Shown: positions 1 through 64,000 of the stretch, piece by piece
Layout: each line of letters starts with the position of its first letter
Position numbering within the stretch: position 1 is the first letter of the stretch
Assembly: GCA_021432655.1 (NCBI GenBank)
Contig: MU271328.1
Span: 1-64,000, forward strand
DNA length: 64,000 bases
Source of the DNA: Atractiella rhizophila
Lineage: Eukaryota
Direction: 5' to 3'
Made by a program: the position numbers and the translations under genes
Notes under the pieces: generated by a model
Database searches by the model: none
What the model saw: the letters and a program-made list of their open reading frames with translations, nothing else
Told to the model about the DNA's origin: nothing

Positions 1-752
1 GAGTCTGTGGCTGCTCAGAAGAAAGTCCCAGAATTTGATGCACTAAATTGAATTGTTAGAGATGTATAAAATGTTAGTAATACTTTCTTCATGAACATTC
101 TGGAAGTTTCTATTTGCCACAAGCTCTCTTGTATATAAACACCTGTTCTTGTGTTTCTGCTGCTCATGCATTTGCAAGAGCTCAGCCAAACGTAATACAT
201 TTGTTTGAGGTTAACAAAGAAGCAGAGAAAAACAACATGAATCCTCCGAAGACTTGAAATTAATGCAACTTAGGGGTACTCCTGTCTTGCATCCTGCCCA
301 GGCAGTCAATAACGACATCGTGAGGGACTTAAAAGTTTGAGTCCCTAGTCGTCATCTTATCCAGTCTTCATGTTTGCTGACATTTGGTCCGGCCAGCTTT
401 GGCCGCAACCATCAGCCCTCCCCTTCATAACCGCATCCATTTCCTTCGATCTTCCAGTTGGCATTATTTCTCAGTATACATTGAGAACAACATTAAATTC
501 CAATGATGTGTAGAATCAAGGTGTGAAAAATGAATGAGAAATTTTCAAAGTTGAACATGAACATACCACTACAATCATGTAGATCAATCCTAGGCACCTT
601 GCTCCACCCACTCCACCCCATCACCTCCCGAATCTCAAGCTCAACCTATCCACTTCGTGAGTAACCTTGCCTTCTAGCCCATGCCACATTCCTGGCTTCG
701 AAGATCTGAGGAAGTATCAACTCGAAGTAGGCCTGGTCATGCGCATGAAGTA

Positions 753-1735
753 CAGTCAGACCCCTAAACATGCAGGCCCTTAGTGGACCACCTAAGCTTG
801 TATATAAAGGGTGCTTGCATAACCAAAAAAGGGGACTTGTGGCTGGGATATTGTCGGAAAACATCGGATATCACAAGTATGTATGTTATATAGTGTTTGG
901 AATCAACTGGAACCACAAAGCAAAAACTCACTGTTGTTTAAACAGATCAAGCTACCCATTTGACAATAAGAGCCATTCACTTTCAGGAATCACCATAACT
1001 GATGCGAATCTTCTCCATTTCTCACGGGGAACCACGTCAGTGAGGATGATGCCCCGATGAAGCTGCTTGCTTGACCCATTGGATGAGTGCTGCCTCGACC
1101 TCTGGATAGGTGACAACACATCGTTTTTTCGTAGCCAAGTTTTCAGATTTATCTGCTTCTTTCCCAATTTTGTCCTTGTCTTTGAAGTATCGAGACAGAG
1201 TTGCTGCATTGAGAGTATTGAAACCATTCTTCCTCCAGTGTTGTGCTTGTTCCTCTAAATTCATTCCCTTATTCTTCTCAGCATAGTCTATAAACGCCAA
1301 TTTGTCAAGATTTGTGGCATGGCAACGGTTCCGCTTGAGAGTGACAGGTTGGGCTGAAGAGAGGTCGCCCCGAAACATGCTTTGGATGTGCTGCTGCGGT
1401 TGTGATTGAAATAGCATTGCTAATAGCTGAACTTTTGTATGCTTCTTTCGTTTTTGGCATCATGGTGGAAGATCGGTGGGTTGATACAAGGATAAAATTT
1501 CAAGGAAGTCACGTGACTGTGACTTTCGTGTGCGAAAAAAAGGTTCTGAAGGTCACATGCCGCACTCGTAACATGCAATCACAGCCAAAAATTGCAAGCA
1601 ACTGCTTGCATACTGAGAACTGAATATGTACAGCATAAAGTACAAATTACATAGGAACGAGGTTGGTGGATGATTTTTCCTCGCAAGTACAGAGGTTTGC
1701 ATATTGACTAGTATGCATATTAGCGAGTCTGACTG
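753..1735 (-). mobile_element. pogo/Fot1-type Tc1-mariner internal-deletion derivative
   Basis: Imperfect 22-bp TIRs: CAGTCAGACCCCTAAACATGCA at 753, and the reverse complement of the end at 1735 reads CAGTCAGACTCGCTAATATGCA. Each end is flanked by TA (751-752, 1736-1737). The interior encodes a CENP-B-type HTH remnant. Confidence 0.75.
900..1417 (-). pseudogene. Transposase N-terminal HTH (CENP-B/Tc5-like) remnant, DDE domain absent
   Basis: ORF 1037-1417 contains TLSRYFKDKDKI and KKRCVVTYPEVEAALIQWVKQ. A shifted frame continues to LSNG*LDLFKQ, resembling the SxGWLxRFKxR motif. Confidence 0.7.
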
Positions 1736-2005
1736 TATTATGAGTCCCCCAGGATTCAATTTCGCGCCACAACTTCCTGAACTCACTTACCCAGGACCTG
1801 CGTGCTTGTTTTGGACTCACGTTTGGCTTGCTTCGGTGAGTTTTCAAATTTTGGATTTCCAGGATGTGAAACTCACTTTGCTGTGTAGAGGTATTTACTT
1901 TATCAGTCTACTGGCATTAGGTACAAATCGCCAGCTGTATCAACGAGAACTTACAAACACTGGTTGACTCAATGTGGTTTCGAGCCTTGCTCAAGCCCGA
2001 GTGAT

Positions 2006-2411
2006 TGTCAGGTTTGCCTCTTACGCAAATCGGCGCCAGTTCGCCGGATTGCATCTCCTATCACCCATTTGCGTTCCCCACGAATCGGTGCCTGTTCTCC
2101 TGTTCGCCCATTTGTGCCTGCATCACCACTTAGCCCCTTTGTGTCTATTATCCTCTTATTAACTCCACGTAATCCCACTATCACTTCCCCTTTTTAGTTC
2201 TCTTACATGTTTCATCTGCTCTCCTCTACACTCTGTGGCAGTATTATTCCACTTGTATATATAGATTGGAGAGTAGTGGAGGTGACCTTAGAGTATTCTC
2301 TTAGGTTTATCTCCACTATAGGTTAGTCTTCACGTCATATCATGCTCTTAGGTTTATCTCCACTACAGACACATCGCCTGTCAGCGACCGCACATAGGGT
2401 CAGCCCTAACA
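2006..2411 (+). repeat. Solo LTR, same family as the chromovirus LTR at 20088-20459
   Basis: TGTCAGG...CCCTAACA termini, near-perfect 5-bp TSD (GTGAT/GTAAT), and end-to-end similarity to 20088-20459. Confidence 0.85.
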
Positions 2412-3639
2412 GTAATGGATCGTCAAGCTAGGATGGACACTGTATCAAAGCAAGAACTGATGAAGAGGTGAGGTGAGGAACTGAATGTAGCGATGCTGCC
2501 ATTTGTGTCTCGGCGCAAAAGGTCAGTCTTTTGTGTTTGTCTCCTCCTTCATCCTTCTCAACTCTCTCACCCATCTCTGAATTGTCCTCTGGATTGAATG
2601 TGTTACTTATGGCACCTGCACAGATGATATGCAAGTTTATGACAACCTTCGAGGTTTCAAACCCCTTCCATGGAGAAGCTCACAATGATTGGTGAATCTG
2701 AAGGTCCATCACTCCCAATTGCTCCATCAATATACCGCTGTTCACCCGATGTCGAAATCTAATACATCTCCTTTAGATATATGGTGCGAAGTGTTGTTGT
2801 TCAGGAGCAATCACTTCCTCGCCAAGCCCTCATCTATTCAAAAAGGGAACATGGAGGAGAAAAGGTGTGGTCAATCATTTCCCGCTCCGAACCACGACAT
2901 TGGAGCAGTGCTGCTTTACAATGTGAAGCAAGCTTGCTAATGGACTCCTTTCTATTGTTCATTGTTTGCTACTCTTTTCCATCCAAGAAAATGAAGTAGA
3001 TAGGATGGTCGTAAAGGAAGCAGCTATTTTCCTCCTCATATACATCATGGTTGTCATTTTAGGATTACTTTATTCTGATTTGACAGCGTCATATTGCAAG
3101 TCGTCCCCTGTGATCTTATAAAACATTGTTGAATAGAATTCAGAAGCTATGTTGTTATGGCAGTTATTGTTGACCTTACATCTTCCACAGCCAAATAGAG
3201 GTTCTTTGCCTCTTCAAATCATTTCAGCGCTTCCTCAATTGGCCGCGAACCTGCTCGATCTTCACATTCTGTTAATGCAGAGGGCAAAGACTTGCTGGTC
3301 TGCCACAACCAGGTACAGCTCCTTCACCTCCTCAAACTGTGTCAGCGCCTGTTGTGGTTTCCCCTTCTGCAAAAAACTCAGCCAAGAGGTTACATCAACC
3401 CAGCCCTGATAATGTAATCGAGATGAATCGTCCAGACGACAAAACCGACTCAAACAATGCTATTGAGAGAAGGCTTTGATGAGAGGGTAGATTCACCATA
3501 CCTCCCATAAGGGTACAGCATCAGTCTTTCCATTCTGTGTTTTGTACTTAGTTAGTTAACAACAACTACTAAATATGAGTGAGCAAAATAAGTCTATAAT
3601 TCAGAACCTTCATCCGCTTCAGCCAAGCATGTTTGGCTC

Positions 3640-3770
3640 AAAATTTCACCATAACGCAGGAGATAAACTGTTTGCCCATTGGGTGGGCATAAAGGACATC
3701 ATGCCATTGTCCTGCCAAAATTTCACTATGAAATCAATTGCATTGAGTTTGTATGGGCCATGCAAAGCGA
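3640..3770 (+). pseudogene. Tc1-like DDE transposase C-terminal fragment
   Basis: Translation IVLPKFHYEINCIEFVWA resembles the fungal Tc1-like FLPKFHxELNxIExxW motif. Confidence 0.55.
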
Positions 3771-6700
3771 TATACATGTGATAAGCACATTGGGCTCTTG
3801 TTGTTTGTCGATTCTGACTTCCCTTTCATTGCGGAGTACTTTGGTGTTTGTATCGAGAGGGGTGGACACTGGCTCGGCATCTTGCAATCAGTATTTCGTG
3901 ATGATTTGGTCGATGTAGTGGGCTTGGGAAAGTGTAATGGTTCTGTCCTTGTGATTATGTGTGATTTGAATCCCAAGGAGTGGAACCCCTTCTCCCTGAT
4001 CTGTTGCATCGAATGTTTGTTGGATGGCCCTCGAACTTCTGCTATCTCATCGTCACCGTTTCCAACAATCATAAGGTCATCTACCGAAACATCAATGATA
4101 ACCATATTTCCTTCTCTCCTCCTCACGTAAACACAGTAGTCTGCATTTGATCTCTTGAATCCGAGCTCCATTAGAGCTTTATTAAGACGAACATTCCAGA
4201 TTCGCCCTGACTGTTTCAGTCCGTAAAGTCCTTTGACAAGTTTGAAGACCTTTCTTGAGCCATCCTCGAAACCAGGAGGTTGCTTCATGTAGAGGTTAAG
4301 CTCCTCCTCTAAATCTCCATTCAGGTAAACTCCTACTACATCCATAAGATGTATCTTCCAGCCATTGGCTGCTGCAAGTGCAATGATTGCTTGCGAAGAC
4401 TCCATTCAAGTGGCTGGTGTGAATGTTTCATTGAAATCTTGCCCAGGGATCTGACTGAATCCCCGTGCTACTAGTCTTGCTTTGTAGCGCTTTAATCTTC
4501 CTTCCTCATCTCTCTTTCGACGAAAAACCCACTTAGATCCAATTGCTCTGCGATCCTTCGGTAACTTCACCAAACTTCTTTCCCAGGTTCCATACTTCTC
4601 TAACTGCTTAATTTCCTCATTCATAGCTTCTTTCCAACTCTCAAATTCGTTGGATTGTATTGCTTCCTCATAACTAGTGGGGTCATCGTTTGAGGTGATC
4701 AAAGTTGTGAAAGCAAATGCAAAGTTGGCAGCCGCTTCTGCTGGGGGTAAGTTTGATGGTTCTGGTGCAGTCAATGACGAAGTAGTTTGTTTTGTTCGAG
4801 GTTTAGGTCGTGCTTTGCCGTAGTGTAAGGTATAGTAGTCTACTTCAGGCCTTGCTCGTTTTCCTAATCCCGATGCATAGGTCTCATTTCCCGGTCTCAG
4901 GACTTCGGTTTGAGTCTCTGGTTTGGAAGTTTGGAGTGATATTGTTTCTGCAGGGTTTTCTGCTATTGGTGTGTCCTTGTCTTTGCTTTCTACATTTGAG
5001 GGAGCAGGGTCCATGTTGATTTCAACTTCTTTTGGTTCTACTTCAAGGAAGATGTAGTTTCATGACACAAGCATCTTTCCATTTTTTGGATTGTAGTACC
5101 GGGTTGCCTTTGGCGCATTTTCATATCCTACCAAGATTACTCTAACTGACTTTGGGTCTAGTTTGGACCATTTGTTTCTTTCATCAAGGACCCACATGTC
5201 TGTTCCAAACTCTTGAAGATGCTCAATTGTTGGTCTCTGGGTGGTCCATGCTTGGTGTGGTGTTTCGTCCTTTAAGGCTCGTGTGATAGAGCGATTTCTA
5301 AGGTAAGCAGCATGTTCCACTGCTTCTGCCCACAGTGTAGGACTGGCCCATGCAAGTTCAATTAGAGTACGGTTCATGCATTCCGCCACTCCGAGCTGTT
5401 GATGTGAGTGTGGTGCTATGAGTTCTAGCTTTATTCCTTTCTCTCTTTCTAGCCAGTCTTTGATTTTTCGTTTAGGTATTCTGTTCCCCTATCGACTCGA
5501 ATGCGCTTTGGGGTACGCTCGTACTTTCGTTCGCATGCGCTGGAGCGCTTGTTCTTTCATTGCTATGAAGAGGACCGTTGTGTGGTGTACAGTCATCCGT
5601 AAATGAGATATAGTATTTGGATCCACCATAGGAGGGAACACGAGAAGGTCCCCATACGTCAGAGTAAGTAAGTTCACCGGGTATTTCTGACCTCGTTGAC
5701 GCTTCGCAGGGATAGGCTTCATGTGCCGGCTTTGCTTGGATACAGGCTTCACCTTGCGAAGGTGGGCTCGTTTCATCCACCATCATGCCATCAACTAATC
5801 CCTTCTTGTAGTTCTTCCAGCATTTTCGGGTCGATATGGCCAAATGCATGGCGCCATTCATCCCACGTTCTTGCTGGTTTCTCTGCTACGGCCATCACCT
5901 TTTCACCCCCTCGTTCCATACTTTGTAGTAAGTACAGATTTCTTTTCTTAGTTCCTTCTCCTAGCAACTGATATTCTTGTTGAACAGTTGCACCTTTCCT
6001 CCCCTGAAGACGGCCTTGCCACCTGCGTTGTCAAGTCAACTGATGGAGACGAGATTATTTGGTGCTGAAGGTGTGTAGAGGGTGTCTTTGAGGGTGTTAA
6101 TTATGATTTGGTTGCCGATTTTGATTGCCACCTTATAGGTTCCTCGCATGATAGCTTCAATGGGTGTCTGTGATAGGCTATGGATCTTGAAGTTTGAGAG
6201 AGCCCGGCATGTCTCTTCTATGAACCCATCACAATCGTTACTAATGTGCGAGGTAGTTCTAGAGTCAGCTAGCCATGTGGCCTTAGGAAGTGAACCGTCA
6301 AAATGGTCTTGCGCATGGTATGCGGAGTCAGCAAGGACATAGTTGATGTTTGGAGTTTCTGATGATTGTTATGCCTTTTCCTTCTTCCCTCGTCCACTTC
6401 TTGGTTTCTGGCCTTCCCTTCCTCCTCCCTTAGCCTAGCAGTCAGCCTTCATATGCCCATTCTTATGGCAGTTGAAGCACTCGATGTCAGACCTGTCTCT
6501 GCCATCTCCCATTTTCGGTTTTGCTGTCCTTTCCCTTTAGCAAATAGCGCTGTCTCTAGCGCTCCTGACTTCTCCTTCCTCCGCCTCTCCTCTTCAATCA
6601 GTAGTGCTGATAGCTTGTGCGATGACAAGGTCGGTTTGTTCGAATACGCTCCGAAATATGCGGATGTGAAAGTGTCCCACGATTCCAGCAACGACATGAT

Positions 6701-7010
6701 AAGGAGAAACGCGAAGTCTTCGTCTTTGAATGTATCCCCCATTAAGGCAAGTTCCTCTTGAACCCTCGTAATGCGGAGATGTGCTCGACCATGCCGAATC
6801 CTTCCTCATCATACGAACGATACAACCGATGCCTTGCCGCCAGGATTCCTAAGATCCCGTTCGCCTCTTTCACTGCTTACAACTGCTTCAACATCTCTGC
6901 CGCCATCTTTGCTCCTGACAAGTGGATCAGCTCGCCATCGGTGATCGTCAGCTCAATGCGAGTCTGTGCCTTGGCATCATTTGTCCCAGCCCATTCATTT
7001 TGGGTATGGA
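3770..7010 (-). mobile_element. Degenerate Ty1/Copia internal domain (gag, protease, integrase, RT), no LTRs seen
   Basis: Fragments in Copia order on the minus strand: gag (FAFLLIMSLLESWDTF), protease (WLADSRTTSHI), integrase (YSDVWGP, AECMNRTL, LWAEAVEHAAYLRNRS), RT (IGSKWVF, YKARLVARGFSQ, LYGLKQSGRIWN, VSVDDL). Many frameshifts. Confidence 0.93.
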
Positions 7011-7019
7011 CATGCTGAC

Positions 7020-8534
7020 CCTTTATGGCATTAATTGCCATACTTATAAAGGACATTTCTTTACCGTTGGTGGATTAAACAACACTTTGAATACAAAGCA
7101 CGAAGGGAAGCTATAAGCTCACCAAAAATTCAGATGGTGCAAGAGGCACGAGTCGAAACTCCTCACCCTCGCATCTCAGATGCCCAAAGAAAGGAGTTTG
7201 TTGAAGTACTCAAAGTAGTCGCATAAGCCCTGACTTAACTAAAGAGCAATGCAACCAACTAGTACGAGTTCTTTTCCAGGAGCATTATGCCTTTGCATAT
7301 GGAAATCATCCTCTAGGCAAAGCGAAGGGAACGGAAATGCGTATTGAACTTACAGTGGAAGAGGACAAGCTGCCTCCGCCTGTACCCTACTAGCCCTGCC
7401 GCACGAAAGGATATGCAAGAAGCAGTTGAAAAACTGAAGGAACTAGGAGTAGTACGAGATTCTCAAGCGTCGGCTTTCCGAGCGCCAGTGTTTATGGTTT
7501 ATCGACAAGGTTCAGATCCTCGAATGTGTATTGACTACAGAGCACTAAAGGCTATCACAAAAAGTGATTTGTACCCCATACCAATGGTAGATGAACAAAT
7601 TTCAGCCCTTAGTGGCACAAAGTTCATAACAGTGCTTGATGCAAATAAAGGTTTCCATCAAATCCCCATACACCCTGATGATATTCATAAAACAGCATTC
7701 TGTATGCATGATGGACTATATGAATTCACAAGGGTGCCATTTGGGCTGAACAACGTGCCCGCAGGATTTCAACGGGGAATGAACATGGTTTTAAAGGTCC
7801 TCTTACGGAAGGATGGTGCAAAGTCTACATTGATGACATTATCATCTTTTCAAAAACATGGTCTGAGCATCTACAGCACCTCCAAACGTTCTCCAGCTCA
7901 TGAGGGAAGTGTGTTATACAATCTCTCTGAAAAAGTGCAAGTTTTGTTACGATTCCATTATACATCTTGGACACTTGGTTAGCGGTCTACAGATCGTAGT
8001 TGATACAAATAAAATAGCAGCCGTTGCACAATTTCTAACTCCTCTAAACATAGCAAACCCCCAAAGTTTTCTTGGACTAGCAGGTTACTACAGGAAATTT
8101 GTCAAGAACTACTCTGACATCGCATGCCCCTTAACCAAGCTGCTTTCAAAAGACATCACATGGAATTGGACAGGAGATTGTGAGAAAGCTTTTCAAGCTT
8201 TAAAGAATTCTCTCATAAGCGCTGCTATACTTACACAACCAGTCTATAACTCGCCATTCAAGCTATACACAGATGCAAGCGGAATAGGACTGGCAGGCGT
8301 CTTGCAACAAGTACAATCCTTAAATGACAATAAAGTAGAGCGAGTCATTTGCTATATATCTAGTCCACTGAAAGACTCCGAAACTAGATATGCGGCTACA
8401 CAATTAGAATGGCTAGCAGTAGTGTGGGCTCTGGAGAAGCTGCATCAATATTTGGACGGTGCGGAGTTCGAAGTCATCACGGATTGCATCGCATTTAAAA
8501 GCCTTTGAGGCGTAAAGACTCCTACGAGACAGAT
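7020..8534 (+). mobile_element. Ty3/Gypsy pol fragment (RT + RNase H), frameshifted
   Basis: RMCIDYRALK, LDANKGFHQIP, PFGLNNVPAGFQR; YIDD in an alternative frame near 7826; SFLGLAGYYRKF, LYTDASGIG, LEWLAVVWALEKL. Confidence 0.92.
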
Positions 8535-8789
8535 TGATAAATGAGCGAGTGCTGCGAAGTGTGAGATAACAGATAAGTATGCCTTACATTTAACTATACA
8601 AAGAAACTACATTACCTACAAAGTGCAAGATAACAGATAAGTATGAGTCTCGCACTTGCAGGTGAAGGGCTTGTATAGCTAAGATCCCTGTGGCAAAAGA
8701 GAAGTTCCCACAGTTCCAGAACACGCTCGACGAAAGTGGAAACACGCATGTGCGCAAGCGGTGAAAGGAGGAGGCGTATGATCTTGTCA
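8535..8789 (-). repeat. LTR (family 2) truncating the Gypsy pol fragment
   Basis: TGATA...TGTCA termini and full-length similarity to the TSD-flanked solo LTR at 36669-36919. Flanks differ here (CAGAT/CCTTG), so there is no TSD. Confidence 0.75.
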
Positions 8790-9329
8790 CCTTGGACATC
8801 TATGTCCCCAAATCACCAACCAGCTCCAAGTCAATGAGATTCGGGACTAACCTGAGAAGCAATCCTTTGGGTTGCAGAGTGCCTTGGGGTCATAGAGGGT
8901 TCATGGCTTGGCCTTGAAAGTGATAGAGAAACATGGTGAGGTAAAGGAGGGGAATCCTCAGTGGAAATTGAATGGTCTATGGGGCTTGTCCCAAGATTGA
9001 ACCATGGAGAATGTCTCACTGGGATTGGTGTTGCCATAGCGGGTGAATGCGTGAAAGGCGAGATGAATATCGATGAATGTTGATCATGATGGGCGCCAAT
9101 AAACATGCTTTATATGAGTGAGATGATTCTGGTTCTGAAAGTCGGCCAACAATTGCTATGCACCGCGGAGCATCGGATGTTGGAAGTTGGCAGGTTCAAA
9201 GATTCTAAACTTAGAAGGAAGCACCGGTTGTCAAATGCTGAGAAGTTGAGAACCCTGAACGTTGTCAGACCTGAACATGTCACAAGTTAGATCAGCCACT
9301 CGAAAAGGTGGTAAGAAACCTTGAATTGC

Positions 9330-9508
9330 ACATTACATTAGAGATTATAATGATTATAACCTAAATGTTGACCATCCCGTTATCATAATGTGCTTACAGA
9401 TGTAATGCATTATGAGCTGTGGAAATTACATTGAAATTTAATGTAAGTTGTATTACATTACTTACACATAATTTTTTGTAATGTAATGGTGTAATGGTGG
9501 GAGGCCTG
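9330..9508. repeat. Probable hAT-type terminus with ATTAC/GTAAT subterminal repeats
   Basis: Dense cluster of ATTAC/TGTAATG motifs ending in GTAATGGTGGGAGGCCTG (reverse complement CAGGCCTCCCACCATTAC). No partner end found. Confidence 0.5.
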
Positions 9509-9829
9509 GTTGGTATACCGGTCACAGAGAGTGCCATATGACCAAGCGGTTATGCGTGTTGTCGAACAGGATGCAAATTGTGATGGGAATGCCTATTGGG
9601 CTGTGCAGATTATCTTTGAGTAATGTTGCCCGATTATTTCAATGGAAACGATGCTCATCCTTCACCAACTGAGGCAAAGAATTTCGCTCTGAAGGACTAG
9701 TTTGAGATACCATAGTAACCCTGAGCCCGTTAGCATCAAATCAAATCAAGCAAAAAAAGCATAGGTGTGTGGACTCTGGCTTATATATTCTTCACTCATA
9801 TCATTTTGGTGCAGCAAGCTACACTCTCA

Positions 9830-12800
9830 TGCCACGTGCAATTCAGAGAAATCAAACAAGAAATCGAGAGCGTCGATCCAAACGGCATCAATGTCTGCAG
9901 CAGGAGGCATCACTACACCAAGGTCGACCTGTAAGAGAGAGGCAACGCCCTGCACGTTTTAATCCTACTCCACCTACTCCACCTCAACATGAGACAAGAT
10001 CAACTAGGGCTCCACGTCAGTGTCTGCAGCGCCGTCGAAGCTCTTCACTATCTATATCGTCATGACCAGCTCGACGATATCGGAGACAGCGTTCACCCTC
10101 CCCTGAGGAGTACAGTGAAGAAGAAGCCCAATGATACCCATCCTCTCCTGATCCTGATGGTGTGGACAGTAATGAGGATAGGGTATTAATCCCGTTGTTG
10201 TGAGGCAAAATAAGGCAACATCACTATCCTGCATTCAACTACTCACCTGATATGGATCTTGGGGCACACCACCTCTCTACTTGGGGATTACTTTGTACAT
10301 ATTCCAAAGCCTTTCATTGGATGGAAGAGAAGATCGTTAACAGCCCACAACGAAATCCAAAGTTTGCATTGTGCTGTCTCCACGGCAAGGTGCTGCTACC
10401 TGTTCCTCCGCCTCTGCCTGAAGAGCTACGAAAGCTTTTTACACATCACAATACAACAGGTAAGTATTTCTATTCAATTTATTGTGTATACATATCTGAG
10501 AGGAACAATCATTATAGAGTCAAAGGCATTTTGAGAGCATATCAGGGTATTCAATAATGCTTCTGCCTTTACATCCTTAGGGTCCGCCAGGTATCAATTC
10601 CTGGACATGGTCCCTACTCCTTCAAAATTCAGGGAGAGCTGTGCCACCTTATTGGCACTCTTTTACCACAACAAGAAGGGTGTGAAACATTTGCACAGGT
10701 CTACATTACAGATTCAGCTGTACAGACTGAACGAAGAGTTGGCAACACTTCAATATCACTGAATTGTAGGACGCTTGAAGACCTTCAGGCTATGCTCTTC
10801 CGTGTCAACCCATATCTCAGGATCTACAAATTTGCAAAAGAAAGAATGGAACAGGATCCCACTGCAACACTACATCTTCGCACAGTCGCCCCACGAGATA
10901 GGGACCCAAGATGCTACAACATTCCTGTAGCCAGTGAAGTTGCTGTAGTGATGGTAGGAGACAGTAACAGAGAAGAATATGGAGTAGCCAGAGATATTGT
11001 CATCCAGCTCAGGGCAACCACGGCCGGTAGCAACTTACAGCGTGTCAATGAGCTCAACTCAAATTATCTTCCACTTCGTTTTCCTCTTCCGTTTCCATAT
11101 GGGGACCAAGGATGGCATCCGCAGATTCCGTATCGAGACCTGCCTGCAGATCTTCCTCCTCGCGAGCGAGAGCACTTCAATGATGACGGCATGCAAGTTG
11201 GTAATTCTGGGGTTCGACAATGTGTCAGCCAAATGGAGTTCTATTCTTACATGTTGCATCAACGAAATGATATATTCTCACTCCCTCTCTACGGTGGTCG
11301 GCTACTGCAAGAATTGGTAGTCGATGCTTAAGCTCAAATTGAGGCGAATCGACTCCGCTATCTGCGGTTCAATCAGTCTATTCTTCGAGCCGAGGTGTAT
11401 CAAGGTCTTACGGATGCCCTTGCAGAAGGCTATTCTTTAGAAGATATCGGGAGGCGGACTATATTACCTTCAAGTTTCACTGGCGGCCCATGTTCAATGA
11501 ATCAGCTGTTCCAGGATGCAATGAGTATAGTTGGTGCCAAAGGACCCCCAAATATCTTTACAACCTTCACTTGCAACCCATACTGGGAGAGATCACGGAA
11601 GCCCTCCTACCAGGACAAAAACCAGAGGAGCGACCAGATTTGGTTTCAAGGGTTTTCGACTAAAGGCTCTGAAGTACATCAAGGATTTAGTGGTACGACA
11701 GATCTTTGGAAGGGTTTATCGGATATGTCTGGGTCATTGAATTTCAGAAGAGAGGTCTACCACATTCCCACATCCTGTTGATTCTTCATCCTGAAGATCT
11801 TATCAGGGATGAGGCAGCCATTGATCAAGTAATTCAAGCAGAGCTGCCTGATCTGGACAAGGACCCTGTATTATTTGAAATAGTCACCAAGCATATGCTA
11901 CATGGCCCATGTGGTGAACATAATCCAGATGCACCTTGCATGGTCAATGGGAAGTGTGGCAAAGGGTATCCAAGCCTTTTGTTGAGGAAACGAGAATCAA
12001 CGATAATGGCTACCCTACCTATCGGCGGCGTAACGACGGCCGGGTTTTTCGCAAGATGATACGGGCCAAGAGTTTATATATGATAATCGATGGGTAGTGC
12101 CTTTTAATGCTTGGGTCCTGAGGAAGTTTCTGGCTCATATCAACACTGAGATCTGTATCTCAATTCGTTCAGTCAAGTATATATTCAAATACGTATACAA
12201 AGGGCCGGATAGAGCACAATTAGTCATAGAATCAGATTTCAGTGGAGCAAGAGAGCCAGTGGATGAGATTAAAGAGTATTTAGATGCACGATATGTGGGT
12301 GCTTCAGAAGGTTTGTTCAGTCCATTCCTCAAAGGTTAAGGTTAAGTATGATTATAGCATGCTGGCGGATTTTCCACTTCAAGCTTCATGATCACTCTCC
12401 AACTGTGATTCGACTCAGCATTCATCTTCCAAATCAACAGATGGTCATTTTTAATGCAGAAGATGATTAACCTGAAGATATACTTTCACGAAGAAATGTG
12501 GGAAAAACAATGCTTAGCGAATTTTTCCAATTCTGCCATGATTCTCCCCAGGTCTCCGATCCTCTCAAGCCCCTCGACATTTGGTCTGGCAGAGTAATTC
12601 AAAGCGCTGGAAGATACGTGAGAAAGGCGATGCTATTGGTCGGATATTTTACATTGCGCCGTCACAAGGGGAGCTCTTTTATCTTCGACTACTTCTTCAC
12701 AAGATCCTAAGTCCTAAATCTTTTGAGGACATTCGTACATTTGACGGTTAAAGTTTACGAAACATTCAAAGCAGCCTGTGTGGCATCAGGTCTACTGGAA

Positions 12801-14703
12801 AGTGACGAAGAATGGGATTTGTGTCTGGAAGATGCAAACGCAATCAAACGAGGATCAGCAATTCGTTCTCTTTTTGTCTACATTTTGGTCTTTGGAGTTG
12901 CAAGCGAACCATTACAACTGTTTCGAAGACACTATGACAAGCTCAATGACGATTGTGCACATCTTCTGCAAACAGTTTATGGAATCGCTGCACCTTCTGA
13001 AGACCAGATCCGAGACTTATGCCTTATTGAGCTAGAGGACCTGCTACATGGTCTAGGCAAGACACTAGAGGAGTATAGGTTGCCGTTTACCTGCTCACAG
13101 GTTTGCACGATGGGGTGGAGAGACAAGAATAATTGGAGAAGAGCTGGCGTACAACATTATGGAGTTAGAGCAACGTCTTGATAGGGATCTTCCTCTTATG
13201 AATGAGGATCAACGACACACATACGATACAATCATCGAAGCCTGGCAGAATGGCACCGGAGGACTCTTCTTTCTTGATGGGCCTGGAGGAACTGGAAAGA
13301 CTTTTGTTCAGAATCTTATACTGGCAAGAGTAAGGTCATCCAAGAAGATTGTACTAGCATTAGCCTCTTCTGGGAATTGCTGCTATTCTGCTTGAAGGTG
13401 GTCGTACTGCTCATACGCGATTCAAGATTCCCCTCAATGCAGATGCACAATCAGTTTGTGGTATTTCCGCTCAAAGTGATCATGGAAGGCTATATGTCAA
13501 GGCAGAAATTATCCTGTGGGATGAAGCCATTATGAGTGATCGCCTCTCCGTCAGCTGTGTGGATCAGCTGGGACAGGACCTTAAAAAGGATTCAAGACCA
13601 TTTGGAGGAACACTTATGGTTTTCTGTGGTATGATACTTCCCTTTAAGTAGTTCTTTATTAACATACTGTTTACAGGAGATGGCAGACAGTGTCTTCCGG
13701 TAGTGCCAAATGGAAGCCGAGCTCAGATTGTGGATGCCTGCATCATTAATTCTTACTTCTGATTCTTACTTCTGGCCGAATGTTCAAGTCCTGCCTTTGA
13801 AAACCAATATGCGCCTTCTTCACGGCCAACAGGAAATGACACCAGCCGAATTTCAGCTTGCGACCCAGATTTGCCCAGTGGCTCCTTGATGTTGGAAATG
13901 GTCTCACTGATAATCCATCAGACAATGGATGTGGAGCCTTAACGATACCAGATGGGTCTATTATTCGATCCCATGAAGGACTAGATGGTCTGTTGCGCTT
14001 AATTTACGGACAACTAGGTTCTCTGCCAAATATCCCTGCTCTGAGCTTCCTTCAAGAATACTTCCGGGTTCGTATGATTCTAGCAGCAAAGAATGTGGAT
14101 GTGGATGGCATCAACGATCGCTTGATTCAGTGGCTCGAATCCACAGGAGATCGGGTATATTATAGTGCAGATCAAATTATAGGTGACGAGGGAGATCTCA
14201 GAAATCGCTTCTCTGTCGAGTACCTGAATACCCTGGAGATCTCTGGATTCCCTTCACATCGTTTACACCTCAAGATCGGTGCACCCATAATTCTTCTGCG
14301 AAATCTCAATCCATCTGCTGGCCTGTGCAATGGCACACACCTCATAGTCACTCAGCTTCTCCGGCGAGCCATCGAAGCAACCATCATTACAGGTGCACAC
14401 AGTGGCGAATCAGTTCTCATTCCTCGAATCGGCATTGACAGTGTAGTATCAAACCAGCTTCCTTTTCAATTCCGGCGCTTTCAATTCCCTGTGTGCTTAG
14501 CATTTGCCTTAACTCTGAATAAAGCGGAAGGACAATCTGTTGGACATGTGGGTTTGTACTTAGAGTCTTCTCCTTTCTCTCATGGGCAGCTTTATGTTGG
14601 TCTTTCATGGGTTTCAAATGCGAACAATTTACGAGTATTGGTCAAAACAAAGCAAGGAGAGGAAAACAAGCAAACAGATAATGTAGTTTACAAAGAAGTG
14701 TTA
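9830..14703 (+). mobile_element. Helitron Rep/PIF1-helicase pseudogene (Helitron 1)
   Basis: CCLHGKVLLP; Rep motifs FTTFTCNP, VIEFQKRGLPHSHIL, KYIFKYVYKG; helicase motifs DGPGGTGKT, LCNGT, QFPVCLAFALTLNKAEGQS, FSHGQLYVGLS and the terminal NVVYKEVL. Contains introns, stops and frameshifts. Confidence 0.95.
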
Positions 14704-15002
14704 CGGAGAAGAGGGGACTGCCAGCGGTATTTGTGTTCCTTCCACTCCGACAGGATCATGTTGTTGGAAAGGTTCTGATTCAAGTGCATATTTGAATGTT
14801 TGAACGGACCCTCCAGTCGCTTGGGTATTTTTGATATCTTCGGTTAAGAGGTCCCGGAAGTCCTTAGTGGAGACGGAGTAGTGAGTTCGTAGGTAAGATG
14901 GTAGAGGATGATGTTAGAGATGTGCTGTAAGAGGAAGATGACATATTGCAATGACAGTGGCAGCTCGGTGGATCTCTCTGACTTTAGAGCCACCTTGGTC
15001 AC

Positions 15003-15108
15003 TGTTGGAAAGAAGAGTCTCAAGACGGCCATGGACTGATTTTAAGACCTAACACGTCTTTAATCCAGCTGTAAGTGAAGGGGAAAGAGCTATCGCAAAC
15101 CTCCACAA
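15003..15108. repeat. 106-bp LTR-like insert flanked by a 5-bp direct repeat
   Basis: Begins TGTTGGA, ends TCCACAA (near-inverted termini), with GTCAC on both sides (14998-15002, 15109-15113). Confidence 0.5.
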
Positions 15109-15352
15109 GTCACTTCCACTACTCTCCGATCTATATACAAGCATGTATAGAGGAGAGCAGATGAAACATGTAAGAGAACTAAAAGGGGAAAGTGACAGTG
15201 GGATTATGTGGGGTTAATAAGAGGAGAATGGACACAATTAGGCTAAGTGGTGATGTAGGCACAAATGGGCAAACAGGCGACTGGAGACGCAGAGTCATGT
15301 AGAATGCAAATGGGCGAACAGGGGCCGATTTGCATAAGATACAAACCAGACA
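15109..15352 (-). repeat. Partial inverted LTR of the chromovirus family
   Basis: Reverse complement aligns to 20088-20332; 15109-15255 appears identical to 20186-20332. Confidence 0.88.
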
Positions 15353-18300
15353 CCGCTTTGCTGCCGACCACTGCTTTGCAACCTCGTGAAGCCAATACCC
15401 TGATGATATGGAGGTGGACGCAACAAAGTTCAGACCCCCTCATTGTCAAAGATGTCAAAAAATCTGACACAAAGAGAAGGAATGCAAGATGTCCGTGAGC
15501 AAAGAGCAGAGAATATTTTGACACTTGTCTTGTACAACAAGAACGAGGATCTACACACATTGCCGACCAGTCGCTGAAAACGAGCTTGACAGATCTGGAT
15601 GAGGATTTTTGAGACGGCAATGTGTGAAGGAGTGTCCCCATCGCCGACTCACAATTCATTTTCGTCAACTAAAATCACTTCCAACAAAGTGTCGCTTTGC
15701 GCAGATTTCCCTTCTCCTGAACATGACCCCCATTTCCAAAGTTGCATTTTCCCTCTTGGAGACAAAGATGTGCAGATGTTGCCAAAATTTATGACAAAGC
15801 TGATGGGCCACGGGAGCACTTGCGCCTCCTCCTTCCATCACGTTTGGTGTGTATTAAGGCTTTCTTTCATTTTTGCTCGCGCTTTCTTATTATTCAGCCT
15901 TCTTTGCTACAAGAAGAATTGCCCTGCAAGTGCGAGACCCACTGCTTGTTTCGGTCTCGCACCTTGCAGTCCAATACGTCGCCACACACTCTTAATCTCA
16001 TCACCCCCTCATGTTCAACAACCGTATCCCTTGTCAGCTCAAAACGAAACTCAGAACTGCGTTTCATCATCCACATTCCCATCATTGACATTGCCACATC
16101 GGCACTTGTTGACAGCAGGGGAACCACTTCCTTTATTTCCCAAAACATTTCTGCATAAAACCTACCCATCACTCAACTCCCTTCCTCAGTGCCTGTTTAC
16201 AATATCGACAGATTCTCAATGAGGGAGGTTCCATCTATTCTGTCGCTTATTTACCCATTTCTACAGTGCTCATCACGAAGTTTGGCAATTTGTGGTGGCA
16301 GAGTTGGGGACGGTTGAGATGATTCTGGGTCAAGATTGGTTAAGATACCACAACCCAAAGATTAACTGGGTGTTAGGGAAAGTTGAGTTCTCTTGCTGCA
16401 CCACCAGTTGCAACGTGGTTGATGTGTCTACTACACGCAAACAATTTCCATCATTGTCTGCTTCAATACGAGTTGCCATGATGAAATCGCAGAAACTAGC
16501 AAAAGACGCAGCGGCGATGGGACTAAAAAATGTTGTCGAAATACCAGCACAAATCACTGACTTTGCAGACATTTTTGACAACGAAAAATTCAAAACTTCA
16601 CTTCCTCTCCGGTGACCTTGGGACCATGCCATCAGCCTCAAACCAGAAGCTCGACCACATACTGGTCCTGTCTACCCTTGAAGAGAGATGAATGAGCAGT
16701 GCTTGACCAATTCATCGATGTGGAACTGAGCACCGGTCGTATACGTCCCAGCACAGGAGCTCACGGCACTTCCATTTTTTTTATGCACAAAGAGGACTCA
16801 CCTGAACTTCATCCCTTTTTGACTATCACAAGTTGAATGAAGCCACAGCCAAAGACAAAACATCACTCCCCATCCAAGCTGACCTCTTGTCCATGGTCTT
16901 TGCTGAGAAATTCCCCAGCAAGATTGACCTGAGGAAAGGTTTCAACAATTTGCACATCAAAGATTGAGCAAACATAATCACACAAATTGTGGACCTTTCT
17001 GACTGTTGTTAACGTATTTTGGACTCTGCAACTCACCAGCGACTTCTCAGGCATTCCTGAACTCTATTTTCGCCCAGTGATCGCTGCTGTGTTTATCTTC
17101 ATATACATTGCCGATATCCCGATTGTGACAGAGACTGAAGAGGAACACTGGGAACGTATTCAACAAGTTTGTCAAATTTCACGCAAAAAGGACGTTATGC
17201 AAATTTGCCGAAATGTGTTTGGTGTCAAGATAAGGTGGAATATCTAGGTTTGATCATTTCCAGCAGAGGGATCAAACCAGATCCAGTACAAGTCACAGAA
17301 GTGATGGATTGGCCAGAACCGAAAAACATGAAGGAAGTCCAAATGTTCCTCGGTTTCACTAATTTCTATCGCCGTTTTGCAACAGATTCGGTCACATCGC
17401 ACGACCCTTATATGAACTGATAAAAATGGAGGTTTCCTGGGTCTGGGGGTAGATCAGCAACGTTCGTTCGCCACTTTGAAACAGCTCATGACTTCGACGC
17501 CCGTTTTGGCACATCCCAAACAAATAGGACGATTTTTGCTTGAAGTTGACGTGTCAAATTTCGCGACAGGCGCTGTTTTGTCGCAAATGAAGTCAGATGA
17601 CAAGTTTCACCGTCTCGGTTTCATGTCAAAATCGCTCAATGCTGCCCAGAGAAACTATGACACATATGACAAAGAAATGCTCGTGATTATGCGTGGGCTG
17701 CAAGAATGGAGACATCTTCTTCAGGGTACCGATGAGCCATTTCTGATCTTCACCAATCACAAAAATCTTGAGTTTTTCAGAATGCCACAAAAGTTGAATC
17801 GGCGACAAGCGGGCTGGATCACTGAACTTGCATCTTTCAACTTCGCTCTTTTACACCGTCCTGGACGAAACTCCGCAAAACCAGATGCGCTCAGTCGGCG
17901 ACCGGATCACAAACCGGTGACTTGCGACAACTTCGATGTAGTATTACTCCCAGAACGTTTTTTCAACACGGATCGTATCACCATTAACACGACTGGGAGC
18001 GCGGTTGCGCTCACAAGACAAATGTCGGAGTTGAGCATACTGGAGCACGTGAAAAAGATGCCTGAACGGGAAGAACAGGTGCTCAAAGCCTTGAGAGAGA
18101 TCCTGGATGAACCAGTCTACTCCATTCACCGACGGGAATGGCAAGAAGTCGACGGTGCTGTTTATTTTCGCGGAAAACTGTACATTCCCCGATTGATTTT
18201 GTAAGACCTCCACGATTTGCAAATCACCAGTTATCCAGGTGTAAAATCGACGACAGCTCTCGTAAAAAGGTACTACTCGTGGCCAAGTTTGGCGCATTAC

Positions 18301-19549
18301 GTCCGCCGCTATGTCAGTGCCTGTCACACTTGTCACAGAACAAAAAACTTTCCTTCCCCGCCTGTCGGGTTTTTTGGAACCAAATGATATTCCCACACGT
18401 CGTTGGCAAATCGTCAGCATGGACTTGGTCGGACCACTCCCAGAATCTAGAGGGTTTGACATGATTTTTGTCATAGTCGACAGACTCTCAAAACGTACCC
18501 ATCTCATACCTACCCATTCGATGATGGATGCGGAAGGCCTTGCAAGACTTTTTCGCGATCACTTATGGAAGTTACATGGACTTTTCGATGTCGCAATTTT
18601 CGATCACGGAAAAGAGTTTGTGTCCAAATTCACATCGGCACTTTTTCGCCTTTTAGGCATCAAAGGTTCACCATCGACAGCCTACCACCCACAAAGCGAT
18701 GGCCAGACTGAACATATGAACCAGGAAGTTGAACAATATTTGCGCATTTTCTGCAACCACCTTCATGATAATTGGGTGGAAGGACTTCCCAACGCAGAAT
18801 TTGTGCTCAACAATCATGTCAGTCTGGCGACAGGCGTAACTCCATTTTCACTCGATTGCGGTCAACATCCCTGCATGGCTTTTGAACCCATCTCCGATGA
18901 GGACGGCCCGCAGCGGCGCAATTCGTCGAAAAGATGCAATCGCCGACCGGGAAGCACAAGCGGCACTCGAACAAGCAGCTGATCTTATGGCAAAACATTA
19001 TGACAAAACGTGCACCAGCGCCCGAATATCACGTCGGCGATTTCGTCTGGTTGAGCATGAAAAACATCAAATCGACGAGACCTGTCAAAAAGTTGGACAA
19101 ATGGCATAGCCCATTTCGCGTTTTACAAGTGTTGGGTCCCCTCAACCTTAAACTCGAGTTGCAATCCTCATGGAAGATACATCCAGTGTTCCATGTAGGT
19201 CTAATACGAAAAGTCAACGAAGACGACATTCTTGGCAGAGTCCAGTTGCCCAAACCATCTCCGGAATTGGCAAATGGAATTGAAGAATGGGAAGTAGAAA
19301 AAATTGTTGATGGAAATTGGTTCAGTACCCGAAATAGAGTTTTCAAATATTGTGTTCGATACAAAGGGTATTCACCATCTGAAGACGAGTGGATCAGCAT
19401 CCAAGATCTAGAAAATTTGCAGGATGCTATAAAAGACTATCACACTGCACATCCTCTTGCAGTCTGTCCCGATTCCATACCAAACTCCGCCAAAAATCGC
19501 CCAAATGCGCTTTTTCATAACCTTCGACGAAAACGCGCTGAAGGGTCTT

Positions 19550-19678
19550 CCTCACTTTAAGGGGTCCAACACCCCTATATGCCTTGCCGGGTGAAATCCT
19601 AGTCTTTGATACTTAGGTCAAGGCAAGGCGCCGACTTGCTCCTCAACGGGCAGGTCGGCGACTTGGTCGTTGGTGAGT
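19550..19678 (+). ncRNA. Putative structured cis-RNA element, copy 1 (retrotransposon 3' UTR)
   Basis: Helices AGGGGT/ACCCCT, GCCTTGCC/GGCAAGGC and GCCGACTTGCTC/GGGCAGGTCGGC (loop CTCAAC), all with compensatory changes in copy 2. Confidence 0.65.
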
Positions 19679-19734
19679 CCATTCATCGCCTGTCAGAGAC
19701 AAATGCTCATTGCGTTCTCGTGAGGTCCCCTCCC

Positions 19735-19867
19735 CCTCACTTTAAGAGGACCTACTCCTCTGCACGCCTCGCTGGGTGAATCCCTAGTCACATTGTTGAA
19801 CATAGGTCTAGGCGAGGCGCTGGTCTGTTCCTCAACGGACAGATTGGCGACCGGTTTGTTGGTGAGT
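19735..19867 (+). ncRNA. Putative structured cis-RNA element, copy 2
   Basis: Helices AGAGGA/TCCTCT, GCCTCGCT/GGCGAGGC and GCTGGTCTGTTC/GGACAGATTGGC (loop CTCAAC). Confidence 0.65.
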
Positions 19868-20087
19868 TGTCGAACCGTTTTCACAGGATGGACACTGATT
19901 ACACAAAAACAACACCTGGTCAACTTCGAAAAAATTCCTCAAATTGCGAAGTACATAATGTCTCTTTACTCCGACGATTTCATCTCCTTTCAAGCGGCGC
20001 CTTGCACTTTGAGCATTTTGGCAAATAGGCAAACCTCACGAAGCAGAAGTTTCTGCCTGTAGCAAGCACCACAGAAACTGGGGGTGT

Positions 20088-20459
20088 TGTTCAGGTTTAC
20101 ATCTTACACAAGTCGGCGCCCGTTCGCCAGTTTGCATTCTACACAACTCTGCGTCTCCTGTCGCCCGTTCGCCCATTTGCGCCTGCATCACCACTTAGCC
20201 TAATTGTGTCCATTCTCCTCTTATTAACCCCACATAATCCCACTGTCACTTTCCCCTTTTAGTTCTCTTACATGTTTCATCTGCTCTCCTCTATACATGC
20301 TTGTATATAGATCGGAGAGTAGTGGAAGTGACCTTAGAGTATTCTCTTAGGTTCATCTCCACTACACATTAGTCTTCTCATGTCATATCATGCTCTTAGG
20401 TTTATCTCCACTACAGACGCATTGCCCATCGGCGACCGTACATAGTGTCAGCCCTAACA
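20088..20459 (+). repeat. 3' LTR of the chromovirus
   Basis: TGTTCAGG...CCCTAACA termini, preceded by AGAAACTGGGGGTGT, and similar to the solo LTR at 2006-2411. Confidence 0.9.
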
Positions 20460-23265
20460 CATGTGTCCTTGGTACAGTAACTTCATCTGTTTTCGAACAT
20501 CGAGTTGTACATTTCTGTACTTTTCGTAAATCGGCAAACCTCACCCTGGCTGGGGCCTGTTCACCTATCTGGACTCCCATCAACGTTTGTGCAAGTTGAC
20601 ACCTGATCGCCCCGTCACTGTTGCTTCCCCTTTTGGTTCTGTTACGGATTTCATATATGTATACACATAATTTTTTGCAAAGCAGCTTTTTTCCTAAATA
20701 TCAAGCAGCATGAAGTCTGGCCTGAGGCTAGTCATGGACCTGAAATTGGGATTTGAGATTATGTTCTGGACATTTAGTCTATCCTTAGGAGATGAGGACC
20801 TGAAACAATTTTATCTTCTTAGATTCAAACAAACGCTTATCTGGAGATGGGGTGTTCTCGAAAGGGACTTCGGGTCGTGAGCTACTGGAATCCCGATATC
20901 AGGGTAATAGATGTTAGTAGCACTGCCACAATTACGCTGTTTTCGGCAATATCCAAATGCACTCTGATTGATTTAGTTTAACAAAGTACAACAGCTTTCT
21001 TGATGACCTCAGGAGCCGACTTCAATTCATTTGAGAGCAGACAAGAGCAAACAAATCAGAGTCGCTTCAATCCTTGTTGCCTTGGGTAAAATGATACTTA
21101 GCATGCCTATAAAAGGCGTTCAGTGCCATTTTCTTCTTTTCAGAGGAGAAAACATCAGACGCTATACTTGAAGATGTCAAAGAAAGCAGCCCGAATTACT
21201 GTTCGTACTAGAGCACAAACCTGGAGAACGTCAGAGCCATCTGATCGACAAGGTGTGCCTTCATATATTTTCAAGTTGTTTGTTTGATGGGATTTGTAGC
21301 TCCTGTGGATCAGTCTACTGAAGGAGAAGAGCAGCAAAATCCACCAGAGCCGGTCTCTATCGTCCCCTCGATAAGAACTCACAGCCAAGCCCGTGGTATG
21401 TAGTTCTAGATAATTATGTCGACTTGCTAATCCAGCATACAGAGGCATCTATGAGTTCTCGAGCTAGTCAGACGAGCCAAGTATCATCCCACCCTGCCAT
21501 CAAAAGAGCAAGAACGAACCCAGTGTCCAACACGTATCCTCCTGAGCACCCTTCAAGCTCTTGCACTCACCGATCTCAAATTCAGTCTCAGTTATTGTCG
21601 GGCTTCTCATGCTCGCAGACCGAACATCATCCGCTCTGAGCCTGTCCGAGGGAGGTTGGATAACATCCCTTCTAAGTCGATTTCTGGATTATAAAAGACT
21701 GCATTCACTTTCAACCATGGTGAGCATCTTAGATTTAATTAGCAGGAAGTCTTATAGGTTTATAGAGGTTATTGATACCGATGCTTGGTTAGAGTATTTA
21801 GAACAAGAAGAAGCGGATAGATTGATTGATACTGAGCCTCCTACCAGACGCGGTATGCACATTGCCCAAACGTCCTGTGGATGTTGACAGAAGAGTTTTT
21901 ATATGACAGACCTGTCTGTAGGCAGCCGATCTGCTTATTCAGTGATGAGTACCTCCACAAACTCGTCGCTGAGATGGTCTTCTAGAAAGAATGGAGGGAA
22001 TGCACCTCAACGAGACGGCCAGTACACTTAACAAATGATGGTCAGTTTCTGCAACTTATTCGTTATTAGTATCACACGAAGGCACCCAAGAGGTTAGCTC
22101 GTGTACATATTACCCTGTTCCAAGATTTTATGTACCGCTCTAACGGTAATTTCAGCAAGTGATAAAGGCAAACACGTTGAAAGGCTGAAGGAGGGTACGC
22201 AGTTTCAAGTCCTTTGTATTTCTCTGCAGACTACTGGACAGACATAAAGCCCATTTCACCACATGGCGAAGCAGATGGATCAATTTCCAGGTCTGCCCAT
22301 AGTTCAAGTGCTATCATTCAAGGTTGGACTTATTTGGTTTGCTGAAATCCTTGCTGATACATTTTTTCCTTTTTGTTTTTGTCCAGAAATGCAAGCATTG
22401 ACACATGACATTCCAGCAGAAGGTACCCCTGGTTTCGAATTGGTGGACCTTCACTCACATTGGGCTCAGTATCATATATTTCAATGGATTCTGGATTCCT
22501 GCCCCTTCGTTCACCTCTGCCACTGGTTCTAGCAATATTTTGTTTGCGCTGGGTTTGTTTCTTCAAGTTTGATTATCAGCCTTATCCATACTATCCTCCC
22601 AATCAGTTCTGCTGTCACAAATTTGTCTCTCTATTTAATCTCACCCACACCACTGACACCTAATTGAACGAGCAATGATTCGTCAGTGTAAGACATTCAA
22701 TGTGGACTACATGAAGGTTCCTCTACAATGCATTGAAAACTGAATGTTTGGATCTCAACTTAAGACGCACTTAGGTGCTGCCAGAAAAGACAGCAGGAGC
22801 AGACTAACATATGTAGTTCATGACAGAAGGAAAATATTGTCAAATGAGGGTTGACGTGACCCAGCACTTTCTAGCTCAGTGTGGGAAAGAAGGACTGCCT
22901 GGTCGAGAAGGTTTGCAATGCTTGTCGGCATTGCCTGTTAGCTGTTGCATGAACGGGTCATTGTGCTTGTAAGCTACTCATATGACCGTAGCAAAGCTGA
23001 ACGATTTTGAACTGTGCATGTGGTGAGGATACATCTGAATTCGCCTCAGCTATCACCATCTTAAAAAAGGCCATGCTGTCGAGACCCATATGACCCCAGT
23101 TTAACATTAATCATGGCATCCTTTCTTTATAATGATATCATTGAATGTCATACGTAACGATAGAACAAGTAAAGGAGCGTGAAACGAAGGAAAATCAGGC
23201 AATCGAAGGAGAGAAATAACTTTATCCTATTCATAACTCCCCTGTATCCTCCTCGCCAACGTCAC

Positions 23266-24323
23266 CTAGAAGCTAAGATCAAAATTGGGATCTAGCCCCG
23301 CATTTAGTCGAATACAAATGGGGAGAGGCAGTCTGTTATAGAAAACAAGATCAAAAATGTAGAATGGAGGCTTCATGGCATTCTTCTTCTGAGCGTGTGT
23401 AGCAATTCGGAAGAAGAGGGAGAGCATGAAATCTTGACTTTGCTTTCTCAGCATGTCAATCTCGGGGAAGTACGCGAAGTGCTGGGTTTCTTCCTCGACT
23501 GCCTCGAGTCTTCTCATATTTCAGGGCATCTAAGCGCATTTCATCAAACAACCAAATAAAGTGATCCCATAAGACCGAGCGAAAAGGTTTGGTCTTGATC
23601 TCATAACCTCTCTCCGGACCAAGATCCTCGTCATCAAAGGTGAGATCATAATTTCCCACCAAGTCGTACAACCAGTCTGGAAGTCCACAACCTTCAGCAA
23701 AGTCCTTTCGATGTTTCGCGAGCTATGCCAAGTTGAAAGCGCCCCGACACCTCAGCTTAGAACAGATGCAGCTAGCAGAAGTGAACGAACCGGTTCCTTC
23801 GTTTTCGTATTGTGTCAGCAGCCACGTCAGCAGCAATACTTCCAGCTGCTGCTTGCTCCTTGAAAAACATACGTATAAGACGTGTATGCACAAATGAATG
23901 ATAGGCTGCAAGGAGAAAGCTGTCATTTCCAAGAAGGTCTCTGTTGGGAGCTAAAGCGAAGAAAGCATTCCCAGCAACAAGCGCTTTCATGATTGTGAGG
24001 AAAATGAAGCGATGAGCAGAGTTATGCACCGAGAAAGGCTGTTCTCTGTGATTGGGATTGAACTTCCGAAATCCAAACTGAGACAGAGTATCCTTGACAA
24101 AGGCAAAAGCACTGTCAGGAATCTTCACCAATGCTGGTAGAACTGTTTTGTCTCGAAATGGAGGGTCAATACGAAGTTCTGACAGGGTTCGAAAGGCGAC
24201 ATTCTCTGGGGAGATTCTGGCATTTCGTTGTCCTCTTGCTACTACTGAAAATATATCCTCTACAGTGGAAACATTTTCGCTAAAGGAGTGCCATTTGTCT
24301 GGATTGACCTCTTGGAAGACCAT
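23266..24323 (-). pseudogene. Hypothetical protein remnant, probably a CACTA accessory ORF
   Basis: Run of protein-like co-oriented ORF pieces (e.g. HNSAHRFIF...AAYHSFVH...RKRRNR) downstream of the Transposase_21 remnant. The family link is inference. Confidence 0.45.
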
Positions 24324-24559
24324 ATCACCACAAGGAAGGCCGCCTAGGACATGAATGGTGACGTCGAGAGGGTGCTACAGGTAGATCAAGCTACTACAGT
24401 ACCTCCTGTGACCCAAGCTTGGGCACACCAAATACCTTTTCCAGAAGCCGGTTTGTCCTGTACATACTTGGTGTTTACTTTGACAACTTATGGTAGCATT
24501 TTAGATGCAACATATACAACGCCCTCTCATCTCCTTTAATCTAAAGAGGTCCAAGACAA

Positions 24560-25000
24560 ATTATGGTTCTCCAATCCCTATACACCATTTGCAAACCAGC
24601 TAGAGTTCGAGCTAAGTTACTTTGTTCATGAAATCGGGCATAGTAAAGAGAATACCAAACGGCTTCTTCAATTATTCGACCTTGTCCCCAATTTCGTGTC
24701 TCCTTTCGTCAACAGAGAGCAAATCTATCAAAAAATTTCGTCAACTGCAGCTCCTCCTATCCCATGGTATTAAACATCCATCTCAATCGAGAAGCTTCCC
24801 ACTGCCCCAAAGGTCCATCCTTCATGGAAGAAAGACTTGGACTTTCACTTCCATGATGTTATCGACATTGTTCAAGCTTTGTACGGAAACCCCGCGTTCG
24901 AGATTGATATGGCCCACGTCCCAGTAATTGAGCTGGATCATAATGGGAACCGGATTTTTCAGAACCGTTCTCTGGAACATGGTGGTAGGAAAAACAAGTA
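24560..25000 (+). pseudogene. Plavaka-like transposase N-terminal fragment
   Basis: Hand translation gives PYTPFANQLEFELSYF ... LYGNPAFEIDMAHVP ... NRIF/SEPFSGTWW*EKQ followed by a GTAAGT donor. This resembles the Plavaka GNPxF and RxYSExxTGxWWxxxQ blocks. Confidence 0.6.
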
Positions 25001-25999
25001 AGTCTGCCGCTTGACCTGAAATCGAAGACTGATAGGCAGTTGGTGACTTCCGTCATTTGTGCAAGTAGCATCATCCGACCATGTTTGCTGATCCCCCGCT
25101 TTGAAAGGGAGACTCCAGTAGGTTCACATCGTTGTGATGCACTTGACTACTTCAACAAGGTCTTTTTGGATGTCACCACTGATGTTCATATGTTTTCAAC
25201 CGTGTTTTGAGATGTAACAATGTCTGTTCAGGTATGAAAAGAATAGCAATTCTCTTTGCTTCAAATTGTGAAATATATATTTTCAAGAAAGAAGTACAAG
25301 TACATTGTTCATTCCTTAGCTGAACTACCCTGGAGTATTACATACTAGTATGTAGCACTTCTCACAATACCATCACTTTGAATAGGCGAGAGAAACTTCC
25401 CTTCATATCTCCATCCCCAATCCCTCCACCCACCCTCTTCCCTGAAAATCTCATCACAATCACGACGCGCAACATTCGCTCCGGAGCCAGATTTTTCGGC
25501 TCCGGACATTATTTCCGCCACTGGAAATTGTTCGAGTCCAGCGACTTTGTCAGGACCTTGTCGCTGCGCTGATGAGCATGAGGCTAGCCCTACGAGGTAT
25601 GGCACTAGCCCATGTAGGGTAGGCTCGGACGATGGTTGGTGGAGCAGAGAACTGGTTCAGGATTGAGGGACAGGAGGAATTTGGTGAGTACATCATTATA
25701 TTACACCTCCACTCCACTGTTACCTTACTTTTTTGAGCAGTTCCTCACCCTTGTGTGTCCGCATTTCCGAATCCTACCGCACTGAATTGCACCTCATATC
25801 TCTCGCTGGTTTTGATGGCTACATGTAACTTCACACACAATGTTGGATTCCACAACTCATCGAGATGCCAAGCGTCGTCCTATTCCTTGAATTCCCTAGT
25901 TTCTTCAAAATCCCTTCCGGCTCACAAAGTATGTTGAGGAGTCCTTCGCGCCACGAGAATGCAGCTGCTCCTGTATTCCATCGCCTGCATGTGCCCATC

Positions 26000-28022
26000 C
26001 CTGCCTGAGTGATGGAACAACTTTGAAAGTCCTCACTTTAGTAGATTCTCGTCGCCAAGTATGACATTACTCCTCCCGATATGATTTCTCACTGCGTTGT
26101 TGACGGATCTACCCCGGATAGAGCATCCATTTCTGTGAGAACATGACCTTGTTGTCGCTATCTTATTTGATTGCTATCTAGATGCAGGTTCATTCCAAGT
26201 CAAGCCCCTCCAGTTTCTTATATCTTAAAATTGAGATGGTGACATCCTATGAGATTGGTGAATATCACATAAATGTATATTCTGCTTTGCAATCATTTGT
26301 CCGAAACTACTGGAGCGTTCCGATGATTCATTCTCCAGACCATTCAGAAAGTGGGACATGAGCGGGCCCCAGAACCTTTGGAGTAGAGGAATGTGCCCAA
26401 CTAAATGATGATTTAGAGCAGAAGGAGAGTGAGGAAAGAGTTTGAAGCAGCTTTTTCAGCATCCTCTCCAAGATCAATGAGGTCGTCAGTCAGAGAATAA
26501 GCACAAGCAATGTTGGTAAATGTAATCAAAAATGCAAAATTTCTCCAATGTTCTGTGCGATCAGTTTGTCCAGTCCAGATTATCAGCAAAATGAGAGGCA
26601 GACAAACTGTGAATAAAACAAACCAAGTGTCGGCTTTCAATTTGCCATGGGAAGCGCTTCCAAGGTTTATTAGCGGCCGTTCGATCCAAGTTAGAATCTC
26701 AAGCGCGATCCATTCTCTGACAAATTGCATTTCTTCACCTCTGAAAATACCTTGAAACTTGTCTTTAGCCTTGGTATTAGATTTGAGCTCTTGCTCTTTG
26801 TCTCCTTCTTCTTGATCTAGTACACTTTCATGGTCACTTGCGCCTTCAACCCAATCGTGGTCGTGGTACTTTGCGCCATGGTCATTGTCTGAGTTTCCCG
26901 GCTGGTCGAGTATTTCTGCACCAGTTTCAGGGACTTGGAGACCCGCCAAACAATAAAATTTCATCCTAAGCTGGGTTGCAGCCAAACCATTTTGATTGTA
27001 TTCCACGGCTTCGTCTACAAGACCAGTAAGATCTTCAAGAATGTCTTCACTATCGTTCAAAAACTCGAAGTAAAGGTCATTCTCACCTTGTATATCGGAG
27101 AGTCCTTCTTCTTCGCTCTCAGCAGTGGATTGGGGTGGATCATTTGTCGAGACAGCTTCCGGTTTGGACAATACCTGGATCTCTCCAAGACCTCACTTTC
27201 GACGAAAATAGTTTGACAACAAGCCTTCACAGACGTTGTGCGTGACGCCGATAATGCTTCCTGTGACTGGATCCCAATAATCATATAGTTCCAGAAGGCA
27301 TGAATACCGTGCACCTGATTCTTTGAAGATTTGATCACGTTCAGCAAATGTGGTAGCGGCTTTCCAATGTCTTGCAGCAATGAGGTGTTCCTCAGCAGTT
27401 GAAGCTTCCACTTAGACGAATCCAATATCTCGATGTCCTTTTTCTTCAAATAGCAAAAGGAGCAAAATAAGTTGGCACTATAAGAAGCAAAACCAGGAAC
27501 CTTTCTCATAGCAGGAAGATCGCGGATGAGACCCAAAGTCTTGCATAGAAAGTCTTTCCAGCTGGGAAGTCTGAGGTTACGAATGTTTTCCCATCTTTCA
27601 AAGCGAGAGGCTCCACGACCAGCGGCTCCAAAACATTGTTAATTGTGGTTACAGTCAGTTCGCTTCCTGGTGTAATTCCAAGAATGAAAATATTTTCCAA
27701 CTTGTATCTTTCTTCTGTGGGCAGATTCATACACACGAGTAAAATAACTCCTGATGACACCTTTTTGCCAGCAATTTTGTTTTGATATGGATTGAACCAA
27801 TCCAAAATAATCCAACAACTAAGTTATCAGATTATCGGTACAAGGGACGCCACTTGAATCTGTAAAAGTCCTCCAAGCTGGACTGTCACAAATCTCTTGG
27901 ATCATCCCATCATTTTTTCGAGGAGGGTGGCACTTCTTCAACAGAGGCTCAATCCCAGCTCGTGCGAGAAAGTATGTTAACCATGATTCAAAAGATTGTG
28001 TGCTGTAATAGTATCTAGGCAC
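26000..28022 (-). pseudogene. CACTA/EnSpm (Transposase_21, tnp2-like) transposase remnant
   Basis: EICDSPAWR, DWFNPYQNKIAGKKVSSG, CMNLPTEERYKLENIF...ITPG, DLPAMRKVPGF, YWDPV...HNVCEG, NLGSASHGKLKADTW. Multiple frameshifts. Confidence 0.9.
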
Positions 28023-28086
28023 TAGTATTGGACCCTGGTTCCTTCCTCAATGTTGTCGGAACAATGACTCGCTGCGGGGTCCTCCC

Positions 28087-28387
28087 CTCCTTGAACAAGA
28101 ATGAGGGGAGCTGGCCATATATCCAGCACTGGAATAGGCTGGACGGGTTGCGATGTGCCAGCGGAGAGATCGTGGGTCAAATTGGGAAGCTGGAGACTAG
28201 GATCAACAGGAGGGTCTGTACAAGGAGGAAAATCTTAGTTGACATGTTACGGAGTGGTAATATCAGGAGGGGCGGAGGTGTCATGGTGAACAGCGCCATG
28301 TTGAGGAGGAGAGTAAGTGCGGATTGGCAGGAAGAGGAGGAGGAGGAGGGAAATCGTGATCGTTTCGTGCAGGCTGAGCGGCTTGAT
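28087..28387 (+). repeat. ~300-bp dispersed direct repeat of 30262-30568
   Basis: Long shared blocks, e.g. GGAGCTGGCCATATATCCAGCACTGGAATAGGCTGGAC and GAAATCGTGATCGTTTCGTGCAGGCTGAGCGGCTTGAT. Confidence 0.9.
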
Positions 28388-28389
28388 AT

Positions 28390-29105
28390 GCCTTAGATAG
28401 GTAGAGAGTGAGATTAGACATAACTTGTTTTCCTAGTCTTCCCACTCCTCTCTTTCCTCTTGCTCTTCCCCTCTACTTTCCGCCCTCTTTTCCCTCTCTT
28501 CTTTCCTCCTATCCAACACCCTTTGAGCCCTTTTGATCCATAAGCTGAACTTCCCGCTCTTCCTGATGAATTCCCACACTGCTTGCATAGCCTCAGGTTC
28601 ACTTAGGAGGTCGCTAAGAGACCTGAATTTGATGTCCTTCTTCCTCAGCCTGCTCCTAAGTTTCTTCCTTTCGTCCTCGTGTTCCTCACATTCGAAAAAA
28701 AGGTGGGTGACTGTGTCCCTCATTCCGCAAAAGTTGCATGACGGTTCTTCTGATGCCCCAATACGGTGGAGGTAATTGTTGATGGAGGTGTGGCCTGAGC
28801 GTAGCTGGACGAAGATTGATGCTTGGGCGCGTGGCATTTCCTTCAGCATGTCGAAGGTTTGATCCGGGGAGAGTCGACGGGATAGAGAATGGTGGTGCTT
28901 GCCGGATGGGGGGGAAGAGGCCTCTTTGGGAGTGAATCGATTTGTTGTGATGATCGCTTTGAGTGTGGCTGGGCTTCTCGGGATGACGATGTGGCCTGTT
29001 GCAGTTTCTGGATCCGTTGCGCTGTTAGCTGCTGCGTCCGCTAGCTCGTTGCCTTTGATGTTGCTGTGTCCTGGTATTCAGTGGAGGGAGATGGACGTGC
29101 GCGGT
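28390..29105 (-). mobile_element. 5'-truncated LINE (Tad1-like) ORF2 3' end
   Basis: RNase H C-terminus LH*IPGHSNIKGNELADAAA, then QLRSGHTSINNYLHRI and the Cys/His motif CNFCGMRDTVTHLFFEC. Confidence 0.88.
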
Positions 29106-29650
29106 CACTGAATCGACGATTTACACACGTCACGTGATTTCGACGAATCGTCGATTTACGTTGTCGTACGCTACTCCACATCGCGTCCACCCACGTCTCA
29201 GCATCCGCCCTGATAGAAGAACAAACTCAAACATGTCGTTCCCTGGTTCTGAACTCCCAAATCCAAACCCTTGGGATTCAAATCACTCAGGACCAGCCAA
29301 CGACCAAGATTCAACCCCTGGAACCTTGCAGGGCCGACCTGGTGCTGCTGTAGTCGCTCGAGGCACAAACGGTGCACGACCACCCAAAAATAGTGCAGGG
29401 TTTGATTTTTCCAGTGTCGACTTTTGGCTCCGCAGCAGTCGACCAGTAGTGCCTTCGGTGCTTTCAGTGACAAGCTGGTGCTTTTGTAGAAATCGAATTT
29501 CTAGTGCTTTTTGTGTACAGTTCGTGCCTTGTCAATGTTGTGGTAGTGCTTGATATTAGTGCCTCTGTGATGCCTCGTCAGTGTTGCTTTAGTGCTTGGA
29601 TTCATTGACTGGCAAGTGTGGTTCTAGTCGCTTCCAGTGTCTACTTAGAT
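29106..29650 (+). repeat. Putative CACTA/CMC terminus (CACTG) with subterminal repeats
   Basis: The LINE is cut exactly at CACTGAATCGACGATTTAC. Internal inverted repeat AATCGACGATT/AATCGTCGATT and about ten (T/C)AGTG(C/T) motifs at 29390-29640. Partner end not found. Confidence 0.55.
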
Positions 29651-29970
29651 ATACGGCAACCTCTGCTTTCAATTGCAATGCATTTTTCTCTGTACACTAC
29701 AGTCTTGAGTACCAGATTTGACGCCGGTCCTTCAAAGTCTCCTCTCACATGTCCTTAAGATCTCCCTCCTCTGCCCATTATCTACTCCTCACTCCTTCTC
29801 CTATCATCGACATGATGTCATCACTGCATGGTCAATCACAAGGCTGCTTCCTTCATGCCTTCCAGTCTACAAATCACATTGGCCATCACTTTTCTTGGTC
29901 TAGCTTGAGGAACCTAAGAAGCTCGACGACTTTTTTGTCTATCAAATTGAACTTTGTTATGACGACCTCC

Positions 29971-31349
29971 TTATTGTATGCCTAATATCCCATAAGACAT
30001 CGCTAGCCAAAAGGCTAGGCTTACCTGATACTGCAGCATTTTCTTCCAATGCTCCGCTTTCCAACCATTGTCCTTTGCCATCTTTTTGGCTTCTTCAATC
30101 TGCAACGGCATATCCATCATGTCCAACAGAGGCCGTAGCTTCTCCACATCCTCATGCAGCTTTGTAATTTCCTCCGGAGGCAGGGAGGCTTCAGTGTCTT
30201 TAACTTTCTTCTTGGCTCTTCCTCTCTTTTTCTTGCTAGTGCTGACTTCATTCACCTCCTTTCCTCGAACAAGAACGAGTGGAGCTGGCCATATATCCAG
30301 CACTGGAATAGGCTGGACAGGTTGCGATGTACCAGCAGAGTGATTGTGGGTCAAATTGGGAAGCTGGAGACTAGGAGACTAGGATCAACAGGAGGGGCTG
30401 AACAAGGAGGAAAATCTTGGTTGACATGTTGCGGAGTGGTGATGTCACAAGGGGGGGAGGTGCCATGGTGAACAGCGCCAAGTTGAGGAGGAGAGAAGTG
30501 GGGATTGGCAGGAGGAGGAGGAGGAGGAGGGAAATCGTGATCGTTTCGTGCAGGCTGAGCGGCTTGATTGGCAGGCCAGAAGCCATGCTGAGCAGGAGCG
30601 AGAGTGGTGTGGTCCGCACTGTGGTCGTGTGAAGGAGATAGATCGTAATTACCGGAAGTGGATGGTATTTCACTTTGGAGACCCTTCTCCTCGATTGTCT
30701 TGTTCGGAGTGGTAGGTGTTCCTTCATCTAGATTCTTTGCTTGCAACGCCTTTGAATATTCTCCTCGTACCATGCTGTTCCTGAGATCTTCCGCCAAGCG
30801 CACATCCTTCCCCTGAATCGGCAAGCCTCATGAGATTAGCAAACAGCCTTACATTCAGGGCATTGCTGCCACTTCCTGCCAGCCAGCTTCAACCACACTC
30901 TCTGCTAACCTTCTGAGGCAGCTAAAGTCCAAGAGGAGAGGCATCACCTCTATGGAATCAGGGTGTGCCTGCTTCCATCTCTTGCACAAGGGTTGTGCGA
31001 CCTTTGCACCTCTTAGCAAGGCCTGCAACAGTTCTGCAATCGCCTTTCGAGAACCCACATTCTCCCACCTCTTCAAGCGGAACAGCATCTCTTGTCTAAG
31101 GCTGTTATGACCAAGCGTATCCCCCCGAGGATTGTTCTGCAGGTCTGAGGTGTAGCAATCTTCATCTGCATCGGTTGGAAGGTGGATGTCGGGTTCTGCA
31201 GACAGTACAGCTGTGAGAAGACGCTTTGTAGCTAATTCGGCAACACTTCTGCTGGTCTGGCGATTGACATGGTCGAGTGGTAGTACACCATCTTCAACGA
31301 ATGCGGTAAGTATATTGAGGTTGATGACAATATCGCTGTTTGTGACCAT
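29971..31349 (-). pseudogene. Hypothetical, probably TE-borne multi-exon ORF, disrupted
   Basis: Three adjacent co-oriented ORFs (164, 157, 127 aa). An 8-bp duplication at 30366-30381 shifts the frame between the last two. Confidence 0.45.
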
Positions 31350-32829
31350 CGCTTTGAGCGAATCTAATCCTTATGTTAGTACCAAGTGTCTTGGTAGAAA
31401 TATTATGCCTAGGGTTGGCACAATGCTAACATGGGCAGAGGCAGAATGTTTGCACCTCTCGTCCTGTCTCATCATCTTCCCTCTGTGTAGGTTGGGAGGA
31501 AGGTCACGCTGCATAGAAACCTTCAATGTCTCATAATTCGAGAAGCTAAGAAACAAACCATAGCCCTGGTCTTCTTTACGCCCTTCGACATTAACATGCC
31601 TGTTCCTATCGTACCAACACCTTCCCGACTTTCTACGATAGACATAGGCACATACCTTCATGATGAATGTTACGCATATTATCAACATGATTTCTTTTTT
31701 GGATTCAATCCGCCAACTCCCTCACTTTCCCCCTTCCTCTTCAATCCTCTCTTGACTATTCGGCCCACTTCATCCTCTACCCCCCCATTCGGCTCGTCCT
31801 CATTGTCACAGGTGCTTCCGCTAGTGTTCCTCAGAACTGATGTTACAAAAACACGGCTCATCCAGTCTGTCTTGCCAAGACAGAGAACTGTGCTGTAATC
31901 TGCCTCGAGTTTGTGTAGGATGTTTGGGAGATAAGTTGTTTTGCAGAGACCAGTCTGATTCTTGATCGATTTTGTTGTGTCAAGGTAGGATTTGGCGTAC
32001 AGACTGGCTTCGCTTCGTGTCACATCAGCAGTTGCACGAGGTAGTGGTAACGCCCCGATGACTGTGTCATCCGCTTCGTCAATGATAAGCTGGTGCAATA
32101 CCTGAACAGGATTGAGAATATTGTTCTGAAGGCCGGATCGTGTTGAGGCAGTAGCTTGCTTTCGTTCTCAGAAAACCCCAAGCTCCTCAGCATCTTCCTG
32201 ACCGATTATTGACCTATATGCTTTAAGGGTTTTTTGATCCAATCGTCTCCTGAAAATTCGTTGTGGGAATCGACTGGCTGTAACGCAATGCGATCCATTG
32301 ATGTTGGGTTCGTTGGTTTCGCAGACAGATGTGCCTTCCTGACTTTGTCGAGTTGAAGCTTCAATCGATCGACCTCTTCATCCTTCTCCATAAAGAATTT
32401 TTCCACTTATCTTTATCCATCCTCTCCCTCTCCAATGCAGTCTCTAGCTCAAATATCTTCATCTCTAGCTCTTGCACGTAAGGGTTCAGGCGGAGGTCAC
32501 ATCTTGTGGCATTCTGGATATCAGTCATAAAGGAGTGATCCGATTGCGACATCTTCGCTATTGGAGGAAAAGCCAGGAAGTCTTGAAGCATGGGAGAGGA
32601 GAGGGCGCAGATGAAATGAGGCAGACAAGAGAGTTCAAGCAAAAAGATGGCTTCTTCATTGTCGTCGTTTGTGCCGGAATGAAACTGTGTTGATCCGACC
32701 TAGCACATGCAGATATCTGCACCAGAAGAAAGGAATGCATCAGAGTTTCATCAGCAAAACACGGTGAGAGCTGCAACAGACCTTTTCCAAGCTGTTCTAT
32801 GCCAATCCACCAGTATTGTTATGCTAAGC

Positions 32830-33035
32830 TGTTGTAAATCGACGGGCTGAGGAGCGGAGCTAAGTACGACTTGGTTACGTTTGGCTGAGCTCTTGCAAAC
32901 GCATGAGCACCAGGAAATGGAATTCTATGTGTTTATATAGCTTACAGCAGTGGCAACTAGAAAATAGTAGAACATTCCAGAAAACTAAAGAACTTTGCCA
33001 CTGAGTGGCACGAAACTAGACTGCAAAATGCAACA
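32830..33035 (-). repeat. 3' LTR of the gag-only element
   Basis: Direct repeat of 34261-34466, 205/206 identical by eye. Confidence 0.95.
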
Positions 33036-33361
33036 CTTCCGCCCAGGCTTGTGGAGTGCCAGGAGGTAATCAATAGAAAGTAAAGTTAATCGATAAGGTC
33101 ATTTAAAAGGTAAACAAGGGTCAATTCAATTTTCAACAAGGGGATCTCAAACTTTAATAGTTCATCAAAACTTCCGCCGATTTCTTGCTTCTGCCAGCTT
33201 CAAGGCACATCAATACGAGGTCATAGCTGTCCCATGATGCTTCACCAGCGATGAAAGATCTTCTTCCTACGCCTGAAGATGATACACGGCCTTCATTCGC
33301 CAAATTTCACCAGATCTTGAGACCATTCAACTATTACTCCCCTCAATCTTCTTTTCTTCTT

Positions 33362-34192
33362 TTAAAAAGCTGCATCTATCAAGGCTTCATTGATAGCTAG
33401 GTGTGTACTCTCCTGTGGCTTCGCTTTTCTGTCGCAATCTCGAGCAATGTGAGTGGGATTGCCACATATCCAACAAGCTCGTGAGGTACCGTTATTCTGG
33501 GATTCTGAATATCGTTCAAATCTTCGACTATTCTCCCTCTGTTGTTCCTTCCTTCCCCATTTAGGCGCTGCTCTAGCCATTGCAGCTATCTCTATCTCTC
33601 CTGGTATTCCACCTCTTCTCCTCTCTTCATCCCTGAGTGCTGAAACGACTTCATCAATTGTCTGCTCCCCTTTCGTGGCCATGAGCGTGCTGGCGAGGCT
33701 TCCCCATGTTTCTGCAAGGTTGAATGTCAGGACATCCGTAATATCTTGGTCTGACAGGGTTAGGCCGATTGATTTCATTTTTGATGCTGATTCAAGGACG
33801 TGGGAGATGAATTGTTCAATGGGGGCGCTGAAATCATGCTTTGTCGTGTAAAATGCGCGTTTCAAGGTGATTCTGTTCGCTTTTGAGGATTTCTCATACT
33901 TCTCCTTCAGGGCTTTCCATGCTTCTGGACCAGTAGTGCTGCTTCGAACATACATGAACTGCGATGGATCGAGGCTGAGTCCAATTATTGTAAGTGAGTC
34001 TTCAAGCTGTCTCTTCGTTTCATCGGATGCAGTCCTTGTCTGGACACCATCTGTCGTGCTTGTAAGGATATCCCAGCAATTGCATTTCTTCAGGACGAGG
34101 GTAACAGCAAATTTCCAGTCTGCATAGTTCGTTCCATCGAGCTTTGGAATTTCGCGGATGAGTGAATGAATTCCAACAGTGTGGGTCGACAT
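33362..34192 (-). CDS. gag: Copia-type Gag (276 aa) with CCHC zinc knuckle
   Basis: Uninterrupted ORF with IPKLDGTNYADWKF, AWKALKEKYE and CWICGNPTHIARDC. The ATG lies in a GCCAGCCATG context. Confidence 0.92.
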   Translation of the reverse strand: MSTHTVGIHSLIREIPKLDGTNYADWKFAVTLVLKKCNCWDILTSTTDGVQTRTASDETKRQLEDSLTIIGLSLDPSQFMYVRSSTTGPEAWKALKEKYEKSSKANRITLKRAFYTTKHDFSAPIEQFISHVLESASKMKSIGLTLSDQDITDVLTFNLAETWGSLASTLMATKGEQTIDEVVSALRDEERRRGGIPGEIEIAAMARAAPKWGRKEQQRENSRRFERYSESQNNGTSRACWICGNPTHIARDCDRKAKPQESTHLAINEALIDAAF

Positions 34193-34251
34193 GGCTGGCG
34201 CGTGGGTCGTACAGATCCGCTCTTCTGGACTGGTGACGGTGGTCTAACCGG

Positions 34252-34260
34252 ATGCGTTTG
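34252..34260 (-). promoter_or_regulatory. Putative self-priming primer-binding site
   Basis: CAAACGCAT immediately follows the 5' LTR on the minus strand. It is complementary to ATGCGTTTG at 34335-34327, which starts 35 nt after the first T of TATATAAA (34370-34363). Confidence 0.7.
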
Positions 34261-34466
34261 TGTTGTAAATCGACGGGCTGAGGAGCGGAGCTAAGTACGA
34301 CTTGGTTACGTTTGGCTGAGCTCTTGCAAACGCATGAGCACCAGGAAATGGAATTCTATGTGTTTATATAGCTTACAGCAGTGGCAACTAGAAAATAGTA
34401 GAACATTCCAGAAAACTAAAGAACTTTGCCACTGAGTGGCACGAAACTAGACTGCAAAATCCAACA
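34261..34466 (-). repeat. 5' LTR of the gag-only element
   Basis: Direct repeat of 32830-33035, with TATATAAA on the minus strand. Confidence 0.95.
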
Positions 34467-35449
34467 TAAGCTTTGATCCTTTCCTCTAAAAGCCATCCGT
34501 TCTTGGCATGAGTCATAAAACGCACTTTTGAGCCTTTATTCCTCCCTCACCAGGCCCATTGAGACGAAATGAATTACACCATCTGACTGCATATGCTTGC
34601 GCCTTTCTAAAGCTGCGAGGAAATTTTATTCTGAAGGGGTAAAAAATTTGTTTCAACTGGACTCGAACCCTCACAAGAGTCACAGTAGGGTTCAAGGGGC
34701 CATGCCCCTCGTGAGTGGGTTGGGGGGCCTGAGGGACGAAGGCCTCTGACACACTTGTTTCTTCCTAATTATCCTCCTATGCAACCTTTCGATGAGAACT
34801 AGCTCTTCCAGCTCCATTCCAGCTCCCCATCCAGGACTTCACAAGTACAATCAAAAACGCATAAGAGAATGTTCATCCCCATATCCTTTGATTTGATCTC
34901 GAGCTAAGAAGAAGCAGGAGGCACGGGATGGTCAACGTTCAGAAACACGTGCTGCTTTACGCGTTGACGCAATCATGACATCCCATGTCTCATTGAAGAA
35001 CAGTCTTTGTCTGGATCCTTGGCCACCACGGGGACTTCCTTATGCCTCTAAAGTCCAACTCAAGGTCCAACAACAACATCCAGCGCCGCCAGAAGAGTCA
35101 GACTCTCAACATTTCCAGCCTGAAATAACGCACTGTTCTCCTAAAGACTTTGACACCGTGCCAGTACTGGCTCTTGATCGGGAAGAAGATTTAGAGATGG
35201 GAGATTGTGCTGGAGAGATATTTGTCGAAGAGAGGGTGGAGCTGAGAGAGGAGGTTGAAGTTAATGTATCCACCGCCGAAGACGAGGAGGAGGCTTACCA
35301 CAACCCAAATCCTGACAATGCTACCCGACCTGTGGCCCTTGGAGGTATGAGAGTTAGAGTTACACAGGCAACCGCACTGTCGTAAGTCTACTTGCAGGTC
35401 GATAGAAATGGCGCTGAAATGTAGTCTTTCATTGCAGTGAGATTCGCGA

Positions 35450-36660
35450 TATCCTAATGCCCCTCTTTGATGACGACTCAGAAAACCTTTCGTCCTTCCC
35501 ACCAGATTATCTGGACGATATTCACACACTCAGTGATATGCAGCAGCTTACCTTGGACAAATTCCGAATCTGGCATAGAAATAATGAGAAGGAAGCAAGT
35601 TATGAAGACCACCGTCAAAACTGGATATTACGCGACCATGAAATGCATACCCTTGGCGAGGCAAAGAAGATGCTTGCAGACCTCAGCAGCCTGACTGGGG
35701 ACTGGCTGCCAATGTGTGGAGCATCGTGCAGCTCCTACCTTGGAAAAAATGAGAGTTTGGATAGGTAAGCCCATCATTCCAAACAATGTGTTAATTCTGG
35801 TCTCAGGACCTTTCGTGATCCATGGTCATTCTTCGCTGGGGATCTTGCTCACCTCCATTGGAAGAACAATGTGGAACTTATTTTTGACTCTAACATGGGA
35901 TCAATAAGCAGGAATCTCTTCCTGAACGATGGCATCCAACACAGCAGGTTCGAGAGCTTTTTGGACTCATAGTCAAACGCTCCAAAATCGACATTCTCTA
36001 CACTTTCTCTCAGGCAGCTCCTCGAAACATACATCGATTCCAAAACACGCAGTACAAGATGCATGAGTGGTGGGATATTTACGATTGGCTGCTTGTTCCC
36101 TGCCTCTTCCTCCTAGGATTTCCAAGGGACATTCTGGATGTCATCGACTCATTCATTTGCGCCAGCTTGCGTGGCAGCATCAAATCACTGAAGAGGAGCG
36201 GCTCAAAATCCAAGACCACTTTGCCACCTTCGTTAAAGACTGGGAAAAGATATATGTACATGCGATCGCTCTCGACTCGTTCGAATGCCCATGTGCATTC
36301 ACCATCTCTTGCATATCGCTGACTGGATTCTCTGGTGGGGGCCGGGGATCCTATACTCGCAATTCCCAGTGGAGGGAATGATTGGCTACCTAAAGAAGCG
36401 CATCAACCAGGACAACAAGTATCAAGAAAATCTTGTCAACCAAGCTCTGCTGCAGGAACAGTTGAACATCATAGATATCTTCTACCGTATTTGACATCCT
36501 CTTCATGGGACCTCTGCTTCTCGATACCAACAGTTTTCCTCAGCATCCTCTCGCAACGCCGTCTCTTCGCCTCGCTGGACATCTATTCCTCTTACCAAGC
36601 TTGCCAAACTGCGAGGAACCGAATATTATGAGGAATGGATGCAAGAGCTCACATTGATTC
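35450..36660 (+). pseudogene. Internally deleted CACTA transposase remnant
   Basis: N-terminal MCGASCSSYLG parallels MCPNSCITYTG of the 59-62 kb copy. C-terminal YKMHEWW, FVKDWEKIY and IHHLLHIADWILWWGP...SQFPVEGMIGYL are present; the central DDE region is not seen. Confidence 0.8.
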
Positions 36661-36668
36661 GAGCGTAC

Positions 36669-36919
36669 TGACAAATGTATTATCGCTGCGAAGTGCAAGA
36701 TAACAATGAGTATATGTTGCATTTAGTATGTAAGGAAACTACATTACCTGCGAAGTGCGAGATAACAATGAGTATAAGTCTCGCACTTGCTGGTTTACAA
36801 GCTTTTATAACAGACAGATCCCTGTGGCAAAAGATTGGCCACAGTTCCAGAAAGTGCTCGAAGGAAACTAAACGCGCAAGTGCGCAAGTGGCGAAAGGAG
36901 GAGGCGCACGATTCTGTCA
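36669..36919 (-). repeat. Solo LTR (family 2), 251 bp
   Basis: TGACA...TGTCA termini, perfect CGTAC TSD (36664-36668, 36920-36924), TATAAAA on the minus strand, and similarity to 8535-8789. Confidence 0.9.
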
Positions 36920-39900
36920 CGTACTGCGCTGATCGTGGCAAGAATCTTAATGGGGAAGATAGGAAAGTAAGAACACGGCGTTACGATCACGTGACTGAAC
37001 TCGTCCGGGCAACGGAGATAAAATCAACATACCGTGCTGCGGAGCTTGGAGATTATTGAGAGTTGTTGGAAGTCCCGCAACCGTTTGTTTTTGTTTTCCA
37101 TTTACCACTTTCCAGGCACTAGGTACTCTAATCTGTCACTCCTGCGGCACCCAACCCACCCTGCAACCTTCCAGGGGATCATCGATCACTTTGTCTCCGC
37201 TGATTTCCTCACTTTGTTTGAAAATCCCAGTCCTCGCCCATCTCGTCAGTTATTTCTTCTCCAGCGTCGATTTGCAGATATCAAGCTGAGTCCATCAAAA
37301 TGGCACAAGTTTCGGCGGGGGAGGATGGAATAGGGGCATGATCTCTCTTTTCTTCTTCTCATCGCATCTAACATAAGCGGGCTGTGGTCTGGCATCTTTT
37401 CTCAGGAAACGATTGAGCAACGACCATCAATCCCACTTGCAGATCAGGGCCAGGCGCAGTGGCACAGCCTGGTTTATGGAAGATCGCCAGCAAGACTTCA
37501 TTTCGGCTAAAGGACCTAAATGGTGCAAATGTTTCTGAAGAGAGACTGATGCACATCAGGAGAGATGTTAGTGACATTCTGGAAACAATGTACAATGGAC
37601 CTTTTTATTGCGAGAAGACGTGGCAACAGATTCCTCATGCCCACTGCATTCGTGGTGTTGCGGTGTTGAGACCAAGTTTCCAGAAGTGACCCAATGCAAG
37701 AAGGACACGCGATAGCTGATCGTCTCTTTGGTGACAGCAGACATTGTCAATTAGAGCATTTCAGGTCCAGTATTAGAGGTTGCGAGAAGCTACTGGGAAC
37801 GGAGACGTCACGTCAGGAGCTGCAACCGGCATCCCACAGAATCAGGTCAAATTCTGCCTGTGAAAGCAAAAGAGCGGAGAGTGGAACAAGAACCAACTTA
37901 TCGCTACAGAGAGGATCAAGAAGCAAAGAACAGATTCCCGCTCAATGTTTGTCATCTTCATCTGGTACCACTCCAGACTAATATTCCAGCAGGTTTATTG
38001 ATGTTCCTATACGATAGATCCTGCATTGCAAGTTGCCACCATCTCCTTCAAAGGTGTGTCGTTTACTTTGCAATGCAGACTCAAGTGGCCGCCCCACTGC
38101 AGTGATTGGCTGTGATTACGACAAGCTGCAGGTACAACAACTTCCGCTTCTGGTAAACATGTGCCGCTGGGCAATGTGGAATATGCCGCCACTGTGACCC
38201 ATCACTAACTGCCTGTTGAAGAAGCCAGCATGGCAACAGATTCCATGAAGAAAGCAGGGATTGGAACATTCTGTTTCGATAGTGGTAAGCATGTTTCTGA
38301 TTTACGCAGGAATATAGCTAACCGTATTTGCTTGAGCTCTACAATTGAGTGTGGACTCTGACCCTCCTGTCCAAGTCACCGGTTCAGCCCATGCTTCGCC
38401 TCCCTCAGATCCCTCAAATTCGACCAAAAATCACTCAACTTACGATTGCCAAGGATAACTTCAATCTCACAGGAGCATCTGAGAGAAGCCACAGTAATTC
38501 TTCCTGGTACAGAATGTCATGAGGCTGACCATTGGAAAGCTTCAGATGCTACGACGGATCCGCCACGTTCATCTCATGCGGCAGCCCTCCCCTCATCAAC
38601 ATACACCATGCATCTGCCGTGACCACGGATATCACTATAGAAGCAGCGGTGTGACTACTCAATAGTGTCGCTAATGAAAGGAACAGGCGCTGGCGGGAAT
38701 GCGGCGGATCACTATGGACAACACTCCATCTGGTCAGATGCTCCTTTAATGCAAATTCCCGTTAAGTCACCAACACATTAAAGCAAAAGGTAACATTCCA
38801 GGGTCTGCGCCACCCTTTGCTGAGAAGACGGTGCTACCACCTCGTACGTTGGGGAAGGCCGTGGCAGTTAACAACGCTGGGTTATCTTTCACAGGAAGCA
38901 CTGTCCACATACTCCATGTTATGTGTGTCTGAGATGCTCTTGTGCACTTCATATTGAGTCTACCCCCATACCAAGAGGGACAAACAAGTGGATCCTAGGT
39001 GGAAGGTGTGTCAGCAGTGCAGTATGGCAGAAACTCCTAACTAATGCACACATCTGTCATTTCTTGGTGATGCAGGGAGATGTACAAACGGTTCCGTATG
39101 CAACAGTATGAGCAAGAGCGGTCTGCAGGCAACCTGGTGGCAGAACGGGATTTTATAAAGGAATACACACTTCTTTCGGCGGCTGAGAAAGCTGTGTGTC
39201 TTTCTGTCTAGTGTGACATCTGCTTTGCTGATTGCCAATTGTTTTAGGACTGGAATAGGCATCGGAAAGAGCAATCAGAAGCTGTCAAGGTCACGGTGAG
39301 GAATTCTACTAACTCAACTTCAACGGTAGATTGATTGTATCTGTGTAGAGCTGAAAAGGAGGGTCATGAGCAGAAGAGTAGAATAGTGGAGCAGGGAGGG
39401 AAGAAGCGGGTGTCGGGGGGGGGGGACGCTCGGAACTTGGGAAGGAGGCATGGATTGATGAAAAATCAGGCAAACCGAAGGAAATAACGAAAATACCTAC
39501 TTTTTGCGCGAGTCACCTCGTCACTTGTGCTGGAAAAAACGCAAAAAAAACCGTAGCCTAACCCCTATATTCCGTGTTTCCCTGCAAGACGGAAAAGACG
39601 GAAAAAGCTAGGGGAAAATCGCGAAAAGCCGGACAACATTTTTGACAGGGATTCAAGAATCAGTTTGCGTAGACCTGCTGGCGTCTAATGAGACGAACCC
39701 GTAAAACGGATGTGACACAGCCCTCCCCCTCTGAGTGGTCCTTCCGCTGAATTCACTGTCATCGTCGTTCATATTCGGCGCGAAAAGGAATGATGACTTG
39801 ATGTTATTTGAAACGTCGGCTTCTTGCGTCTGCCGGATTATTTTTGAACTGTTTCTCCTAGAAGTCCCCTTAGTCCGACTTTGCGGTTCCGTTCGAGGAT

Positions 39901-40904
39901 TTCGGTGCCTCCTTGTCGGCCGCTTGTTTCACATTTCACATTTCCTCAAGTGAATTGGAACGCTCTAGGAAAAGCCTGAGCATCAGCAGAGCTGAGTACT
40001 TTGGACAGAACTGCGGAGCGACTTTGGAGTGCCTTAGAGAGCTATGAGGGCTAAACGGCTCCTGAATGAGCATCTATAGACTATATAAAGCGACTACGAC
40101 CGCAAACCGCAGCTCTAAACTGAAGCCATATTACCTGAGTGGCGTCTGGGCAGCACTTGGCGCCGGCGTCAAACAACGACGTTTAAGGCGACCGCTCGGA
40201 AGCTGGACAACCCCCATTCAGCAACATGATGGTATAGAACGGCTGGGATTTCAACACCGGCTTCATTTCACGGGTCATTGACTCTAATGTGAGTCACGGT
40301 ATTGCCTGACCACTTGCGCTGGATTTTGAAAACATAGCATCGAAATTGAGAAGGGTGCAGCAAAATATATAGACAACACACCGAGAGTTCGTTGGACTGT
40401 TTCTGCATACAGATAACGTTTATGACAAGTTCCCTTCTTAAGGAGGAAACGACGCTAACGGCGCGGCGCGAGCGTGCCATGCAATAGCAATAACACTCAA
40501 CACTCACAGGGAGAACATGGGCACAGACAACAGCGCGACTTCCGGTGACTACGCTACGACACCTCTTCCAATGACAAAAACCCTAACCAAAACCAAAACC
40601 AAGGATCGCACCTTTCGGCAGTTTGCTCCAATAGTCAACCCGGAGTAAACATGGCTCTCTCCTTCCTCCTTCCGTCGCGGAGACTTGATAAGACCATCGG
40701 ATGCTAAGAGTTGTCAAGAATTGGATCTCATGGCGTGGCTAACGTTCAAAATGAGGTAAATGAGTTGTGAAAGCACCTTGCCATCCCCAAACACTCTGTA
40801 AGACCTGTCGGATCCAGCAAGGTGAAGAAACAAAGTATGGAGTGCCTGGTTCCGAACCATGAACCAGTCGGACCTAGCCCCCCGGGGGTTAACCAACGAA
40901 TTTG

Positions 40905-41075
40905 GTCAGCTGACCCGTCGCCCTAAAGGTCGGAGTTGGTCGGCGATAAAACTGGTCGACCTGTTTTGACCTGCTTTTTGGCTGCAAATTTTCTCAAATT
41001 GAAGCGCAAAACCATTTGTCGCTTGCGCCGTCCGGCCATTGCGCAAACCCCTGGGGGCAACCAGTTTTGCCCTTG
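40905..41075 (+). repeat. Diverged inverted copy of the TE subterminal region at 51775-51970
   Basis: Shared blocks GTCGG..TAAAACTGGTC, GCAAAT..CTCAAA..GCGCAAAAC and CCGGCC..ACCAGTTT.GCCC. Confidence 0.7.
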
Positions 41076-42307
41076 GCCCCTGTCAGAGCCATTCTATAAA
41101 CTTTAAACATCTTCTTGATTGCTCGCAAGTGAGTCTAAATTGCGGAACACGAGTAGGAACGAGCAATCCAGTAGCAATCGAAATTCGGAACTGAAACGGG
41201 CTGTCATTGACGGAAAGGAACCTATGCTCTTTTATGGGGAGACATGGGAGCATTTGTTCTGTCGTTGCGGATGGACGTTCGGAGCGGATGAGTGCATGGG
41301 CTAGTTGTTGTTCTCCTACGCCTCCTGAGTATGAGGGAAGTTAATCTCAAAGGGAGGTCAATTCTAGTACTCTCGGGGATCTAATGTGCATGCCGTATTT
41401 CCAGATAACAACTATGATCGTCTCAGAACGACCTTGTTGTGAAAACAATGTGGTGCAAGAAAACAATGTGGCGCAGACAGTATAATGATATCAGCTCATC
41501 ATTAGCAGAAAAACAACGGGAACCTATTGATCAACACCGGAAGTCGATACTTCATCCTTTCTGTCAATTTTTGCTTTGTTAACTTGTTGATGATAGCTTT
41601 GTCCTTCCAAGGCTGATTCGAAGCACTGAATTTCATCAACAGTCGTCAGAGCTTTCCTTCCTGTTATGTACTGTATCACTCTGAACTTCACAGTGACATG
41701 TTTGCCATGGGCCATAGGGCATGTCATATCCTAGACATATGCGGGTGACTGCATCACACTCTATGAATTTGAGGGAAATTTTCATTCCGGGTTTTCTCGA
41801 TTTGGGCACCTATCATCATAATGGACAGCAAGAGGATGAGTGACGCTCTAACAGGCGGTCAGCAGGCTTGGTATAGGGTTTTATCCAATCCCCATGACAG
41901 CACCATTGTCATACTCCAAGGAGGCATTCACAAATGAAGTCTGTCTAACATCTGATATTTAGGACAAAGACACACCAGCAGTTATTCATGCGGATATACC
42001 AGCGTTCCATAAGTTCTATACTGTCAGCATGTTTGAAAACCGTTTAAGTTGCAACACACCGGAGCCGATCGTTGATAGGGCTTTGCACCGTCCCGTCCGT
42101 CGATTTTTTGGGCTGGGACGGTGACGGGACGGGTGAACCCGCACCGTCACCCGCACCGTCATCAGCAACAAACCACCTCTGACGGTGACGGTGCGGTTGA
42201 CGGGTGAAAAAAAGCGGTTGGCGGACGGGTTGGATGGTGTAGACGGTGTGGATTAATCGTCAGTTGGCGTATGTAGACTACATGAGCAAGCAAGCTTGAA
42301 TGAAGCA

Positions 42308-42863
42308 CTAGTCACTATCAATGTTCATAACAAAATCCTTCGAAGAAGAAGACAACTTGACAGGTTCAAACAGCCAAGACAAACCCCCGTTCTTCTTCCT
42401 ATCTAACATCCACCAAGAGCGTAACATCATGAGTTTTTGGATTGTTTCGGCCTTCAGGGAAGCTCGGCGCAATGAGATGACATCTCTGCCAGAGGAAAAC
42501 ACTCGTTCAACAGCTACTGCAGATGCTGCCACCACAATGCGATATTAACGTCAAAGCAAGAAGGGAAATAAGAAAGGACTCACCAGGGATGCAAAGCACA
42601 CTTTGTGCTAAAGGGACCAGAGCTTGGAATCTACCACCCGCAGCCTGTGCTTGCCACCACTGGAGAGGATCCAAGCTGCCGACATCAGGCTCTCCGTCAT
42701 CGGGATCTTGCAGTTTGCGGATATGCTTCCAGTAGCGATCGAGGATATGCGTTGGCGACGCTGCTGTCTGAACGTTGTTTTGGCGACCGATCCGCTCATT
42801 GAGCTTCTGCTGTGCACTCAATGCGGGCTTTGAGTTGTTGACCTTCACAGAGATAGGAGTTGC
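42308..42863 (-). CDS. hAT transposase C-terminal (dimerisation) exons
   Basis: DPLQWW...LAQSVLCIP, a GTGAGT...CAG intron, then ASAVAVERVFSSGRDVISLRRASL. Confidence 0.92.
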
Positions 42864-45448
42864 TACTTCCTCTCTCTCTCTACTTGGCTCGACGGCGTCT
42901 ACGTAACTTCCTCTACGCCTTTCCCCTACCGCCCTTGCCTTTCTGATCCTCAGTCTCCTTCTCCTCTCTTCCCCTTCCTATTCTTCTTTTTCGCCTTCTC
43001 ATGACGACAACTTTGTCATCTCCACTCACTAAGAAAACGACGGAACTGAGACACCGAGTTCCCTATGGCAACGTCCACACATGCCTACTTCTTTTAAGTT
43101 GACACTTACTTCTCTGTTTACCTCTGCCTTTTGCCTTCCATACGATACACGGACACGAGAAGATGGGTGGACCACGACTACGGTACTGTGACACACGTCT
43201 CTTAGCCTCAGCATGCTCCCTTTTCGTTGGTAGTTTAAAACGATGCTCCGATAAGTTCTAGGAAGATTTGAACGGTTCTGGTCAGAGAGCGAATCGAAGC
43301 CACTACCACGTTTCGAGGTCGGACCGCTGGCGCAAAAGGCTACGGTGTTTACGTTCGCTGAGGAGGCAGTTTGTGGCCGTGTTTTCATGTTGATACTGCC
43401 AGAGTAGTCCGTGACCAGGTCGGTACCAAGACGAATGGTCTAGACGAAGTGCGTGGAAACACTTCAATTTGGGCCACTTGGGAAGTTGCTCGAACTAAAT
43501 AGGAAACGCTTTCCCTTGTACTGAGGGCCTCTGATGTCAGCCCTCTCCCCTGAGTTGTGGGGATAAGGACGTACCCGCGTTGGCTTCGTTCAACAGAGCT
43601 TCTACTGAGCGTTTCCTCTAGTCCGTACGTGGGTAGACGAATTAGGTACGGCTCTTCCGACTAGGCTATAAACAAAACCTTTGTCCGCCAGCTGGGTCTT
43701 GCCGACTTCATAGAATAGAGGTCTACCTGACGTAGGAGACGAGTTAGCAAGTGCCTTCAACTGACAGGGCTTTTGAAGCACTGAACGAGTGTATATAAGT
43801 GCCATGAGGTGCGAGTTAAGGCTCGAGAACCTGGTAGGTTTCTTGTCGAGAGCTTACACGTCGAGTGGAGTGGCGTTTAGAAAGGAAGAAAAAGTTCCAT
43901 ACACGAAAGACAAAAACTCTGTGTGGAGACTCGTGCCCTACTATCCTGGTTTAACCACTACCGCTCTAGCGTGACAGATAACTGTCAACCTGTAGCTCGT
44001 TAGAGTAGCGAAAAGTACGTTAGACACGTGTGAAGCAACTATTCCTTCCTGTGGAAACAATTACGAGACGACCTAAAACAACTCGACTTCCCTTTTGTAA
44101 ACCCCCTCTCTTACCGTTTTCACCAGATGCCTCACGAGTTCTTCGTACCTAACAACCCTTTCCATCGGAAAAGACTATAGGTGACACTTACAACGACTTA
44201 TTAGAACGAAAATCTAGAGCTAATATTACAGCCTATTACGCTGAAGTTTACTATACTACTACCGGTACGACCTCCTAGAGAAGTTACGACTGTTGTAGCT
44301 AAAGGGGCATTTGCTTGCTGCTCCGTCTACAGAGGGGGGTAGTAGGTAGAACGGCGGAACAGAGACAACTTACGTGAGCCACGTACCGGTCGTAGGTGTT
44401 TTCGACCGGCGCTGCAGTGAGGGTTCTTGGGAGGGCTCAGGTCACCGTAAGGAGGAGTTCAAAGGCTACTATTTGTTGTTTGGGGGAGGAGAACAAGGGT
44501 AGCTACTGCTGCTACTTAGGCGTAACGGCATAGTCACAGTCGAGCGTTGGGACGAAATTACGTCTACCCTGACAAAAGCACCTTCTTCTAGGGTTTGACC
44601 TACTTTACTACCTACCTTACCCTAACCCACTGTTGTATTGCAGTCTGTACTTACGACTACAACCTTGCCGATAGGTCGCCCATTCAAAGGAGAACGAAAG
44701 AGGGACAAATTGTAACTTGACTACCTAACTGTCGAGGCTCGCTAGTATTTTACACGAGCGAGTAGTGGCGTCTTCTTCCTCTACACCAAGTTCGAGGAGC
44801 CAGGGGGTGGAATCAGCTCTCACTTCTCAGGCTTTTTCAAGAATAGGAACTGCAAGTTTGCGCCACCAGGAGTTGAACGTCGTACGACGTCGCGCGCGAA
44901 GAGAAAGCGAGGCGGCAGCTGGTGAAACGAGTTATAATGAGGGTTCTAGACTTTCCACACGCCAACTCACTCCTTCTGACCCTACGTTAGTTCGAGCAGA
45001 ATAGCACCAACCTCCTCAAACGGCTTCATTGACGAGAATACAGAAGCCGGAGGCTACAGTGGTAGTCGTCGCAACAAGACGATAAGGAGTCGAATAAACT
45101 TTTCAACCTTCTCCGGAAACGGAGAGACGGTGAGGCCTGAGGCTTTTTCCATTTCCTACCCGAGAGGTTCCGTGTAGTTTTCAACCGTTTCATAATACTA
45201 TTTAGACTACGAAAGGGCATGATGAAAACCCGATAAACACTCGAGATAGAAAGAAGGGTGTAAGAAGAGTAGGCCGACGTATACAGACAAACGACTAAAC
45301 CTACCTCCCTTATCATGAGCTGGGATTACGACCAGGACGTTGAAACCTCCTAGGCGCAATGCGAAAGCTAGGGAAGACCCACCTCGTACGGTTCCTGTTG
45401 GACTTCTCCTTCAAGCTGTCGCTGATGCCGGTGAATTGGGGTGGTGAG
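42864..45448. other. Mirror-image (reversed, not complemented) core of the hAT transposase gene
   Basis: The base-by-base complement read left to right gives a BED finger (CHKC...HWSSH), SIDSWTSSN, SDNATSN, RCLP-IIHLAA, RSSPQ, LILDVQTRWSST, KLAKYY and LDP, separated by canonical introns. Confidence 0.95.
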
Positions 45449-45978
45449 NNNNNNNNNNNNNNNNNNNNNNNNNNNNNNNNNNNNNNNNNNNNNNNNNNNN
45501 NNNNNNNNNNNNNNNNNNNNNNNNNNNNNNNNNNNNNNNNNNNNNNNNNNNNNNNNNNNNNNNNNNNNNNNNNNNNNNNNNNNNNNNNNNNNNNNNNNNN
45601 NNNNNNNNNNNNNNNNNNNNNNNNNNNNNNNNNNNNNNNNNNNNNNNNNNNNNNNNNNNNNNNNNNNNNNNNNNNNNNNNNNNNNNNNNNNNNNNNNNNN
45701 NNNNNNNNNNNNNNNNNNNNNNNNNNNNNNNNNNNNNNNNNNNNNNNNNNNNNNNNNNNNNNNNNNNNNNNNNNNNNNNNNNNNNNNNNNNNNNNNNNNN
45801 NNNNNNNNNNNNNNNNNNNNNNNNNNNNNNNNNNNNNNNNNNNNNNNNNNNNNNNNNNNNNNNNNNNNNNNNNNNNNNNNNNNNNNNNNNNNNNNNNNNN
45901 NNNNNNNNNNNNNNNNNNNNNNNNNNNNNNNNNNNNNNNNNNNNNNNNNNNNNNNNNNNNNNNNNNNNNNNNNNNNNN
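45449..45978. other. Assembly gap (530 N)
   Basis: Run of N. Confidence 1.
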
Positions 45979-48477
45979 GCCCGAATGCTTTTACGAATGT
46001 TGGGATTATTTTCTGCCATTTTTCTGATTGAGGAAAGCTTGAAAAGGCAGGCTGCTTTTATACAGGAGAGTTGCAAAAGCAGCAAGACTTTGACAGTAAC
46101 TTTTGGGTCTCTGGCTCCAAGACCATCATGCAGCGGCAGTACCCATGATGGACCCTCATGTCCTCAAAGAACCAAAGGACTCACCTCACAAACCATTGCC
46201 AGCACAATGCTAACGAACATGAACCGTCGTGAATCGTGGTGATTGCAATGGAAGGGAACGTTGATGGTGGCGCAGTATGGAAGAATCAAGGTAACTGAGG
46301 CCACTCCAAGTACAGGATGAAAGAACTTCGTCGCTTGCTTCATGACAATGTTGGAGCTCTGTTGCAATGACTGGAATCAGGATGGAAGGCTGGATGGTGG
46401 ATGCATGGAATGCTTTGCACAAAGACCCGGAACGGGAACACGAACTACTCACGGACACGGAAACTCAGCCCATTTCACCTCCTCTCTACTTTCACCTTTC
46501 GACCGTCTCACCCGTTAAAACCGTTCCAGAACAGGCTCCAGGAAGGGACGGACGGGACAATCCCGTCAACAACCCCGTCCGTCATCAACAGAAAGCAAGC
46601 TGTGACGGTGACGGGACGGGGGGGCCAAAAAAGCCGTCCGTCCCGGACCCGTCAGCCGCATTGACGGTGACGGTGCAAAGCCCTAATCGTTGACAAGGGT
46701 CACAAGGCTCCGAAATTTCTGGTGACATCCAAGTTAACGGGTTTCTATTAAGATCGGATTTCTGCAGGGTCTCTCTGACAGTCTCGACTCAGAGCTGGTA
46801 TGGCGTTTGTTTAAGCACCTCCGTTGATATCAAATATTATGCTGTGGAACCAGCGTCGTTTCACAGATTGTCCATAGATTGTTCAAATCCATCATGACAA
46901 CCCTGCATCGATACAGTTGTCACTCTCGTTCTTATCTTTGAGGAGCTACTGGCGGTACAGAACTTCTGCTAATCTCACCTGTATGCATCAGTCCATCAGG
47001 TTTGCATCCTGTTTACATCGTGTTCAGTCGACTGTCGCGTGACCTTGAGTTTCGGACAAAAACTCCTGAATATTATAGGAGGATCACAAGACTGCCATTC
47101 TCTATATTAGAGCTCCTCTCAGCTTTCTCTCGTGGAGTTTCGCGAATGTTTCAATGTCTCAGATCCAATTCACACATTCCCGACCTAAGTCGAAGCTAAA
47201 ATTTGTTGTAATCGCGGAAAGAGGGGCGCCAATGGGATATAAAAGTCTCGTGCCTCTCGACGTCTTTTCTCTTTTCCCCAGCCTGGTGCAACCATTAAAA
47301 AGATCTCTCGATTTCCCCCTTCTCTTCGACAGAGTAGCAGCTCCTTCGTGCCCTCCTTCAAGGCTTATTGGTCTTTTGATGCGTCTCACTGCCTGTTCCC
47401 TGCCATAGATGATAAACTGATGAGCTCGATGTCTAACAACTCTTGTGCTTGCCCTTTCTATTTTCTTGCGACCTCGATTCCTCCTTTATCCGCAGAGCGG
47501 ATAGACGAAATCACGACCCTTTTGCACATCGAATCGAGACTTTCGAAGTGGTTGACTTGCTAATACCACCATGGCTGGAACTATTCAGAACCTCCGCCTC
47601 CTCTCCCTCTTCGCTTCTTCTGCATTTGGGGCGGCTCTGCCAACTTCTTCCGACTCCGACGAGCAAGGGCCTCCTGTCGAAGCGAAGCCTCCGAATTTGA
47701 TACCGCAGCATCACAACCGCAAGTTGGGTTCCATTCCGAAGGCCTGACTTGACTACACCTCAAATCAGAAACCGACGATGCCAGCTGTCGTACCGGCACA
47801 TCAGTTGAAGAAGTTCGTCTCCCGTGTTCCTTACTGCGCTAGGTTTCCTCACTAATCAGGTTGGTACCCACGGGCGCCACCACCACGATTTCGTTATCCC
47901 AGCTGCGCTGCCTCTGGCCGTGCATGACCCCGAAGTTTATGGCTCATATATTGGCCAGGAATGCCGCAGCATCTACTACGATCCGCATCGCAGGTCTATC
48001 TCTCTCTCCCGCTCTTCAAGGTCGATATGGAAAGCTAAGCTAAACGGCGTTGTAGTCAACCCTGGAACAACCATCACGGTTTTACGAACTACGACGGTGC
48101 GACCTACTTCCCAGACCCGGTTGTGCATGGAAAGTGGGTCTTGCTCTTCCCCGCTCTCCATTCGTTCATTCGATCCGATGCATGTTGTCGCGGGGCAGGT
48201 GCGAACTGAATCGAATCGAGCGCCGTTCCAAGCATCGTGGATCGAACCTTCAGCTGAAAGCAGGAGCCCACATAAGTCCGAATCGAAGAAACCGCTGAGC
48301 ATGGGAAGAAGGAGAAGCCCTCTCGACTACAACACCAAGACGATGGCGTGTTGATGTTGGTGTCAATGTGCCGCCAGTCAGGCCTGGCATCCATACGAAA
48401 GCGCGTCGCGACGGACCTCGAGAACTGGCGACTACTGGAATTCCTGGATTTGTGGAAATTGCTGCCCCTGTTCCTTG

Positions 48478-50550
48478 CGGGAGCTGTGCCATCACATTGG
48501 AGCTTTGCTACCTGATTCTGATGGGGCTGAATGGTTTGCACAAATCTATATTCTGGATTCTGAAGGGCAGATTCGACAAAGAGTAGAGACTGATGGACAG
48601 CACAAACTCAAGGAAGGGACTTTGAGGAAGTTATACAGATGCCAATGAGTAGTATTTGTGAGTACGGGGTACCCTTACTCACAAGTATCAATGAGCTTAG
48701 AGCCTGATTTGTAACTTGTTGTGACCTTTGACACAGCTACCCTTGTACTCATGAGTACTACTCACAGGTACCCTTGTATAAACTTAGACTCTACTTGTCA
48801 ACATAATTTTAAAGTTTAGGCACATTAGTTTACATAGATGACTTATTATACATTTGTATCTCAGAGCCAGATAGAGCCATTTTGAATGTGAAAAAGATCA
48901 AAAATTGATATAAAACTCTCTTTAACTCTTTCAAACGAGCACCCCACAGGTACCTGCCATTTCAGGACATATGCTCACAAGTACTCTTAGGTACTTAGCA
49001 GGGAACATGAACGGGTACCTCTGATGAAAATGTACCCTCTGTAGCTGATTTGTAACTTGTTGTGCACAGGTGCCTGTGGCACAAGTACCCACGAGTACCA
49101 TACTCATTGACATTTCTAGGAAGTTACAAGAAATGATGTGGCAAGTCAATCCCTGGCCAGAAATTTATAAAACAGCAAGAGAGTGCATGGGGGATAATCC
49201 GATTTTGAACCTCCACCTCCGAACTATTGATCCTACTGATCAGGACCCTCAACGATACAATAGGCCAATAGGTCATGGCATAGGAGAAATTGCAGTGCTT
49301 CTCATCGGCGAACAGTCAGGAGCTATGGCAGACATCACAAGGGACATTGTGGTTAAACTTTGACGTCCTGATGGTCAGAATTTTTTTGAGAGAGTTAGTG
49401 ATCAGAATACCAACTATCTTCCTTTATGCTTCCCACTTTTATTCCCCTATGGCGAGCAAGGTTGGCACGCATATATCCCCCTCAGTCACGGAGACGTGCT
49501 TCAACGTGGTCCACGAGAGGAATATCGAAACGATGAAGGACAAATAGTTGGTAATATGGGGGAACAGAAACACGTAACTCAGATGAACTATTACTCTTAC
49601 CTGCTTCACCTAAAGAAGGACACATTCTCTCTAATTCACCATGAAGGCCGGCAGTTTCAAGAATTGGTTTACAATGCTTATGCTCAGATAGAAAGTGGAA
49701 GATTGAGGTTCCTGAGCTACAATGAAGAACTTCTCTGAACTGAGTCTTATGCTGGACTTGGTGATGCATTAGAAGATGGTTGAGATACTGCAAATGTTGG
49801 GGAGCAGACCATTCTACCATCATCACACACAGGAAGTCCCTGCCAGATGAACCAGCAATTCCAAGATGCTATGGCGATTGTTGGGAACTGAGGTTCACCT
49901 GCTATCTCACTTGCAATCCACAGTGGCCAGAAATCACAGAAGCTCTACTTCCTGTGCAAACAGCAGCTGATCGACCAGACTTGGTCTTTAGAGGTTTCAA
50001 TGCAAAGGTGAAGGCTTACATGCAGGACATCAAGGATAACTCAATCTTTGAACGGTCAGTCGGCTTTGTCTGGGTGATTGAATTTCAGAAATGTGGTCTC
50101 CCCTATGCTCACATCCTCATCATCCTCAATCCTGAAGATACCATCAGGGATGTCGAGGCAATCGACCGCATAGTATCTGCCAAATTGCCTGACAAGGATA
50201 CGGAACCTGAATTGTTTGAGATTGTCTGCAATCATATGCTTCATGGACCCTGTAGAGATATCAAACCAGATGCATGATAGATGATCCTAAAAATCCTGGA
50301 AGAAAGATCTGTGGCAAAGGGTTTCCGAAGCCATTGTGGAAGAAACAGGCATCAATGAGGATGGCTATCCCACCTATCATTGCTGTAACAATGGATCTAC
50401 CTTTCAGAAAGCACGGAATGGATTCATTTACGACAATCGATGGGTTGTACTGTTTAATGCTTATGTCCTTTGTCAGTTTACAGCTCATATCAATGTGTCT
50501 CTGCATCTCCATCAAATCAGTCAAATACCTGTTCAAATACATCTACAAAG
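48478..50550 (+). mobile_element. Helitron Rep pseudogene fragment (Helitron 2)
   Basis: ELCHHIGALLP...FAQIYI, QMNYYSY, LTCNPQWPEI, VIEFQKCGLPYAHIL, HMLHGPC, SVKYLFKYIYK. Paralogous to Helitron 1; no helicase domain seen. Confidence 0.92.
48634..49118. mobile_element. hAT-type MITE (485 bp) inserted in Helitron 2
   Basis: TIRs TACAGATGCCAATGAGTA and (reverse complement) TAGAAATGTCAATGAGTA, perfect 8-bp TSD GGAAGTTA (48626-48633, 49119-49126), and GTAC-rich subterminal repeats. Confidence 0.92.
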
Positions 50551-51774
50551 TATTTGAAGACCCTTACCGGTATGTATTTTGGCTTACCTTGGCCCTCTAT
50601 CCTAATAAACCACCAGGTCTTTCATTAGGCCTCGATGCAACCCTCAAGGTTGCCAAGAAGGCAAACATTCACACTACCGTGAAGGAGACTGGTGGTGCTC
50701 CGAATGCAGCTCTGCAAAACACAAAGAGTGTATAAGTTGTTTTTTCTAAGCAAAGACAGTAGTTACGCATGCTGAATCGCTTCTCCCAGTTTGCCAACAT
50801 CAGTCTTTGGCTGTAATTCTGTAATAAAGTTGAACAGCTCTCGAGTGACAGCCGATGACTTCCGGAAGTAAGGTATTCCATCTATGCAAGCAACTTAGTC
50901 ATGTGTTTATTAAATCATTTTAAAAAATATGGTTAATCTACATTTCACCTGTAACCCAGAGACTTTAAAATAAGTACAGAATAGCATACCTCTCTGTCAA
51001 GGACTCAGTTAACAAATTTCCTATATTCTAACACTTGGGCAGCAAAGAATAGTTGCCCCTCTTCTCCCATAATACTTTTATTTTTCTTCCATTTCTCCAC
51101 TGTATCATTGACCGATTGACTTGTCCACATTGTTTCCCCGTCCACAAGCCAGTTTCCCTTCTTATTCCCAGCCTTCTGTCGAGTGTGGGTCTCTAGCACC
51201 TGTTTGCACAGTGCCTTCACGACAGGGGAATCGAAGATGTTGGAGGAAAGCGCAGACATGACGATTGAATAAGGTCCAATGAGCTGGTACTCTGCTGGGA
51301 GAAGGCGTGAAGGGTGGGACAGAGTGGATGCAATGAGGAGGGGGCAGGGCACGAGAGAGCAGTGGCCGTGGAAGTTGGTGGACGGAAGGTGAGAAGCAGG
51401 TGGAAACAGAAAATACTGGGAGATAATTGTTAGTACAACATTCATGCAAAGAGGAAAGGAATGAGATATAACAAGAGAGGCGCACCTTTTCGCCATGCTG
51501 CAGAAGCACACTCACAGATCAGAGAATAGAGGATGTCGGATGAAGCTAGGTGGATGAGAAGATGGGGAAGGAAAGTGTGGCGGATTGGTAGATGGAAGAA
51601 GGAGGAAAGGACTTGCACAACTACACCAGTCCTTTCCTCCGCCTTTGCTTAGGGTTTGTGGGTCCATCCTTCTTCCTTCTTTTCCTCATTCCATTCATGC
51701 TTTCTTCTGAGAACTCTTCTCTTCTTTCGAAGGAAGATTTGGCCATGTTTGCGGCCTCGGACACGCGGCGCGCC

Positions 51775-52093
51775 CGACATAGACCAGTTTCCCTGCAGCA
51801 CAAAATTGGGCAAACTGGTCACCGCGAGGGTTATGCGAAAGCGGCCGGAGGCCACAAAGAGAAAAAAGTTTTGCGCTCTGATTTTGAGGAGATTTGCCCA
51901 CAAAACTGGTCCACTAACTTTTGGACCAGTTTTAACACCGACGGACGCCGACCCTCCGGGTGACAGGTCTGCTAAAGGCAGCCAGAGGCCTCCAAAGGGT
52001 TTTGCTCCTCGCATTGGTGCAGATGTGCGCACAAAACTAACCAACTTTTGGACCAGTTTTAACCCCGACGTCGCCGACGGGTTCTGCATTGTG
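51775..52093 (-). repeat. Putative CMC/CACTA-like terminus with palindromic subterminal repeats
   Basis: Ends in ...TTCTGCATTGTG (reverse complement CACAATGCAGAA). Repeated AAACTGGTC/GACCAGTTT motifs and a duplicated TTTTGGACCAGTTTTAAC..CCGACG block. Confidence 0.5.
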
Positions 52094-52334
52094 TAGTTTC
52101 AGCTTAGTTACTTAGTGATCGAGTGAGATAGGAGAAGGAAACAAGAACAAGCAAGCATTTTCATGCAATTTCATACATTTCTCGACTTCACTGAAGTTCG
52201 ATATGGAACCTGTTTTGTGCCTAGCCGGCCCCTTCTTCCCTTTGCTTCAGAGCTTCAGAGGTTCCGCATCATTACCTCGATCTTTTCGATTTCTTTGTCC
52301 CATGTAAACAACTTTCAGGTATAGAATTCATCCT

Positions 52335-52625
52335 TGAAGCACCTTGCCATCATCAGTACCGTAGGTAACGGAAGTCCACCGTTGCACTAGAAGTCCTGAA
52401 TGCAGACGAATTCAACAACGCATTCAGGACGGTGACAGATGGTAAGGAGGAAGACTTAGGCTTTTGGACTCCATGGGATGCCTCCCCCAACTTATGCTCT
52501 CTCTCTTAGCAACTTTTACAAGTAAGTTTTGGATCAGCTTGTCCACCTGCGACGATGAGCTTTGCGGCTGTCGCAAGGTATTTCACCCCTGAACAGGTCT
52601 TGGATAATTTTGAAACCCCACATGG
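52335..52625 (+). pseudogene. Inverted partial paralog of the NLR nucleotide-binding domain
   Basis: KHLAIISTVGNG/KSTVALEVL, DGKEED, AAVARYF and LDNFETP match the minus-strand region ~55680-55975. Confidence 0.85.
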
Positions 52626-53250
52626 GCTCAACGAAATTGATACGGGGCTGCGGTCGTGAACTTTGTGCAAATTGATCCACTTCAGTCCGTTATAACAAGG
52701 GGACACATGTGCAGAACTGGTCCTGAAAAGCTTTCATCAAATGTCCATGGACATGTCCCATGTAAGTGATTCAGCTAATTGTCCATCCTTCTAACGTATC
52801 TCTCAGCAACCTCCACCAATGTCGAATGTGAGTTCTCAGATGGACACCAGATTGCATCATATTTGCGGCTCTCTATGTCAGATGTCACCCTTCGCTCTCA
52901 AATGACGCTCCGGCTTTTGGGATGACTAAAGTGCTCCCGCCACTTAAGGAAATAGTTCAGATGATAAATAAAGAGAGGGAGGATAGGTTGGAGCAGAATC
53001 GGAAAAAGAGACAACAGATGGACGGCAATTAAAGACGTAACTAATCCTCAATCTCATGTCTGGTGCTGATTATTTTGCATACAATGTGTTGATTCCAAGG
53101 TCTGAAAGGAATGCATTACAATGAAACAATAACGGACCTTTTATACCTTAAGGAGCTTGGCAAAATGAGTGAAAATGGCAAGGAAGCAAGAACAGGCAAA
53201 AGAAAACTAGAGCCACAAATGGCAGTGGCACAAAGGCTGATCTGATCCCC

Positions 53251-53396
53251 CAGGGTACCCGAGAGATGTTTCCCAGCGGGGTCCCCTTCCCCTTGCCCGT
53301 CACGGGTCATACTTGCAGGGGGAGGGAAGGGGATGGGTTGACTTTTTTAGACCTCAAACCCCGCACGGGTTTCCCCGACGGGGTACGGGCACCCTG
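53251..53396. repeat. hAT-like terminal fragment
   Basis: CAGGGTACCCG ... CGGGCACCCTG near-inverted 11-mers and ACGGG/CCCGT motifs. No TSD. Confidence 0.45.
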
Positions 53397-54589
53397 TCTG
53401 GGAGCCTCACTCTAATGAAATATTGTCAGCCTAGTTCGGTAACTACATGGACCTTCCGGCGTTTTCTTATCGTTGGGAATAGTTTTTTAAGCTAAACTGA
53501 AAGCCTGGTGGGTGCTGGGTGTGTTGCAAGAGGAACGAAAATGGATGACAAACATCAATGTGATTACCAAGCCAGGAAGGCACCGCATCGAAGTAAACTG
53601 GATTATGTAAAGCATGCATCACTTCAAAAGAAAGTGCTTCAGGTTTACCCATCGCAGGGCTTGAGGCAGTGAGTACAAACGAGACAATGGTGGCTACCAA
53701 CTGAAGAAAGGTCGTAAGTCATAACATCCTTTTCCTGCTTAAGGCGTTTGATGATCGTCTTCAGCCTGATGTTTTCGGTTTGAAGCTCATCTACCTTTGC
53801 ACAAATCCAAATAAGATAGGACCAGAAGGTTGGAGACTATACACTGTCATTAAGACCCTCGATCCATGCCCTCTTCTTCTTCCTAGACTTTGCAGCCAAA
53901 ATCCTATTCTTTCGCATCCTCTCCTCTCTAATCTCACCCTTCGAAAACATTGCTCTTCCCTCACTTCGCCGCTAGTCGCGCTTTCTCCCTGCCCCCATTG
54001 GTCTTGGTCTCTAACACTGAATCCCGTGACAATGGCCACCTGTCTCGCAGCTTCTGCCCGTCCCATTACACCTTCATGAAAAGCTCTGGAGTAAGTGTAT
54101 TAACGAAATCCCAATCGACTTCGGATGTAGGATTAGAAACGGCTAACACCTCAGATCAACGTCTGCCTCAATAACAGTAGTAGGCTGCAATGGCAGACTA
54201 ACCGTTATCCAGATATGAACTAGTCCGGGCATTGGGACCTATTTGGGTTTGAAATACCTCAGGTGGTAAACCGTTGGTAACTTGAAGAGTGTGGAAGTTC
54301 ACCAAAGCAGTGGCAAGTTCTTCTGGTGAGCATTCGTCAGCAGAGAACTCCGTGTTGTCATATGATGGCTGCATTCCTCCTGGTGGCAAAAAGATCCAAT
54401 GCTGGCAGGAAGAAGCTTGACAGCTTATAAGCGATGCATCCATCGGTAACGTCGGTTCGCTTTTTCTGTTTTCCACCTACTTGATGCCACTATGTCGTCA
54501 CAATCGGGTGAATACAGTTACATTGACGGGCAACGTGGCAGAAATGTCCCCATCAAACTCTAACGAATTTCGACACTGTTAAATTAAAT

Positions 54590-57166
54590 TTAAATGAATA
54601 TAAATTTAATGACGCTGGCTGACGTCAAATTTACGTAACCAAAGCTGGACTGGCAAAGAACTGGTTTTTCAGTAGTCAATTCAGCTGTCAGTGATGCCAT
54701 AGAGATGGATGTTGTGTAGAATAAAGCGGACTGGAATAGTGCTATAGAGAGAAGGTGTTGAAAATGCAGAAAGTTCCAAATTTCTGCTAGGAAGACATAT
54801 GCTGTTGTCCGATCATCCAGGTGTTGAAAGGCAGCTAGAAGGACATATTCAAGGTTTGGATAATCGTTGCGAAACGACAGGAGTCCGATCCGCTCAGCTT
54901 CATCTTCAAATCGTCGTACATTTTTACGACCCTTCTCTATGAGAACTTCAGTCAACGGCTGAAGTGATAAAGCAGTGTCTTTGAAAGGTAGAATGGGGCC
55001 TAGGACCGAGCCATTGATATGTTCACGAATTGGTGCTAGCATGCGCAAACGCTTCGAGTTTGTGAGGACATCCATGATATCTTCAGCAAGTCCGACGGTT
55101 AAGATTGCGGTGACGAGCACGGAAGACTGCTCCAATTGATGAGTACAGTTGTTATCACCGATAGCGATAATGTCGTCTGCCAGGAGACCGTCAGGAGTCC
55201 ACGATAGTAGGGCAAGGATAAAAGCGCTAAGGTCTGCATTTTTTCTGAGAAGAGGTGAATCGAGCGAAAAAGATATCGAAGTGGCGAGAGTGAGTGTCTC
55301 TTCGCTATCTTCATTCCATAAGAGGGTGGTCTTCTTTGCCGCCCACTCCTCGACCAAAACTGCAAGCGGCTTAGTTGATTCCGCGTTGGCGCGAAGAATG
55401 AAGAGCTTGATAGACAAGACATGATGGTCCAGCTTAGTAAAAATGGACTCCAGTAGTTGTTCCGCACAATCTTCTTCTCCCATGTACGTGTATTTGCACA
55501 ATCTTTTTGCAGCAGCGTCGCTGAGGCGCCCAATCACCAGCTTTTGAAATCTCACTTCTCTCAAATTCACTCGTTCCACCTGATGGCCGCGGTGTACTAC
55601 GACGAGAATGGAACCAGAGGAGCAGTTTCTGGAAAGAAGGGATTGGAAGAATGGTTGCAGCTTAGTTGTGTCCGACTGTGCGGGGGTCTCGAAATTATCC
55701 AAGAAGAGGATGCATTTGTGCGCTTGGAAATATCTCGCTACGGCGGCAAGGTCTTTTTCTCCAGGTTGGGGGGCCAATCCAAAAACGTCATTGCAGAGGT
55801 AGGCGGAGAGCGAAGAGAAGTCGGAGAAGGGGTCACATTGGCCCCAAAAACGAAAGTCTTCTTCCTTTCCATCTTTGACAGTCGTGAATTCTCTCCTGAT
55901 TTGTCGTCATGCAGCACTTCTAGTGCGACCGTAGATTTGCCGTTACCAGCGCCGCCGATGATGGCAAGGTGTCTGTGATCGGTGACAATGAAGTTGATCG
56001 CTTTCTGAACTTCCTCTCCTCTTCCGTAACAAGCGCCAAGAGGAGGTAGTGGAATCTTCTTGTACACTGCAATACGATCGCTGCAAGCTGACAAGTAGAA
56101 AGTGAGCATGCGCATGCAATTACAACCAGGAGGAACTTACCTTTCACTAGCGATTGAGCAGCAAGGAGCACTTCATAACACATCGCATCCATGTAAGCCT
56201 TCGTGCATCCCACAGCTTCATTCTTTCGTTCCCATTCTTCCCACCTGAAATCTCCGAAAGTATCAACCGAGAAACGATGGTAGCAGTGGGCCATCTGACG
56301 TCGCTGCATCTTCATCTTCATGTCGTTCGCAACCCTTGAGCAATCCGCAGCCATCCCCTTTAAAGCTCGCTCGACATTGTCCAACTTGACTGCAGGTGCG
56401 ATTCCAGATCCGAGAGACACAAGGCAGGCAATCTCACATCTGTCTCCCCAAATGCGCTTTGTCTCTTCGACAGCTATTGCCGTAGGATTGTCGCGAAACA
56501 GCGAAAAGTACTCGGTGGAATCCACGTTGATGGGGGGGGGGAGAAGAGTGGTGCAGCGGCAGTCACCCTTGCAGCTTCCCAGACCGTATAAGCGGAGGCA
56601 GGTACAAACGGCGAGGATCCAGCAGCACGAATATCGTATGTACGCATCTCTGTGGAAATGACGAGGTTGGACTCGTAGGTAGAAACCACAAACGTTCTAC
56701 ATCTGTCCTGCAAATAAGCATCTTTCATCGGAAGAGACTTCGCAGAGTCTTGGGAAGAATCCGTATGTCGCTGGAAGATAGCGATCAAAGTTTCTTCGAG
56801 TTTTTTTAGCTGAGTAAACGTGCTCGTCGCTGGAGCTTGAGACGTTATTCAAAACACGTTCTCCATAATCTCTTCGTACGCTGCAATGCATTGTCAGACG
56901 GTCATTCCCAGCCGGCCGAGCATAAGCGCGATCCATCCACCAGTGCAAGTCCCACAGATTAGATCAAAAATATCGCAGGGACGAAGATCTTCGTCGTCTG
57001 GCACTTTGAGCAGCTGCCCAGCTTGAAGCATAATCTGTTCAAGCATGTATGGAGCGGAAAAGGAGCGGATGCCGCCATTGTCGATGCAAAGGACCCGCAA
57101 CCCTAATGGATTCGCCTTCTTGATATTTTTGGAGACTTTAAAGACCTTGACCAGAGGTTTAGACAT
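54590..57166 (-). pseudogene. Fungal NLR-like gene: patatin-like (PNPLA) domain + STAND NTPase, disrupted
   Basis: GLRVLCIDNGGIR, FDLICGTCTGG, WEAARVTAAAP, CLVSLGSG; an intron near 56090-56140; Walker A GGAGNGKS, Walker B LFLDNFETP, LRMLAPIREH. Two in-frame TGA stops and at least two frameshifts. Confidence 0.88.
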
Positions 57167-57823
57167 GTAGGTAAAGTGAGAAATTGGATTGTGATGCGGT
57201 TGTTAAAGCACAAGGCTGGAGGTGGCTGAAGGAAGAAGAAAGGATTCTGAAGTCAAATGGGTTTCTAAGATCAATTCATCAGCGCTTCTGCGGGTTATAA
57301 GATGCAATGTAAATGAATCGTGGGTCGGCATGGTAGCTTTGTCAAGAGCAAGGAGACAAAGGCTTATGATCGCCAATCAGAAGTCGCCAGAAGCTATTTT
57401 TGCCGATTCCTCATAAGCAGCTTCACGGAGAGCACGGCTATTCGTCTATCCTTCACCTAAAATACATGTGAAGGATATTTGGAATCCTTGCTCTGCCACG
57501 TACGTCCACCATTGCAGTGGATGGAACTTGTGGATGTAGATCTCAGTCCTCCCATGAAGCACTCAAAGGGCAACCACACGACCCCTTACTTCTACATGCA
57601 ACCTTTCCTGCACGACATCAAAGAAGATACTGACCTTTCGAGGGTAATTTGAAACTCACTTTCTGCGATCTCCAGCTTATAAAATGGCCACAATGGCACA
57701 ATATTCGAAATGACTTTTCCTAACAATAATTTCTTCAAGGTGCGTTCAATTCTCCACTCTGGACACAGGTCGTTGGCAATCTCACTAACAAAGGTTCGTA
57801 GGTTCGTGGTCAACAGCCCGAAC

Positions 57824-58000
57824 TAGGGATGGCTATCGGAGTCGAATCGTACCAGCTACGCCGGGTCCGATGGCCAGTCGTGTATCGATCGAAGACAAAA
57901 AAGGACCACGACTTACGATTCGATACGAGTACGGCTCCCAAGGCGTATCGAATCGCCAGCGTGTGGATTTTACGACTACGATACGGTACACGATTCCATG
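57824..58000 (+). repeat. hAT-like terminus with CGAT/ATCG subterminal repeats
   Basis: Starts TAGGGATGGCTATCG, followed by dense ATCG/CGAT/TACG motifs. Partner end not found. Confidence 0.55.
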
Positions 58001-59185
58001 TGCACGTTTTTGGGGGAGCGGCACCAATAGTAAGCTGTTCACATCACTCTCAGCTGCATGTGCTTACAGCCCTCCGAGTCAGCCCAGTGGGGTTTAAGAA
58101 TGGATTGGCAGGAGATGAGTACGACTATGACTACAAGTTATCTGTGTAAGAAATCAGACCAAACAAGAAGTGTCTGATAGGCTATGGAGGAGAAAGAACT
58201 ATTTCTATGACCAATGATAGCATCTAAGAGAGAGGAGTTGGGAATAGAGGGAAGAGGCACTTTGGAAAAGAAAGAGAGATCCGTGAAGGGAGAATTAGCA
58301 GAAGAAAAGAAACCTAAGGATGAAATCAAACAGCTAACATGACCGCGAGAAAAAGGGAGACCACAAGAGCAAGGGCGGTTGAACCCGAAACGTCCCACCC
58401 TCCGCTTGATGACGAGCCTCCGCAAGGCATCATCAGGAATAAGGAGAATCCTGTCCACAAGAGAAGCCATCCGCTGGAGAGGTGAGATGAGGGAACCTAG
58501 AGTGCCAACAAGCTCAGATAAGCTCAGGAGGTGAAGCCGTTCGCGACGAAGGAATGCCTGAAGTGTGAGAACGTAACCATTGACCTCCTCGTTGGCCTGA
58601 GCATTGAGAAAGCGAGCAAACAGTTCGCAAGACTGGATTTGTGGCACGATGTCTGAGCTAGTGGGAGTTTCATGGCTGCTGTCCGCGTTCGATAACAGCC
58701 TTCAGAGACTTTGCCACCAAGTAGAACTCTGGTCTCGCAATGGTTTCCGGTAATATTTGAGCTTCGCTTGCATAAACTCAGTAAGTCTTTCTCTTTCTGC
58801 CAATAGTACTCTGCTGCAGCTGTGAGTAGGACATCTTGGACATTGATCCAGTTCACTGACAAAGCCCTTTCAGCTGGATCACCACGATACTATGTCCGTT
58901 GTGGTCCAGATATAGTATAAAAATGGCACAGCTTCCTGTTAAGGTAGGTGTCCTCCATTCTATTTGCTAGCCTCTGACCTATGTTGTTTGCCGATATAGA
59001 CCTCTTACGATCTCTCATTCACGTTTGGCCACGGCACCTGCTTGCATCCTCTGCCAGTTTGCTCTGCCTCCTCATCTTGCCGCACCGCCTCCTCCTCACG
59101 TCCACAGAGATTTTTGTCTGCTTAGAAACTTTTCCTTACCTCGGATGGGAATGCAGAGAAGTGATGTGATATAGAGGAGATCCAT

Positions 59186-62100
59186 TTAATCCCTATCTAC
59201 ATCCAAACCCAGTTTATGAACAATGAAGCAGTCACCAAACCACGGTCTAGGAATTACAGCAACAACTTCCTTGATATCTTCCACGGAAATGACAGTGAGG
59301 GAACCTTCAACACCCGGCTTGCAGCTCAGAATAACAGAGTGGATGTCGTGCTGCTCGTAATCGCCGTACGGTCGAATCAGTGCCAGGTGATGTACGCTCG
59401 AAGCCAGTGAAACTTCCAAGAAAAAGCATACCTCACCATATTGCATTTCAATTCGCGTGGGCCCCATTGTTCCAAGCCAGGGTACAGTTCGTTGTAGATA
59501 CATAATATTCCGACTGATGCGTACTTCATTGATAGGCCGCTCGAGCTCTTTCCATTGTGTGCGAACTCTCTCGCCGTTAGGAAGTTGCAGGCGCCCATTT
59601 CGTAAACCTTCCGTCCCACGTCAATGCGATCTCCCCATGGATTCGCTGTAGAAAAGCAGATACAACCGTCTTTTCTATGTCACTGCAAATCGAACTTACA
59701 GAAGCTCGCAACAAAGCATATGAATTTCTCAGATCTAAAGCTCCTCGAGGCAGGGTACGAAGTGCGCGTTTCTTCATGAGCGTAGGGTCGATTGATCGTA
59801 AAGCTTGACATTGAGCTTGCTGGATGCATTGTCTAGACAGATTTTGGTACGGCCGTGAAGGCTGTCGAAGTCGTGATCCTAAAATGCCGATCGTTCGTTC
59901 GAGAGTCCACTGAGTGACGTAGATGAAAGGCCCAACTCTTCGTGTCTGGGCAACAAGATAAAGAAATTTATGCAGTGAAATTCTGCAAAAGTTGATCCGA
60001 TGGATGTCCCTCTGATAATACAATTTTTCAAACTCTTCCACAAACTCAATAATGAGATTTTCAACATGATTGAGCTCAGTTTGCGAAATCTGCCGCTTTC
60101 GAAGGATCCGGACACAATAGACAATCTTGAGGTAATGTGAGAAGTAAGGCTCAGGGATATATCCTTCGAGGAGCCCAGGACCAAGGCCATAAAAGTATGT
60201 TTCCCATTCTTTAGCCTTATAATCCGAATACTTGATGTCAATGTTGCGAAGGAATTTATCCCAAGATGAGGGGATATGAATTCGGGTGTTTGCAACCTCG
60301 ATTCCATGCTGCTCCCACAATGGCCCAATTGAGAGCTTCCCAGGGCATCCGATCTTCAGCAGGAATGGGAACGGGAGCTGCTGCAATCTGACTACGCTTT
60401 CTCTTCCCCAATCCACTTCGTTTCTTGTTTGTAGGATAAATTGTTCCATGCCAGAGACCAAGCATAAGTTCAGGAAAGTTCAGGTTCGGATGATGCATTC
60501 CATCGACAACAAAACAGAAGGGGGGGCCGTTTCCAAATGTGGAAATTTCTGCAAAGGGGGTGTCACGGACAATTCCATACTGTCTTTGGAGAGCTGCTGC
60601 CTTACGATTTTGACCAGCACGTCTTGCCGTTTGAATTTCTTCAAGGCGGGCTCGATATTCTTCAGCAGTCTCTGTGGGAAGGTTTCGGGGATCATAATCT
60701 GGTCGCTCAAATTCAGATTCTTGATAGTCGAGCGGCCACAGGAGAGTAAAATAATAGATTGGAGCGCCAGGTTGATGCACTCCAATTAAAGCACAGCCAT
60801 TGATGTGGCTTCCGCGACGGCCAGTGTGGCCAACCTCCCCTCCCATCTCACTTGCACAGATTGTATCAAACAGGCCCAGGGCAATGAAAGGACGGGAGCC
60901 AAACCAGATATTAAACTCGGACTCATGGATTAGATAGCCTTTGACTGAAAACTGCTTGACCCATTGAAAGATGGGATGAAGAAAGGAATTTTGATCCCAA
61001 GGCTTGTTTGGGCCAGGGATAATTGCAATGGGCATGACATATTGCTGCTTGTATCGAATTTCCGGCGGGAGATTGTAATCGATCATAATGACAAAGATAG
61101 CATCGGAAGGCTTCTTGTTGTTGAAAACTTGCGCTCCATCAAGAGAAAAGGCAAGAACGGTATCGGAAGGTAAGATTTTCTTTTCACGAGCAAGCTTGAG
61201 GTAATCTGAACCACAATAGATATCGTCGAGGATATCAGGTAGCATCCCATCTTGGGGACACTTTTCGAGAAGGTCCTTCATCCGTCTGGCCCTATGCTTT
61301 GAAGCAGATGCTCCTTCTTCGGTGGCCCAGCGAGCCTGGAGGGGAGCTTCAAATGGAACCACGAAATACTGTTGTCTAGGAACCTTCTTCTTGCGCTTGC
61401 CTCCTGGTTTTGACATCGCTTCTCGATAGCGTGATAGGTGACATTTTGGGCATTCCATGAATTCAGACCATTCACCAGTATATGTAATGCAAGAGTTCGG
61501 ACACATGTCAAATGCCTCTGGCATTATATGACTTTTCTCCTTGATGCAACGCTTTATTCGATCGAGGGAAAGTGTGCTTGTCTTGAATCGCTCCTCCACC
61601 CAGGCACAAAGATCCTCATACAAGTCTCCAGCAGCACGTCCGTGGCAAATCATGAAAAGCTCAAGGGAGATAATTTGTTCGTGAGTTAATGGAGTATACT
61701 CATATTTCTCTTCCTCCATGACATTATGAACTTGTCTGTCAGAATCTTGGGTTGTTATCTGTTCACAAGAGAGACAACGAAGTTGTTCATCAGCCAACAA
61801 GAGATTTGCACCCAGCTCGTCCACTATTGAAGGTCAGTATGATAATATTCCTAATATCAGTACTTACGCTCATGATTTTCCCTATTTGCTCACTGTTTTC
61901 TTTTTCTCCATCACACTCCTCTTCCTCCTCTTCCTCCCCTTCTTCCTCATCCTCTTCATCTTTCTCCTGCTCATTCTCGCTTAAATCATCTTGGGGTTCC
62001 TCTTCTCCTGGTTCTCCAACTATTGGACGTGCCAATCGGTCTCGCACAAGTCGACGATGTTCAACCCGCTCAAGCTCGTTCAGAATAGTTTGGATCGGGT

Positions 62101-62472
62101 CATCCCCAGGCATAGAAGTGCCGTCGCAGCCGGAAGGAGGTTGTGAAGGAATATGGTGTGAGAGGTTGATGTTATGTTCATTGTTGTTGCTCTAAAGCTC
62201 TCTTAGGATCTTAGGACAATTAACCTGAAATAACGACATACCAGCGGCCCAACCTCAGATCCATCCAAGAAATCATCCTCCATTTCTCCCTGTTCCTCCA
62301 TATCTCTAGCAGAGATGTCTTCTTGCCCTATGCCTCCCATCATAGCCTGATCTGCTTCTCGATACGGAGCATGGCGGTTATAGGAGCTCTTGCCAACCCT
62401 TCTCCATTCTCCTCCGCAATATTTCGTGCAGTTACACTCCCAAATATTGTTCTCACCATCTCCTTTGGCCAT
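59186..62472 (-). pseudogene. Near full-length CACTA/EnSpm (Transposase_21) transposase with frameshifts
   Basis: N-terminal CNCTKYC...YNRH, FDMCPNSCITYTG, DDIYCGSDY, SLDGAQVF, NLPPEIRY...IIPGPNKP, VDGMHH, YKAKEW, FVEEFEKLYYQ, QWTLERTIG. Frameshifts near 60330 and 59600. Confidence 0.92.
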
Positions 62473-62625
62473 CACAGATTTTGGGGTAGATTTAGAGCAG
62501 TTGGAAGGACTCAATGGCGCAGAATTATGGGACTCACGTGCGTACGTCAACTTCATTCTTCTTCCACGACGACCTGGATATTTCCTCACTATTTTTCCTT
62601 ACTAATTTACGGCAGTACCTCTTTA

Positions 62626-63680
62626 ATATGTCTTCAAATCGTTCCTACAACTATGACGAGGCTGATGATGATATAGGAGGTGCTTTTATGTCCTGGTCAG
62701 ATAATGAAGGGTATGGGGACTTGTCCGTTCAGGGATATTCATGAAGCCCATCCGTCCTTCCTTCCACAGTCCTTCTAATGTTATCCATCTGATAAATCTG
62801 TGGCCAGAGTCTGATGTTGACCCATATGAACACCTTACAATGCTCCCTCCGTCAACTGGTCTGTCACGGCACACGCAGAGGGGTGATGTTTCTCGTACAC
62901 CTTCCTCCCAACCTTCAGTCCCTCCGCAAAGTCAAAAGCCCTTCTCTGAGCTTTCTGAACAAGACTGGCTGAAGATTCAACAGGCGGATGAACATGCTTT
63001 CTCCTTTGTCAATGGGTAGAGGCCAGGCATGGGGTTAAATGTTTTATATCTTGTTTCTTACTTCTTCTTTTGATATTCAGAGTGATTTTGATTATGGTGG
63101 AGAGACTCCTCCCACTATCCCATTGAACAATGATTCAGGTGGAATGAGAAAGAAAAAGGCTGCTGGGGCCCAGTCTGATGTTGCTTTGGAGCATAGACCA
63201 TGTGGAGATAAGTACTTCAATGAGCAAGATGAAAATGAGCTCTATCAATGATACTATGGATTAGTGGGAGAGATGAGGATGTAGGTGGTGAGATCAATTA
63301 TTTAGGTGTACATTTCATCTGTATTTATATTTTGATTATTTATTTCTGTTTGAAGATAGAAGAGCTACCTCCAGCTGAGAAAGATTGAGTGAAAGCTTTT
63401 AATCTCTTCAAAAAAGCTGGAATGACTCGCAGATGCTTCAATATGTTGCGAGACACATGGCCAGACAGGCTGGACATTATAGGATGGACATTCCAAGCCT
63501 GCCAAGGCTTATACAAAAACTTGAGAAGCTCACTGACCTGCTAATGAAAGAGTTTGAGTGTTGTGTGACTCACAAGTGAATTTTAACTGCCCTTTGTATG
63601 AGAGCTATCAGCAGTCTCCATACTGTAATGAGCCTCGTTATGAACAGCGAAAGGAAACAAATTGCTAAAAAGGTATGTAT
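62626..63680 (+). pseudogene. Possible second, divergently oriented CACTA transposase N-terminal remnant
   Basis: Acidic exons with introns, then EFECCV...YCNEPRYE resembling the CxxxC...CxExRY block. Heavily decayed. Confidence 0.4.
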
Positions 63681-64000
63681 GCTTTGATCAGTCAGGAGGT
63701 CCTGGTTTATGGAAAGATGTTACAGAGTCTCTCTTTGTCGAGCTCTTTTATGATACATGGATTCCAAGCAATGATATCATCGTTAAGAACACCACAAGCT
63801 GCAAGTCTCATCCAGATTTACCCATCAACAGCTACACCAATGAGCCAATGGATGTATGGGCTGTAATCGATCCAGTTCGAGCAGATACAACATATGAGGA
63901 ACTGATGGAACTTTGTCTTCAAAGTCTCAATTTGAATATTTCCCACCTAGCAGGACACATCCTATTTCTTTACAAATAATCTTTCATGTTTTGAGAGCTC

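Follow-up and report, generated by a model that had tools for sequence, protein, structure and literature searches.

A duplicated RNA module, predicted to fold as a four-way junction, in the 3' UTR of a fungal-type chromovirus

Described retroelement RNA elements and the present locus

Cis-acting RNAs that take unspliced retroelement RNA past nuclear or decay checkpoints are well studied in a few vertebrate retroviruses. The MPMV CTE forms a single extended hairpin in which two internal loops mirror each other, the musD MTE and IAP RTE are multi-helix RNA transport elements near the 3' end of mouse LTR retrotransposon RNA, and the ENE, which is sometimes double, clamps the poly(A) tail by means of a U-rich internal loop flanked by stems. 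The accessible text of PMC9143442 places the MPMV CTE in the 3' UTR, after the last ORF and before the LTR, and describes its internal duplication and its recruitment of a host export factor. In the same text the RSV/ALV DR acts in cis on unspliced RNA, including on its export, and the RSV stability element (RSE), which is CU-rich and adjoins a termination codon followed by a long 3' UTR, acts through PTBP1. ENE stability elements are reported in plant and fungal transposon RNAs in the available part of PMC12501189.

The locus analysed here lies in a 64,000-nucleotide stretch of DNA (the window) and resembles the RSV/ALV DR, i.e. structured direct repeats of ~115-135 nt, two copies of which are present in the 3' part of RSV upstream of the 3' LTR, in having two ~131-nt copies between the pol stop (19560) and a polypurine tract and LTR (20073 and 20085, respectively). 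The DR is, however, an MPMV CTE-like hairpin, whereas the module described here is a predicted four-way junction, which sets the two apart by description; the hosts also differ, that of the module being a fungal-type retrotransposon. With the MPMV CTE the module shares the character of a structured 3' UTR element of a simple retroelement located between the last ORF and the LTR, but it comprises two separate junction units ~55 nt apart. It is multi-helix and near the 3' end, like the musD MTE and IAP RTE, although these are mammalian elements of another lineage. The arrangement of the RSE, directly after a stop codon with a long 3' UTR, is found for copy 1 only, and the CU-rich RSE contrasts with a domain that is G+C-rich (54-55%), helical and recurs away from the stop. 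Like the ENE, the module is structured and belongs to the 3' region of an LTR retrotransposon RNA; its assignment as an ENE was rejected on the basis of its internal loops, the purine-rich GGGUGAAAU and GUCAA/GUCUA, which have no U runs on both sides, and of the lack of a match to a Rfam ENE. Our literature search found no structured 3' UTR element of a fungal chromovirus. The features of the locus are as follows.

2002 to 2411, + strand: LTR belonging to this family, located 18 kb before the 3' LTR
16093 to 19560, + strand: decayed pol, with protease/RT remnants, RNase H, integrase, SH3 and chromodomain
19550 to 19680, + strand: RNA domain copy 1 (MFE -58.8 kcal/mol, z -4.34)
19681 to 19734, + strand: spacer, without homology to the sequence after copy 2
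19735 to 19868, + strand: RNA domain copy 2 (MFE -49.3 kcal/mol, z -2.32)
19869 to 20072, + strand: remainder of the 3' UTR, searched and without a repeat or known family
20073 to 20084, + strand: polypurine-tract-like run AGAAACTGGGGG, read from the sequence, adjoining the 3' LTR, the start of which accords with a loose end at 20084
20085 to 20459, + strand: 3' LTR (TG...CA), a direct repeat of the 2002-2411 region, 90-92% identical

An earlier note on this DNA had assigned the host as a chromovirus, and the assignment to the Ty3/gypsy chromoviruses holds: Pfam identifies RNase H (RT_RNaseH, 17416-18204), rve (18266-18982) and SH3_Tf2-1 with Chromo (18901-19560) directly upstream of the repeat, and tblastn of full-length relatives agrees. 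The extent of pol follows tblastn of P0003/P0004 (16093-19461) together with the end of the ORF, at a TAA (19558-19560) within copy 1. Stops and frameshifts interrupt the pol reading frame, the copy in the window being a decayed element. Among named protein relatives, the best-scoring ones come from fungi of the Agaricales and share 45-55% identity, and a protein search with the chromodomain ORF gave one uninformative match. The chromovirus is a high-copy one, with word depths in thousands, and its host is probably a basidiomycete associated with soil. Its 3' UTR, between the pol stop and the 3' LTR, is 524 nt long, and contains, at 19885-19910, a segment similar to the leader immediately after the 5' LTR. 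The five bases outside the two LTRs are unlike (CCGAG compared with CATGT), and the LTRs may therefore stem from separate insertions; unrelated transposons, i.e. a copia element, a second gypsy fragment and a Helitron, are present between them.

Predicted fold and preservation of pairing between the copies

The proposal of two ~130-nt imperfect repeats, the first starting at the pol stop, is confirmed, with each copy being ~131 nt and located in the 3' UTR. A repeat search gave a start-to-start distance of 185, and alignment of the copies revealed 31 differences over 129 aligned columns, with one 4-nt indel; the local alignment score (100) was reached by none of 500 shuffles (mean 15, maximum 25). 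The repeats are the result of a duplication but are not strictly tandem, given the ~55-nt non-homologous spacer between them, and TRF does not list them. Their flanks are unlike, with the downstream alignment score being reached by 29 of 500 shuffles and the upstream score by 169 of 500; hence, the limits of homology are the outer ends of the CUCACU/GGUGAG helix. Motifs of 12 nt at the start and 10 nt at the end are invariant between the copies, which is more than a 6-bp helix requires. Within the spacer, 19684-19700 is similar to the U5 end of the 5' LTR, and most other copies of the family have ~39 extra nt near 19719.

Each copy is modelled as a four-way junction, with a closing helix and three hairpins, the predicted elements of which are listed here.

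19551-56/19672-77 in copy 1 and 19736-41/19861-66 in copy 2, + strand: closing helix (6 bp)
19560-65/19571-76 in copy 1 and 19745-50/19756-61 in copy 2, + strand: P1
19581-88/19622-29 in copy 1 and 19766-73/19811-18 in copy 2, + strand: P2
19598-601/19614-17 in copy 1 and 19783-86/19803-06 in copy 2, + strand: inner P2b
19630-41/19648-59 in copy 1 and 19819-30/19837-48 in copy 2, + strand: P3 (12 bp)
19642-47 in copy 1 and 19831-36 in copy 2, + strand: P3 loop, CUCAAC

Identical helices were obtained from each copy folded alone and again from RNAalifold, with mean probabilities of 0.85-0.99 for the closing helix, P1, P2 and P3, and of 0.53/0.82 for the inner P2b. The pol stop codon is located inside the copy 1 junction, between the closing helix and P1, and the long P2 arm, which is the only one with internal loops, carries a conserved purine-rich internal loop, GGGUGAA. 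The P1, P2 and P3 stems, the CTCAAC loop and the conserved motifs quoted in the earlier note are present in both copies, and the CTCAC/GTGAG pairing that it suggested could close the domain corresponds to the closing helix, both in the fold and at the limits of homology. The suggested contact of the TCAA loop with TTGA finds little support: the UUGA/UCAA complementarity exists, copy 1 offering 4 bp and copy 2 offering 5 bp, but is only weakly above chance, with ~13% of shuffled loops per copy reaching 4 bp and 1.75% of shuffles giving a 4-bp match in both copies.

The case for covariation comes from two paralogues, the copies themselves, and a small number of variants within the family. All 36 pairs are standard in both copies; 10 differ between them, five being changed on both sides and five on one side, with all of the one-sided changes yielding G-U or Watson-Crick pairs. 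The 72 paired columns contain 15 of the 31 differences, yet none of the 36 pairs is broken; when 15 changes were randomly placed among the paired columns (200,000 trials), a mean of 6.9 pairs was broken, and zero broken pairs has P~2.5e-5. Sliding the 3' partners by 1-3 columns reduced pairing from 100% to 29-44%. In a column-shuffle control, which is weak with two sequences, 19 of 500 shuffles reached the observed values. The unpaired motifs are invariant and the stems variable, and the proposal that differences concentrate in stems and preserve pairing is supported, in that pairing is kept far beyond chance; the description of P3 as having most of its pairs changed is not accurate, since 6 of 12 differ. 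The preference for the sense strand, which had been proposed from G-U pairs, is likewise sustained, with a minus-strand reading leaving 33/36 and 30/36 pairs standard.

Family variants were analysed in contigs from other genomes, including 279 contigs of run X1, with word depths in thousands; the two-copy arrangement is retained in contigs of three other runs, with contigs of X4 and X5 spanning both copies. A diverged subfamily in these data is ~86% alike across the two copies. Among the 10 runs found, none is listed as an RNA data set. Two variants, 19639 C>T and 19650 G>A, which occur at equal depth in the same two contigs, and also in X3, convert a C-G pair of P3 to U-A; because the product matches the state in copy 2, this linked variant could be a short conversion between the copies, rather than an independent event. 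Single variants replace U.G pairs by U-A in one case (19653 G>A) and by C-G in another (19821 T>C). The compensatory change proposed for P1 is present in the window, where 19750/19756 is A-U, but most family copies (6752/8003 depth) have U.U at this position. The two domains have 4 (131 nt) and 5 (134 nt) common variant sites and the rest of the UTR has 5 (217 nt), a density in the domains that is thus not below that of the rest of the UTR and is below that of the coding part only (20 sites in 250 nt). On balance, we consider it likely that the module is a selected, structured RNA of the sense strand.

The module points to a previously uncatalogued RNA element of unproven role. With Rfam 15, the families of which include hammerhead, HDV-like, hairpin, twister, twister-sister, pistol, hatchet, ENE, tRNA, 5S and snRNAs, cmscan of 18500-21000 at E<=10 gave nothing on the domains, and cmscan of 19540-19880 gave only two minus-strand rows (14.5 and 12.2 bits, compared with gathering scores of 84 and 50), the top rows on the domain being mir-1677 (E 5.6) and sR38 (E 1.6), far under their gathering scores; the earlier note, likewise, had not recognised the motif as a hammerhead, HDV or hairpin ribozyme. 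ARAGORN found no tRNA or tmRNA genes in 1500-21000, and a tRNA-like cloverleaf was rejected, as its geometry is not matched by arms of 6/6/8+/12 bp or by the 12-nt linker that precedes the 3' closing strand. Coding readings were also rejected: all three + frames close within copy 1, and a 112-aa ORF over copy 2 (19724-20062) is without a Pfam family or a protein relative at E<=10.

A covariance model built from the two copies, R1, matched only these copies across the window (157 bits for copy 1, a training sequence). Three pattern scans of viral contigs gave 57, 0 and 1 loci, with R1 matching none of the 57, nor L067; a pattern scan of metagenomes gave nine loci, none matched by R1 and three of which were inspected and are unrelated sequence; and a strict pattern on genome contigs gave no loci. 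Protein-guided scans identified 22 distant chromovirus loci (12 in prokaryote MAG bins, 10 in IMG/VR; 29-51% identity in the RNase H region), none of which R1 matched, and a single-protein scan of viral contigs found no relative. In two of the three relatives with both landmarks placed, the LTR begins within ~22 nt of the pol stop, so such chromoviruses manage without the module.

Alternative explanations

The main rival, which we regard as unlikely, is a packaging or dimerisation signal, in which GGGUGAA and the hairpin loops would bind Gag/nucleocapsid, with UUGA and UCAA pairing between copies or between RNAs. Such a signal would fit with invariant unpaired motifs among variable stems and with the complementary loops, which in copy 1 would be lengthened to 5 bp by a 19610 T>G variant. 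Ty3 RNA localisation and packaging relied on UTRs or POL sequences according to the accessible part of PMC4974528, and the reference list of PMC9143442 cites a packaging locus located within the RSV direct repeat of 115 nt. The former source, in the same part, nevertheless describes the signals of studied LTR elements as mostly 5'-terminal, and the 4-bp loop complementarity is, as noted above, matched by ~13% of shuffled loops per copy. A rough test of 5'-3' cyclisation was negative: the duplex of the leader with the 3' UTR reached -85.7 kcal/mol, compared with a mean of -86.1 for shuffles, 29 of 60 of which were as good; sequences complementary to the P3 loop region were matched 58 times, compared with 52 expected.

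It is improbable, in our assessment, that the module is without present function, i.e. that a hairpin-rich segment was duplicated and drifted, with its pairing arising by chance or by DNA-level template switching within inverted repeats. The decay of the element in the window, a variant density in the domains that is not below that of the rest of the UTR, and the lack of homologues outside the family in the collections scanned are all consistent with such a history. The probability of zero broken pairs argues against chance, and the five one-sided changes, which yield wobble or Watson-Crick pairs in the sense-strand reading only, argue against template switching, which copies exact complements and so does not predict one-sided wobble changes. 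Drift is also at odds with the sharp stop of homology at the closing helix and with the retention of two copies in contigs of three other runs.

A role linked to termination, in which copy 1 shields an mRNA with a 524-nt 3' UTR from nonsense-mediated decay, or modulates termination or readthrough, is distinctly improbable. The location of the stop codon in the copy 1 junction is suggestive, as is the precedent of the RSV stability element: in the accessible text of PMC9143442, this element follows the gag stop directly and blocks UPF1. Copy 2, however, retains the 12-nt start, including UUUAAG, 185 nt from any termination site. The readthrough element suggested in the earlier note is unlikely, since the frame after the TAA closes after 13 codons and there would be no readthrough product. 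P1 also begins with the final base of the TAA itself, whereas known readthrough stimulators are typically ~8 nt downstream of the stop.

Very improbable is a splice-signal mimic or an intron, with the GGUGAGU end as a 5' splice site look-alike and the CUCAC...AAG start as a branch point and 3' site, such that the spacer (19674-19746) would be a 73-nt intron, or U1 snRNP would be recruited without splicing. The invariance of the 12- and 10-nt end motifs beyond the needs of a 6-bp helix would be explained, an alternative UCACUU/GGGUGA pairing could release GUGAGU, and introns raise mRNA accumulation in basidiomycetes, according to the accessible parts of the sources cited below. With respect to a spliceosomal intron, 19674-19746 has GUGAGU, but its 3' end is AAG rather than YAG, and just 7 nt past the putative branch A; copy 2 has no usable 3' site downstream, and GUGAG is paired in the predicted fold with a probability of 0.91-0.97. 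RNA processing, whether by a self-cleaving ribozyme of a new type, through a small-RNA precursor or by an exonuclease-resistant structure that leaves a fragment of the 3' UTR, is barely plausible: the compact multi-helix junction has invariant unpaired nucleotides, and the exonuclease-resistant RNAs of flaviviruses typically occur as duplicated, structured modules of the 3' UTR, but no Rfam family matched, the two-loop docking layout of the hairpin ribozyme is absent (internal loops being in P2 only), P3, at 12 bp, is short for a Dicer substrate, and the ribozyme suggested in the earlier note has nothing in its favour beyond the absence of a family match.

A candidate role in export, accumulation or stability

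The reading that we prefer, albeit tentatively (probability roughly 0.35-0.4), is that the module helps the full-length RNA to be exported, to accumulate or to remain stable, a role proposed by analogy with the RSV DR, the ALV/MPMV CTEs and similar elements that are found between the last ORF and the 3' LTR. Of the selected cis-acting RNA put forward in the earlier note, selection for structure is supported, while the functional role is one that we infer. The module, located between the pol stop and the polypurine tract and LTR, would act in cis on the full-length genomic RNA/mRNA via protein binding, and would help a transcript of 5-6 kb, which is unspliced and has no introns, to leave the nucleus, to accumulate in the cytoplasm or to remain stable. 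Pairing of UUGA in the P2 loop with UCAA in the P3 loop may make the fold more compact. The presence of two copies may provide redundancy, since copy 1 has to be unwound by terminating ribosomes.

Introns are required for mRNA accumulation in Armillaria (PMC4935854), Ganoderma (PMC8379801) and Cryptococcus (PMC3744415), as described in the accessible parts of these reports; since such hosts need introns in this respect, an intronless retroelement RNA would gain from a substitute element. A more specific proposal, which we consider a long shot, is that the module is a new kind of post-transcriptional element of retroelements, a structured intron substitute that would allow a long intronless retrotransposon RNA to accumulate and to exit the nucleus in a basidiomycete host, in which switching of the CUCACU pairing would expose GGUGAGU to U1 snRNP, without splicing.

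If the module is not confirmed, the locus would provide a tidy case of a duplicated, hairpin-rich UTR segment. If it is confirmed, it would add a new RNA family and provide a handle on the expression of high-copy retrotransposons in intron-dependent fungi, and may be of use as a compact tool for intronless transgene expression in mushroom-forming fungi.

A duplicated module in a chromovirus 3' UTR

A decayed Ty3/gypsy chromovirus, represented by its 3' half, lies directly upstream of the two RNA domain copies.

Features of the element, its 3' UTR and the interval between the two LTRs
2002-2411, plus strand: upstream LTR, 90-92% identical to the 3' LTR (direct repeat)
3734-6805, minus strand: copia element (gag, SH3, RVT_2; Pfam), between the LTRs
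7317-8508, plus strand: RT/RNase H fragment from another gypsy family (Pfam), between the LTRs
10558-14778, plus strand: Helitron (Helitron_like_N, PIF1, Pif1_2B; Pfam), between the LTRs
16093-19461, plus strand: match to full-length relatives (tblastn)
17416-18204, plus strand: RT_RNaseH (Pfam)
18266-18982, plus strand: rve (Pfam)
18901-19560, plus strand: SH3_Tf2-1 and Chromo (Pfam)
19550-19680, plus strand: RNA domain copy 1 (sequence reading)
19558-19560, plus strand: pol stop codon TAA (ORF end)
19735-19868, plus strand: RNA domain copy 2 (sequence reading)
20073-20084, plus strand: purine run adjoining the 3' LTR (sequence reading)
20085-20459, plus strand: 3' LTR, 375 nt, TG...CA (direct repeat)

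The pol frame ends at this TAA, which thus falls within copy 1, at the junction of its closing helix and P1, and the earlier note was right to place the first copy at the pol stop; the stop and LTR positions give a 3' UTR of 524 nt. The 5 bases flanking each of the two LTRs differ, the 18 kb between them contains other transposons, and the LTRs may not be one insertion's pair. The RNase H fragment at 7317-8508 has no BLASTP likeness to that at 17416-18204. Among named proteins, the best relatives belong to Lyophyllum shimeji and Moniliophthora perniciosa (Agaricales, 45-55% identity), and the protein search also returned many related metagenome proteins; on this basis a basidiomycete-like fungus is the probable host. 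Parts of the stretch occur in 10 sequencing runs from 9 studies, with at least half of its words in two runs; the runs with small shares are one of a second organism together with soil, rhizosphere and unspecified metagenomes.

The repeat unit is about 131 nt long, with copy starts 185 nt apart (repeat search). Pairwise alignment reveals differences in 31 of 129 aligned columns, the sole indel being 4 nt in the P2 apical loop, and scores 100, a value reached by none of 500 shuffles (mean 15, maximum 25), as expected for the two imperfect repeats of about 130 nt originally described. The flanks are no more alike than shuffles either downstream (29/500 reach the score) or upstream (169/500), and the repeat is therefore a sharp-ended module. 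The two direct copies are not strictly tandem: a 55-nt spacer outside the repeat unit separates them and Tandem Repeats Finder does not list them. No other part of the 64-kb window contains the 16-nt motif GGGTGAANNCCTAGTC of the two copies (at most 2 mismatches; 0.28 occurrences expected), and a search with R1, the covariance model built from both copies, returned its training sequences and nothing else.

Predicted fold and maintenance of pairing

Folded separately, both copies share one architecture.

Predicted helices of each copy (separate folds)
Closing helix: 6 bp, CUCACU/GGUGAG
P1: 6-bp hairpin with a 5-nt loop
P2: 8 bp, an internal region with GGGUGAA, a 4-bp inner helix CCUA/UAGG and a variable apical loop
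P3: 12-bp hairpin with loop CUCAAC, abutting P2 directly
Linker from P3 to the closing helix: 12 nt

The minimum free energies are -58.8 kcal/mol (z -4.34) for copy 1 and -49.3 kcal/mol (z -2.32) for copy 2, and RNAalifold returns identical helices for the pair. Mean pair probabilities from the Boltzmann ensemble are, in both copies, 0.85-0.99 for each of the closing helix, P1, P2 and P3; the inner helix has 0.53/0.82. A fold of the whole UTR retains all the hairpins of copy 2 and P3 of copy 1, but long-range predictions of this MFE type carry little weight.

In each copy the 36 pairs are without exception standard; ten of them are not identical in the two copies, five having changed on both sides and five on one side, with each one-sided change yielding a G-U or Watson-Crick pair. 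Of the 31 differences, 15 fall in paired columns, of which there are 72. Random placement of 15 changes in these columns, with the transition/transversion split preserved (200,000 trials), broke 6.9 pairs on average and none at all in a fraction of only 2.5e-5. The claim that differences in the stems preserve pairing is thus borne out, over the narrow breadth of two sequences. Sliding the 3' partners by 1-3 columns reduces pairing from 100% to 29-44% and two-sided changes from 5 to 0-2; in a column-shuffle control, which is weak with two rows, 19/500 shuffles attain the observed values. Read on the minus strand, the copies have 33/36 and 30/36 standard pairs, which favours the sense RNA, as had been argued from the G-U pairs; the strands are not separable by folding energy alone.

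The earlier note further suggested that the TCAA loop could pair with TTGA. In copy 1, UUGA of the P2 apical loop (19606-09) is complementary to UCAA of the P3 loop (19643-46), and in copy 2 GUUGA (19795-99) is complementary to UCAAC (19832-36); with the family variant 19610 T>G, the copy 1 match would reach 5 bp. The complementarity is thus present in both copies, but about 13% of shuffled loops for a single copy (1.75% for both copies) reach a match of at least 4 bp, and the putative loop-loop contact is best regarded as possible.

Other copies of the family were compared using contigs of four sequencing runs at 80% likeness or more, with variants counted as common at 10% or more; contigs collapse variants. 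The 279 contigs of run X1 have word depths in the thousands, implying a high-copy family; contigs of X3, labelled as a second organism, are 90-95% alike, and those of X4 and X5 (rhizosphere and soil metagenomes) are mostly 95-99% alike and span both copies. The changes 19639 C>T and 19650 G>A, at equal depth in the same two X1 contigs and also present in X3, affect both partners of a single P3 pair (C-G to U-A); the linked change matches the copy 2 state and could reflect conversion between copies. With 19653 G>A (U.G to U-A) and 19821 T>C (U.G to C-G), pairing is kept or improved at four of five variant stem positions, and the fifth loses a loop-closing pair: 19750 A>T, the majority state (6752/8003 depth), turns the final P1 pair of copy 2 into U.U. 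One of the compensatory pairs claimed earlier is weakened by this change. Unpaired sites with common variants are 19610, 19762, 19765 and 19836. Most other family copies (X1, X4, X5) carry about 39 extra nt near 19719, in the spacer, and a 1-base insertion after 19874 is the majority state.

Relatives and the surrounding transposon nest

Pattern scans of viral (57, 0 and 1 loci), metagenome (9) and prokaryote-genome (0) collections gave no locus with an R1 match (0 of 57 + 9 + 1), nor did any of 22 distant chromovirus loci from protein-guided scans (12 from prokaryote MAG bins and 10 from IMG/VR; 29-51% identity in the RNase H region). The stop-to-LTR layout was compared in six of the MAG-bin loci, those with a pol ORF that ends inside the contig; the pol stop and 3' LTR repeat were both placeable in three. 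The LTR starts 22 nt past the stop in L068, overlaps it in L071, and starts about 940 nt past it, with another ORF between, in L076. Together with the R1 result, this layout implies that the long structured UTR is a lineage-specific addition rather than a general chromovirus feature. Chromovirus polyproteins of fungal type, complete or partial and with chromodomains, are encoded by contigs L068 and L070-L078 from prokaryote MAGs (labelled Pyrinomonadaceae, Nitrososphaerales, Acidobacteria and others); these contigs are probably eukaryotic contamination of the bins.

Two UTR segments resemble the 5' end of the element in a common order: 19684-19700, just past copy 1, matches 2372-2388 at the U5 end of the upstream LTR (16/17 bases), and 19885-19910, just past copy 2, matches 2430-2457 in the leader past the LTR (13 exact bases, then looser). 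Their scores are 29 and 27 (maxima of 1000 shuffles, 27 and 23), and they could be an aberrant strand-transfer relic or shared binding sites. The leader at 2467-2478 contains GGTGAGGTGAGG, a double complement of the CCUCAC opening each domain; in a rough test, leader-UTR duplexes were no better than shuffles. The 3' LTR carries a 26-nt direct repeat (20341-20366 and 20390-20415, plus strand, 92%) and a minus-strand hairpin (20317-20367) with a sub-threshold mir-iab-4 row (23.6 bits; gathering score 73), which most likely reflects chance.

Transposons are nested throughout the window, in which no host gene is clear. A copia-type gag ORF (33362-34243, minus strand; Retrotran_gag_2, DUF4219) is bracketed by two direct repeats of 206 nt (32830-33035 and 34261-34466; 100% identical, 1431 nt apart), an arrangement that resembles an LTR element either very young or truncated. 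Two copies of a segment of about 300 nt (28081-28387 and 30255-30568; 91-97% identity), about 2.18 kb from each other, lie close to an ORF that weakly matches zf-RVT. A second Helitron fragment (49765-50394) is 71-73% like that at 11706-12039, and a tnp2/CACTA-type transposase ORF (Transposase_21, DUF4218) lies at 59577-61833 on the minus strand. The G+C content dips to 0.356 at 44001-46000, compared with a level of about 0.45 outside it. At 45313-46242, ORFs of 198-264 aa occupy several frames of both strands, a sign of probable repeat or low-complexity sequence.

Possible role of the module

The 3' UTR contains a duplicated, sharply bounded, sense-strand RNA module, in which stem changes between copies preserve pairing and unpaired motifs are invariant. 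We consider it a selected structured RNA module with a probability of about 0.8. It would act in cis within the full-length RNA by binding protein; a role in RNA export, accumulation or stability is our leading, albeit tentative, proposal, made by analogy. Both in position, from the last ORF to the PPT/LTR, and in duplication, the module is like retroviral elements aiding cytoplasmic accumulation of unspliced RNA; PMC9143442 describes two DR copies in RSV and the MPMV CTE as a structured 3' element binding NXF1.

Gag binding, packaging or dimerisation is a less probable role, for which there is precedent in the dependence of Ty3 packaging on UTRs or POL, as given in PMC4974528. It is unlikely that the module has no present function, although common variants are no sparser in the domains (4 in 131 nt of copy 1, 5 in 134 nt of copy 2) than elsewhere in the UTR (5 in 217 nt); the coding stretch 19300-19549 (20 in 250 nt) is the only one in which they are denser. 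A termination-linked role or NMD shielding appears slightly less likely still, and mimicry of splice signals is doubtful. Least probable is a ribozyme, exonuclease-resistant RNA or small-RNA precursor. Rfam 15 (E<=10, 2.5-kb scan) gave nothing on the domains, and a scan of 341 nt gave two minus-strand rows alone, far below gathering scores; no Rfam family reaches its gathering score on the domains, consistent with the earlier note, which did not recognise a hammerhead, HDV or hairpin ribozyme. ARAGORN reported no tRNA-like gene. An ENE is rejected, given internal loops rich in purines and not in U. A coding reading was likewise rejected, all three sense frames closing within copy 1; a 112-aa ORF across copy 2 matched nothing in Pfam, and a protein search at E<=10 returned no relative of it.

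A literature search (chromovirus UTR structure, LTR retrotransposon UTR covariation, fungal transport elements) returned no structured fungal chromovirus 3' UTR element. Cis-acting RNA in a retroelement 3' UTR is a known kind of element, and the present fold is one without a catalogued family. As to export, accumulation or stability, introns are reported to be necessary for mRNA accumulation in basidiomycetes (PMC4935854, PMC8379801 and PMC3744415), and a retroelement without introns would then have a strong incentive to carry an element of this kind.

Follow-up and report, generated by a model that had tools for sequence, protein, structure and literature searches.

A gag-only LTR retrotransposon of Copia ancestry with a primer binding site complementary to its own predicted transcript start

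How an LTR retrotransposon whose primer binding site (PBS) has no TGG starts minus-strand DNA synthesis is the question raised by an element on the minus strand of the window (the whole 64,000-nucleotide stretch of DNA analysed). A first-pass annotation had proposed self-priming in the manner of Tf1 by an element with a Copia-type Gag. The present analysis establishes the anatomy of the element, the complementarity between its PBS and a site inside its LTR, the covariation of these two sites across relatives, and the clade structure of those relatives, and it makes it probable that this non-autonomous, gag-only LTR retrotransposon of Copia ancestry primes minus-strand DNA with its own 5' end. 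The self-priming reading is well supported by the covariation.

Anatomy and relatives of a gag-only element

The element, delimited by repeat search and by reading of the sequence, has a total length of 1,637 bp. Its 5' LTR (TGTTGG...ACAACA, 34261-34466, 206 nt) and 3' LTR (32830-33035, 206 nt) form a direct repeat, identical at 205 of 206 positions with the sole mismatch, found by reading, at LTR position 6, and the target-site duplication GCTTA was read on either side (upstream copy 34467-34471, downstream copy 32825-32829). The TG..CA LTR ends and the 5-bp duplication are traits that are not exclusive to Copia. A polypurine tract, GGGCGGAAG (33036-33044), stands immediately before the 3' LTR, at the same place as GGGGGAG in relatives. 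The Gag gene (33362-34192, minus strand, 276 amino acids, with a CCHC zinc knuckle) is the only open reading frame of at least 60 amino acids on the element strand and is followed on its 3' side by a non-coding stretch of 326 nt. The element encodes no protease, integrase or reverse transcriptase, and the Copia Pol order PR-IN-RT/RNase H is absent from it, there being no pol at all; it is therefore a non-autonomous derivative that can be filed by its Gag and LTR features only. The window element is a recently inserted, non-autonomous, gag-only LTR element, a nature that the first-pass annotation had missed.

Judged by its protein profile, the Gag is of Copia type and of Copia stock: it matches Pfam Retrotran_gag_2 ('gag-polypeptide of LTR copia-type', 5.4e-26) in addition to zf-CCHC, and its distant Gag relatives form the N-terminus of polyproteins in Copia order. 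The Copia-type Gag named in the first-pass annotation is thereby borne out, and grouping of the Gag with Ty3/Gypsy, which it had listed as a point against its proposal, is not seen, the Gag being of Copia type and the sister elements carrying a half-tRNA-iMet PBS. Nor is the window element a Ty3/Gypsy chromovirus Gag-Pol of the Tf1/sushi group, given its Copia-type Gag and missing pol.

The nearest Gag proteins, 38-51% identical over the aligned part, are also short, and those that are named all come from Agaricomycetes (Agrocybe, Ephemerocybe and Trametes). A Gag profile search returned proteins of 167-294 amino acids in 29 of its 35 best rows, and its longer matches include polyproteins of about 1300 amino acids with the Copia order gag-PR-IN-RVT_2. 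The Gags of two such Gag-Pol proteins were compared with the window Gag and are 25% and 32% identical to it, and with these as the nearest Gag-Pol Gags the profile search found no close autonomous partner. A word-based search, which is weak evidence on this point, returned no longer proteins, and no Gag relatives were found among viral contigs. A scan of metagenome contigs with the Gag alignment yielded 15 loci, several of them circularly assembled units of 1,086-1,566 nt that comprise one LTR and a gag-only interior; circular gag-only units of such similar size indicate that gag-only elements constitute a family and not a one-off deletion. At two of the loci (L006, 1-2260 and 4210-5490; L007, 3990-4873) the gag-only element is flanked by long arrays of tandem repeats of about 87 nt.

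In public sequencing runs of DNA type, the LTR is joined to many different flanks and the depth of the element is much higher than that of the flank, as expected of a multi-copy mobile family. With LTRs identical at 205 of 206 positions, varied flanks and raised depth, the family looks mobile. Two other public runs, X1 and X6, each contain one contig that joins 34172 to 33468 across a 7-nt microhomology, dropping 703 nt (most of gag); this joint represents a gag-less, TRIM-like deletion derivative of the window element.

Complementarity and covariation of the two sites

The candidate PBS, CAAACGCAT (34252-34260), lies directly 3' of U5, adjoins the LTR end ...ACAACA at 34261 and contains no TGG. 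Its exact complement, ATGCGTTTG, lies inside the LTR at 34327-34335, where it is the predicted first 9 nt of the transcript (the start of R) and the proposed self-primer. The TATA box TATATAAA is located in U3 of the 5' LTR (34363-34370), with a TATA at the same spacing in the relatives L001, L002 and L004, and the 9-mer starts 35 nt past the first T of this box and is preceded by TC, giving a C-to-A step. The first-pass annotation had described a 9-nt PBS without TGG, its perfect complement within the LTR, and the placement of that complement at a TCA site 35 nt after the TATA start, and each of these was confirmed from the sequence. It had also drawn a bipartite stem between U5 (GTCGTAC..TCCGCTC, 34283-34301) and the leader (GAGCGGA..GTACGAC, 34206-34222); the arms GTCGTAC (34301-34295) and GTACGAC (34212-34206), and TCCGCTC (34289-34283) and GAGCGGA (34222-34216), all lie where it had placed them, and RNAfold predicts the stem in both the minimum free energy (MFE) and the centroid structures.

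The pairing recurs with other sequences at the same two places in three relatives. The self-primer ATGCGTTTG of the window element, 35 nt from its TATA start, has the PBS CAAACGCAT; the corresponding self-primers and PBSs are ATCGGTTTG(T) and (A)CAAACCGAT in L001 (offset 33 nt), ATCGAGTTG(T) and (A)CAACTCGAT in L002 (34 nt), and ATCGGTTAT and (A)TAACCGAT in L004 (34 nt). The PBS of each of the four has no mismatch with its own LTR site and 2-4 mismatches with the sites of the other three, and by reading of the strings two-sided changes were counted at six of the nine duplex positions (3, 4, 5, 6, 8 and 9) with no unpaired cells. These counts come from our own script and from reading of the strings, since MAFFT alignments put the 9-mers and PBSs out of register, and they reflect few independent events, L001, L002 and L004 being close kin. 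The covariation that the first-pass annotation had named as a check is thus found as a perfect duplex of 9-10 nt with compensatory changes in all four CAAAC/TAAC-type elements. An LTR-complementary sequence 3' of the 5' LTR, with no tRNA 3'-end PBS, which is the trait of self-priming elements, is accordingly present, extending over 9 bp in the window element and over 9-10 bp in the relatives L001, L002 and L004. The duplex ends at the U5 border or one base into U5 in all four elements. In all four the site follows the TATA start at a constant spacing (33-35 nt) and begins at a pyrimidine-A step, and its distance to the LTR end is variable (59-75 nt), as expected if the site marks the start of transcription.

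Among the relatives with an iMet-type PBS and readable LTRs, none of six has an LTR complement of at least 6 nt, the best being 4-5 nt. L006, L007 and L009 belong to the same Gag clade as the four self-pairing elements and are degraded; between their PBS region and the corresponding LTR position there are only six Watson-Crick pairs, along with wobbles, a pairing that for L006/L007 is not significant (reached in 372 of 2000 shuffles). No variants in the PBS or the 9-mer are among those listed for four sequencing runs mapped as contigs.

A solo LTR of a related family, with the target-site duplication TGAAT, lies at 54-237 on the plus strand and, in 90 aligned positions surrounding the TATA box and predicted start, is 79% identical to the element LTR. 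It contains TATATAAA and, at the equivalent site, ATGCATTTG in place of ATGCGTTTG, so that a one-base difference is predicted for the PBS of its family.

Chance complementarity in a dead element would account for a pairing that extends over only 9 bp in the window element, within a leader whose fold has a z-score of only -1.88, equally good folds being obtained by RNAfold in 5 of 200 shuffles. Shuffled LTRs of the window element gave a complement of at least 9 nt in only 6 of 2000 cases when the complement was allowed to start within -1 to +2 of the LTR end and the position of the LTR site was left free, and the complement lengths observed in the window element, L001, L002 and L004 were reached in 6, 1, 0 and 8 shuffles per 2000, respectively. 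Against the repetition of the pairing in three relatives, and with near-identical LTRs, an intact Gag open reading frame and a target-site duplication in the window element, coincidence is very improbable.

The predicted folds bear on what the pairing does. The duplex of the 5' end with the PBS has an energy of -11.7 kcal/mol in the window element, the MFE structure of which pairs the 5' 9-mer not with the PBS but with CAAACGTA (34307-34314, minus strand; 8 bp including one G.U), a competing local partner present in both the MFE and the centroid folds; forcing the 5'-end/PBS duplex into a nested fold costs 6.3 kcal/mol (-27.9 versus -34.2). The 5' end is paired with the PBS in the MFE structures of L001 and L002, and this duplex is not formed in that of L004. 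The U5-leader stem occurs in all four elements (GTCGTAC/GTACGAC in the window element, GTACCA/TGGTAC in L001, L002 and L004), and together with the 5'-end/PBS duplex it makes a pseudoknot, a structure beyond representation by the folding programs used. A hairpin in R/U5 with the loop CUAAC is kept in L001 (211-225), L002 (82-94) and L004 (268-280) on varying stems (GGGGC/GCCUC, GGGA/UCC and GGG/CCC, respectively); it has no clear counterpart in the window element.

A second, local partner for the 9-mer would suit a structural switch, and covariation attests selection for pairing and is silent on what the pairing does. The duplex could on these grounds be regulatory, serving PBS masking, RNA cyclisation, dimerisation or packaging, with another primer in use. 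This explanation is unlikely: the duplex ends in all four elements where the 3' end of a primer must sit, no other PBS candidate is visible downstream, and the same geometry is, in passages of PMC7175516 and PMC10085805, the experimentally established priming device of Tf1. Priming by the 5' end itself is the reading that we prefer.

PBS types in the sister elements

Eight relatives (L003, L005, L008, L010, L011, L013, L014 and L015) have a different PBS, CAACA followed directly by GGTTATGGGCCC. This string is the end of an antisense northern probe for human initiator tRNA-Met published in the relevant passage of PMC5238962, and on the basis of that match it is antisense to the anticodon stem-loop of initiator tRNA-Met. 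A half-tRNA PBS is known from copia and Ty5 (as cited in a passage of PMC10886601), and in plants the half-tRNA-iMet PBS is confined to Ty1/copia according to the part of Neumann et al. 2019 (PMC6317226) that deals with it.

In a maximum-likelihood tree of Gag (14 rows, L012 being too short and omitted; midpoint root; window branch long), the window element, L001, L002, L004 and L006/7/9 group together in a single clade supported at 98/99. The elements with the iMet PBS fall outside this self-pairing clade, the distant L014 included. The LTR terminus TGTTGG(AAT) and a GGGGGAG-type polypurine tract are common to both PBS types, which fits one kind of helper enzyme. It is possible, and we put it forward only tentatively as the simplest reading, that one gag-only family derived from Copia, with similar helper enzymes serving it throughout, switched once from half-tRNA-iMet priming to its own 5' end with its LTR termini and polypurine tract unchanged.

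The presence in the same Gag family of sisters with a PBS antisense to the tRNA-iMet anticodon stem-loop also gives substance to the proposal that the window element takes as its primer a fragment of a host tRNA (such as one produced by a cut in the anticodon loop, as for copia, Ty5 and several fungal Copia elements), the LTR 9-mer being coincidental or secondary, and fungal Copia families are reported, in a passage of PMC10886601, to employ anticodon loops from a number of different tRNAs. Among the four elements, however, the PBS varies at 2-4 of its 9 positions, the LTR site changing along with it each time, so that one conserved tRNA cannot fit all of them, and four different tRNAs would leave the matches to each element's own LTR at a fixed distance from TATA unexplained. 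The PBS has no TGG, and no tRNA-like match was found in the element: Rfam searched up to E = 10 gave four chance-level matches on the window element, none of them tRNA-like, ARAGORN predicted no tRNA in the window or in the 15 relative loci, and the iMet PBS string GGTTATGGGCC does not occur at the window element within 2 mismatches. Priming by a tRNA fragment is improbable on this evidence, and self-priming remains the preferred reading. A relic iMet PBS was considered in GGTTAGACCACC, downstream of the PBS, and rejected as unconvincing, only 7 of 12 positions matching the iMet string.

The nearest Gag relatives thus share their PBS type with the half-tRNA-primed Copia elements (Drosophila copia, yeast Ty5, plant Osser/Bryco/Bianca and fungal families). 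Half-tRNA priming and self-priming are alike in that the 3' end of the primer must come from the cutting of an RNA; unlike the half-tRNA-primed Copia elements, the window element and its clade have lost the iMet PBS and pair with their own 5' end. Should a single kind of helper reverse transcriptase/RNase H serve both, half-tRNA priming and self-priming would be two uses of one activity. That shared activity, if true, would be the cutting of an RNA:RNA duplex at the PBS edge, and the family would be a natural experiment linking both modes. Whether half-tRNA priming and self-priming share one cleavage step is a question raised by this family, as is how a helper enzyme cuts and extends a primer on the RNA of a parasite.

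Proposed priming mechanism, known systems and other content of the window

For the mechanism itself, we infer the start site, the cleavage, the enzyme acting in trans and the rewriting step. The transcript would begin with the A at 34335 or a base very close to it, some 35 nt past the TATA start, and its first 9 nt, AUGCGUUUG, would fold back onto CAAACGCAU, which adjoins U5, the PBS being held in a loop closed by the U5-leader stem. An RNase H-type cut after nucleotide 9 would generate a 3'-OH at the U5 border, from which a reverse transcriptase supplied in trans would extend the primer through U5 and R. Because the window element encodes no reverse transcriptase or RNase H, both cutting and extension would have to come in trans. 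If the primer is copied back into the plus strand as in Tf1, the PBS would be rewritten from the 5' end in each round of transposition, which would explain the perfect matching of both sites.

Four public runs that carry the element were compared as contigs, a form of data without power to show a start. Among contigs that carry the PBS region or the LTR's U5 end, those of X1 end at 34320 (two contigs, one of which runs into Illumina adapter) and those of X6 at 34323 and 34329(+2), the RNA nature of both runs being a guess. None of the listed pieces in the contigs of these two runs passes 34335. These contig ends, at 34320-34331, fall 4-15 nt downstream of the predicted +1 and are a weak hint of a 5' end near it; they are equally compatible with a start displaced by a few bases into the 9-mer or past it, and at face value they would put part or all of the 9-mer outside the RNA. 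Terminal bases are usually lost in library making. A branch of the k=31 graph at 34305 could mimic the limit at 34335. A restriction-library artefact was considered for the X1 end at 34320, where there is an AGCT site, and was rejected on finding that this site is read through in the 3' LTR by a further contig of X1.

To our knowledge, self-priming has experimental evidence only in the Tf1 group of Gypsy elements and is for Copia elements a prediction made in plants only. In Tf1, as described in passages of PMC7175516 and PMC10085805, the PBS is paired with the first 11 bases, the RNase H cut falls between bases 11 and 12, and a 'pretzel' is formed around the PBS by flanking duplexes. Like Tf1/Tf2 and the Tf1/sushi group in those passages, the window element has a PBS that adjoins the 5' LTR and complements the predicted transcript start without TGG, and, as in Tf1, an extra duplex joins the leader to LTR sequence downstream of the self-primer. 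The Tf1-like geometry proposed in the first-pass annotation therefore holds for a PBS next to U5 that pairs with the predicted transcript 5' end, with one flanking duplex evident. Unlike Tf1, the window element has a Gag of Copia and not Gypsy type, a duplex of 9-10 bp versus 11, one of the two flanking duplexes of the 'pretzel', and no reverse transcriptase/RNase H of its own. The 'pretzel' parts seen are the central duplex and one leader-LTR duplex; a second flanking duplex was not found in folds that ignore pseudoknots.

Self-priming of Copia elements is an idea already in print and is not categorically new; the sense of novelty in the first-pass annotation was too high, plant Ty1/copia self-priming having already been put forward for Houba and Osr-1 and predicted for the TAR lineage as a whole in the part of PMC6317226 that concerns them. 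Like the TAR lineage as characterised there, the window element is a Copia element whose LTR contains a site complementary to the region that follows the 5' LTR. The TAR elements, by contrast, are autonomous, found in plants and detected by a 10-bp criterion, and the elements described here are fungal-type and gag-only, pair over 9-10 bp and have no reverse transcriptase to compare phylogenetically. That criterion, in the corresponding passage of Neumann et al. 2019 (PMC6317226), is a complement of at least 10 bp starting 0-5 bp after the LTR; the complement of the window element is 9 bp, and L001 and L002 reach 10 bp only if the terminal LTR base is counted.

Among fungal Copia elements, a passage of PMC5445492 attributes to GalEa no classical PBS and a Conserved Hairpin Site, consisting of a palindrome and a hairpin and having no LTR complement, and to FunCo1 a PBS for an internal part of a tRNA. 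Like GalEa as portrayed in that passage, the window element lacks a classical PBS; unlike GalEa, it has no palindrome and has a clear LTR complement. No report of self-priming in fungal Copia or gag-only elements was found in the open-access full text that was searched. The family adds natural compensatory mutations, together with a sister group with a half-tRNA PBS that serves as a built-in control, and an element as small as about 1.6 kb could be marked and tested.

Transposon remains are abundant in the window. At 3734-5488 on the minus strand lies a degenerate reverse transcriptase of Copia type (Pfam RVT_2), interrupted by in-frame stops; the degenerate pol at 3734-5059 was considered as a helper and rejected, no usable LTRs or PBS being found around it. 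On the plus strand, an open reading frame at 13840-14778 has a Pif1 helicase 2B domain and is possibly Helitron-like, and another at 17416-18204 has Gypsy-type RT RNase H domains (RT_RNaseH_2). A pair of direct repeats (28081-28387 and 30255-30568), each about 310 nt long, 91-97% identical and about 2.18 kb apart, contains a GGA-rich run and possibly represents the LTRs of another small element. Transposase_21 (tnp2) and DUF4218 are matched weakly, below threshold, by open reading frames at 59577-61833 on the minus strand, which points to a DNA transposon of the CACTA/EnSpm-like type. The N content of the window is 530. The GC content falls to 0.356 at 44001-46000, which looks like low-complexity or repeat sequence, and long open reading frames overlap on both strands at 45313-46242.
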